The position numbers were made by a program, and so were the translations under genes. Shown here piece after piece: positions 1-38,390 of a stretch of 38,390 nucleotides of DNA (position 1 is the first letter of the stretch; each line of letters starts with the position of its first letter). The notes beneath the pieces were generated by a model, which did no database searches, was not told the origin of the DNA, and saw only the letters and a program-made list of their open reading frames with translations. Source of the DNA: Bacteroidia bacterium (GTDB taxonomy: Bacteria; Bacteroidota; Bacteroidia; Flavobacteriales; Flavobacteriaceae); NCBI GenBank assembly GCA_030425715.1, contig JAUIAA010000001.1, positions 1-38,390 on the forward strand, in the 5' to 3' direction.

Positions 1-2
1 GT

Positions 3-126
3 AACAATGCCTATAATTTATTGCGGCTTAAAGCTAAAACTGAAAGTAACTGAATATTAAAAAGTAAAAGCAGTTGGGGAAAAATAGAGCTTTTTTATCC
101 ACAACAAAATCATAGCCTAAAACGTT
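3..126 (+). repeat. attC-like intergenic repeat, subfamily A copy 1 (Flavo-1-like element)
   Basis: AAC at 3-5 to GTT at 124-126; imperfect inverted arms CTATAATTTATTGCGG / CCACAACAAAATCATAG; highly similar to 706-830. Confidence 0.85.
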
Positions 127-152
127 GTGTAACATTATTTGAAATTTGATAA

Positions 153-677
153 ATGAGAAACTTTATTGCATTTTTAATGTTTTTTTTTGTAATTATTAGT
201 TGCTCTTCGAGTAAACAAATACTAACAAATTCAGATAAAATTGAGAACAAGAAAATCATCTTTATTTTTGAAAGGAATAATGATTTTATTCCACTAGAAA
301 AAAAAGGAGACCATATTGGAAACTCAAAAACACCGACTAACAGTAGGGTATTTGAGAAAACAATTATAGATATTGCAAATGAAACAAATTTGGATTTAAT
401 TTATCAAGAACAATACGTATTTCCATCCGATTCTGTTATTCCAATAATAGTTTCAATTGATAAAATTGAATGGGAATGGAGCACCTTTTCGGCAGTTATG
501 AACACATCTTTAATATATAAATCACCCTTAGATACAATAAAAATAACTGGTTCAAACAGAAATTATTTGTTTGGAACTAAAAAAAGAAACCTATATCAAT
601 CTATGAAAAATGGAAACTACTTATTTTTAACTTTTATGCAAAATAAGCAATCTAATTATTCAATATCAGAAGAATGA
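153..677 (+). CDS. Hypothetical lipoprotein (cassette 1 cargo)
   Basis: 174 aa; hydrophobic N-terminus with lipobox-like IISC; bounded by repeats. Confidence 0.75.
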   Translation: MRNFIAFLMFFFVIISCSSSKQILTNSDKIENKKIIFIFERNNDFIPLEKKGDHIGNSKTPTNSRVFEKTIIDIANETNLDLIYQEQYVFPSDSVIPIIVSIDKIEWEWSTFSAVMNTSLIYKSPLDTIKITGSNRNYLFGTKKRNLYQSMKNGNYLFLTFMQNKQSNYSISEE

Positions 678-705
678 AAAAATCAAAAAATATATAACGT
701 TACAC

Positions 706-830
706 AACAATGCCTATAATTTATTGTGGTTTTTGTAATAAATTTGAAGTAACTGAATATTAAAAAATAAGAGCAGTTGGGGAAAAATAGAGCTTTTTTA
801 TCCACAACAAAATCATAGCCTAAAAACGTT
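706..830 (+). repeat. attC-like intergenic repeat, subfamily A copy 2
   Basis: AAC 706-708 to GTT 828-830; arms 714-729 and 802-818; shares AACAATGCCTATAATTTATTG and GCAGTTGGGGAAAAATAGAGC...CCACAACAAAATCATAGCCTAAAA with copy 1. Confidence 0.88.
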
Positions 831-855
831 GGCGGTAATTAAGCAAAATGAAACA

Positions 856-1917
856 ATGAAACAACTACACCTTGCATTAATCACAATATTGGCGTTATCA
901 TTAAGTTCTTGTGTTCAGCATCAAGAGAAGGAATTGAAAGATTCTAAAGAAACCTTTGGTCCCAGAATTATTGCAATTAATTATGATAGTTTATATCATT
1001 TGGAAGAACCGCCAGCTTACGAGCCTTTTCCAATGTATGGAGCTTTTTTATTTGGAGTAGCAACCCAAAACGTACCAATGGTATATGACACAAAACTCTC
1101 TCTTCCTGAAAACATCAAAAAATCAACAGATGTTATTTATAAAGAAACTGATGGATTATCACTCGGTTTGGATATATACTCAAATAAAACTGATAAATCA
1201 TCGAACCCACTAATACTAATAATTCATGGTGGTTATTGGAAAGCAGGTGATAAAGGAGAGTTCTATACGCAGCGTGCTATAGAATTTGTTGAAATGGGTT
1301 ACACCGTTGCATCAATAAATTATCGGTTATCAACAAATCACAAATTTCCAGCCAACATCGAAGACTTAAGAGATGGCATTTTATTCTTAGTCGAACATGC
1401 AGAGGAGTATAATATAGATGCTAGTCAAATTATGACTTATGGCATATCTGCTGGTGGTCATCTAGCGGCTTTTATAGCACTAGCTGCTAACTCTGATAGA
1501 GAATATGTAAAGGGTTTAAATCCATCTTCATTTAAAGGCGCAATTTCATTGTATGGAATACATGATATGAGTTTGACTATTCAAAGAGAGCATCCCTTTA
1601 CTGAATTATATATTGGAACATCTTATGATTTAGACACTACCAATTATATTGATGCTTCAACAACCCAACATGTAGACCAAAATGACCCACCGATTTTATT
1701 AATACATGGTTCGCTTGATGGTTCTGTATCTGTAAAAAATTCTGATAATTTAGCACAAGTACTAGAATCAAAAAAAGTCCCCTATGTCTATGACAGAATT
1801 GAAGGATGGCCTCATGTGATGGATTTTTTCTCGCCAATTGGAGAAAGAACACTCTGGCAAATGCATGATTTTCTTCAAGAATATATGCCTTCCGAAGAAT
1901 TAAAAAATAAAAAATGA
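856..1917 (+). CDS. Alpha/beta-hydrolase (esterase/lipase, HSL/BD-FAE-like) lipoprotein (cassette 2 cargo)
   Basis: HGGYW oxyanion motif, GISAGG nucleophile elbow, HGSLD and C-terminal His; lipobox LSSC. Start moved to ATG 856 because TTG 829 lies inside the repeat. Confidence 0.88.
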   Translation: MKQLHLALITILALSLSSCVQHQEKELKDSKETFGPRIIAINYDSLYHLEEPPAYEPFPMYGAFLFGVATQNVPMVYDTKLSLPENIKKSTDVIYKETDGLSLGLDIYSNKTDKSSNPLILIIHGGYWKAGDKGEFYTQRAIEFVEMGYTVASINYRLSTNHKFPANIEDLRDGILFLVEHAEEYNIDASQIMTYGISAGGHLAAFIALAANSDREYVKGLNPSSFKGAISLYGIHDMSLTIQREHPFTELYIGTSYDLDTTNYIDASTTQHVDQNDPPILLIHGSLDGSVSVKNSDNLAQVLESKKVPYVYDRIEGWPHVMDFFSPIGERTLWQMHDFLQEYMPSEELKNKK

Positions 1918-1929
1918 ATAACTACCGCC

Positions 1930-2054
1930 AACAACGTGTATAATTCATTGCTGTTTATAGCCTACTTACGAAAGTCCTCGCGGACTTTCTATCTGTGATT
2001 TATTTGCTAACTTTAGTGCTTAAACCACGTAACGAAATCATACACAAACACGTT
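1930..2054 (+). repeat. attC-like intergenic repeat, subfamily B copy 1
   Basis: AAC 1930-1932 to GTT 2052-2054; arms TGTATAATTCATTGC / GTAACGAAATCATACA; internal perfect hairpin GAAAGTCC-tcgc-GGACTTTC at 1970-1989. Confidence 0.85.
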
Positions 2055-2091
2055 CTATGACAAAACATTTTAAAGCTTCTACCTTAAACGA

Positions 2092-2667
2092 ATGAAAGAA
2101 CTATTAACCTACGTAAATCAAATTAGTCCTATTAAGGAAGTTACATTTAAGGAATTGAAAAAACGCTTTAAACCTTTACAACTTAATAAAAACGATTTTT
2201 TTGTCAGAGAAAGTGAATATGCACAACAAATAGGATTCTTAAAAAAAGGAATAATTAGAGCATTTTTTGTAAATCAAGAAGGAAAAGAATATACCAAACA
2301 ATTTTTTGTAGGTTCTTCCATAATTGGTGCTTACAATTCTTTACTAACAAAACAACCAAACAAGATAGCACAACAAGCCCTAACTGATTGTGAAATTCTT
2401 GTTGCCGATTATAGAGAAATGGAAAATCTCTATACTAAATTTCACGATTTAGAAAGATTGGGTAGAAAAATTGCCGAATTTTATTTTTTAGAAAAAGAAC
2501 AAAAAGAAATAGAAATGGCTCTATTAGATGCTGACAAAAGATACTTAATTATGCGACAAAGATTTCCATCAATTGAAACTATGATTCCACAATATTACAT
2601 TGCTTCATATTTAGGCGTATCACCAACTCAATTAAGTCGAATTCGAAAAAAGTTGAAAAATTCCTAA
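2092..2667 (+). CDS. Crp/Fnr family transcriptional regulator
   Basis: cNMP-binding-like N-terminal domain; C-terminal HTH IPQYYIASYLGVSPTQLSRIR. Confidence 0.92.
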   Translation: MKELLTYVNQISPIKEVTFKELKKRFKPLQLNKNDFFVRESEYAQQIGFLKKGIIRAFFVNQEGKEYTKQFFVGSSIIGAYNSLLTKQPNKIAQQALTDCEILVADYREMENLYTKFHDLERLGRKIAEFYFLEKEQKEIEMALLDADKRYLIMRQRFPSIETMIPQYYIASYLGVSPTQLSRIRKKLKNS

Positions 2668-2673
2668 TTTTAA

Positions 2674-2685
2674 TTACATATGTAA
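2674..2685. promoter_or_regulatory. Candidate operator for the adjacent Crp/Fnr regulator
   Basis: Perfect 12-bp palindrome TTACATATGTAA between the regulator and the downstream genes. Confidence 0.45.
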
Positions 2686-2781
2686 ATGTAACAAAACAGA
2701 AAAGCATTTTCCTTTGCATTGAATATTATTTTAAACATCGCCTTTTTTAGAGGCTTGTTTAAATTTTAAAATAGTCATTGT

Positions 2782-3261
2782 ATGAACCGGATTTTATTTT
2801 TTTTATCAATCATAATTTTTTCCATTTTTTTAGGAAGTCAAATTACAGAAGGACTTTTATTAGTTCCATATTGGAAATCGTTATCTAAAACAGAATTTTA
2901 TGAATATTATTCTAAATTTGGTCCACTAATAGGCAGGTTTTATACCATTCTAACTATTATCGCTACATTGATTCCAATAAGTATTAGCGTTTATTGTTTT
3001 TTCAACAAACTTCGTGCTTTAAAATATTCAGCTGTATCATCTTTTTTTGCTTTTCTAATCATTACAATTTTTTATATCTATTTTAAAGGTACGAATCAAC
3101 AATTCTATGGAGCTTCTTTTGATGTAAATCAATTAAAATCTGTATTGAAAGGATGGGAGTTTATGCATTGGTTAAGAGTCCTTTTTGAAATAATTTCTTT
3201 AGTTTTTCTAATCATAACCCTTAATATTCTTGATAAAAAAAAGGAAACAATAGATACTTAA
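2782..3261 (+). CDS. DUF1772/anthrone-oxygenase-like membrane protein
   Basis: 159 aa, four hydrophobic helices, W..MHWLR motif. Confidence 0.7.
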   Translation: MNRILFFLSIIIFSIFLGSQITEGLLLVPYWKSLSKTEFYEYYSKFGPLIGRFYTILTIIATLIPISISVYCFFNKLRALKYSAVSSFFAFLIITIFYIYFKGTNQQFYGASFDVNQLKSVLKGWEFMHWLRVLFEIISLVFLIITLNILDKKKETIDT

Positions 3262-3289
3262 TTTAATACTCAAAAAACATCCAACAACT

Positions 3290-3709
3290 ATGAAACATTT
3301 TTATATGTTATTTTTATTGATTTTAGGTTTTACTACTCATGGGCAATCAATTATAGGGCAATGGGAAACCTTTGATGATGAAACCAAAGAGAAAAAAGCA
3401 GTTATTGAAATTTATGAAAGTAATAACCTTTTTTTTGCGAAAATAGTTAAAAGCTATGTTAGCGAAAAAAATGCTGTTTGTGAAACTTGTAATGGTACTA
3501 GGAAAGGAAAACCAATAATTGGCTTAATCATTATTGAAAATCTAAAAAAAGATGGAGACGAATTTAATGACGGAAATATTATTGACCCAGAAAATGGAAA
3601 AACTTACAAGTGTTATTTAGAATTAATGGATCATAGTAAATTGAAAGTACGGGGTTATCTTGGGCTTTCTCTTTTCGGAAGAACTCAATATTGGCTTAGA
3701 AGGGAATAA
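3290..3709 (+). CDS. DUF2147 domain exported protein
   Basis: Signal peptide, IIGQWET, C..C, G.IIDPENGKTY, LKVRGYLGLSLFGRTQYW. Confidence 0.9.
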   Translation: MKHFYMLFLLILGFTTHGQSIIGQWETFDDETKEKKAVIEIYESNNLFFAKIVKSYVSEKNAVCETCNGTRKGKPIIGLIIIENLKKDGDEFNDGNIIDPENGKTYKCYLELMDHSKLKVRGYLGLSLFGRTQYWLRRE

Positions 3710-3713
3710 TAAC

Positions 3714-3830
3714 GGCATTGAGTATCCTTGTATAATTAATTACTAATACTCACCTACTTACTAAAGTTCGTGATTTATTTGCTAACTTTAGTACTTAAAC
3801 CACGCAACGAATACATAGCCAAGACCCTTG
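3714..3830 (+). repeat. Degenerate attC-like repeat, subfamily B copy 2
   Basis: Shares TGTATAATT, CCTACTTAC and GTGATTTATTTGCTAACTTTAGT.CTTAAACCACG.AACGAA with 1930-2054; central hairpin deleted; AAC and GTT ends mutated. Confidence 0.75.
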
Positions 3831-3850
3831 ACAACAAACTGAAACAGAAT

Positions 3851-3952
3851 ATGGAAACAAAAAGAATAGTACCAAGTATCAGTTCAATAAAATTTGATGT
3901 GCCACATGTGTTATATCCCTACTTCTTTCTTAAAGAGTCTACAAAATGTTAA
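3851..3952 (+). pseudogene. Possible truncated cassette gene remnant (N-terminus reminiscent of VOC/glyoxalase proteins)
   Basis: ATG about 20 bp after the last repeat; METKRIVPSISS followed by an early stop. Confidence 0.3.
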
Positions 3953-4084
3953 GAATAGTTATAAGCTAATTTATAAGCCATATCTGGTTAATTCTAGGTA
4001 GGAACTTTCAGCCCTATATACGAGTCTAAAGCTTAGCCTTGGCACCAATTAAACAGAAAAATATGTATCTTTAAAGAAAAAATC

Positions 4085-4543
4085 ATGGCAATATTCAATT
4101 TAAAAATTAATGGTAAAGAAAAACCAGTAGATGTCGATCCTGCTACTCCTATTCTTTGGGTATTGAGAGATCACCTCAAAATGGTAGGAACCAAATATGG
4201 CTGCGGTATTGCACAATGTGGTGCCTGTACCATTCACCTTGATGGAGTTGCAATACGTTCTTGCACCCTACCCATTCAGGCCGTTGGCAACAAATCTATT
4301 ACTACTATTGAAGGATTATCAGAAAAAGGTGATCACCCAGTTCAACAAGCTTGGTTAGAGCACGATGTACCACAATGTGGGTACTGTCAGGCAGGTCAAA
4401 TGATGAGCGCAGCTTCGTTGTTAAATGAAAATCCAAATCCAAATGATAAAGATATTGATGCCGCTATGCAAGGAAATATTTGCCGTTGTGGTACCTATAT
4501 TAGAATTAAATCTGCTATCAAAACAGCGTCTAAATTAAGCTAA
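4085..4543 (+). CDS. iorA: (2Fe-2S)-binding subunit, isoquinoline 1-oxidoreductase alpha / CoxS family
   Basis: [24 protein letters not shown] and CRCGTY motifs. Confidence 0.93.
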
Positions 4544-4593
4544 TAGTATATGCATCTTTAAGATTACTTTTTTCTTTTTAAAAATTAAATACC

Positions 4594-6861
4594 ATGACTT
4601 TAATAAAAACAACATATAATCGGCGATCATTTTTAAAATCTTCAGCTATTGCAGGTGGAGGCTTATTGATCGGTTTTAATTGGTTTGCTTCTTGTGAGCC
4701 CATTAAAAAGGAAGAAATTCTCAATTTACCTGAAGAGTGGTTTGATATCAATTCTTACCTAAAAATTGGCAATAACGGTGTGGTAACCATCTATTCGCCC
4801 AACCCTGAATTTGGGCAAAATGTAAAAACTTCCATGCCAATGATAGTTGCCGAAGAATTAGATATTGATTGGAAAAATGTTATTGTAGAACAAGCTGCTT
4901 ACAGCCCTGAGCAATTTCCTGGGGCACCATTTGGGCAATTTTCTGGCGGTAGTAGAGGTATTATGATGAAATGGAAACCATTACGTACTGCAGGAGCATC
5001 CGCCAAACATATGCTAAAAAAAGCTGCCGCTAAATCTTGGCAAGTTCCTGTGGAAGAAATAACTACTGCTAAAGGTGTTTTACATCATAAAGTGAGTGGT
5101 AAATCAGCAGGCTATGGCGAGATGGCATCTGCTGCCGCTAAGCTATCTATACCCGAAGAGGTGAAACTAAAAGCACCTAAGGATTATAAAGTCATCGGTC
5201 ATTCAAAAAAAAATGTTGATGGTTTAAAAATTGTTACCGGAAAACCAATGTTTGGTGTGGATTATCAAATGGAAGGCATGTTCATTGCTATGCCTATACA
5301 CCCTCCAGCGTTTGGGATGACTTTGGAGTCTATTGACAATTCCGCAGAAATTGAAAGCATGCCAGGTATTAAAGCTGTATTTGCAGTACAAACCTATGTA
5401 GACAGTTATAAAAAAGCCTATTTTGACACAAATGCATTTCCAGAAATAATTGCCGTGGTAGGCAATTCTACATGGGAGGTTATGCAGGCAAAAAAAGAAA
5501 TTAAAGCCAAATGGAAACCCATAAAAAGTAGTACCATTACAGTGAACCAATTTGGTCGAGATGTTAAGGTGCATACCCCTGCTGGATTAGAAAATACCTC
5601 AAATCACAATCAGCAAATGAATACCTTAATGTCTAATAAAATGAAAGTGGTTCGCAAGGATGGTAATCCTGAAAAAGCTTTCAAGGAGGCGTCTAAAATT
5701 ATTGAAAGAAACTACTCTGCTCCTTATCTGGCACATAACTGTATGGAGCCCATGAACTTTTTTGCTGATGTAAAAGAAAACCAAGCTCATGTAGCAGGAC
5801 CACTTCAAGGACCAGGACTTATTACGCCTACTTTAGCCGCATCTTTAGGAATTCCTGAAGAAAATATCCGTACAGAAATGACCAGAATGGGCGGTGGTTT
5901 TGGTCGTAGAGCATATTCACATTACGTAGTAGAGGCTGCACTAATTTCTCAAAAAGTTAAGGCTCCTATAAAATTGATGTATAGCCGTGAAGACGATATG
6001 ACCAATGGGATTTATCGCCCTACTTATCAAGCAACATATCGAGCTGCTATAGATGAAAACAACAACTTAACAGCCATACATATAAAAGCTGGAGGTATAC
6101 CCGAAAGTCCTTTATTTGCAAATCGTTTTCCAGCAGGTTCTGTGGACCATTATTTGGCAGAAGAATTTGCCATAGATTCAAATATTACAACAGGCGCATT
6201 TCGTGCACCACGCTCTAATTTTATGGCTGGAGCAGAGCAATCTTTTTTAGATGAAATTGCTGAAACTTTAGGTAAAGACCCTATTAATTTTAGGTTAGAT
6301 TTATTAAAACGAGCAAAAGAAAACCCAGTTGGAGAAACCAATGAATATGATGCTGAACGCTATGCAGGTGTATTGAAATTAGTTAAAGAAAAATCTAGTT
6401 GGGGTAATAACGATGCCAACCTCCATAGAGGAGTCTCTGCATATTTTTGTCATAACTCTTATGCCGCACATGTTTTGGATTTGACTATAGTAGATGGTAA
6501 ACCTATTGTTCAAAAAGTTACCTGTGCTATTGACTGCGGTATAGTAATTAACCCAGATGCAGCAACCAATATGGCAGAAGGTGGAATAACCGACGGTATA
6601 GGTAATGCATTGTATGGTGAAATGACTTTTAAAGATGGTATACCTCAAAAAAACAACTTTCACCAATATAAAATGATTCGTATGGGTGACGCCCCAAAAG
6701 AAATTGAAGTACATTTTGTGCAAAATGAAATTGACCCAACCGGATTAGGTGAACCTCCTTTTCCTCCTATTTTTGGAGCTGTTGCCAATGCCATGTATAA
6801 AGCTACTGGCAAAAGAAAATACCATCAACCATTTTTAAAAAGTAATGATATACTTGGATAA
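4594..6861 (+). CDS. iorB: Molybdopterin-binding subunit, isoquinoline 1-oxidoreductase beta / xanthine dehydrogenase family
   Basis: Tat-like RRSFLK signal; AHNCMEP, MGGGFGRR, GAFRAP and GLGEPP motifs; directly follows iorA. Confidence 0.92.
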   Translation: MTLIKTTYNRRSFLKSSAIAGGGLLIGFNWFASCEPIKKEEILNLPEEWFDINSYLKIGNNGVVTIYSPNPEFGQNVKTSMPMIVAEELDIDWKNVIVEQAAYSPEQFPGAPFGQFSGGSRGIMMKWKPLRTAGASAKHMLKKAAAKSWQVPVEEITTAKGVLHHKVSGKSAGYGEMASAAAKLSIPEEVKLKAPKDYKVIGHSKKNVDGLKIVTGKPMFGVDYQMEGMFIAMPIHPPAFGMTLESIDNSAEIESMPGIKAVFAVQTYVDSYKKAYFDTNAFPEIIAVVGNSTWEVMQAKKEIKAKWKPIKSSTITVNQFGRDVKVHTPAGLENTSNHNQQMNTLMSNKMKVVRKDGNPEKAFKEASKIIERNYSAPYLAHNCMEPMNFFADVKENQAHVAGPLQGPGLITPTLAASLGIPEENIRTEMTRMGGGFGRRAYSHYVVEAALISQKVKAPIKLMYSREDDMTNGIYRPTYQATYRAAIDENNNLTAIHIKAGGIPESPLFANRFPAGSVDHYLAEEFAIDSNITTGAFRAPRSNFMAGAEQSFLDEIAETLGKDPINFRLDLLKRAKENPVGETNEYDAERYAGVLKLVKEKSSWGNNDANLHRGVSAYFCHNSYAAHVLDLTIVDGKPIVQKVTCAIDCGIVINPDAATNMAEGGITDGIGNALYGEMTFKDGIPQKNNFHQYKMIRMGDAPKEIEVHFVQNEIDPTGLGEPPFPPIFGAVANAMYKATGKRKYHQPFLKSNDILG

Positions 6862-6971
6862 AATAATTGATTGGTGTGTAATTCACTAAAATAAAATATA
6901 AAAATTCACTTGGAGTAAGTTTGTAGAAAAGAAGGGCTGTAAGTTATTGTAGTATATTAAATATTCGGTAA

Positions 6972-7463
6972 ATGAATAATACATTTTTAAAACAATTCAG
7001 CTATTTATTTTTAATAGGGTGCAGTTTTATACAGGTAGGAGCAAGTTTATTTGCAATAAGTGTAAATGTGTCAACATTGGTAAAAGCACCACCTGCATCA
7101 CTTGCCATGGTTCAAGGATCTTACGTATTCGATCCTAGTGTTTTTTGGGATAATTTTCCAAATTTCATGTTAGTAGTGGTCATCCTTACTCTTATTCTAA
7201 ATTGGAAAACACCACTTCGAAAATGGATAATTTGGGGAAGTGTAGTTTATCTTATTTCTGGCATAATCGCTGTATTTATTCTAGAACCTGTACAAACAGA
7301 ATTTTTATCTTCGGAATATGCGAATATTATAGATCCTGTATTAAAAGAACAAGGTATACTATGGCGTAATGTTAGTTTATGCTTTTTAGGAGTATCCATA
7401 CTTAGTGGACTTGTGTTTATACTTGGATATATAAAGGTTCAATTGATGAAAACCTCAAATTAA
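6972..7463 (+). CDS. Membrane protein, DUF1772-like
   Basis: Four hydrophobic segments; APPASL...FW pattern. Confidence 0.6.
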   Translation: MNNTFLKQFSYLFLIGCSFIQVGASLFAISVNVSTLVKAPPASLAMVQGSYVFDPSVFWDNFPNFMLVVVILTLILNWKTPLRKWIIWGSVVYLISGIIAVFILEPVQTEFLSSEYANIIDPVLKEQGILWRNVSLCFLGVSILSGLVFILGYIKVQLMKTSN

Positions 7464-7487
7464 TACACATGCCAATCTCGATAAGCG

Positions 7488-8417
7488 ATGAAAATTAAGA
7501 TTGATATCACTCAAAATATTATTCAACAGTTTCAAAAGCAAATGAGCTTTGAGGGTCAAGAAGTCAATCCCAAATATGGGGGTGGCCAAATGAAAATGGT
7601 AACATTTCCAGATGGTTTGGAGTTTTATTATTATACAACCCCTGGCTATACGGTTCCTATAGAAATGATTTCCAAAAACCCTCCTGATAGTGAATGGTAT
7701 CTCATCCATATAAATTTAGGGGGCGACCAACAAAACAAAAAAATTAAATCGGAGTCGATTACTTTTCACAACCATTCACCTGCGGGAGCTTTGACCTATT
7801 GCCCGGGTCTATCTATAACTACTCATTTTCCTGTTGGTCATAAAGGAGAGTTGGCGTCACTGCGGTTTCCAAAAGCACTATTGCTATCTTACTTTGAAAA
7901 AAATATATTAGATCAAGGTAAATCTATCATTTTTGAACATTTGGATTTTCAAACGGAGCAACAACTTAGAAAAGCTATCAACCATCAAGATAATAAACTA
8001 AAATGCCACGGTCTTGCATTGGAAGTACTAAGTACATTATTGCAAAAAATGGCACTTCATAATCCTATTTCTAAAAAGGTTTACTTACACGGTAATGATA
8101 CTAATATGCTTTTTAAAGCGGCTTCGGCGCTAAGAAATCCTTTGACCGAAAAACTTCCATCAGTAAATGAATTGGCCGAAATGGCGCATATGAGCCCTAC
8201 TAAATTTAAAACATCCTTTAGGTTATTATTTGGTAGTGCTCCAAAGCAGTATCACCACAAAATAAAAATGGAATATGCCCGAGATGCCTTATTAAATGGC
8301 GCAAAAACACCTACCGATCTGAGTTACGACTTAGGTTATTCACATCCATCTAATTTTACATCTGCCTATAAAACTTTTTTTAATCGACTCCCTTCTGAAG
8401 AGTTGGCAATAGCTTAA
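7488..8417 (+). CDS. AraC family transcriptional regulator
   Basis: C-terminal double HTH: ELAEMAHMSPTKFK...LGYSHPSNFTSAYK. Confidence 0.92.
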   Translation: MKIKIDITQNIIQQFQKQMSFEGQEVNPKYGGGQMKMVTFPDGLEFYYYTTPGYTVPIEMISKNPPDSEWYLIHINLGGDQQNKKIKSESITFHNHSPAGALTYCPGLSITTHFPVGHKGELASLRFPKALLLSYFEKNILDQGKSIIFEHLDFQTEQQLRKAINHQDNKLKCHGLALEVLSTLLQKMALHNPISKKVYLHGNDTNMLFKAASALRNPLTEKLPSVNELAEMAHMSPTKFKTSFRLLFGSAPKQYHHKIKMEYARDALLNGAKTPTDLSYDLGYSHPSNFTSAYKTFFNRLPSEELAIA

Positions 8418-8508
8418 TTTGTGTCTTCTAGCACTAACAGTCTGACGTTTATCACTAAAGTTATTGCAATATTCTTACTACTTTTAATTTATCTAAATCA
8501 ACTAAATC

Positions 8509-9204
8509 ATGGCATTTGAACAAAAACCTTATTCTGATATCGAATTAAAAACTGGTGGACTTTTTTTGGCAATAGGAGCATTAATTACTTTGGTTAGCAT
8601 CTTACTAGAAATCAATGCTGGCTGGGCATCGTTTTCAGTAGACATAGAAAGAACTGATTATGATGCGGGTCTATTCCTATTCAAAAACTGGCCTACCATG
8701 AAATCTATTTGGAGTTTTGCCTTATTTGGAAATGTTATTCTTGCCATCGCAGCTCTTTTATTGCAAAAAAATTCTAGAAAGATTGGAATTTTTCCCGAAA
8801 GTATATTTTGGCATATCTATTTTATTGGTAATTTGTTACTTATCCTATCCTTTGGGCTCTGCCTTGGAAGCTATTACCCAGCACTTGAAGTTTTAGAGCA
8901 ACAACCAGCAATGTTTAGTGCCGTTAGAGGAGCACCATTATATCTGTTTAATCTTGGTGCAGTAAGTGGGTTGGTCTTGCCAATAATCTTTTTTTACGAA
9001 GGGTTTAGCAAGCATGGAATTGTACCTCGAAAGTGGGCCATGGCCATGCTATTTTTAATTATTGTAGCTATTATAGTTATTATTGCCGGTTTGAGCTCCT
9101 CGGTGGTTGCCATGGTAATAATCTTTATACCCGTGCTTTTAGGGATATGCTATTGGAAAAACGCTTCAAAATATTATAAAAACCTTGTATTAGAGACTGA
9201 CTAA
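8509..9204 (+). CDS. Hypothetical multi-pass membrane protein
   Basis: 231 aa with about six hydrophobic segments. Confidence 0.7.
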   Translation: MAFEQKPYSDIELKTGGLFLAIGALITLVSILLEINAGWASFSVDIERTDYDAGLFLFKNWPTMKSIWSFALFGNVILAIAALLLQKNSRKIGIFPESIFWHIYFIGNLLLILSFGLCLGSYYPALEVLEQQPAMFSAVRGAPLYLFNLGAVSGLVLPIIFFYEGFSKHGIVPRKWAMAMLFLIIVAIIVIIAGLSSSVVAMVIIFIPVLLGICYWKNASKYYKNLVLETD

Positions 9205-9260
9205 TCAAATAATTATGTGGTTATACTTCAATTATTTTAACTAGCTATAATTTAAACAAT

Positions 9261-9848
9261 ATGAAATTAGCAAAAATACTTTGGATCTTAGGTTCCATAC
9301 TCATTAATATTACCATAGGAATATACATTTACCTTTCCAAGCAAATGCCTATTCACCCACAAGAGAGGCATCTCTTTATTAATGAGAATTGGGGTGTCTT
9401 TGGTGGGCATTGGAAAGCTGAATTTCTTATCATGACCATGATAGCAATTGGTGCAATTTATTTTGCCATTCACTTCAAAAAAATAAGTTGGTCGATAATT
9501 TCAATAGGTCAATTGATTTTACTTAGCCTATATCCTATTATGCTTGGTGGTTACTGAAATACTCCTTTCGAAATTTCTGAAATGGCAAATCAGATGGCGA
9601 TAGTAATCTTTGTATTTGGAAATATAATTTTTTTAGCTGGTTTACTACATCTCTATTTATATGATAATCTTTTAAAAAAATGGCATCGATGGACTGCCAT
9701 TGTGGCTTCAAGTATTAGCCTAATTGTGTTTTTGATTGCTTTTATAGGAATTATTTCCTGGAAACAGGCATTAATTACTGGGCCTCTGGTAAATCTACTC
9801 TATTTAACCAATGCCTATTATGGATTGAAGCTAGTAGAATACAATTAA
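9261..9848 (+). pseudogene. Membrane protein gene interrupted by a single in-frame TGA
   Basis: ORFs 9261-9557 and 9582-9848 are in the same frame; reading is ...MLGGY*NTPFEISEMANQ... with only TGA 9555-9557 between them. Confidence 0.75.
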
Positions 9849-9888
9849 AAAACTAATTATTAACTCATATACCAATGTTATCTAGAAT

Positions 9889-10761
9889 TTAATTGTTTAC
9901 AGTTACCCTAGCGTTAAGCCCAAAAGTTTGTTGCACATTATCATACCATTCTTCATCTGTTGCAGCATTCCAATCTACCCATTCTTCATCACTCATACTT
10001 TTACGCCATTCTAAAAAAGGTGCTGCATCTGGACCAACAGGGTGGCGTAACTTCCAATCATCACTTTCGGCTACAGCCAAAATTGTATCTGCAACAAATT
10101 TAGGAGAAGTAGGGTTTTCTAACGAAGCGGTAAACAAACCTCCAAATCTATTCGCTTGCGGATAGTTTGTGTTTCTCTCTGCATGCTGAATGTCCTGTGC
10201 CATATCTGTATTGATTATACCTGGCTCAATAATTTTTACTTTGATTTGAAAAGGCTTGACCTCTTGTGCCAATCCTTCACTAAAAGCTTCTAAAGCAAAT
10301 TTTGAAGCTGCGTATGACGTAAGAGGTGCATTCGCAATATGCCCCGCTACAGAAGCAACATTAATAATACAGCCTTTTTGATTTTCTCGCATTAACGGCA
10401 AAACAGCTTTGACACATCTAATTACACCAAAATAATTGGTTTCCATTACTGCTTTAAACTCAGAAATATCCATCAATTCTACAGCTCCATGTCGTTCTAT
10501 TCCAGCATTATTTAACAATATATCTACCGCACCGTTAATTTGATGGATTTGATCGATACAATTAGCAACAGATGTATCTGAATCCACATCCATTTGCAGT
10601 ATTTTTACCATTAGTGCTTCACTTTTTACAGCCTCCTTTAATTGGATGGCTTTCTCTGGATTTCTCATGGTAGCAAACACTCTGTATCCTGCTCTACCAA
10701 AAGCCAATGTAGACTCTAATCCAATTCCTCTATTTGCTCCTGTAATGATAATTGATTTCAT
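9889..10761 (-). CDS. SDR family NAD(P)-dependent oxidoreductase
   Basis: TGANRGIG, NNAG and YAASK motifs. Confidence 0.95.
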   Translation of the reverse strand: MKSIIITGANRGIGLESTLAFGRAGYRVFATMRNPEKAIQLKEAVKSEALMVKILQMDVDSDTSVANCIDQIHQINGAVDILLNNAGIERHGAVELMDISEFKAVMETNYFGVIRCVKAVLPLMRENQKGCIINVASVAGHIANAPLTSYAASKFALEAFSEGLAQEVKPFQIKVKIIEPGIINTDMAQDIQHAERNTNYPQANRFGGLFTASLENPTSPKFVADTILAVAESDDWKLRHPVGPDAAPFLEWRKSMSDEEWVDWNAATDEEWYDNVQQTFGLNARVTVNN

Positions 10762-10961
10762 AATACCTTATTTAAAATTTGTTTCTCCGTCACAAAATAA
10801 AAGTGAATTTTAAACTTAAAAAAACAACCTAGGACAAAGCATACAATTTTTTGTCCCAATCGCAATATTCACTTTTCTAAAGGTTTTTAAAAAAGACTCT
10901 TTTTTAGTTAATTTCAAATTCATGACATTAATTTTATTATTTTTACAAAAAATCATACACC

Positions 10962-11456
10962 ATGAAAAAAATTATTGCTCTTATAACGCTATGTTTTATT
11001 GTATTTACTTCTTGTGAAGGGCCTCAAGGACCTCCAGGTCAGGATGGAGGCTTAATAGTTGCGCAAGCATTTGAAATTGCTGTTGATTTCACCCCTAATA
11101 ATAATTATGAAATTGTTGAAAACTATGGTTTTGAAGTTTATCCTACTGATGTAACCTTAGTATATATAGAATGGGAAACCGATAGTGGCAACTCTATATG
11201 GAGGTTATTGCCACAAATTGTAGAATTTCCAGAAGGTCAATTACAATACAATTACGATTTTACCCAACAAGATGTTCGTTTATTTTTAGATGGAACTATT
11301 GATTTGGATTTATTAGGAAATGAGTGGACTCAAAATCAATTGTTTAGGGTAGTTGTTATTCCGGCAGACAATGTAGGAGAAATTAATGTAAATAATTTTA
11401 ATGATGTATTAAAGGCAGGTAACATTAAAAGTTTTGAAAGCAAAAGTATAAACTAG
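10962..11456 (+). CDS. Lipoprotein with short collagen-like (GXY) segment
   Basis: Lipobox FTSC followed by EGPQGPPGQDG. Confidence 0.8.
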   Translation: MKKIIALITLCFIVFTSCEGPQGPPGQDGGLIVAQAFEIAVDFTPNNNYEIVENYGFEVYPTDVTLVYIEWETDSGNSIWRLLPQIVEFPEGQLQYNYDFTQQDVRLFLDGTIDLDLLGNEWTQNQLFRVVVIPADNVGEINVNNFNDVLKAGNIKSFESKSIN

Positions 11457-12034
11457 TCAATCATTTCTTTTAACTGTTCAATTCGCTTTTCTTTTTCTGG
11501 TTGTCGAATGTTTTGACCATATACTGTATGGTATTTGTGTAATTCTAAAAACTTAATCTGTGCTTTGTTCCAATCATTTTGGTTATTCATGATTGAAAAT
11601 GCTTTTAACTCTCTAAATAATTGGTTGCTAATTTCATAAAAATCATCCCTGCCTAAATAGTCTAAATCAGCATCACAAATAATTCTTTCTAACTCATTTT
11701 TAGGAGTTTGCGGAATTTTTGTAGCCCTAATTAAGCCTTTTACAGTTTCTATTTCTTTTTTTGAACATCCATATTCACGCATATATTTTTCAGCAATTTC
11801 TACCCCTCTTTCTTCATGTTCCTCATTAGATACTGTAAAACCTATATCGTGGTATAAGGCTCCAATTCTCAATAATTTTGCCTTTTTAGCATCAATTTTC
11901 TCTCTTTTAATATGTCGGTTAAGGGCATTTAATACATCAAAGGTATGGTGCAGACCATGATAAAAAAGCTTATCTGATAACTGGGTAGTTAAAATTTCTA
12001 AAGCTTTTTTTCTAAGTTTATTATAACCTTTCAT
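11453..12034 (-). CDS. HD-domain phosphohydrolase
   Basis: YHGLHHT, LYHDIG, HEERG and CDADLDYLG metal-binding motifs. Confidence 0.9.
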   Translation of the reverse strand: MKGYNKLRKKALEILTTQLSDKLFYHGLHHTFDVLNALNRHIKREKIDAKKAKLLRIGALYHDIGFTVSNEEHEERGVEIAEKYMREYGCSKKEIETVKGLIRATKIPQTPKNELERIICDADLDYLGRDDFYEISNQLFRELKAFSIMNNQNDWNKAQIKFLELHKYHTVYGQNIRQPEKEKRIEQLKEMID

Positions 12035-12053
12035 TCTTTTTTAGCAATTGTAT

Positions 12054-12560
12054 TTAAAAATTTATCAACCAAATGAAAAGTACCAAAACTACAAATATGA
12101 AACTAATTGCTAAATACTTCATAGCGTTTTTTACACTTTTAAATTTTTGATCTACTATTTTACTTTCTATATGTATTTGATGACTTAACTGTAAAAATAA
12201 CTTATTATTGTCTTCACAAACTTCCATTAATTTATTGCTATACGCTTCAATGTTTCCAAATTTACGAACAGCGTCACTAAAGAAAAATACATTTTTATCG
12301 TATTTTAATTCCATTCTTGGGATAAAGCACTGGATAGCAAAATAAATAGAAATCAGTACCGCAAGCAACCAAAGACATACCAAAACAACAAATAAGGTGC
12401 TATTTTCAAAAGACACGTGCAATTGTTCTAACCTATCGAAAAAAAGCCCTAATAATAAGCTATGGAAAGAAAAAATAATACCCGCCTTCAACTCAGAGGC
12501 ACGAATAAGTCTTTCTAGTCTTTCTAATTGCATCCAATAATTATTTGGGTCTGCATTCAT
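12054..12560 (-). CDS. Pycsar effector family (PycTM/DUF5706-like) membrane protein
   Basis: 168 aa, three hydrophobic helices; RASELKAG before TM1, PR after TM2, FFFSD, and KFK before the last TM, as in this family. Confidence 0.75.
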   Translation of the reverse strand: MNADPNNYWMQLERLERLIRASELKAGIIFSFHSLLLGLFFDRLEQLHVSFENSTLFVVLVCLWLLAVLISIYFAIQCFIPRMELKYDKNVFFFSDAVRKFGNIEAYSNKLMEVCEDNNKLFLQLSHQIHIESKIVDQKFKSVKNAMKYLAISFIFVVLVLFIWLINF

Positions 12561-12655
12561 AAAAATTATTCAACTATTTTAATTAGACAGCTAATTATTA
12601 GCAAATTAAACAAGTATTAAATATACAATATTATTTTAATAAGGGTTATTCTAAG

Positions 12656-14617
12656 TTAAACTGGTTTAGAAACTTCTTTATTCTTTATATTATTAACAAA
12701 GTACATACTCATAATACCCTTGTTCTTTACATCTATTTTACCGCGATAAGAACAGTCAAACACATCTTTAATTAAGCTATAGGTGTGTTCAGAAACATTT
12801 ATTTTCATCGGTTCAGAAGAAGACTCCATACGTGCTGCAACGTTTACTGTATCTCCCCAAATATCATAAGCAAATTTCTTAGTTCCTACTACTCCTGCTA
12901 CAACTGGGCCTGTATTAATTCCTATTCTAATATCAAAATTTGCAATCGAATCATCCTCTTTTTCTTTAGCTTCTTTCATAATATGCAAAATTTCAAAAGC
13001 TGCAAGAAGTACATTCTTACCATGATCTTCTTTAGGAAAAGGTAAGCCTCCAGCGCACATATAAGCATCTCCTATGGTTTTTATTTTCTCTAAGCCAAAT
13101 TTTTCCATTACCAAATCAAATTTAGAGAAATAATAATCAACACTTTCCACCAGTTGCTCTGGTGACAAACTAGCCGATTTTTGTGTAAATCCTTTAAAAT
13201 CGGTAAACATTACAGTAACTGCTTCAAATTTTTTGGCTTTTACCTTACCATATTTTTTAAGCTCTAAAGCAGTTTCGTGAGGTAAAATATTTTGCAACAA
13301 ATTCTCCGATCTATTTTTTTCGTCTTCAATAACTGAATTTGTTTTTTGAATATATCTATATCTGCGGTAAGTACCTAATGCCAAAAGCAAGATTAAAATA
13401 GAAATAACACTGGCGGCATATACCAAATATTTTTGTCTAGTTGAAATATTTTGCTGTAATTCAGCTTCTTTTTCTAGTAAACTTATTTGGTCTTGTTTTT
13501 TATCTAATTCAAAATCGAACTGTAAGCCTCGTATCTTATCATCTGTTTCTAAATTAAATAAGGAGTCTTTTTGTTGCACAAATAAAGATTGGTACTTGTA
13601 CGCATTTGCAAAATCTTTTTTCTCTCTAAACAAATGAGACATGCCCCCATATATATCTTTTAATTCTCCAACAACTCCCATTTTTAAAGCTAAATTTTCT
13701 GCTTCTTTATAAGAATTTAATGCTTTTTGAAAATCTTTTTTTTGATACGTGTTTCCTATTGCAATCAAAGATTGCACCATATCCAATTGCTGGTTTTTTT
13801 CTTTAGCAGTTGCGTAAGCCAATTCTAAATACTCTACTGATTTTGAAAAATTGCCTTTTTCATATTCCGTTTCTCCAAGCATTTTAAGGTTATGGGCATA
13901 ATCTGAACCATTTTTATTTAGCGGAAGTGCTTCTTTAAAATACTTTATTGCTTTATCATAATCCTTTTTTTTAGCATAAACTTCACCCATTCCCATTAAA
14001 TAAGTGGAATGAATTTGTACATCCTTTAAATTTGTCAAATAAGGCTCTATTTGACGGAAATATTTTATAGATTGCTCGTAATCACCAATTTCACCATAAA
14101 GTCCAGCAATATTGAGTAGCGCACTACAAATACGAAGGGGTTCCTTTAATTTTAGAGATATATTTAACGATTCTAAATAAAAATCTATGGCTTTGGCATT
14201 GCTGCCTTGGCTGTAATACACTGCTCCTAAATTATTTAACATATTGGCTATACCCAGAGTATCTGGAACACTTTTGTATGCTTCTAAAGACTTACTCCAA
14301 TACTCCAAAACCTTTAAATAATTACCCTGATGATACTCGGCCAGACCCATATTTTTTAAAGCGAGTGCTTCCCCCTTTATATAATTCAATTTATTTGCCA
14401 ATAATAGTGCTTGATGGGAATACTCTAATGAACCATTGATATTCTCTTCTTTTAAGACCTTAGCACTAAGCTCGTTTAAATTGATAATTAAAACCGTATC
14501 TTTTTTGCTATTTTGAATTACACTTTTTAAACTATCTGTCTGGGCATTTAAGTTGGGAATTAGGCACAACAATATTAAATTTAGTACTACCCCAAGAAAG
14601 TCAAATTTTATATTCAT
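12656..14617 (-). CDS. Membrane-anchored class III adenylate/guanylate cyclase with extracytoplasmic TPR domain
   Basis: Signal peptide, TPR-like repeats, one TM, coiled coil; MFTDFKGFT, KIKTIGDAYM, RIGINTG and YDIWGDTVNVAARMES. Confidence 0.93.
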   Translation of the reverse strand: MNIKFDFLGVVLNLILLCLIPNLNAQTDSLKSVIQNSKKDTVLIINLNELSAKVLKEENINGSLEYSHQALLLANKLNYIKGEALALKNMGLAEYHQGNYLKVLEYWSKSLEAYKSVPDTLGIANMLNNLGAVYYSQGSNAKAIDFYLESLNISLKLKEPLRICSALLNIAGLYGEIGDYEQSIKYFRQIEPYLTNLKDVQIHSTYLMGMGEVYAKKKDYDKAIKYFKEALPLNKNGSDYAHNLKMLGETEYEKGNFSKSVEYLELAYATAKEKNQQLDMVQSLIAIGNTYQKKDFQKALNSYKEAENLALKMGVVGELKDIYGGMSHLFREKKDFANAYKYQSLFVQQKDSLFNLETDDKIRGLQFDFELDKKQDQISLLEKEAELQQNISTRQKYLVYAASVISILILLLALGTYRRYRYIQKTNSVIEDEKNRSENLLQNILPHETALELKKYGKVKAKKFEAVTVMFTDFKGFTQKSASLSPEQLVESVDYYFSKFDLVMEKFGLEKIKTIGDAYMCAGGLPFPKEDHGKNVLLAAFEILHIMKEAKEKEDDSIANFDIRIGINTGPVVAGVVGTKKFAYDIWGDTVNVAARMESSSEPMKINVSEHTYSLIKDVFDCSYRGKIDVKNKGIMSMYFVNNIKNKEVSKPV

Positions 14618-14627
14618 TCAGGTTTGA

Positions 14628-17600
14628 TTATTCTTTGATTATATTAAAAACTTTTGTCTCATTTTCAGTGGTAATTCTAACAAAATACATTCCTTCAGGA
14701 AAATTCTGCATATTTATCTCCTGGGTTTGCAATACACTATTATTGAATATTAGATTCGCATAAGTTATTCCGTACAAATTAAATATTTCTACCTCTGCGC
14801 TTTTTAATATGTTTTGTTCCATATACAGTGTGTTTTGTACTGGATTAGGATAAACAGTAAATACATTATCCAATTCACTATCGCACATACGTGATTTTAT
14901 AGATGCTTCAGCTGTTAAAGTATATTTATGTGTAATATTAAAGGTGCTCAATTTCCAAATTAATTTAGTTCCATCAAAGCGAACCTGAAAAACACCTTCA
15001 CCAGGTAAAAACGCTGTTGGCACATTACCACTATAACTTCCACTGCTTGATAAGTTATTATCTATGCCTTCTAAAACATATATAGTGTATGGGTTTTGAT
15101 TTTTATACCTAAAATTTGCTGTATAATTTAAACCATCAGCTGCATTAGCATCATAATTAACGCAATCTAAATATACACGAACTTTTCTAATGCTTGCATC
15201 ACAAGGGTTTACAAATAATTTACCCATATCATCATAAACTATATGATAATTTTTTGGCGCTCTAATCTTAATGTCAAATACACCAATATCTCCATTTTTA
15301 TATTCCTCTCCTTCTGCGTTTTCAAAATAATAATCCACCCCATCTGGAAACACCAAAGCACTATTGTCTGTGTATTTAAATCCTGTAAAAGTACACGACA
15401 TAGAGGTTATGTCTATTGCTTCCCCTTGATTAATGACCAAATCATTAGTTTTGGTATGGAGATTTGCTTTTGAAATTTGTAATTTTCCTGAAACATATGT
15501 CGTATTGAAATTTTCAAAAATTGGTGCTAATGCCCCTCCTGGAAAAATATGATGCTGCTCCTCTAAAGTAGAAGTTGCGTCTATACCAGTTATTAAGTTT
15601 AGTGCATAAAGTTTGTCAATCGTTCTTTCTTCTGTGTCTGTTGAAACATCTTCAGCATCAACAATGGCAAATACTTTAGAATAATCTTTTTGGTCATCTT
15701 CATCTCCTAAACCGCTAGTGTTCACTACTGCCTTAAATTTATTTTCTAGAGATAGTTCTACATTATTACTAAATAAATCCGCACTATTTACAACTGCTCT
15801 AAATTTATTTACAACTGCTCTAAATTTGTTGGTAGTAACATCTTGACTAGCATCTATATAATCTGTAAAATGTTCTTCATCTAAATCTATCAATTGCATA
15901 CCATTAACTACTGCCCTAAATTTATTTTGTATGGTTCTTTCACTGGCTATCCAACTACCATTATTTAATAGTTCTAAAATATTGTACTCATTAACAACCG
16001 CTTTGAATTTATTGGCAAATACCAAGGTATTTTCAGGGTAATAATCTGATTGATGCGCGCTCATAATTGCACTTAAAAATGCTTCATTATTAGATATATT
16101 TGTCTGGTCATAGTTATAGTCCAATTCTATTTCTATAGGCTCTCCATATTCATAGGTAGTATTCTTTGGTTGAATTTCTAAATCTTTTTGACTAACCGTT
16201 AAAATGCCGTTTTTAAAATTGATTTGATATAGAGCTAACTGTTCTTCTGTCAATTCTTCATCAAAATAAGGGGTGATGTTATAATTATTCACATCTGGAA
16301 AAGGTAAAAAGGCTGGGCTGGTAAACTTTACCTCTGGCAAGCCTAGTGATGCCAAAGTTTCTCCCTCTGGCAAACCCTCTACGGTAGCCTCATATTGAAT
16401 ATCTTGACCAAATTCAATAGATAAATCATTGGCTTTGATATTAAAGGCAATCTTACCATCTTCTAATATTTTTACTGGATCTCCTTTTCCATCTAAACCT
16501 GATTCTGATTTTGGTAATGCGTTTACTTCTAAATCTGGATTACCTGTAAATGTTTCAATCTTTGCTACTATTTCCGTGTCTGTACGCGAAATAATCTCCA
16601 CTTCCTCACCATCAAATAATACAACAGATTCTTCCGTAAAATGTTCTCCAACTATGGTTAAATTGAAAGGCTCTGCACTGGGTGTTTTTCCATCTTCAAT
16701 TATCAATGTTATAATTTTTGGAGACTGGGCTGCTATACTTTTAAAGGCATTCTCTGTATCTATAAATCCTGCTCCTGCAGTTGCAGCATTCCCAAAGGGT
16801 ACAGCAGTTTGCTTAAAAATTTGCAAAACCTTATCTGCTTGTAGATTCGTCTTATTCGGAACTTCATTAGGTAAACCACTAGGATACCAGTTTGGCAATG
16901 CCGACATCAACAATACTACAGCTCCAGCGGCATGCGGTGCTGCGGCAGAGGTACCGTAAAAATTAGTAAAATTATCTTCATCTGCGGGGCTATCAGCTCC
17001 AAAAGAAGGCATATTGATATTTCCTCCATCGGGTGCAGTAAAATCTATTTCTAATTCCGTTTGATTTGTTAGAATTCCTCCGTACGAGGAAAATGATTCG
17101 ATTTCCGGATTGTTAGCATTTCTATAATCTACCGCACCAATTATATTTGCTGCAGGTGTCATGGCATGTCCACTTATGGTAGGAGCACCTTGGTTATATT
17201 CTACCAATTCTAACCCATTTGATTGATAAACTATATACCTAAAGGAAAGACCAGTTGGTGGAGTACTCCCAACACTATTGATAAAAATATTGGTATCTCC
17301 TTCTCCCTTTGCTTCAAAAACAATAACTTCTGTAGGGTCTCCAGCTTCGTTAAACCGATTATTACCAACTACCAAATTACCAGCATCATCTACTAGGTAA
17401 ATATCCAAATCGGTTGTTGCACCACTGCTGTTTTCCTGAGAAGCACTACCTTCATCCCATTGCATAACAATCATATAGGTGCCTTCAAGCAGGTGGATTT
17501 TTTGCAATTGGTCTTCTGATCCATCTGGGTTAGTTCCAAATACATGTGGAGTTTGTACTATAGAAGGGTCTAAAAAGTTTGCAGCCAAATCATCTGATCC

Positions 17601-19073
17601 TGGCTGAAATTGAGATTGATAACCGTGATTAGAAAAATTTCCAGCAGAGCTAAAATAAATATTCCCTGGCTTACTCGTAAATTCATTAATCGCCTTTGAA
17701 ATTCTTCCTTCACCATAAAATGGTTCGGTAATAAAAGTTAAATCATCTACTATAATTTTGCAACCCGCTTGTTCAAGGGCTTGCAAACCAAGTTCAAAAA
17801 CTCTTGGAGATTGTGAACCTGTATGAAAGGCTAATTCAGCACCTGGTGCTACATCATGAACTATTTGTAGCATAGCTCTACCTTCATCTGAAGCTGTGGC
17901 TGGGTAATCTTGTAATACTTGTACAGGTACTTCAAAACCATTAGGGTTACCTATACCTGGTAAATCTCCATTTTGCACATCAACGGTTGCTTTAGAAATT
18001 CCTGTAAATGGCTCGGTATCATAGCTGTCAGAAATTACACCTAATTTAACACCTGTACCATCAACTGGTACCAACTTTCCATCTTTAACCATTTTAAATG
18101 ATTCTCTAATTTTATCTGACTTTTGTGCTGCATCACCTTGAGAAGTTACAATTCCAATGTTTCTACGTGTTGGATGAAGTGTTCTTGCAAAATTAACAAT
18201 TGAAACATCTTCATTTAGTTCCATTAATTGATCGATAGGGAAATAGATATCTACTGTGGTTAAATTTTGAGAAATTATGGTAGATGGATTTACCAAAAAA
18301 TCACTTAATAAAGGATTGTTGTTAAAATGCAAATCGTATTTAGTGGTCAACAAATTGATTAGCGCTTGCATATTTCCCTCAGTAGGTACAATTTCTATTA
18401 GAACTTTTTGTGCTTCATTAATTTGGTAGATTAAATTGGATGGCTCATCTCCAGCGTTATCCTCTTCTAATGCTTTTAAATCTAAACCAATTTTACTATC
18501 TATATTCTCTTTACCCGTTTCTTGTCCGTGTACCGGAAAAATAAAACCTTCTTCTTCATCCGTACAATGAGATGAATTTGCACTTGCAATTATTACATGT
18601 ATTTTTCCATTAGGATGTATAACGGTCCATTCCACTACTTCTTTTGCTTTAAAAACTATAGAAAAAGCATTTTTCATGTTACCTGGCTTAAATTTACGTA
18701 AGCCTTTTAATTTCTTGGAAGCATTAGAATGGTTCTTTTTATTAGGTCTATTATTTTGACCTTTATATTTATTGTTATCTGCCTTTTTAATTTTAACATA
18801 GCTATCTCCTTCTTTACAGACCACAGCTTTATTAGTTGGGTTGTCATATTCAAAGTTGGCTTTATACAATCCATTACCAATGTATTGTGTACATACACGT
18901 ATCACTATATCCTTTTTGTCTTTTTTATGATTTTTATTTCCTTTTTTTTGTGCATAACTTATGGATGTTAAAAAAAATAAAAGGAAAAGAAAGATAAAAT
19001 GTTTGATCTGGAATTGGGGTTTGGTTGAAGAATCAACAAACGTTGATTTTGATTGAGTACAGTTTCTTTTCAT
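14628..19073 (-). CDS. Large T9SS-secreted subtilase-like (S8/S53-like) peptidase with IPT/TIG-like and MBG-like domains
   Basis: GVISDS, DEGRAM..IVHDVAPGA, SSAGN and FYGTSAAAPH; C-terminal VYPNP...GMYFVRI...FNIIKE T9SS type A sorting domain. Confidence 0.88.
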   Translation of the reverse strand: MKRNCTQSKSTFVDSSTKPQFQIKHFIFLFLLFFLTSISYAQKKGNKNHKKDKKDIVIRVCTQYIGNGLYKANFEYDNPTNKAVVCKEGDSYVKIKKADNNKYKGQNNRPNKKNHSNASKKLKGLRKFKPGNMKNAFSIVFKAKEVVEWTVIHPNGKIHVIIASANSSHCTDEEEGFIFPVHGQETGKENIDSKIGLDLKALEEDNAGDEPSNLIYQINEAQKVLIEIVPTEGNMQALINLLTTKYDLHFNNNPLLSDFLVNPSTIISQNLTTVDIYFPIDQLMELNEDVSIVNFARTLHPTRRNIGIVTSQGDAAQKSDKIRESFKMVKDGKLVPVDGTGVKLGVISDSYDTEPFTGISKATVDVQNGDLPGIGNPNGFEVPVQVLQDYPATASDEGRAMLQIVHDVAPGAELAFHTGSQSPRVFELGLQALEQAGCKIIVDDLTFITEPFYGEGRISKAINEFTSKPGNIYFSSAGNFSNHGYQSQFQPGSDDLAANFLDPSIVQTPHVFGTNPDGSEDQLQKIHLLEGTYMIVMQWDEGSASQENSSGATTDLDIYLVDDAGNLVVGNNRFNEAGDPTEVIVFEAKGEGDTNIFINSVGSTPPTGLSFRYIVYQSNGLELVEYNQGAPTISGHAMTPAANIIGAVDYRNANNPEIESFSSYGGILTNQTELEIDFTAPDGGNINMPSFGADSPADEDNFTNFYGTSAAAPHAAGAVVLLMSALPNWYPSGLPNEVPNKTNLQADKVLQIFKQTAVPFGNAATAGAGFIDTENAFKSIAAQSPKIITLIIEDGKTPSAEPFNLTIVGEHFTEESVVLFDGEEVEIISRTDTEIVAKIETFTGNPDLEVNALPKSESGLDGKGDPVKILEDGKIAFNIKANDLSIEFGQDIQYEATVEGLPEGETLASLGLPEVKFTSPAFLPFPDVNNYNITPYFDEELTEEQLALYQINFKNGILTVSQKDLEIQPKNTTYEYGEPIEIELDYNYDQTNISNNEAFLSAIMSAHQSDYYPENTLVFANKFKAVVNEYNILELLNNGSWIASERTIQNKFRAVVNGMQLIDLDEEHFTDYIDASQDVTTNKFRAVVNKFRAVVNSADLFSNNVELSLENKFKAVVNTSGLGDEDDQKDYSKVFAIVDAEDVSTDTEERTIDKLYALNLITGIDATSTLEEQHHIFPGGALAPIFENFNTTYVSGKLQISKANLHTKTNDLVINQGEAIDITSMSCTFTGFKYTDNSALVFPDGVDYYFENAEGEEYKNGDIGVFDIKIRAPKNYHIVYDDMGKLFVNPCDASIRKVRVYLDCVNYDANAADGLNYTANFRYKNQNPYTIYVLEGIDNNLSSSGSYSGNVPTAFLPGEGVFQVRFDGTKLIWKLSTFNITHKYTLTAEASIKSRMCDSELDNVFTVYPNPVQNTLYMEQNILKSAEVEIFNLYGITYANLIFNNSVLQTQEINMQNFPEGMYFVRITTENETKVFNIIKE
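15720..16013 (-). repeat. Five copies of coding motif NKF(K/R)AVVN, including a perfect 21-bp tandem duplication
   Basis: Copies at 15720-15743, 15786-15830 (two; ATTTACAACTGCTCTAAATTT x2), 15903-15926 and 15990-16013. Confidence 0.92.
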
Positions 19074-19403
19074 AATTGAGGGGGTTAGAAAAATTAACTA
19101 GAACTTTTAAAAGTAGTGTAACTATATTACTATCACATTACTACCTTTTGAATATTCTAAAAATTCAATCAGCTAAAGTGTACAACTTATGCGTTTTAAA
19201 CAACCTGTTTAGGATGAGTGCTGCTATTTACTGTCCGAGTGGCATGTTTTATTTATCAAGAAATTTACATCTAAAAAATATTTTTTTAGTGCATGTTTAA
19301 TGGAGGAGGTAAAACATTATCTTTTATTTAAATAATTGTTCTGTAGTATCTTACTATAAGGGTGATTGCACTATTTATCATTGAAAAATAAATAGAATAA
19401 TAA

Positions 19404-20612
19404 CTAAACCAATACCTTATCAAAATCTTTCCAAAAACTAGTAAAAGATTTGGTTACCACATTTGCATCTTCAATTTCCAAAGGTACTTTTAATGCTAAA
19501 GGTGCAAATGCCATGGCCATTCTATGGTCGTCATAGGTAGCAATGGAAATGTTTTTATTGATGGTACTAGATGCTTTTAAATGCAAACTTTTATCGGTAA
19601 CCGAAATGTCGGCTCCTAGTTTTGACAATTCATTTTCTAAGGCAACTAATCGATCTGTTTCTTTAATTTTTAAAGTGTGCAAACCTGTTAAATCACATGC
19701 AATTCCTAAGCCAAAACAGGTAACGGCAATAGTTTGTGCTAAATCTGGCGAATTTATTAAATCTATTTGCAATGGCAATATAGAAGCTTCGGTCTGTTTT
19801 TCTAATTCAATAGAATGTTCCTTAAAAGTAGTAGGTACCCCAAAGTGTTTATAGATTTCAACTAAAGCAATATCACCTTGTAAACTATCTTTTTTATAAG
19901 ACGTTAATTCAATATTACCTGATTTACCAAGAGCCACCAAGCTATAAAAATAAGAGGCAGAACTCCAATCCGATTCTACAATTACAGTTTTATTTTCTAT
20001 GTGTTTTTTTGACTGAATGGTTATTTTATTTCCCTCCCAATGGGTTTGTACATCTAATTGTTGTAACAAAGCCAAGGTCATTTTTATATAAGGAATTGAG
20101 GTAATATCTCCCAGTAACTCTAACTCCAAACCATTTTGTAAACTAGGAGCGATGAGCAACAACGCAGAGATGTATTGGCTACTTACATTGCCTTGAATTT
20201 GTACTTTTTGTTGGGTTATTTTCTTTCCTTTTATCCTTAATGGAGGATAACCTTCCTTATCTTCATAAGTTATATCTGCACCTAAAGATTGTAACGCATC
20301 TACCAAAATTTTTATCGGGCGATTTTGCATTCTATGCGATCCTGTTAACACAACTTCTCTGTTTTCGGCTACAGCGAAATAAGCAGTTAAAAATCGCATT
20401 GCAGTACCAGCATGACCAATATCAACTACTTCTTTATCAGAATTTAATGCTTCCTGTAAATGCTGTGTGTCATCAGAATTTGATAAATTTTCTAGTTTTA
20501 AATTAGGATAAAACTGTTGTAAAATTAGCAGTCTATTCGATTCACTTTTCGAGCCAGCAACTGCAACCATTCCGTTTAGTACAGAACTGGTATAGTCAAT
20601 TAATTTATTCAA
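19404..20612 (-). CDS. aroA: 3-phosphoshikimate 1-carboxyvinyltransferase (EPSP synthase)
   Basis: GSKSESNR, AGTAMRF, SSQYIS, KETDR and DHRMAMAF. Confidence 0.97.
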   Translation of the reverse strand: MNKLIDYTSSVLNGMVAVAGSKSESNRLLILQQFYPNLKLENLSNSDDTQHLQEALNSDKEVVDIGHAGTAMRFLTAYFAVAENREVVLTGSHRMQNRPIKILVDALQSLGADITYEDKEGYPPLRIKGKKITQQKVQIQGNVSSQYISALLLIAPSLQNGLELELLGDITSIPYIKMTLALLQQLDVQTHWEGNKITIQSKKHIENKTVIVESDWSSASYFYSLVALGKSGNIELTSYKKDSLQGDIALVEIYKHFGVPTTFKEHSIELEKQTEASILPLQIDLINSPDLAQTIAVTCFGLGIACDLTGLHTLKIKETDRLVALENELSKLGADISVTDKSLHLKASSTINKNISIATYDDHRMAMAFAPLALKVPLEIEDANVVTKSFTSFWKDFDKVLV

Positions 20613-20851
20613 TTTTTCGTAGATTTTTTTAGTTTGCGTTTATAAATAATTGCAATAATAACTCCATAAATTATTGCTGCGACTACCTTTTTTAGTATAT
20701 ATTTTGGGTCGGAAAAACTTGCCAAAGCTGTTTTTGCATCCACTTTAATAGATATAAATACGAACTCCAATAAAAAAACAACCACTAAAAAAATGATACA
20801 AGAAACTGCTATCATTTTAGTAAAAGACATATTCTCAAATTTCTGTTTCAA
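20609..20851 (-). CDS. Small two-TM hypothetical protein
   Basis: 80 aa; sits between mazG-like gene and aroA with a 4-bp overlap. Confidence 0.65.
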   Translation of the reverse strand: MKQKFENMSFTKMIAVSCIIFLVVVFLLEFVFISIKVDAKTALASFSDPKYILKKVVAAIIYGVIIAIIYKRKLKKSTKN

Positions 20852-20852
20852 T

Positions 20853-21179
20853 CTATTTCAATTTTTTGTTGTTATGATGTCTGTCGTGATCTCGTTTGGT
20901 TTTTAAATCCAATTTTTTATCAAATGCCTTTTGTAAATCTATACCCGTTTGATTCGCTAAACACAGCACCACAAACATAACATCTGCCAATTCTTCACCA
21001 AGGTCTTTGTGCTTATCGCTTTCTTTTTCACTCTGCTCACCATATCTGCGGGCAATAATTCGAGCTACTTCGCCAACTTCTTCGGTAAGCTGCGCCATAT
21101 TGGTAAGCTCATTAAAATATCTAACCCCATGATTTTTGATCCAATCGTCTACTGCCAATTGTGCATTTTTAATATCCAT
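20853..21179 (-). CDS. MazG-like nucleotide pyrophosphohydrolase (YpjD family)
   Basis: LTEEVGEVAR and EELADV motifs. Confidence 0.92.
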   Translation of the reverse strand: MDIKNAQLAVDDWIKNHGVRYFNELTNMAQLTEEVGEVARIIARRYGEQSEKESDKHKDLGEELADVMFVVLCLANQTGIDLQKAFDKKLDLKTKRDHDRHHNNKKLK

Positions 21180-21196
21180 ACACTTTAATTTAGGCC

Positions 21197-21204
21197 CAAA
21201 TTTA
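21197..21204 (-). promoter_or_regulatory. Bacteroidota -7 promoter element
   Basis: TAAATTTG (TAnnTTTG) on the minus strand 17 bp upstream of the mazG-like start. Confidence 0.5.
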
Positions 21205-21269
21205 AATAATTATAATTAATGAAAATTATATATCATTCAAATCATTAAAAATATTGAAATCTCAATAAA

Positions 21270-22613
21270 TCAATCAGATAATCCGATTAGTCTTCTAGCT
21301 TCGGTTGGTGTAGCAATAGGTCTATAAATTTCTTCAGATATTCTTTTCAATCGTTTTATAAGATCCTCATTAGTAGCCAATTGTTTCTTTTTATAATCAT
21401 AGTAAATATTATCTTCAAGCCCAACTCTTACATTTCCACCCATAACAATAGCTGCAACATTAATTGGCAATTGAAATTGTCCGATACCCGCTGCTGCCCA
21501 AGTAGAATTTTCAGGGAGTTTTGACACCAAATAATCTAAATCTTTCATGCTAGCGGGAATGCTATTTAAGCTCCCAAATAAAAGGTTAAAATATTTTTTT
21601 CCCTTTAAAATACCTTTCGTTTCTAAAACCTTAGCAAGGTTTACCATTCCTGAATCAAACACTTCTAATTCTGGAATTATATTTTTTTCTTGCATTATGC
21701 TTGCAAGTTTTGATACTATATCTATCGAATTAATACTTGGGCCTGTTGGAAAATTTAAGGACCCTAGCGTAAGGCTGGCCATATCTGGTTTTCCTTTTCC
21801 AGTGATATAGAGTGCCTCCGATCTTCTCTCTAATTCAGGCCAGTCTCTACCTGAGGTTGAGATACAACATATCAAATCGGGTCTTTCATTTTTAATCAAA
21901 AGGATTATTTTTTCATAAACCTCTGCTTTCCAAGTTGGCGTACCATCTGTATTTCGCGCATGTAAATGAACTATTCGAGCTCCTTGATCATAAGCATTTA
22001 TTGCTTGTTCGGATATTTCCTCTGGAGAAATAGGAACGTATTTAGTCATCTCTTTCGTAGGTATCATACCCGTTAGACATGCATTAATTAATAAAGGTGG
22101 ATACGGATTTAAAGGATGGGGTTGGCCTTTTTTACTTGATACATTTTTTAAACTATTTGTTTTTCTTTTTATGTATTCTTCTAGATTCATTTCAAGAGTT
22201 GTCCAAGCAAGAATGGAATCATCTCCAAATGAAGCTACTTTTTTTATACTTCCTATTTCATAGTATCCGTAATTTTTTTTATACCACTTAATTGTTTCTG
22301 GGCGGTCTGCATTGGTTATTACTTTTTTAATTCCTAACCCATACATTGCTTCTAATCTAGCATCTTGCAAAAGTCTTCCTACACCTTTTCCTTTGTTTCC
22401 TGGTAAAACTCCTAAAAGTGTTGTTTTACCTACTGTGCTAGAAATTAGTTTATATCCTGAAGCTCCAATAATTTTATTTTCTTCAGTTGCCACAAAAAAG
22501 CAATTTAAATCCAATTCTTCCATCTCCTTAGATGGAACGTGATGCATATTCCAATGCTTCATTACAGATAATATCTCTTTTCTCTCGCTTTGATGTGCTT
22601 TTCTTATTTTCAT
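21270..22613 (-). CDS. GNAT acetyltransferase / beta-keto acid cleavage enzyme (BKACE, DUF849, Kce-like) fusion
   Basis: N-terminal GNAT motif A (V.PGNKGKGVGR.L); C-terminal INACLTG, VHLHAR, PELEVFDSGM and VRVGLEDN. Confidence 0.88.
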   Translation of the reverse strand: MKIRKAHQSERKEILSVMKHWNMHHVPSKEMEELDLNCFFVATEENKIIGASGYKLISSTVGKTTLLGVLPGNKGKGVGRLLQDARLEAMYGLGIKKVITNADRPETIKWYKKNYGYYEIGSIKKVASFGDDSILAWTTLEMNLEEYIKRKTNSLKNVSSKKGQPHPLNPYPPLLINACLTGMIPTKEMTKYVPISPEEISEQAINAYDQGARIVHLHARNTDGTPTWKAEVYEKIILLIKNERPDLICCISTSGRDWPELERRSEALYITGKGKPDMASLTLGSLNFPTGPSINSIDIVSKLASIMQEKNIIPELEVFDSGMVNLAKVLETKGILKGKKYFNLLFGSLNSIPASMKDLDYLVSKLPENSTWAAAGIGQFQLPINVAAIVMGGNVRVGLEDNIYYDYKKKQLATNEDLIKRLKRISEEIYRPIATPTEARRLIGLSD

Positions 22614-22715
22614 ATTAAAAAAATTGTCATGTTTACTAAGAACGGATAAGCAATGTAAATATTTCTCAAATCAAAAAATAATACATTTAATTCTCATTTA
22701 CGCGATTGAGGTTAT

Positions 22716-23354
22716 TTATTTCTTCTTGAGTAAACCTACAAAATCATTTCTAGGTATTTCCCTAGCACCTAAACTTGCCAAATGGTCATTATATATTTGG
22801 CAATCGATTAACGTATACGATTGTTCTTGCAATTTTTTACTTAGCTGAATTAATCCATATTTAGAAGCATTACTCACTTTACTAAACATGCTTTCACCAC
22901 AAAAAACATTTCCTAGATCTACTCCGTAAAGCCCTCCAACCAACACATCTTCTTGCCAAACCTCTACAGATTTTGCCCAACCAATTTTATTTAATTTTAA
23001 ATAGGCCTGCTTCATTTCATCTGTAATCCAAGTGCCTAAACCATCTTTTCTATTGATAGATTTGCAATTGCTAATAACCGCTTCAAAGTTTTGATTGTAA
23101 GTAATATGAAATGCATTTTTTTTAAGCAGCGATTGCATACTTTTTGAAACTTTAATTTCTTTAGGAAAAAGTACCATTCTATTTTCTGGACTATACCATA
23201 AAATTGGATCTCCTTCACTATACCAAGGAAAAATACCACTTTGGTATGCCAATTGTAATCGTTCAACTGACAAATCTCCTCCTATAGCCAACAATCCATT
23301 TTTATCAGCATACTGAACCGGTGGAAACTCTATTTTATCGGTCAACCAAATCAT
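22716..23354 (-). CDS. aat: Leucyl/phenylalanyl-tRNA--protein transferase
   Basis: GLLAIGGDL, GIFPW, LVGGLYG, GESMFS and IDCQ. Confidence 0.95.
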   Translation of the reverse strand: MIWLTDKIEFPPVQYADKNGLLAIGGDLSVERLQLAYQSGIFPWYSEGDPILWYSPENRMVLFPKEIKVSKSMQSLLKKNAFHITYNQNFEAVISNCKSINRKDGLGTWITDEMKQAYLKLNKIGWAKSVEVWQEDVLVGGLYGVDLGNVFCGESMFSKVSNASKYGLIQLSKKLQEQSYTLIDCQIYNDHLASLGAREIPRNDFVGLLKKK

Positions 23355-23370
23355 TGCTTAAAATTAGTGC

Positions 23371-23396
23371 AAAAAAAATCCCTTAAAAAAGGGATT
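23371..23396 (-). terminator. Intrinsic terminator after DUF3127 gene
   Basis: Stem AATCCCTT/AAGGGATT with 4-nt loop, followed by a T run on the minus strand. Confidence 0.65.
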
Positions 23397-23405
23397 AGAA
23401 TTTAT

Positions 23406-23768
23406 TTAAAACGGTAAGTCATCCGGTTCTGCATCCGATATATTGCTTGAAGTTTCAAACGATTCCATTGGTGCAGGCGCACTGCCTTCTGCTACCATTT
23501 TTTCAATTCTCCAACCTTGTATAGAATTAAAGTATTTGGTTTCCCCTTGAGGGTTTACCCATTCTCTACCACGTAAATTTATATTTACCTGTACCGCATC
23601 TCCTTCATTAAAATTATTCAATAAATCGCATTTATCCTGAATAAATTCAATCATCAACATTTGTGGATATTGTTCTTCTGTAGTCAATACCATCTCTCTT
23701 TTTCTAAATCCGTTCGACCCAAAAGTTTTGGTCTCGTCTATTTTTTTGATTTTTCCCGTTACTTCCAT
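23406..23768 (-). CDS. DUF3127 protein (SSB-like OB fold)
   Basis: GFRKRE, EQYPQ, LRGREW; acidic tail DDLPF. Confidence 0.9.
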   Translation of the reverse strand: MEVTGKIKKIDETKTFGSNGFRKREMVLTTEEQYPQMLMIEFIQDKCDLLNNFNEGDAVQVNINLRGREWVNPQGETKYFNSIQGWRIEKMVAEGSAPAPMESFETSSNISDAEPDDLPF

Positions 23769-23798
23769 TATAATAATTACTTAGTTCAATATTAATAT

Positions 23799-24659
23799 TT
23801 AGCTGCTCAAAAGCACTTTCCATGCGCTTTTTACATCGTTTTTTTGCAAAAACTCTTGTGCAAATTTATGTTTTTCATTTGTTTTTAACGATAAATATTG
23901 GGGATTGTCTTTTATAAACTTATCAACAACCATTGGTTTTGGAAGTGCCTCTACATTTGCCAACATACCTAAATCATTACCCGTTAAAACAGTACTACTT
24001 CTAATCTTTTTTGGCAACGCATCCACACCAATTCCTTTGGATTGCAAAGGTTTTGGAATTTCAAAAAAAGTTGTTTTTGCTCTGCTATAAAAACTACCTC
24101 CAGCTCTTGCTACCAAATCTAACTTTCGTTGATCGATTGCCTTATTTTCATCTAAAACAGCAGTATCAATATGCATACGCAAAACTTCACAAATAATTAA
24201 GTTTCCTGCACCTCCTGCTTTACCTAATTCAATGATTTGATTTACTTTACACTCCATTTGCACAGGAGATTCAGCAACACGAAAAGGTTTTACAACTTCA
24301 GATGGCAACATGGTAAACCCTGCTTTTTCAAATTCATTCACTCCTTTACCATACTCTGTACTGGCCAAGGAAACTTGGTGTACCATGTTGTAATTCACCA
24401 CATTTATAACCACTTCTTTCGTGTCTTTTACATTTTCAAAGGTATGTTTGGTAGTATTGCCTCGCACTCGCCTTGCTGGAGAAAATATCAATATTGGCGG
24501 ATTTGCACTAAAAACATTAAAAAAACTAAATGGTGAAAGGTTAGGGTTTCCCTCTTTGTCCATTGTACTTGCAAAGGCAATTGGTCTTGGTGCTACTGCA
24601 GAAAGCAAATAACTATGTAAAGCTCCTACAGGTGTATTCTCTGGGTGAATTGTTAACAA
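23799..24659 (-). CDS. Flavin reductase family protein (DIM6/NTAB)
   Basis: VAPRPIAFAST, NLSPFSFFN and ESPVQMEC; -7 box TATTTTTG at 24677-24684 on the minus strand. Confidence 0.9.
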   Translation of the reverse strand: MLTIHPENTPVGALHSYLLSAVAPRPIAFASTMDKEGNPNLSPFSFFNVFSANPPILIFSPARRVRGNTTKHTFENVKDTKEVVINVVNYNMVHQVSLASTEYGKGVNEFEKAGFTMLPSEVVKPFRVAESPVQMECKVNQIIELGKAGGAGNLIICEVLRMHIDTAVLDENKAIDQRKLDLVARAGGSFYSRAKTTFFEIPKPLQSKGIGVDALPKKIRSSTVLTGNDLGMLANVEALPKPMVVDKFIKDNPQYLSLKTNEKHKFAQEFLQKNDVKSAWKVLLSS

Positions 24660-24759
24660 TTTGCTGTATTTTTTAACAAAAATAGCTATTATTTATTTTA
24701 TATATAATAAGGTTGGTATTTTTAAGTTATAAGTCAAGAATATTTTATATTTGCTCTTC

Positions 24760-25950
24760 ATGAACAACCTCCCTACTAGCAAAATTCTTATCAAATGGGC
24801 GCTAATTTTAGCTTCTTTTTTAATTGTTACGCTAATTTTATGGAACACCAACCAGTTTTTCAAAAAATTTAAATACGAAGAGCGTATCAAGATGGAAGTC
24901 TTGGCAACTGCCTATCAAAATTTTAACAATGCCGATTTAGATATTGATGTTTCTTTAGAAGAAAAAATAATCCAAAGCAATAGCTCCATTCCCATGATCA
25001 TCACTATGGAAAATGGAGACATTGAACGCTGGGCCAATTTAGATGTAGTAAATGCTAAAAAATTTACTGCATTAACCCCTGATGATCGGGTTTATTTAAG
25101 TAGACAGTTAAAAATTATGAAGGAAGAAAACGAGCCTTTAGTGGTTCATTTTCAATCTGGCAATGTAGATATTACTCAAAATATCTATTATCGAGATTCT
25201 GATTTACTCAATAAATTACGATTCTATCCACTAGGGTTATTGCTCATATTAATACTATTTGGAACCATTATTTATCTCGTATTCTCTTCCAATAAAATTG
25301 CCGAACAAAACAAATTATGGGCAGGAATGGCAAAAGAAACAGCTCACCAAATTGGTACACCTTTATCTTCCTTATTGGGCTGGGTTGCGCTTTTGCGGAT
25401 GGAAAATACTAGTGAAGACATTGTAAAAGAAATAGAAAAAGATGTTTCTCGATTAAATATTATTGCCGATAGGTTTTCAAAAATTGGTTCTATTCCAAAA
25501 TTGACCAAACACGATATTGTTGCAGAAACAGACAAAGCATTTGATTACATAAAATCGAGAAGTTTTAAACAAATTGAATTTGATTTTATTACCGAAAATA
25601 ATGAACCCATTTTTGTAGATTTAAATTTACAACTGTATAGCTGGGTGATAGAAAATTTGGTGAAAAATGCAATTGATGCGATGGCCGGAAAAGGAGAATT
25701 GTCTATTAGTGTTTCTAGAGTAAATTCTACCGCAGTTGTATTGGTTACAGATTCTGGTAAAGGCATGCACAAAAGGATGTTTAAAAAAATATTTGAACCT
25801 GGATTTACCACAAAAAAACGTGGTTGGGGTCTCGGATTGTCTTTAACACACCGTATTATAAACGATTACCACAAGGGTAAAATCTACGTAAAAAAGTCTG
25901 AAATTGGTAAGGGCACTACTTTTGCCATTGAGTTGAAGGTCGTAGACTAA
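24760..25950 (+). CDS. Sensor histidine kinase (no adjacent response regulator)
   Basis: Two TMs; H-box ETAHQIGTPLS, N-box ENLVKNAIDA, DSGKG, GFTTK..GWGLGL. ATG 24760 preferred because TATATTTG -7 box at 24746-24753 overlaps TTG 24751. Confidence 0.93.
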   Translation: MNNLPTSKILIKWALILASFLIVTLILWNTNQFFKKFKYEERIKMEVLATAYQNFNNADLDIDVSLEEKIIQSNSSIPMIITMENGDIERWANLDVVNAKKFTALTPDDRVYLSRQLKIMKEENEPLVVHFQSGNVDITQNIYYRDSDLLNKLRFYPLGLLLILILFGTIIYLVFSSNKIAEQNKLWAGMAKETAHQIGTPLSSLLGWVALLRMENTSEDIVKEIEKDVSRLNIIADRFSKIGSIPKLTKHDIVAETDKAFDYIKSRSFKQIEFDFITENNEPIFVDLNLQLYSWVIENLVKNAIDAMAGKGELSISVSRVNSTAVVLVTDSGKGMHKRMFKKIFEPGFTTKKRGWGLGLSLTHRIINDYHKGKIYVKKSEIGKGTTFAIELKVVD

Positions 25951-26339
25951 ACGAAATTTCTAGCAATTTCTTTGGCAATATTGTCAAACTCTTCTGCGGT
26001 TAATTTTTCTTTTTTAGAAAAAGTGGCATCTGCCATGTTATGCAAAGGTATCAAATGTACATGCACATGTGGTACTTCTAAACCAATTACACTCATACCA
26101 ACACGTTCACATGGTACGGCTTTTTCTATAGCTTTAGCCACTCTATATGCAAATTGCATTAACAAGGTGTATTCGGTTTGATCCAAATCAAAAATTTTAT
26201 CTTCTTCTTTTTTAGGCACGACCAAAGTATGCCCTTTCGCATTTGGATGGATATCTAGAAATGCATAAAATTCATCATTCTCTGCAACCTTATAACTTGG
26301 AATTTTCCCTGCTATGATTTTTGTAAAAATAGAGCTCAT
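25947..26339 (-). CDS. HIT family protein
   Basis: SIFTKII, GHTLVVPK and HVHVHLIP. Confidence 0.95.
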   Translation of the reverse strand: MSSIFTKIIAGKIPSYKVAENDEFYAFLDIHPNAKGHTLVVPKKEEDKIFDLDQTEYTLLMQFAYRVAKAIEKAVPCERVGMSVIGLEVPHVHVHLIPLHNMADATFSKKEKLTAEEFDNIAKEIARNFV

Positions 26340-26344
26340 TGTGC

Positions 26345-26818
26345 TTATCTAGAAATGTTTAAAATTTCAAATTTCATGATTCCGTTAGGTGCATTTACTT
26401 CGGCAATTTCACCAACTTTTTTCCCTAACAATCCTTTTCCTATTGGAGAGTTTACAGAAATTTTTCCTTTGGCCAAATCAGAAACAGCATCCGCCACAAG
26501 CGTATATTCAAATTCCATATTGTTGGCTACATTCTTTATTTTTACAATAGACAATGCCAAAACTTTAGAAGTATCTAATTGCGACTCATCAATCAATCTT
26601 GCCTTTGATAATGTGTTTTTTAATTGTGCTATTTTAAATTCCAACAAAGATTGCTCTTCCTTTGCGGCATGGTATTCAGCATTTTCACTTAAATCTCCTT
26701 TATCTCTTGCATCTGCAATCTCTTTTGTTACCCTTGGGCGTTCCACTCTTTCGAGTTGTTCCAACTCATCACGCAATTTTTTTAACCCTTCTGCTGTATA
26801 ATATGCTACATCACTCAT
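26345..26818 (-). CDS. greA: Transcription elongation factor GreA
   Basis: GDLSENAEYHAAKE and ISVNSPIGKGLLG. Confidence 0.97.
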   Translation of the reverse strand: MSDVAYYTAEGLKKLRDELEQLERVERPRVTKEIADARDKGDLSENAEYHAAKEEQSLLEFKIAQLKNTLSKARLIDESQLDTSKVLALSIVKIKNVANNMEFEYTLVADAVSDLAKGKISVNSPIGKGLLGKKVGEIAEVNAPNGIMKFEILNISR

Positions 26819-26848
26819 TATAAATTCATTTTAATCGTTATATAAATA

Positions 26849-26899
26849 CAAAAAATCCCAAATCCAATAGATATGGAATGAGATTCATTTACAAAGGTA
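26849..26899 (-). promoter_or_regulatory. greA promoter -7 box plus leader terminator-like hairpin (candidate attenuator)
   Basis: TACCTTTG at 26899-26892, then AATCTCATTCCA-tatctat-TGGATTTGGGATT followed by a T run, all upstream of the greA start. Confidence 0.55.
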
Positions 26900-26947
26900 C
26901 GAATTATTTTAAAATCAAAATATTTGTACCTTGCGAAAAATTTTTAG

Positions 26948-27376
26948 ATGAAAAAATACCTAGTCCTTTTAGCTTTAATTGTTTCGTTTTACGGATGTAG
27001 TGATGACGATGGCATGGAAAATAATTTCTTGCCAAATGTACCCGTAAATGAAACCCTTTTTTTAAACAATCCACAATTTATAGATTTACAAGTGGTAGGC
27101 GGATGGGCTTATGCCAATGGCGGTATTAGCGGTTTGGTTATTTACCATGCTAGCTCTAATTTTTATTTGGCTTTTGAGCGAAGTGCTCCACATTTAAAAC
27201 CTAGTGCTTGTTCAAAAATGACCGTAAAAAATAGTATTGTAATGCACTGTGATTGCGATGGCGCTGAATTTAGTTTATTAGATGGATCTCCCATGACGGA
27301 TGGCATTAAATATCCAGCTTTACAATACAGAGCAAAACTTGTAGGAAATAATACCTTACAAATTTCAAATTTTTAA
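26948..27376 (+). CDS. Lipoprotein with degenerate Rieske-like domain
   Basis: Lipobox FYGC; AFERSAPH...HCDCDGAEFSLLDG. Confidence 0.7.
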   Translation: MKKYLVLLALIVSFYGCSDDDGMENNFLPNVPVNETLFLNNPQFIDLQVVGGWAYANGGISGLVIYHASSNFYLAFERSAPHLKPSACSKMTVKNSIVMHCDCDGAEFSLLDGSPMTDGIKYPALQYRAKLVGNNTLQISNF

Positions 27377-27387
27377 AAAACTTTTAC

Positions 27388-28536
27388 GTGATTCATTATT
27401 TTTCTTCCAATTTTAAACTAGGGGTTTTAGGTGGCGGTCAGCTAGGTAGAATGCTTTTAGCTGAAACCCAAAAATATGATATTTATACCCTAATTTTAGA
27501 TGCTGATAAAAATGCACCCTGTGCACAAATCTGCAATGAATTTCATCAAGGAAGTTTGATGGATTTTTACACTGTGTATCAATTTGGAAAAAAAGTTGAT
27601 GTGCTTACCATAGAAATTGAACACGTGAATATTGAAGCACTCTATAAATTGCAAGATGAAGGCGTTAAAGTATTTCCACAGCCAGAAGTTTTAGAAATCA
27701 TCCAACACAAAGGAAAACAAAAAGATTTTTTTGCCTCCAATACTATTCCTACCGCAAATTATAAAAGGTTTACAAACTTAACTTCCTTAAAAGAAAAATG
27801 CCAATTACCATTTGTATGGAAATCCGCACAATTTGGTTATGATGGTACAGGAGTAAAAGTAGTAAAAACAGATGCAGATCTAAGCAGTTTACCAGATACC
27901 GATTGTATTGTTGAAGAATTAGTGCCTTTTAAAAACGAATTGGCTGTGATTGTAGCCAGAAATGAAAACGGCGACACTAAAACCTACCCAGTTGTTGAGA
28001 TGGAATTTCACCCAGAAGCCAATCAGGTAGAATATGTAATTTGCCCTGCTAGAATAGATTCCGCAGTAGCTGAAAAAGCGAGAGCAATTGCCCTAAAAGT
28101 TGCCAAAAACTTCAACCATGTTGGCTTATTAGCCGTAGAAATGTTCCAAACAGAAAACGACGATATTTTGGTAAATGAAGTTGCTCCTAGAACACATAAC
28201 AGTGGCCATTACAGTATTGAAGCTAGCTATACCAATCAATTTGAGCAACATTTAAGAAGTGTTTTAAATCTTCCTTTAGGGAACACCGATAGTAAAGTAG
28301 CTGGCATTATGGTTAATTTAGTAGGTGCAGAAGGATTTACCGGAGATGTAGTTTACCGAGGTATGGAAGACATATTGGAAATTGACGGGGTTACCCCACA
28401 TATTTATGGCAAAAAAGAAACGAGGCCTTTTCGTAAAATGGGGCATGTAACTATAGTAGATAAAGATATAGATAAGGCAAGAAAAATTGCAGAAAGAGTA
28501 AAAAAAACTATAAAAGTAGAGAGTCGAAAGTTGTAA
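27388..28536 (+). CDS. purK: N5-carboxyaminoimidazole ribonucleotide synthase
   Basis: LGGGQLGRML, GYDGTG, NEVAPRTHNSGH, QFEQHLR and RKMGH. Confidence 0.96.
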   Translation: MIHYFSSNFKLGVLGGGQLGRMLLAETQKYDIYTLILDADKNAPCAQICNEFHQGSLMDFYTVYQFGKKVDVLTIEIEHVNIEALYKLQDEGVKVFPQPEVLEIIQHKGKQKDFFASNTIPTANYKRFTNLTSLKEKCQLPFVWKSAQFGYDGTGVKVVKTDADLSSLPDTDCIVEELVPFKNELAVIVARNENGDTKTYPVVEMEFHPEANQVEYVICPARIDSAVAEKARAIALKVAKNFNHVGLLAVEMFQTENDDILVNEVAPRTHNSGHYSIEASYTNQFEQHLRSVLNLPLGNTDSKVAGIMVNLVGAEGFTGDVVYRGMEDILEIDGVTPHIYGKKETRPFRKMGHVTIVDKDIDKARKIAERVKKTIKVESRKL

Positions 28537-28579
28537 GTCGGAAGTATATAATACAAACAAAATTCATTAATTTTATAAT

Positions 28580-28665
28580 AACTATCGACTTTAGACCATT
28601 GACCATTGACCATTGACCATTGACCATTGACCATTGACTATTGATTATTGATTATTGACTATTGA
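28580..28665 (+). repeat. Heptamer tandem repeat (GACCATT)6 plus variants
   Basis: Six perfect GACCATT at 28594-28635, then GACTATT, GATTATT x2, GACTATT; preceded by AACTATC and GACTTTA. Confidence 0.95.
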
Positions 28666-28678
28666 AAAATTAAAAAAG

Positions 28679-29470
28679 ATGCAATATACAGGTGTTTTAA
28701 AAAAAATGATGACAGAGCTAGATACGCTAGTACAATATTATTTGGATATGGATACCGATTTTTTGCACATGAATCAATTGTTAGAAAAGTCCATTTCTAT
28801 TTCTTTTGAAAAATACCAATGTTTATCTTGTGGAAAAGATAAAAAGATTTACCGCCAAGGATATTGTTATGATTGCTTTTACCAAACACCTCAAGCTGGA
28901 GATTGGATTATGCGACCTGAGTTAAGTACTGCGCATCTCGACAAAGAAGATCGAGATTTAGCTTATGAAAAAGCCATGCAATTACAACCTCATGTGGTGT
29001 ATTTGGCAAATTCAAGCAATGTTAAAGTTGGGGTAACTCGTAAATCGCAAATTCCTACCCGTTGGATTGATCAAGGTGCGCATGAAGCCATAGAAGTTGT
29101 GGAAGTGCCTAACCGTTATTTGGCAGGCATTACAGAAGTTGCATTGAAAGAACATATATCCGACAAGACCAATTGGCGTAAAATGCTTACCAATAATATT
29201 GAAGATGTTGATTTAAATCAAACCAAAGACAAACTGTCTCAGTACCTCCCTAAAGAAGTTTGCGACTACTATTTAGAGAATTCACAAGAAATTGAAATTA
29301 ATTTTCCAGTGCATAATTATCCCGCCAAGGTAAAAAGTCTCAACTTAGACAAAACGCCAAATTACCAAGGGGTATTAAAAGGAATCAAAGGTCAATATTT
29401 AATTTTTGAAGACAACACCGTTTTTAATGTAAGGAATTGGGAAGGTTATGTAGTAAAGATTTTAGTTTAA
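28679..29470 (+). CDS. DUF2797 domain protein
   Basis: C..C / C..C pairs, HVVYLANSS.VKVGVTR..QIPTRWIDQGA and L.GIKGQYL; start set at ATG 28679, downstream of the repeat. Confidence 0.88.
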   Translation: MQYTGVLKKMMTELDTLVQYYLDMDTDFLHMNQLLEKSISISFEKYQCLSCGKDKKIYRQGYCYDCFYQTPQAGDWIMRPELSTAHLDKEDRDLAYEKAMQLQPHVVYLANSSNVKVGVTRKSQIPTRWIDQGAHEAIEVVEVPNRYLAGITEVALKEHISDKTNWRKMLTNNIEDVDLNQTKDKLSQYLPKEVCDYYLENSQEIEINFPVHNYPAKVKSLNLDKTPNYQGVLKGIKGQYLIFEDNTVFNVRNWEGYVVKILV

Positions 29471-30151
29471 AGCAATCTCCTCCCCAACTTTTAAGTTAAA
29501 TTTTTTCCGAAAGGCATAAACACATAAATACAATAAAGGAGTATCAAGTAAGGCTATCAAAAGCTTATATAAAAATCCTGCAAGTAGTAAACTCCCGAAT
29601 AAATCCCAATCAATTACTCCAAAAAAACACAATAAAAATAAAACTGAAAAAGTATCTAAAAACTGAGAAGATATGGTTGAAAAATTATTGCGCAACCACA
29701 AATGTTTGCCCTGTGTTTTTTCTTTCCAAAAATGGTAAATACGTATATCAATAAATTGGGCAATTAAATAGGCCATCATAGAAGCAAACACCGCAACACC
29801 CGACAATCCAAAAACTTTATGAAAAACTGCATTGTCAATTGGCGACCAACTCGTAGCTGAAACAAAATCGGCAGTAGAAATAATCAACAAAGAAAATGCA
29901 GAAGCAAAAATACCAGTAACCACAACTTGATTTGCTTTTTTTCTTCCGTAAATCTCTGAAATAATATCGGTTACCAAAAAAGTTATAGGGTATGGTAAAA
30001 TCCCTACTGAAATTTCAAAAGTATAAATTCCGAAAAAATCCCAAGTGAAAAATTTTTGGAAAATTAAATTAGAAACTACCAAGGAAGCAATAAAAATAGA
30101 GGCTAAAATTAAGTAAATATGGAAAGCTAAAGATCTGTTTTTATCACTCAT
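29462..30151 (-). CDS. Queuosine precursor transporter (YhhQ/Vut_1 family)
   Basis: YPITFLVTDIISEIYG, AYLIAQFID, LWLRNNFST..SQFLDT and DTP. Confidence 0.92.
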   Translation of the reverse strand: MSDKNRSLAFHIYLILASIFIASLVVSNLIFQKFFTWDFFGIYTFEISVGILPYPITFLVTDIISEIYGRKKANQVVVTGIFASAFSLLIISTADFVSATSWSPIDNAVFHKVFGLSGVAVFASMMAYLIAQFIDIRIYHFWKEKTQGKHLWLRNNFSTISSQFLDTFSVLFLLCFFGVIDWDLFGSLLLAGFLYKLLIALLDTPLLYLCVYAFRKKFNLKVGEEIALN

Positions 30152-30230
30152 AGATTGGGTAGTTCAGTTTACGAAAATAGTAAAAATAAGGAAATAACAT
30201 TACTGCAAATCACTATCATATGGTATTTCA

Positions 30231-30293
30231 ACTTCAAACCACCAACTTCAAACTTTAGACTTTAGACTACCTACTTTAAATTTCAATCTTTAC
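30231..30293 (+). repeat. Degenerate heptamer repeat tract
   Basis: ACTTCAA ACCACCA ACTTCAA ACTTTAG ACTTTAG ACTACCT ACTTTAA ATTTCAA. Confidence 0.7.
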
Positions 30294-30344
30294 AACCAAC
30301 AATTCTTTTTTCCTTACTTTTGTTATTCAAAAAAAATTACACAC

Positions 30345-31223
30345 ATGCACGCATATATATTTCCTGGTCAAGGTGCCCAATTTTCTGGAATGGGATTAGA
30401 TTTATTTGAAAAATCTTCTTTAGCACAAGAATATTTTAACCATGCAAATAAAATTTTAGGGTTTTCAATTACCGATATAATGTTTAAAGGCTCTGACGAT
30501 GACCTAAAACAAACCAAAGTAACACAACCTGCTATTTTTTTACATTCGGTAATTTTAGCCAAAACCTTAGGCGAAGACTTTAAACCCGATATGGTTGCAG
30601 GGCATTCCTTAGGAGAATTTTCTGCCTTGGTTGCCAATAACGTTCTCGATTTTGAATCTGCATTACAATTGGTCTCTCAAAGAGCTCTAGCCATGCAAAA
30701 AGCCTGTGAAATTCAACCTTCCACTATGGCTGCTGTGTTAGGTTTGGACGATACTATTGTAGAAGAGGTTTGTGCACAAACAGATGGAATTGTGGTTGCT
30801 GCAAATTATAATTGCCCCGGACAATTGGTTATTTCTGGAGAATTAACTGCAATTAATAAAGCTTGTGAAGCCTTAACCGAAAAAGGTGCTCGTCGCGCTT
30901 TGGTGCTACCTGTTGGTGGTGCTTTTCATTCTCCATTGATGGAACCTGCTAGAGAAGAACTGGCTGCTGCAATTGAAAATACAACATTTAACGAACCTAT
31001 TTGTCCTATTTACCAAAATGTTACCGCAAATGCTGTAAATAGTGCAACAGAAATCAAAAAGAATTTAATCGCCCAATTAACTGCTCCTGTAAAGTGGACA
31101 CAAACCATCCAACAAATGATAGCAGATGGCGGAATAGAATTTACAGAAATTGGTCCAGGTAAAGTTTTACAAGGTTTGATGCGAAAAATAGATAGAAGTG
31201 TAAATACAAACGGATTTTCCTAA
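30345..31223 (+). CDS. fabD: Malonyl-CoA-ACP transacylase
   Basis: FPGQGAQ, GHSLGE, GAFHS and EIGPGKVL; -7 box TACTTTTG at 30315-30322. Confidence 0.97.
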   Translation: MHAYIFPGQGAQFSGMGLDLFEKSSLAQEYFNHANKILGFSITDIMFKGSDDDLKQTKVTQPAIFLHSVILAKTLGEDFKPDMVAGHSLGEFSALVANNVLDFESALQLVSQRALAMQKACEIQPSTMAAVLGLDDTIVEEVCAQTDGIVVAANYNCPGQLVISGELTAINKACEALTEKGARRALVLPVGGAFHSPLMEPAREELAAAIENTTFNEPICPIYQNVTANAVNSATEIKKNLIAQLTAPVKWTQTIQQMIADGGIEFTEIGPGKVLQGLMRKIDRSVNTNGFS

Positions 31224-31237
31224 ACACGCAAAACAAA

Positions 31238-31993
31238 ATGAGTCAAGGCATTATTTATACCAATATTACAAATAAAGTTGGCACCATTACCTTTGGGCAT
31301 CCAAAAAGCAATTCATTTCCTAGTGCATTATTACAAAAATTAATAGACTCTATTGGTAGGCTAGATCTCGATAACAAGGTACAGGTTATTGTATTAAAAA
31401 GTGAAGGCGAAAAAACTTTTTGTGCAGGAGCTTCCTTTGATGAATTATTACAAATAAAGGATATACCACAAGGTAAACAGTTTTTTTCGGGGTTTGCCAA
31501 CTTAATCAATGCCATGCGAAAATGCTCTAAAACCATTGTTGCAAGAGTACATGGAAAAGTTGTAGGTGGTGGTGTTGGCATTGTCGCTGCAGCGGATTAT
31601 GTTTTTGCAACCGAAGCTGCAAGTATCAAACTTTCTGAACTAAGTATTGGTATTGGTCCATTTGTAATCGAACCTGCCATTACCAGAAAAATTGGTATTG
31701 CGGCAATGAATGAATTAGCGCTTAATCCAACCGAATGGAAAACTGGATACTGGGCGCAAAATAAAGGGCTATTTGCCAAAGTATTTGAAAATAGGCGAGA
31801 TATGGACAAAGGCCTAGACGTATTTGTTTCCAATTTAGTAAGTTATAATCCTAAGGCATTAGCAGAATTAAAAAAAATAGCTTGGCAAAATACCGCACAT
31901 TGGGATCAATTATTATTGGAAAGAGCAGCAATAAGCGGTACATTGGTTTTATCTGATTTAACTAAAAATGCTTTGTCAAAATTTAAATCATGA
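31238..31993 (+). CDS. Enoyl-CoA hydratase/isomerase family (methylglutaconyl-CoA hydratase-like)
   Basis: FCAGASF, VHGKVVGGGVG and LSELSIGIGP. Confidence 0.9.
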   Translation: MSQGIIYTNITNKVGTITFGHPKSNSFPSALLQKLIDSIGRLDLDNKVQVIVLKSEGEKTFCAGASFDELLQIKDIPQGKQFFSGFANLINAMRKCSKTIVARVHGKVVGGGVGIVAAADYVFATEAASIKLSELSIGIGPFVIEPAITRKIGIAAMNELALNPTEWKTGYWAQNKGLFAKVFENRRDMDKGLDVFVSNLVSYNPKALAELKKIAWQNTAHWDQLLLERAAISGTLVLSDLTKNALSKFKS

Positions 31994-32169
31994 ACATTAT
32001 TGCTCTAATATTATTCCTACAAGTAGATATAGAGGAAAAAATAAAAAACGCTCCCGATAAAAGTTATGAAATAGGAGTCGTTATTGGTACTTATCTTCCG
32101 TTTGTAATTTTAGCTGGATTGGCTTATTTGTTTTACTATTTGGCTAAAAAAAGAAAGTCTAAAAATTAA
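31990..32169 (+). CDS. Small membrane protein (59 aa), absent from the ORF track
   Basis: ATGA overlap with the upstream stop; MNIIALILFLQVDIEEKIKNAPDKSYEIGVVIGTYLPFVILAGLAYLFYYLAKKRKSKN. Confidence 0.75.
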   Translation: MNIIALILFLQVDIEEKIKNAPDKSYEIGVVIGTYLPFVILAGLAYLFYYLAKKRKSKN

Positions 32170-32256
32170 TTCTTTTTCTGATTCGTTCCTTCTAAACCAA
32201 CCCAATAAATTTTTCATTTATTATCCTTAAATTGCTTTATCAAAATTTAAGGTTTA

Positions 32257-33738
32257 GTGAAAAAATATATTCTTGCCATAGACCAAGGAACCACTAGTTC
32301 TCGAACGGTCTTATTTAATGATAAAGGAGTTAATTGTGCCGTATCGCAAAGAGAAACTAAACAAATTTATCCCAAACATGGATGGGTAGAACAAGATGCT
32401 GAAAACATATACAAAACCCAACTAAAAACTTTAAGAGAAGTAGTTAAAACTGCCAATCTTAACCCAGTACAGATTGGGGCAATTGGCATTACCAATCAAA
32501 GAGAAACAACCGTAGTTTGGCATAAAAAAACCGGAAAACCCATTTACAACGCCATTGTTTGGCAAGATGTTCGAACTTCAAAATGGTGCCAAAAACTACA
32601 AAAGGCAGGCAAAGAAAAAATCATTAAAGAAAAAACGGGCTTGGTTTTAGATTCTTATTTTTCTGCAACCAAAATAAAATGGATTTTAGATACCATACCA
32701 AATGCTAGAACCCAAGCCAAAAATAATGAATTACTATTCGGTACTATTGATACATGGCTGCTTTGGAAAATGACCAAAGGAAAAATTCATGCTACAGATT
32801 ATTCCAATGCTTCCAGAACTTTACTATTTAATATTCATACTTTAAATTGGGATGAAGAATTATTAGATTTATTTGACATACCCAAATCTCTGCTCCCGCA
32901 AGTCAAACCTTCGAGTTATCATTTTGGGGATTTTAAGTTTGAAAAAATAAATATTCCAATTACAGGAATCGCTGGCGACCAACAAGCTGCACTTTTTGGT
33001 CAAGCTTGCTTTAAAAAAGGGGATACCAAAAATACCTATGGCACAGGCTGTTTTTTATTGATGAATACAGGCGAGAAAGCAAAACCATCTAAAAATGGCT
33101 TGCTCACTACCATTGCATGGGGTCTCAACCATAAAGTGTACTATGCCTTAGAAGGAAGTGTATTTATTGGAGGTGCAGCTATCAAATGGCTTAGAGATGG
33201 GTTGCAATTGATTAAAAATGCTGCGGAAAGTGAATTGTTCGCTTCAAAAGTGAAAGAAGAGAGTTCGGTTTATGTCGTTCCTGCATTTGCAGGTTTAGGT
33301 GCTCCTTTTTGGGATATGGATGCCCGGGGAGCTATTTTTGGATTGACGCAAGATACCAATAAAAACCACTTGATTAAAGCCACCTTAGAGTCTATTGCAT
33401 ATCGCAGTAAAGATTTAATTTTAGCAATGGAATCCGATTCAAATATTAAATTAGCCAATTTAAATGTAGATGGTGGTGCATCGGCAAACGGTTTTTTAAT
33501 GCAGTTTCAAGCAGATATTTTAAATACTATTGTGAAAAGGGCAAAAGTTATTGAATCTACCGCTTTGGGTGCAGCCTATTTAGCTGGGATAGAAATTGGC
33601 TTATGGACACAAGAGGAAATTATTAGCATGCAAGAAGACGAAGTTTCATTTTACCCTAAAATGAGTAAATCCAAACGCGAGCAATTGTATAAAAATTGGC
33701 TTAAAGCAGTAAAAAGATCTATGCATTGGGAAGACTAA
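32257..33738 (+). CDS. glpK: Glycerol kinase
   Basis: [28 protein letters not shown] and KNTYGTGCF. Confidence 0.97.
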
Positions 33739-33748
33739 ATAAAAAATA

Positions 33749-34144
33749 ATGAAAAAAGATATCACCATAGAAAAAGTAGAAAACCTAGAATTGGCAGTTG
33801 TGCAAGAATACAATCCAACCTTTAAAAGCAACGATTGGTATGCCTATTTAATCAATAAAAAAAATGTTGATTTAGAAGTGGTTTTGATTGTGTCAGATGG
33901 TAAAGATGGAAAAAAAACAACATCTACCATGCGGCATAAAATTGAAAAGATGCCTGCAAATACCATTGCAAAAGTAGAATTGATACAAGAAGAAATTCTA
34001 AAATTAGACAACCAATTCAAGGTTACCTTTTTTGAAGGGAATAAAATGCAAGAAAAAACCTTTATAATTCCTAAAAACTCCGTCAAAGAAGGCACATTAA
34101 GGCATATTAAAATATTGGACAAAAAAGGTGTAATTTTTAAATAA
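33749..34144 (+). CDS. Hypothetical protein
   Basis: 131 aa, tight operon spacing with both neighbours. Confidence 0.7.
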   Translation: MKKDITIEKVENLELAVVQEYNPTFKSNDWYAYLINKKNVDLEVVLIVSDGKDGKKTTSTMRHKIEKMPANTIAKVELIQEEILKLDNQFKVTFFEGNKMQEKTFIIPKNSVKEGTLRHIKILDKKGVIFK

Positions 34145-34147
34145 TGT

Positions 34148-34693
34148 ATGATGGGTAAGCAATTTAATCATATCAATAGCAGACTAAAATCTTTTATAGC
34201 AAAACAAAAAATATTCTTTGTAGCTACTGCCACAGCAGACAGTCGCGTAAATTTATCTCCCAAAGGAATGGATACTTTTAAGGTATTAAATAATAATAAA
34301 GTGCTTTGGTTAAATCTTACAGGTAGCGGTAACGAAACAGCGGCACATATACAAAAAGATGGTAGAATAACTATAATGTTTTGTGCTTTTGAAGGTGCTC
34401 CAATGATTTTAAGGCTGTATGGTACTGCAAAAGTAATCCACCCAAAAGATGAGGAATGGAAAGAAAACTATGCCAATTTTAAAGATTTAGCGGGTGCTCG
34501 CCAAATATTTGATGTGACCGTAGATTTAGTGCAAACCTCTTGTGGGATGTCTATCCCATATTTTGATTTTAAAGAAGAACGTTTGCAGCTCGATCAATGG
34601 GCTAATGAAAAAGGGGAAGAAGGAATTAAAAATTATTGGAAAGAAAAAAATGAAGAAAGTATAGATGGAATTCCTACATATATAAACGATTAA
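34148..34693 (+). CDS. Pyridoxamine 5'-phosphate oxidase family protein
   Basis: FFVATA, VNLSPKG, GSGNETAAH, MFCAFEG and VQTSCG. Confidence 0.9.
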   Translation: MMGKQFNHINSRLKSFIAKQKIFFVATATADSRVNLSPKGMDTFKVLNNNKVLWLNLTGSGNETAAHIQKDGRITIMFCAFEGAPMILRLYGTAKVIHPKDEEWKENYANFKDLAGARQIFDVTVDLVQTSCGMSIPYFDFKEERLQLDQWANEKGEEGIKNYWKEKNEESIDGIPTYIND

Positions 34694-36357
34694 TGACTGT
34701 TTTTTCAAACCTATACAGAGCAGAGATTATCGATAAATTAAAGTCGAATACCTTTGATATGTTGGTAATTGGTGGCGGAATTACAGGTGCTGGAATTGCA
34801 TTAGATGCTGCCTCACGCGGATTGAAAGTTGCTTTGGTAGAAAAAAACGATTTTGCTTCTGGTACTAGTTCCAAATCTACAAAATTGATACATGGTGGAT
34901 TGCGGTATTTAAAGCAGTTTGATTTTTGGTTGGTAAAAGAAGTTGGTACCGAACGTGCTATAGTACATCAACTTGCTCCTCACTTGGTTGTTCCTGAAAA
35001 AATGCTTTTACCAATTATTAAAAATGGAACTTATGGCTCTTGGTTAACTTCATTTGGATTAAAAATTTATGATGTTTTGGCAAGTGTAGAGGGAGAGGAT
35101 AAAAGAAGAATGCTACATAAAAGAGAAGCATTAGAATTAGAACCCTTACTGCCGCAAGATATTTTAGAAGGTGCTGGTTATTATGCTGAATATAGAACCG
35201 ATGATGCAAGATTGACTATAGAAGTATTAAAAACCGCAGCACAACATTCCGCGAAAGCGATAAACTACACAGCAGTCGAGCATTTTATTTATCAAGATGA
35301 GAGAATTACTGGTGCATCGGTTATAGATGAAATATCTAAAGAAAAATTTGAAATTCATGCAAAATGTATTGTAAATGCCACTGGCCCATGGGTAGATAAG
35401 ATTAGAGCTATAGACACTATACAACAAGTACAATCAAAAAAAAGATTACATCTAACCAAAGGTATACACCTTGTTTTTCCTTTTGAAAAGTTACCAGTGA
35501 AACAATCGGTATATTTTGATGTTCCTGATGGACGTATGATTTTCGCCATTCCTAGAGGGAAAATTACTTATGTGGGAACCACAGATACAAATTATTTGAG
35601 TGATATTAACAAGGTTACAGTAAATCAGGTTGATGCGCTATATATTATTAGTGCCATCAATCATATGTTTACTTCTATTGAGGTAAAAATGGAAGATATT
35701 CTTTCTAGCTGGGCTGGATTGCGGCCCTTGATACATGAAAAAAGGAAATCGCCAAGTGAATTGTCAAGAAAAGATGAAATTTTTGAGTCAGATTCGGGCT
35801 TGCTATCTATTGCTGGAGGGAAACTTACAGGTTATAGAAAAATGTCTGAACGAATTACCGATTTAGTTTGCAAGCGTTTAAAAAGAGATTTTGATGTTAA
35901 ATCAAAACCTATACAAACCGAACATTTACAACTGGTTGGAGGAGATTTTAAAAACTATAGCGAGGTAAAGGTTTTTACCAACAAAATTTACAACCAATTA
36001 AAACAGGATGGTTTTCAAAAAAAAGATGCCCAAATATTAGTCCACAAATATGGCACACAGTGTAACCTTATCCTACAAAAATATTTTTCTTTAAATAATA
36101 ATAATGATTGCGATATAAAACTAGCAAAGGCCGAATTGTGGTTTTGTTTACATTATGAAATGGTACAAAGACCATTAGATTTTTTTACCAGGCGAACGGG
36201 TAAATTATTTTTTGAAATAGAAACGATAGAAAAATTGAAAATTCCTATTTTAAAAGAATTCCAAAACCATTTTGAATGGAGTGATCAAACTTTTGCATTA
36301 GAAATGGAATTGCTTCACCAAGAGGTTAAAAAATGTACCGAATTTGAAACAAATTAA
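34693..36357 (+). CDS. glpD: FAD-dependent glycerol-3-phosphate dehydrogenase/oxidase
   Basis: IGGGITGAG, GTSSKSTKLIHGGLRYL, DDARL, WAGLRPL and GGKLT. Confidence 0.94.
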   Translation: MTVFSNLYRAEIIDKLKSNTFDMLVIGGGITGAGIALDAASRGLKVALVEKNDFASGTSSKSTKLIHGGLRYLKQFDFWLVKEVGTERAIVHQLAPHLVVPEKMLLPIIKNGTYGSWLTSFGLKIYDVLASVEGEDKRRMLHKREALELEPLLPQDILEGAGYYAEYRTDDARLTIEVLKTAAQHSAKAINYTAVEHFIYQDERITGASVIDEISKEKFEIHAKCIVNATGPWVDKIRAIDTIQQVQSKKRLHLTKGIHLVFPFEKLPVKQSVYFDVPDGRMIFAIPRGKITYVGTTDTNYLSDINKVTVNQVDALYIISAINHMFTSIEVKMEDILSSWAGLRPLIHEKRKSPSELSRKDEIFESDSGLLSIAGGKLTGYRKMSERITDLVCKRLKRDFDVKSKPIQTEHLQLVGGDFKNYSEVKVFTNKIYNQLKQDGFQKKDAQILVHKYGTQCNLILQKYFSLNNNNDCDIKLAKAELWFCLHYEMVQRPLDFFTRRTGKLFFEIETIEKLKIPILKEFQNHFEWSDQTFALEMELLHQEVKKCTEFETN

Positions 36358-37349
36358 TCTAAATCATCCACTAACTTTTGAAACTCTTTTTTAGCGTCTT
36401 TGTTTTGATATAAAATGGCGTAAACTGTTTCAATTATTGGTGTTTTGGCTTTGTTTTTTTCGTTAATCTTAAACGCACTTTTGGTTGCGTAGTACCCTTC
36501 GGCTACCATGTTCATTTCCATCATGGCAGATTTTACGGTGTAGCCTTTTCCAATCATATTACCAAACATTCTATTTCTACTAAAGGTAGAATATCCGGTA
36601 ACCAATAAATCTCCCAAATAAGCAGAATTATTAATATTCCGTTTCATTTTATGGATTTTTTTTATAAAACGCTTCATCTCCCGAATGGCATTCGACATCA
36701 AAACCGACTGAAAATTATCGCCGTAACCCAAACCATGTGCAATACCCGCTGCAATAGCATAAATGTTTTTTAACATGGCAGCATATTCGGTGCCAATAAT
36801 ATCGTCTGATGTTTTTGTTTTAATATATCTACTCGATAAATTTTTAGCTATAAATGCGGCTTTCTTCTCATCTGTACAGGCAATAGTTAAATAAGACAAC
36901 CTTTCCATCGCAACTTCTTCGGCATGACAAGGACCGGTAATGATGCCAATATTTTCATAAGGGATTTGTAGTTTTTCATGAAAATGTTCTCCCACAATCA
37001 AACCAGATTCGGGAACGATACCTTTAATGGCCGAAAAAATTACTTTACCTTTAAATGAAGTAGAAATTTTAGATAACTCATCTTTTAAAAAAGCCGATGG
37101 AATTACAAAAATTAAATAATCAGCATAATCCACCATTTCATTTATATCATTCGACAAAAATAATTTTTCAGGATGTAATTCTGCCGAACTTAAATAATTA
37201 GGATTGTGTTTATTTATTTTTATATGCTCCATTGCATAATTATTACGCATATACCAGCCTATTTCATTTTGGTTTTCGCACAACATTTTTACAATAGCCG
37301 TAGCCCAACTACCTCCTCCAAATACTGCAATTTTCAATTTTGATGACAT
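36354..37349 (-). CDS. gpsA: NAD(P)H-dependent glycerol-3-phosphate dehydrogenase
   Basis: GGGSWATA, GPCHAEEV, LKNIYAIA, GDLLVT..S.FSRNR and VAEG; start at ATG 37349 given -7 box TAGTTTTG at 37371-37378. Confidence 0.95.
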   Translation of the reverse strand: MSSKLKIAVFGGGSWATAIVKMLCENQNEIGWYMRNNYAMEHIKINKHNPNYLSSAELHPEKLFLSNDINEMVDYADYLIFVIPSAFLKDELSKISTSFKGKVIFSAIKGIVPESGLIVGEHFHEKLQIPYENIGIITGPCHAEEVAMERLSYLTIACTDEKKAAFIAKNLSSRYIKTKTSDDIIGTEYAAMLKNIYAIAAGIAHGLGYGDNFQSVLMSNAIREMKRFIKKIHKMKRNINNSAYLGDLLVTGYSTFSRNRMFGNMIGKGYTVKSAMMEMNMVAEGYYATKSAFKINEKNKAKTPIIETVYAILYQNKDAKKEFQKLVDDLD

Positions 37350-37467
37350 ACTCTTTTTTTTCAGGGAACACAAAACTACTCATTTTAATGAATATAGTTA
37401 TTCCTTAGGAAATGATTGTTAAATTTAATAAATTTGAATAAACTAATCCTTTAAAATATAACGTATT

Positions 37468-37896
37468 ATGAGTGAAAACAAAAAAAATATAGAAGAGGAA
37501 GTAAAAAAAGCTGCAAAAAAAGTTAAGGAAACTGCCAAAGATATTGCAAAAGATATTGACGAAAATACCAAAGAGTTTCAAGAAGATGCAAAAGGAACTG
37601 CAGAAGAGTTTAAAAAAGGAGCAAAAGAGGCTTATGAACAACTAACTGCTGATTCTGGTAGTAAAAGAGTATTGGTAGGTGTATTGGCAATTTTATTTGG
37701 AGCCATTGGTTTACATAAATTTATATTAGGTTATAATAAAGAAGGGTTGATTATGTTGGTTATTTCTGCACTTACCTTTGGATTTGGAGCTTTGCTAATG
37801 GGGCTTATTGGCATAGTTGAAGGTGTAATTTATTTAACCAAAAGTGATGATGAATTTTACCAAACTTATCAAGTAAATACAAAACATTGGTTTTAA
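37468..37896 (+). CDS. TM2 domain protein with charged helical N-terminus
   Basis: LAILFGAIGLHKFILG and EGVIYLTKSD. Confidence 0.88.
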   Translation: MSENKKNIEEEVKKAAKKVKETAKDIAKDIDENTKEFQEDAKGTAEEFKKGAKEAYEQLTADSGSKRVLVGVLAILFGAIGLHKFILGYNKEGLIMLVISALTFGFGALLMGLIGIVEGVIYLTKSDDEFYQTYQVNTKHWF

Positions 37897-37897
37897 A

Positions 37898-38389
37898 TTA
37901 TTTGTTTCCTTCTGCCAGTTTTCTTTCTAATTCGGCTTGAAATTCTTCCATGGCAGGTTTTACGGTGGACTCCGGTATATCTGCTATACGGATATACATT
38001 AAGCCATCTACTGAATTATTAAATTTTGGATCGACATTAAATGCGATAAGTTTTGCATTTTGTTTTACGTACTTTTTTAACAATACTGGTAAACGTAAAT
38101 TTCCTGGTTCCAATTCATCAATCATTCTATCAAATTTATTCATATCAGATTCTGTAGTATCAAAAACAAAATCCTTATCGGCATCTTTTAATTTTACCTT
38201 ATATTCCTTTTTAGGATGTACATATTGGGCAATATAAGGATCGTAATAATTAGATTTCATAAACTCAATCATTAGCGATTTTGAAAAGTTGGAAAACTGA
38301 TTGCTTATACTCACACCTCCCATCAAATATTTATATTCTGGATTTCTAAGCGTAACATGAATAATACCGCGCCAAAGTAAAAATAATGG
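37898..38389 (-). CDS. C-terminal part of a GNAT-domain acyltransferase (putative hemolysin/OlsB-like); 5' end lies beyond the window
   Basis: Frame is open to the window edge (PLFLLWRGI...YLMGGVSIS); P.LLKKY and FNVDPKFN..VDG motifs. Confidence 0.8.
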   Translation of the reverse strand, partial: PLFLLWRGIIHVTLRNPEYKYLMGGVSISNQFSNFSKSLMIEFMKSNYYDPYIAQYVHPKKEYKVKLKDADKDFVFDTTESDMNKFDRMIDELEPGNLRLPVLLKKYVKQNAKLIAFNVDPKFNNSVDGLMYIRIADIPESTVKPAMEEFQAELERKLAEGNK

Positions 38390-38390
38390 C

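Follow-up and report, generated by a model that had tools for sequence, protein, structure and literature searches.

A gene-cassette array in a marine-type Flavobacterium relative, likely an integron-like system served by a recombinase other than IntI

What separates the first genes of this contig from one another, and could it also move them? The window, by which we mean the whole stretch of 38,390 nucleotides that was analysed, comes from a marine-type relative of Flavobacterium (assembly of 2.18 Mb, 71% complete), and it begins with a repeat array that separates gene cassettes. Here, we describe this array, the exchange point suggested by its cassette ends, and a candidate enzyme encoded elsewhere in the same genome.

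Repeats and cargo in the window

The repeat array is real. Three intact sites of 124-125 bp, each running from AAC to GTT, and one eroded site lie between co-oriented cassettes (Table 1). The original prediction had located the three intact elements, and their coordinates and lengths hold. It had also described the cargo as co-oriented and the sites as following stop codons, in agreement with all five ORFs of at least 90 aa within positions 1-3952 being on the + strand and with the stop codons at 677, 1917 and 3709 that precede sites. A fourth, eroded element had been placed at 3714-3830; this site exists, but its limits are most likely those of Table 1, and the AAC at 3711-3713 forms part of a cassette end as its outer triplet.

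Sites 1 and 2 are 89% alike and sites 1 and 3 61%; a 48-bp segment of site 4 resembles the right half of site 3 at 92%. Contig C86 has a site that is 95% alike to site 1, and a few further copies of the repeat occur on other contigs of the assembly. Site 3 gave no match when searched against phages. When 1.2 Mb of array DNA was shuffled, our site model matched nowhere in it; its refined matrix drifted to a single subfamily and lost site 3, and a model-free signature of the cassette ends was therefore used instead. Regarding the cargo, searching 250 family genomes with the cassette 1 protein gave one weak relative (27%), and PADLOC matched none of the five cargo proteins. The eroded end of cassette 3 is matched as well by only 1 of 68 natural starts.

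Table 1. Features of the array (N7, seven-base variable segment; N7', its counterpart at the cassette end)
Feature	Position	Strand	Remarks
Site 1, attC-like, AAC...GTT	3..126	+	124 bp; own cassette beyond contig start
Cassette 1 start: GTT, N7 (127-133), ATT	124..136	+	
Cassette 1 gene, 174-aa protein	153..677	+	lipoprotein-like N-terminus (judged by eye); no family match
Cassette 1 end: AAC, N7 reverse complement (699-705), AAC	696..708	+	7/7
Site 2, attC-like	706..830	+	125 bp; belongs to cassette 1
Cassette 2 start: GTT, N7 (831-837), ATT	828..840	+	
Cassette 2 gene, alpha/beta hydrolase	856..1917	+	BD-FAE family PF20434, E 2.3e-49
Cassette 2 end: AAC, N7 reverse complement (1923-1929), AAC	1920..1932	+	7/7
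Site 3, attC-like	1930..2054	+	125 bp; subfamily other than sites 1 and 2
Cassette 3 gene 1, Crp/Fnr-type regulator	2092..2667	+	cNMP-binding domain
Cassette 3 gene 2, 159-aa hydrophobic protein	2782..3261	+	no family match
Cassette 3 gene 3, DUF2147 protein	3290..3709	+	E 6.6e-31
Cassette 3 eroded end: AAC, N7' (3714-3720), AGT	3711..3723	+	5/7 complementary to 2055-2061
Site 4, eroded	3721..3829	+	AGT for AAC, CTT for GTT; span most likely
33-codon ORF	3851..3952	+	possibly fourth-cassette stub; no family, no clear relative

Complementary cassette ends and mobility

Each intact cassette carries GTT-N7-ATT at its start and AAC, the reverse complement of N7, and AAC at its end. This exact signature occurs twice on the two strands of the assembly (4.36 Mb), both times in the window. 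Across 40 recombinase loci of the phylum it was found 43 times on the recombinase strand and never on the opposite one, with 18 loci positive; among the 22 loci without it, four had less than 1.4 kb downstream and eight come from a single family of short homologues. In 47 distinct neighbouring pairs, N7 matched the other end of its own cassette at 5.26 of 7 positions on average (30 pairs at 6 or 7); within a site the value was 2.84, and shuffling gave 2.81, with a maximum of 3.55 in 10,000. The first base after GTT is a purine in 47 of 47, and positions 2-4 are free to vary. The inner stem behaves differently: its identity is highest with the same site (14.0), lower with the previous site (9.8) and lowest after shuffling (8.9). 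Given that N7 pairs with the other end of its own cassette and the inner stem pairs within one site, the exchange point lies at the GTT, and the predicted cassette array with its boundary at this triplet is thus supported, as it is by copies joined there.

These copies concern the hydrolase cassette. Fixed cargo order among relatives, named in the original prediction as an argument against capture, is not what we found: the cassette is present in none of 38 other genomes of the genus, and near-identical copies lie in other contexts with the junction at GTT, which favours the proposed mobility. Copies of about 99% identity cover 827 or 836 to 1952 and leave 780-820 uncovered in four of four runs from four studies, one copy occurs without cassettes 1 and 3 (X7), and in L095 the cassette sits at 93% identity behind an unrelated gene, joined at GTT. 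Identity to copies elsewhere starts at 826-828. Some cassettes are duplicated within arrays with differing predecessors, and the site bodies of most such pairs are 0.86-1.0 alike (0.73 between two genomes). Taken together, the sequences support the view that cassettes swap neighbours at GTT and are mobile. The hydrolase cassette, however, bears three different site bodies (window, L095 and L096), which is unexpected under a strict integron model and counts against the explanation that we favour. Circle junctions were absent from eight contig sets, which drop rare variants. Joints at 125-710, 127-1929 and 842-1916 were considered as excisions and rejected; they have short sides with unknown letters between and are read as other cassettes between like sites.

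A candidate recombinase outside the window

The original prediction had sought the recombinase outside the window, and a 408-aa tyrosine recombinase on another contig of the same genome (C329) is the likely enzyme. Its catalytic residues are in place (R242, K267, H-L-R-H at 333-336, H358 and Y367), and an attI-like GTT-N7-ATT lies 25 bp behind its stop codon. We infer its link to the array in the window from relatives, since orthologues head arrays of at least 30, at least 25 and at least 13 sites. In three relatives the first N7 behind the recombinase gene closes at the first site, and a conserved motif ending in GTT-N7 follows the stop codon in L002, L014, L022, L023, L028, L038 and further loci. 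A scan of genome contigs with the recombinase gave a single locus. Members of the related family were found in 112 of the 301 phylum genomes, frequently at the head of a cassette array; a single-protein search of the class at E 1e-45, too strict a threshold, gave 8 of 251.

This enzyme differs from IntI. Its residues 291-313 face 184-248 of VchIntIA, so that the IntI insertion is absent, and the catalytic R lies 89-94 residues from HxLRH in the family (90 in the C329 enzyme) versus 130-132 in IntI. It scores 175 bits against TIGR02249, for which the cut-off is 265, and shares the PF13495 N-terminal core domain with IntI. A quick tree groups it beside IntI against XerC/D (64 rows, two IntI rows being only 32% filled, with family rows below 250 aa except L052, as well as L060, omitted). 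The enzyme has, in addition, a HARP-like N-terminal domain of about 80 aa; alignments of this domain with XPB damage-recognition and UvsW domains reach Z 6.4-7.1 (below 8), with an rmsd of 1.6-2.1 over 57-62 residues. Among 61 members, there are weak matches to DUF5710 in 13 and to HARP in three; the domain was modelled alone at pLDDT 48, and some cassette-bearing members do without it (L067, 289 aa). A Foldseek search with this domain listed no match, and an Atlas search listed only Bacteroidota clusters, all below 0.9.

The window and the recombinase lie on different contigs, and the molybdoenzyme genes flanking the array have no adjoining sites in seven of seven stretches from five relatives; together, these two observations suggest that the window may hold a solo array. 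No half-sites of this family were found at contig ends, and Logan contigs break at repeats.

Proposed mechanism and relation to known systems

At a probability of roughly three in four for the explanation as a whole, a tyrosine recombinase that is not an IntI, and whose gene lies elsewhere in the genome, would excise and re-insert cassettes in integron fashion, the array in the window being the far end of a mobile cassette array that ends before the molybdoenzyme genes at 4085. A cassette comprises GTT-N7-ATT, the gene or genes, and AAC-N7'-AAC with a site of about 120 bp ending in the next GTT. Excision would join both cassette ends into one complete site, whose bottom strand could fold into a hairpin with a 13-bp outer box, an asymmetric bubble and an inner stem that includes G:T pairs. 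The recombinase would cut in the bottom-strand AAC, and the circle would be inserted at a double-stranded attI-like site (ATATAAC-NN-GTT) directly behind the co-oriented recombinase gene or, alternatively, at solo copies of this site. Orientation might be set by the G:T pairs and the bubble instead of extrahelical bases; in the least certain step, the HARP/XPB-DRD-like N-terminal domain may sense structure in place of the missing IntI insertion.

Folding predictions agree with parts of this scheme. Within the array, the sites show no more stable folding than shuffled sequences (z -0.1 to -1.3, bottom strand). When joined, the bottom strand is computed to fold better than the top in 32 of 34 sites, which were picked for perfect N7 pairing, so that only the difference between strands is informative. 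A/G pairs (G:T on the bottom strand) occupy three stem positions in 33, 15 and 26 of the 34, neighbouring positions hold Watson-Crick pairs of all four kinds, and positions 7-24 pair without gaps. The predicted attC geometry with extrahelical bases is not borne out: no such base is conserved among the 34 sites, there is no RYYY/RRRY consensus, and the window sites show one or two unpaired T on the arm opposite to L''. The arms had been described as one base longer on the right, which is correct in direction but too simple, given that 32 of 34 sites have a right spacer exceeding the left one by 2-4 nt.

Among the alternatives, double-stranded chemistry by the same enzyme fares best, yet we consider it unlikely. 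Here, GTT-N7-ATT and AAC-N7'-AAC would be classical core sites whose overlap measures 7 bp, or the left AAC could serve as a further exchange point and let gene and site body move separately. In favour of it, simple tyrosine-recombinase sites are built in the same way, with two conserved triplets on either side of a variable 7-bp spacer, the enzyme has no counterpart of the insertion that is linked to single-strand recombination, and one cassette bears three site bodies. However, recombination between inverted sites with matching spacers would be expected to flip cassettes, and 43 of 43 are co-oriented; the compensated inner stem, the bottom-strand G:T bias and the site bodies mostly retained by duplicated cassettes likewise argue against it. 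Still less probable is an ordinary CALIN, that is, canonical attC cassettes without IntI or with IntI missing from the 71% complete assembly. The AAC/GTT core, co-orientation and bottom-strand bias are all integron-like (PMC5027507) and draft genomes inflate CALIN counts (PMC9024848), but TIGR02249 was above cut-off in none of five genomes (our own and those of four array-bearing relatives that are 93-100% complete), true IntI occurred in only one same-class genome of the phylum sample, arrays lie directly behind a non-IntI recombinase with an attI-like joint, and both the conserved extrahelical base and the RRRY/RYYY consensus are absent. It is very improbable that MITE/REP-like elements, or copies of a small RNA (Flavo-1), were inserted between the genes of a genomic islet: repeated intergenic elements of about 125 bp with imperfect inverted arms and a few copies on other contigs would fit, but the reading is refuted by strand uniformity (one strand per locus) and by the mutual complementarity of each gene's flanks, which insertion cannot produce, and, contrary to the MITE-like outcome raised in the original prediction, target-site duplications are absent (0 and 1 nt).

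The arrays are thus likely an integron-like cassette system served by a recombinase other than IntI. We give even odds to a broader proposal, namely a second, phylum-wide kind of integron in Bacteroidota, missed by IntI/attC models, in which an insertion-less sister of IntI acts on single-stranded G:T/bubble hairpins with help from the HARP-like domain; it would largely replace IntI in Bacteroidia, include the gut rAID arrays and have been the source of cassettes, tet(X3) among them, that pathogens later acquired. If the mechanism holds, cassette capture needs no insertion, though this is thought essential for single-strand recombination, and the system offers a testable model of how Xer-like enzymes gave rise to integrons, accounts for the rAID arrays and points to an unmonitored pool of mobile genes, including resistance-like cargo.

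We found no paper describing this site anatomy, in a search to which most subscription papers and the rAID preprint supplements and figures (motif logos, tables S6-S7) were external. The suggested resemblance to Flavo-1 (RF01705) did not survive: both are repeated structured intergenic elements of Bacteroidetes, but Flavo-1 has 76 positions and a different sequence (PMC2864571), an Rfam scan of the window gave no family at gathering score (seven chance-level matches at E up to 10, none to Flavo-1), and the sole match in the genome, under cut-off, is on another contig. The rAID-1 arrays of gut Bacteroidales are among the closest systems in print (10.1101/471110, 10.1101/2025.05.03.651265). They are recognised by a 5' recombinase more than 44% identical to BF9343_RS08045; in three homologue searches, the best 120 matches listed include no named Bacteroides protein. 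Both have at least two co-oriented downstream genes at no more than 41% GC, a weak likeness as the host genome itself is at 33% (window cargo, 25-34%; downstream genes in 12 loci, 30-41%). Their cargo is orphan interbacterial immunity genes of Bacteroidales, whereas the cargo that could be assigned here is metabolic, regulatory, defence or resistance-like; no immunity-named Pfam family appeared among 94 ORFs from 12 loci (E 1e-5) and the five ORFs of the array, about half of which are without a family. The parts of the rAID-1 papers covered here give no cassette boundaries, hairpin or mechanism; 'attC' occurs 0 times in the text of 10.1101/471110, as do 'cassette', 'hairpin' and 'integron' in that of 10.1101/2025.05.03.651265.

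Integrons themselves are almost absent from Bacteroidetes in surveys, with formerly only In0 and now one complete integron in Salinibacter (PMC9024848). Their AAC/GTT core, co-oriented cassettes and bottom-strand bias (PMC5027507) recur in our arrays, and in integrons and CALINs, as proposed for our arrays, the two cassette ends together make up a full site once the cassette is circular (PMC5027507, PMC2095811, PMC9024848). Further likenesses are the computed bottom-strand-favoured hairpin with an unpaired central spacer, the insertion site adjoining the recombinase gene, the complementarity of cassette start and end around AAC/GTT, and mobility with the junction at the core. In contrast to integrons, the recombinase has no IntI insertion (I2 region) and carries an extra N-terminal domain, the outer box, of 13 bp, reads GTT-N7-ATT with free sequence where integrons have GTTRRRY, and G:T pairs and a longer right spacer stand in place of two to three extrahelical bases on the L'' arm. 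Finally, the recombinase gene is co-oriented with its array, with the attI-like site directly behind its stop codon.

Cassette ends and genomic setting

The array lies at the start of a contig in an assembly of 2.18 Mb that is 71% complete. Three intact repeats of ~125 bp (AAC...GTT) are found where the original prediction placed them and a fourth is eroded, as it had stated. The likeness to the Flavo-1 motif that it had proposed was not borne out: Rfam gave no match at the sites, the sequence of the original Flavo-1 alignment differs, and the genome's one hit is sub-threshold and on another contig. In cassettes 1 and 2, the 7-bp core following GTT at the start (N7) and the core at the end of the same cassette are reverse complements of each other. 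A model-free search of both assembly strands (4.36 Mb) recovered the exact signature, GTT-N7-ATT closed by AAC-(reverse complement of N7)-AAC, twice, at these two cassettes; this genome-wide specificity is one contribution of the window. The subsequent three-gene block is likely an older cassette with worn ends. Its ends match at 5/7 positions, an equally good match being found in 1/68 natural starts, and two family genomes hold the whole block, where, by eye, a worn right arm precedes it too.

Features of the array and of related stretches
Feature	Position	Description
Site 1	window 3-126	intact
Site 2	window 706-830	intact
Site 3	window 1930-2054	intact
Site 4	window 3721-3829 (most likely)	eroded
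Cassette 1 (174-aa protein) start	window 124-136	GTT-GTGTAAC-ATT
Cassette 1 end	window 696-708	AAC-GTTACAC-AAC
Cassette 2 (alpha/beta hydrolase) start	window 828-840	GTT-GGCGGTA-ATT
Cassette 2 end	window 1920-1932	AAC-TACCGCC-AAC
Three-gene block	window 2052-3723	Crp/Fnr-type, hydrophobic protein, DUF2147
2Fe-2S and molybdopterin oxidoreductase pair	window 4085-6861	ordinary neighbours
1481-aa T9SS-secreted protein	window 14628-19073	type IX secretion domain; ordinary neighbour
Glycerol kinase and glycerol-3-phosphate dehydrogenase	window 32257-36357	ordinary neighbours
Fic-like gene (by eye), then several worn sites	C86:1000-2377 and 4943-8300	cassette at solo site, same genome
Solo sites	C135:2482-2570 (- strand); C143; C314	shortened or worn, same genome
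Solo attI-like site with hydrolase cassette	L095:3930-7950	next site interrupted by 357-aa gene on opposite strand, transposase-like (by eye)
Small recurring cassettes	L014:6803-10186 (and L022; G010, G021)	cores 130-174 bp, four to five times per array
tet(X3) after truncated recombinase	L052:4028-6200; L053	Acinetobacter, soil plasmids
LinB/aadK-like nucleotidyltransferase	L059:1701-2468; L065:12390-13157; L089:12654-13433	first cassette at attI-like site, three genomes

The molybdoenzyme genes on the array's right flank have no adjoining sites in five relatives. A second array, on C86, has as its first element a solo attI-like site that follows holB, an arrangement shared by L095, a stretch from another genome. 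Given that both begin in this way, the window may contain the far end either of the main array or of a solo array served in trans; the window and C329, the contig bearing the likely recombinase, are not physically joined in the assembly.

A candidate recombinase and its family

Two PF00589 genes are present in the assembly, encoding an XerD-like protein and the 408-aa protein on C329. The C329 protein carries the catalytic residues, is missing ~40 residues of the IntI insertion, and scores 175 against TIGR02249 (cut-off 265). GTT-GCCAACA-ATT follows 25 bases 3' of its stop codon, the contig ending 116 bases past the stop. Its relatives bear the names Lutimonas, Lutibacter, Namhaeicola, and Urechidicola; these names and the type IX secretion domain encoded in the window point to an origin in Bacteroidota, likely Flavobacteriaceae. 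Orthologues in G010, G007, G021, and G019 are 53-55% identical (the G019 copy has stops) and are followed, in the fetched stretches, by same-strand arrays of at least 30, 25 (split over two contigs), 13, and 11 sites, respectively; in three of the four loci, the N7 that follows the attI-like motif is closed at the first site. In the predicted structure (mean pLDDT 86), residues 5-79 form an N-terminal domain of their own, which aligns to damage-recognition domains of XPB and N-terminal domains of UvsW (Z 6.4-7.1), folds of a type that binds forked or distorted DNA, and some family members have weak DUF5710 and HARP matches in this region. Since some cassette-bearing members have no such domain, it is not essential to the family. 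Homologues of ~280 aa without it and without cassettes (L068-L072, L084, L087, L088) belong to a host family in which true IntI is common.

A profile of 61 homologues found the family in 112/301 genomes of the phylum. At 40 loci picked from the profile matches for long contigs and spread, the exact signature was present in 18, with 43 occurrences on the recombinase strand and 0 on the other, and missing in 22, including four with <1.4 kb downstream and all eight of one short-homologue family. Among those 301 genomes, 90 have a true IntI above its cut-off, with only one same-class row, versus 50 same-family or same-class rows of about 80 for the C329-type family; this near-complementary spread is a contribution of the present analysis. 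A quick, midpoint-rooted tree with SH-aLRT support only places the family (90) and IntI (99) as sisters against XerC/D (99).

The truncated recombinase linked to tet(X3) is 41% identical and nested within the family tree. GTT-N7-ATT precedes tet(X3), and AAC-N7-AAC with a left-arm-like stretch follows it; the N7 match is 4/7 only and the site is cut short. Two of the LinB/aadK-like cassettes share 99% DNA identity, while the third, from a genome of another class, shares 76%. Matches to site 3 (78-79%) on H26 and H27, plasmids of the fish pathogen Tenacibaculum finnmarkense, indicate that the sites occur on plasmids too.

Mobility, exchange point and folding

Cassette 2 offers a clean natural test of mobility, which is a further contribution of the window. 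Its hydrolase was not found in 38 other genomes of the genus, and a copy in L095 stands behind an unrelated gene (93% identity over 1,102 columns), with identity beginning at GTT and 32/68 columns alike upstream. In sequencing runs from four studies (X8-X11), the cassette is covered with few differences from position 827 (836 in X9) and positions 780-820 are without cover; run X7 contains it without cassettes 1 and 3. The same small cassettes, possibly promoter-bearing or non-coding, are repeated within G010 and G021 behind differing predecessors. Contig depth over site 1, summed over all organisms and relative to unique genes, was ~70x in run X1 and ~30x in X4, which is consistent with such sites being far more numerous than those assembled, and several contigs diverge to other sequence past position 126. 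The simple model is weakened by the site body 3' of the hydrolase cassette, which is not the same in the window, L095, and L096 (35/63 and 86/129 columns alike). This variation could reflect either homogenisation among frequent copies of the site or an additional exchange at the left AAC; most duplicated cassettes retain their own site body.

Across 47 distinct neighbouring pairs in the relatives' arrays, the N7 match across the gene was 5.26/7 (lowered by sites missed between pairs), compared to 2.84 inside single sites and 2.81 for shuffled sequences. Inner stem identity was 14.0 within one site, 9.8 with the previous site, and 8.9 when shuffled. Given that N7 pairs across the gene and the inner stem within one site, the exchange point falls between the two, at GTT, and the base 5' of GTT, C in cassette sites and often A in attI-like sites, narrows it to GTT or its 5' edge.

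When cassette ends were joined in silico, the bottom strand was more stable than the top in 32/34 distinct sites (mean -24.9 vs -21.8 kcal/mol); in array form, this was true of 27/34. Where the stem departs from Watson-Crick pairing, the bottom strand mostly has G:T, at positions 4, 13, and 18 from the AAC start (33/34, 15/34, and 26/34) and at the base after N7, and all four Watson-Crick pair types occur beside them. The right spacer is longer by 2-4 nt in 32/34 sites, and the 34 sites share no conserved extrahelical base. Since the window's array-form sites are no more stable than shuffles, folding is a tendency rather than proof.

Relation to integrons and rAID-1

We consider the array to be real and put the probability of the proposed mechanism, integron-like excision and re-insertion of cassettes by a non-IntI tyrosine recombinase encoded elsewhere in the genome, at roughly three in four. 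The system functions like an integron, yet it does not pass the IntI test that defines integrons, nor does it fit the attC consensus, and it is therefore not classed as one; canonical attC sites, as described in PMC5027507, have RYYYAAC/GTTRRRY ends, a spacer of 5-6 nt, and two to three extrahelical bases. Our literature search found no description of cassette and site anatomy of this kind. The nearest published system, compared via its preprint description, is rAID-1, for which the available preprint text (bioRxiv 10.1101/471110, 10.1101/2025.05.03.651265), while giving no mechanism, describes an XerD-like recombinase, co-oriented low-GC genes, and integron-like repeats.

Follow-up and report, generated by a model that had tools for sequence, protein, structure and literature searches.

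Complementary cassette ends and a Xer-like recombinase point to an integron-like gene-cassette system in the Flavobacteriaceae

The two gene units at the start of the window (the whole stretch of DNA analysed, 38,390 nucleotides from a member of the Flavobacteriaceae) are very probably gene cassettes of a flavobacterial integron-like system, likely moved as circles by a Xer-like recombinase that cuts at GTT. They obey a common end rule, have sharp boundaries and lie in a single orientation; related arrays start at an attI-like site, and cassette 2 has moved between genera. In the proposed mechanism, each unit would comprise a gene with self-complementary ends and its downstream repeat, the bottom strand of the excised circle is predicted to fold into a full hairpin, and the Xer-like recombinase would cut this hairpin at GTT. 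A single strand exchange, replicative resolution and a circular intermediate would follow as in classical integrons, from which these steps are taken, and a promoter within the attI-like site would likewise drive expression of the cassettes.

The window opens contig C3 of a genome of 2.18 Mb that is 71% complete. Full repeats number three in the window and one on contig C86, and the source genome also contains several decayed ones. The features of the window array are as follows.

3..126, forward strand: attC-like repeat r0 (AAC...GTT, 124 nt), closing an unassembled upstream cassette; its class was encountered in the source genome only
124..137, forward strand: head of cassette 1, made of GTT, seven cassette-specific bases, the invariant A (+8, position 134) and TTA
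153..677, forward strand: cassette 1 gene, 174 aa, with a lipoprotein-like leader as read from the sequence
695..708, forward strand: tail of cassette 1, the reverse complement of the head apart from C698
706..830, forward strand: attC-like repeat r1 (125 nt), 89% identical to r0, the downstream site of cassette 1
828..841, forward strand: head of cassette 2; copies elsewhere become identical from 824-827
856..1917, forward strand: cassette 2 gene, an alpha/beta-hydrolase (BD-FAE, PF20434, E 2e-49) with a lipoprotein-like leader
1919..1932, forward strand: tail of cassette 2, the reverse complement of the head apart from C1922
1930..2054, forward strand: attC-like repeat r2 (125 nt), of a common class
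2052..2065, forward strand: atypical head after r2, with C at +1 and A at +8, preceding a Crp-type gene
3726..3829, forward strand: decayed repeat of the r2 class, its left AAC gone and its GTT replaced by CTT
4038..4050, forward strand: possible decayed cassette head (CTT + 7 + A + TT), recognised by eye, before 2Fe-2S/molybdopterin oxidoreductase genes

The cassette 1 gene matches no Pfam or NCBIfam family and found only itself among 37 candidate homologues, and the cassette was absent elsewhere in a search of 400 family genomes and a protein search. The cassette 2 gene starts at ATG 856, in a frame open from TTG at 829. A query spanning 120-2060 matched 118 of the 400 family genomes; among the matches listed, nearly all lay on r2, mostly ending at or near its GTT. 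For the unit after the third repeat (GTT 2052-2054) no partner end was found anywhere in the assembly. A T9SS sorting domain, together with the named relatives of the recombinase described below, indicates the Flavobacteriaceae. On the reverse strand at 12054-14617 the window also has a gene for a TPR-adenylate/guanylate cyclase, after which come genes with a Pycsar-effector domain and an HD domain; the genus has many copies of similar cyclase genes. A heptamer tandem repeat of about 10 copies lies at 28581-28664, between purK-like and DUF2797 genes.

The initial annotation had proposed that the two ends of each cassette are cassette-specific reverse complements, and this was confirmed: the head of cassette 1 (124-137) is complementary to its tail (695-708) at 13 of 14 positions, while for cassette 2 the match of 828-840 to 1920-1932 is 12 of 13, rising to 13 of 14 when 841 and 1919 are added (10 of 11 beyond the triplet). 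The sole mismatch falls at the same spot in both, an A at +8 after GTT (A134, A838) facing a C at -8 before AAC (C698, C1922). The flanks of a single repeat, as had also been claimed, do not match, those of repeat 706-830 pairing at just 1 of 7 positions. Both window cassettes score 7/7 at their ends, a level reached by 0.65% of 100,000 random pairings of non-cognate ends from related arrays (at least 6/7: 3.5%). A third case in the source genome is a Fic gene on C86 (GTT at 1025-1027, repeat at 2254; 6/7, or 9/11). This Fic-domain cassette (C86:1025-2377) sits in an attI-like GTT directly 3' of holB, and several decayed repeats lie beyond it, to about position 7170. The Fic stop codon falls inside the downstream repeat, so that a swap of the repeat interior would alter the Fic C-terminus; a single 70% relative among 195 genomes was uninformative as to the cassette's occurrence elsewhere. 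The class shared by r0, r1 and the C86 repeat (3-126, 706-830; C86:2254-2377) occurs, among 853 sites, in the source genome only, on three different genes, and the r2 class spans 38 genomes. Such a private class would fit a local refitting of genes with the genome's own hairpin.

Arrays beside related recombinases follow the same rule. The first set comprised 41 loci (489 kb), 40 of them from family genomes, picked by score and downstream room, and one a GTDB contig; its sites were called by a detector using the repeat interior only. Consecutive repeats agree at 6/7 or better in 220 of 262 pairs, against 13 of 262 for the flanks of one and the same repeat, 5.1% for non-cognate pairs within an array, and 53 for the best of 2000 within-array permutations. 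The comparison set beforehand, post-GTT bases against the next pre-AAC bases in true and shuffled pairs, thus leaves the rule standing. The 42 pairs that break it do so mostly across long gaps (beyond 2.5 kb, 5 of 18 hold), probably because sites there escaped detection or have disappeared. In a second set (40 loci, of which 15 come from genomes already in the first), the rule is obeyed by 261 of the 322 pairs that lie no more than 3 kb apart. By position, the match is about 0.9 at +1 to +6, 0.66-0.70 at +7, near 0 at +8, where the base is A in 261 of 262 cases, and 0.7-0.9 at +9 to +11. Arrays hold up to 20-25 sites per 20 kb, with a dominant repeat length of 120-129 nt (540 of 671). Minimal repeats of 45-69 nt, almost loopless, share arrays with 124-, 187- and 205-nt classes (L016, L048, L052; genomes G019, G171, G136), showing that the repeat interior beyond the arms is apparently dispensable. 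Two loci (L033 and L126, in G127 and G375) contain very short cassette families of 184-247 nt, with many copies within one array.

Across the 41 loci, 297 sites lie on the recombinase strand and 0 on the opposite one (1 in shuffled DNA), and the longest open reading frame is forward in 569 of 596 cassettes. This bears on the idea that the units are shufflon-like segments whose inverted ends are targets of an invertase. Gene bodies bounded by inverted repeats and a tyrosine recombinase adjoining the arrays are what one would expect of a shufflon, but segments in both orientations between shared inverted sites are not what the arrays contain: the inverted part is gene-specific, and units are duplicated and moved, not flipped, with no flipped body in the metagenome contigs examined (from 7 among 20 runs listed). 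We consider this reading highly improbable. We find it scarcely credible that the repeat is itself a small mobile element, a REP-like repeat or an ncRNA, with the end matches reflecting target-site duplication or chance. Repeat classes more than 90% identical across many genera and moving independently of genes would suit such an element; a duplication, however, would be direct and around one repeat, and the observed match is inverted and spans the cassette, same-repeat flanks agreeing in the 13 of 262 cases given above. No direct target-site duplication of the MITE or IS kind is visible at the three window repeats, and positions 1-5000 gave no Rfam match at gathering score and, up to E 5, just two chance miRNA matches. 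The earlier assertion that a simple ncRNA or REP repeat would not produce this pattern is upheld by these results.

The point of crossover follows from the bases on either side of GTT. At -1, 661 of 671 repeats have C and 26 of 29 attI-like sites have A, whereas base +1 travels with the cassette (0.92-0.94 match); as base -1 goes with the site and base +1 with the cassette, the crossover lies inside GTT. The exact bond cut is assumed, by analogy with integrons, to be that between the G and the TT. When the units are joined in silico at GTT and the bottom strand is folded, a check suggested in the initial annotation, both window cassettes give an outer stem of 14 pairs. Folding of the bottom strand is thus predicted, as is a T.G wobble for the +8/-8 A/C pair, which would form on that strand only, the top-strand stem being shorter. 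Predicted energies for the two cassettes are -17.3 and -22.8 kcal/mol for the bottom strand of the circle form, compared with -13.8 and -19.5 kcal/mol for the top strand and -10.1 and -14.3 kcal/mol for the array form. In array form the window repeats fold no more stably than shuffles (bottom strand, z -0.2 to -1.1). The outer stems found in 99% of units in circle form are a partly circular result, because the units were picked for matching ends. Arm mismatches were counted at 597 sites called by a detector that used length only and no complementarity, and those forming G.T on the bottom strand are favoured 1221 to 6. AAC/GTT ends, imperfect inverted arms and a bottom-strand preference, all computational, are thus present. 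A bulge is visible in the arms of r1. The classical boxes RYYYAAC and GTTRRRY are absent: of the bases that follow GTT, +1 alone is a purine, with G, T or C at +2 and mostly C at +3; the window heads read GTTGTGT and GTTGGCG. The spacer is uneven around a TAT pair, with 4 or 6 nt on the left and 7-9 nt on the right.

Movement of the cassettes is seen both between and within genomes. Cassette 2 occurs in another genus (G074) at 98% identity and with different neighbours, and six metagenome runs (X5, X8, X15, X16, X19 and X20) contain it with zero depth over the cassette 1 gene (141-560). Loose ends at 824-827 in metagenome runs show the right arms of four other repeats, and identity between copies of cassette 2 begins at C-GTT wherever the junction is visible. 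In L056, a relative of cassette 2 (92.6%) occupies a bare GTT that follows a chromosomal gene. Cassettes duplicated inside one genome retain the downstream repeat in all 27 families (10 genomes); for pairs with at least 93% body identity it is kept in 116 of 116, and the upstream repeat is shared in 35 of 102. Together with the behaviour of bases -1 and +1 and the 14-pair stem, the 27 families support the claim in the initial annotation that the mobile unit is a gene plus its downstream repeat, with crossover at GTT. Among the joints listed for the contigs of the 7 metagenome runs there is no circle junction; 'skip' joints in run X1 include unknown letters and fit other cassettes flanked by like repeats. 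We infer a circular intermediate by analogy with integrons.

Between genomes the repeat interior behaves differently. Three arrays were searched against the 400 genomes, with up to 30 loci per query and the best 1-2 candidates per genome scored; pairs were kept when each of the two bodies was defined, measured 330 nt or more and had matching ends, and an interior less than 75% alike was counted as swapped. At a body identity of at least 90%, 14 of 20 families swap their interior and 3 keep it throughout. The 34 cross-genome pairs with body identity of at least 88% divide into 23 swapped, 5 intermediate and 6 kept, the last comprising three within a genus and three across genera. Swapped pairs show an identity of 0.96-1.0 over the 13 bases that precede AAC, and are no more alike than chance starting with the second base past AAC and the second base before GTT. 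The left break falls at AAC(A) and the right one at (C)GTT, and left and right arms change together. For 26 of the 35 interiors that were swapped, an unrelated gene has a twin at least 90% identical. Copies of cassette 2 occur with four interiors (40-68% alike), and 23 bases beyond the boundary are the same in them; this may reflect a shared arm class or a hybrid origin. Since one gene body thus carries different interiors in different genomes, there is a second sharp boundary at AAC. By sequence comparison, then, gene bodies and repeat interiors reassort between genomes with a break at AAC, and the same gene likely acquires a different predicted hairpin in other genera through this second swap point.

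These data raise the question whether only the gene body (GTT...AAC, bounded by 14-bp inverted ends of its own) travels, as a panhandle that is inserted between resident linker repeats. The failure of the interior to track the body in 23 of 34 cross-genome pairs and the four interiors of cassette 2 are in its favour. It is contradicted by the 116 of 116 within-genome pairs that retain the downstream repeat when the upstream one is shared in just 35 of 102, and by the 6 of 34 cross-genome pairs, three of them across genera, in which the interior is kept, and we regard it as unlikely. The preferred unit remains the gene with its downstream repeat.

A double strand exchange at the inner-arm edge was rejected because the left spacer changes with the interior, whereas such an exchange would leave it with the body. 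Homologous recombination is unlikely as the general cause, as in 23 of 32 swapped pairs no more than 4-5 bases are shared, against 69% for random unrelated interiors; two swapped pairs, cassette 2 among them, share 23 bases and could be hybrids. We lean, with limited conviction, towards an occasional mirror reaction, in which a top-strand hairpin is cut at its AAC, since this would yield exactly the swap boundaries seen. The enzyme would need a looser choice of strand than IntI, and its most plausible substrate would be single-stranded DNA on its way into a new host. For IntI, cutting of the top-strand hairpin is described as rare (PMC2727003, PMC8946536), the top strand recombining about 1000-fold less well (PMC8946536). 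A donor trace for top-strand excision was found in 1 of 32 cases against 1.16 expected, which is neutral. Duplicates inside one genome are recent (18 of 27 close to 100% identical), and the older ones in mixed arrays number four (95.6-99%), none swapped, so that swapping on transfer and swapping with time are not cleanly separated.

As to the enzyme, the source genome encodes two tyrosine recombinases, XerD on contig C300 and a 408-aa protein at C329:117-1343. Relatives of the latter (E up to 1e-60) were found in 65 of 150 family genomes; named relatives come from Lutimonas, Lutibacter and Urechidicola, and R242, K267, H332, R335, H358 and Y367, the R-K-H-R-H-Y set, are invariant in 83 aligned relatives. 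Arrays follow these relatives in most of the 41 loci. In the source genome the C329 enzyme and the window array (C3) are on different contigs, no contig-end overlap joins them and the first cassette behind the recombinase is without a partner end; the loci of its relatives make it the candidate enzyme for the window array. Directly past its stop codon lies a site ending in GTT (C329:92-90), followed by a gene start and the contig end. In 29 of 41 loci one such motif, conserved up to GTT and variable beyond, stands after the recombinase gene as an attI-like site, which together with the first repeat obeys the end rule in 21 of 30 loci; some of the exceptions reflect sites that were called wrongly. 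An exact TAnnTTTG, given as the Flavobacterium -7 element in PMC7641319, lies within 70 nt of GTT in 13 of 36 attI-like sites, 8 of them at the same distance, against a background of 4%, which hints that the site contains its own promoter. C41:3574-3600 contains a second attI-like site, with a TAnnTTTG box and a proper head, but neither a preceding recombinase nor, on the contig, a partner end. Upstream of the C329 recombinase (C329:1660-2000) there is a tRNA-like gene (Arg by eye), then a unit of about 80 nt in three tandem copies, each repeating one tRNA end.

The C329 enzyme lacks the IntI-specific insertion in the catalytic domain: compared with IntI4 (2A3V), about 42 residues are missing around it (a 21-aa gap versus 63 aa), the motif spacing is 63-64 aa in 88 of 89 relatives versus about 106 in IntI4, and the TIGR02249 score is 175 bits, in two pieces, against a cut-off of 265. 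The integron insertion is described as essential for function, yet not fully conserved in an integron-like subgroup (PMC8138268). In both sequence and fold, the catalytic part is closest to archaeal XerA (5HXY, 4A8E), followed by IntI4. The structure model (pLDDT 84.7) has a confident extra N-terminal domain of 80 aa, of which residues 5-79 align to 2FZ4, 1RIF, 5TNU and 2OCA (Z 6.2-6.9, rmsd 1.6-2.2 over 57-62 residues, 10-19% identity). The N-terminal domain of T4 UvsW is described as HARP (PMC4666394), and we predict a HARP-like domain from this modest fold-level match, which may read the hairpin and so replace the missing IntI insertion. A model of the domain folded alone and without an alignment (pLDDT 46) was discarded, and a search of the ESM Atlas gave unnamed matches under 0.9.

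Set beside known systems, the arrays most resemble sedentary chromosomal integrons (Vibrio cholerae VCR; IntI4 2A3V), with which they share promoterless single-gene cassettes in one orientation, AAC/GTT triplets, crossover at GTT, bottom-strand bias, an attI beside the recombinase, repeats of about 124 nt and ends that pair fully only in circle form. Unlike these, the enzyme is without the roughly 42 aa that include the IntI insertion and has the extra N-terminal domain; six or seven free complementary bases take the place of RRRY, with an invariant A/C at +8/-8; the spacer is uneven; and repeat interiors reassort between genomes. The intI gene is usually divergent from its array, whereas the C329-type gene is transcribed towards it. 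In integrons, cassette end pairing has been described as extendable to 9-11 nt (PMC2727003). Could this nevertheless be an ordinary integron, with classical attC sites served by a classical IntI absent from the incomplete assembly? The AAC...GTT boundaries, bottom-strand bias and length of 120-129 nt, as in Vibrio-type arrays, and the rank of 2A3V among the top structural matches speak for it. The gene in front of the arrays in the 41 loci, however, is the insertion-less enzyme and not IntI, the profile score and motif spacing given above fall short of the TIGR02249 cut-off and of the IntI4 spacing, and the ends depart from GTTRRRY, so that we consider this improbable. The integron-cassette reading of the initial annotation holds for the cassette unit and the GTT crossover; it fails on the enzyme, which is not a classical IntI, and on the interior, which leaves the gene between genomes. 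The system works like a sedentary integron, and we do not file it as a classical one because the IntI insertion and RRRY boxes were looked for and found lacking.

Further likenesses are partial. As in CALIN/attG arrangements, the window array has no recombinase on its own contig, and the cassette 2 relative at L056 and the C86 Fic cassette stand at a bare GTT behind chromosomal genes; unlike in those, the window sites are non-classical, and the contig starts at a repeat, so that it may yet link to a recombinase contig. With archaeal XerA and bacterial XerCD the enzyme shares a compact catalytic domain without the IntI insertion, but it has the additional N-terminal domain, is separate from the genome's own XerD and is accompanied by cassette arrays whose sites lack a shared spacer. 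The likeness to HARP-like domains (T4 UvsW N-terminus, N-terminal part of archaeal XPB) is at fold level only. A more far-reaching reading would be a separately evolved Bacteroidota analogue of integrons run by a Xer-HARP fusion that would cut at both AAC and GTT, with bodies and hairpins as independent modules and refitting on entry into a new genus, a proposal that we advance tentatively and that falls somewhat short of probable.

On plasmids, repeat r2 was matched in 2 of 72,556 records, H1 and H2 (Tenacibaculum), both unannotated. On Myroides plasmid NZ_CP102755.1 (7944-10597), aadS and blaMYO-1 lie between repeats of the window type, with ends at 7/7 and 5/7. In the region 4028-6100 of Acinetobacter plasmid NZ_CP041297.1, the gene labelled 'xerD' in front of tet(X3) encodes a relative of the C329 recombinase (41% identity across residues 158-385). 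After it come a -7-like box and a GTT head whose +8 base is A, and past the gene a left arm resembling that of a repeat; the ends here reach just 4/7. Two exact patterns in viral contigs and one blastn in phages gave no phage copy of the window's own repeats, the sequences to which this search was confined.

A full-text search, outside which most subscription papers lie, as do supplements where loci could be tabulated, found no published account of this system or of interior swapping. IntegronFinder 2.0 is reported to find almost nothing in Bacteroidetes, with one complete integron in Bacteroidetes proper, in Salinibacter (PMC9024848). What is new here is that duplicates within a genome keep their downstream repeat, yet between genomes most gene-body families (14 of 20) carry unrelated interiors. 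If active, this would be a large gene-trading system missed by standard integron surveys, with relatives of its recombinase in 65 of 150 family genomes, and the IntI insertion would not be required for hairpin-site cassette shuffling. Sites of its type flank aadS and blaMYO-1 on the Myroides plasmid, and the gene before tet(X3) in Acinetobacter, labelled just xerD, encodes a related recombinase. Reassortment of gene and hairpin at an exact AAC bears on how cassettes obtain their attC and why arrays are homogeneous, questions raised as open in PMC12614218; should the AAC- and GTT-cutting analogue prove true, it would offer cassettes a natural route to acquire or change their attC sites.
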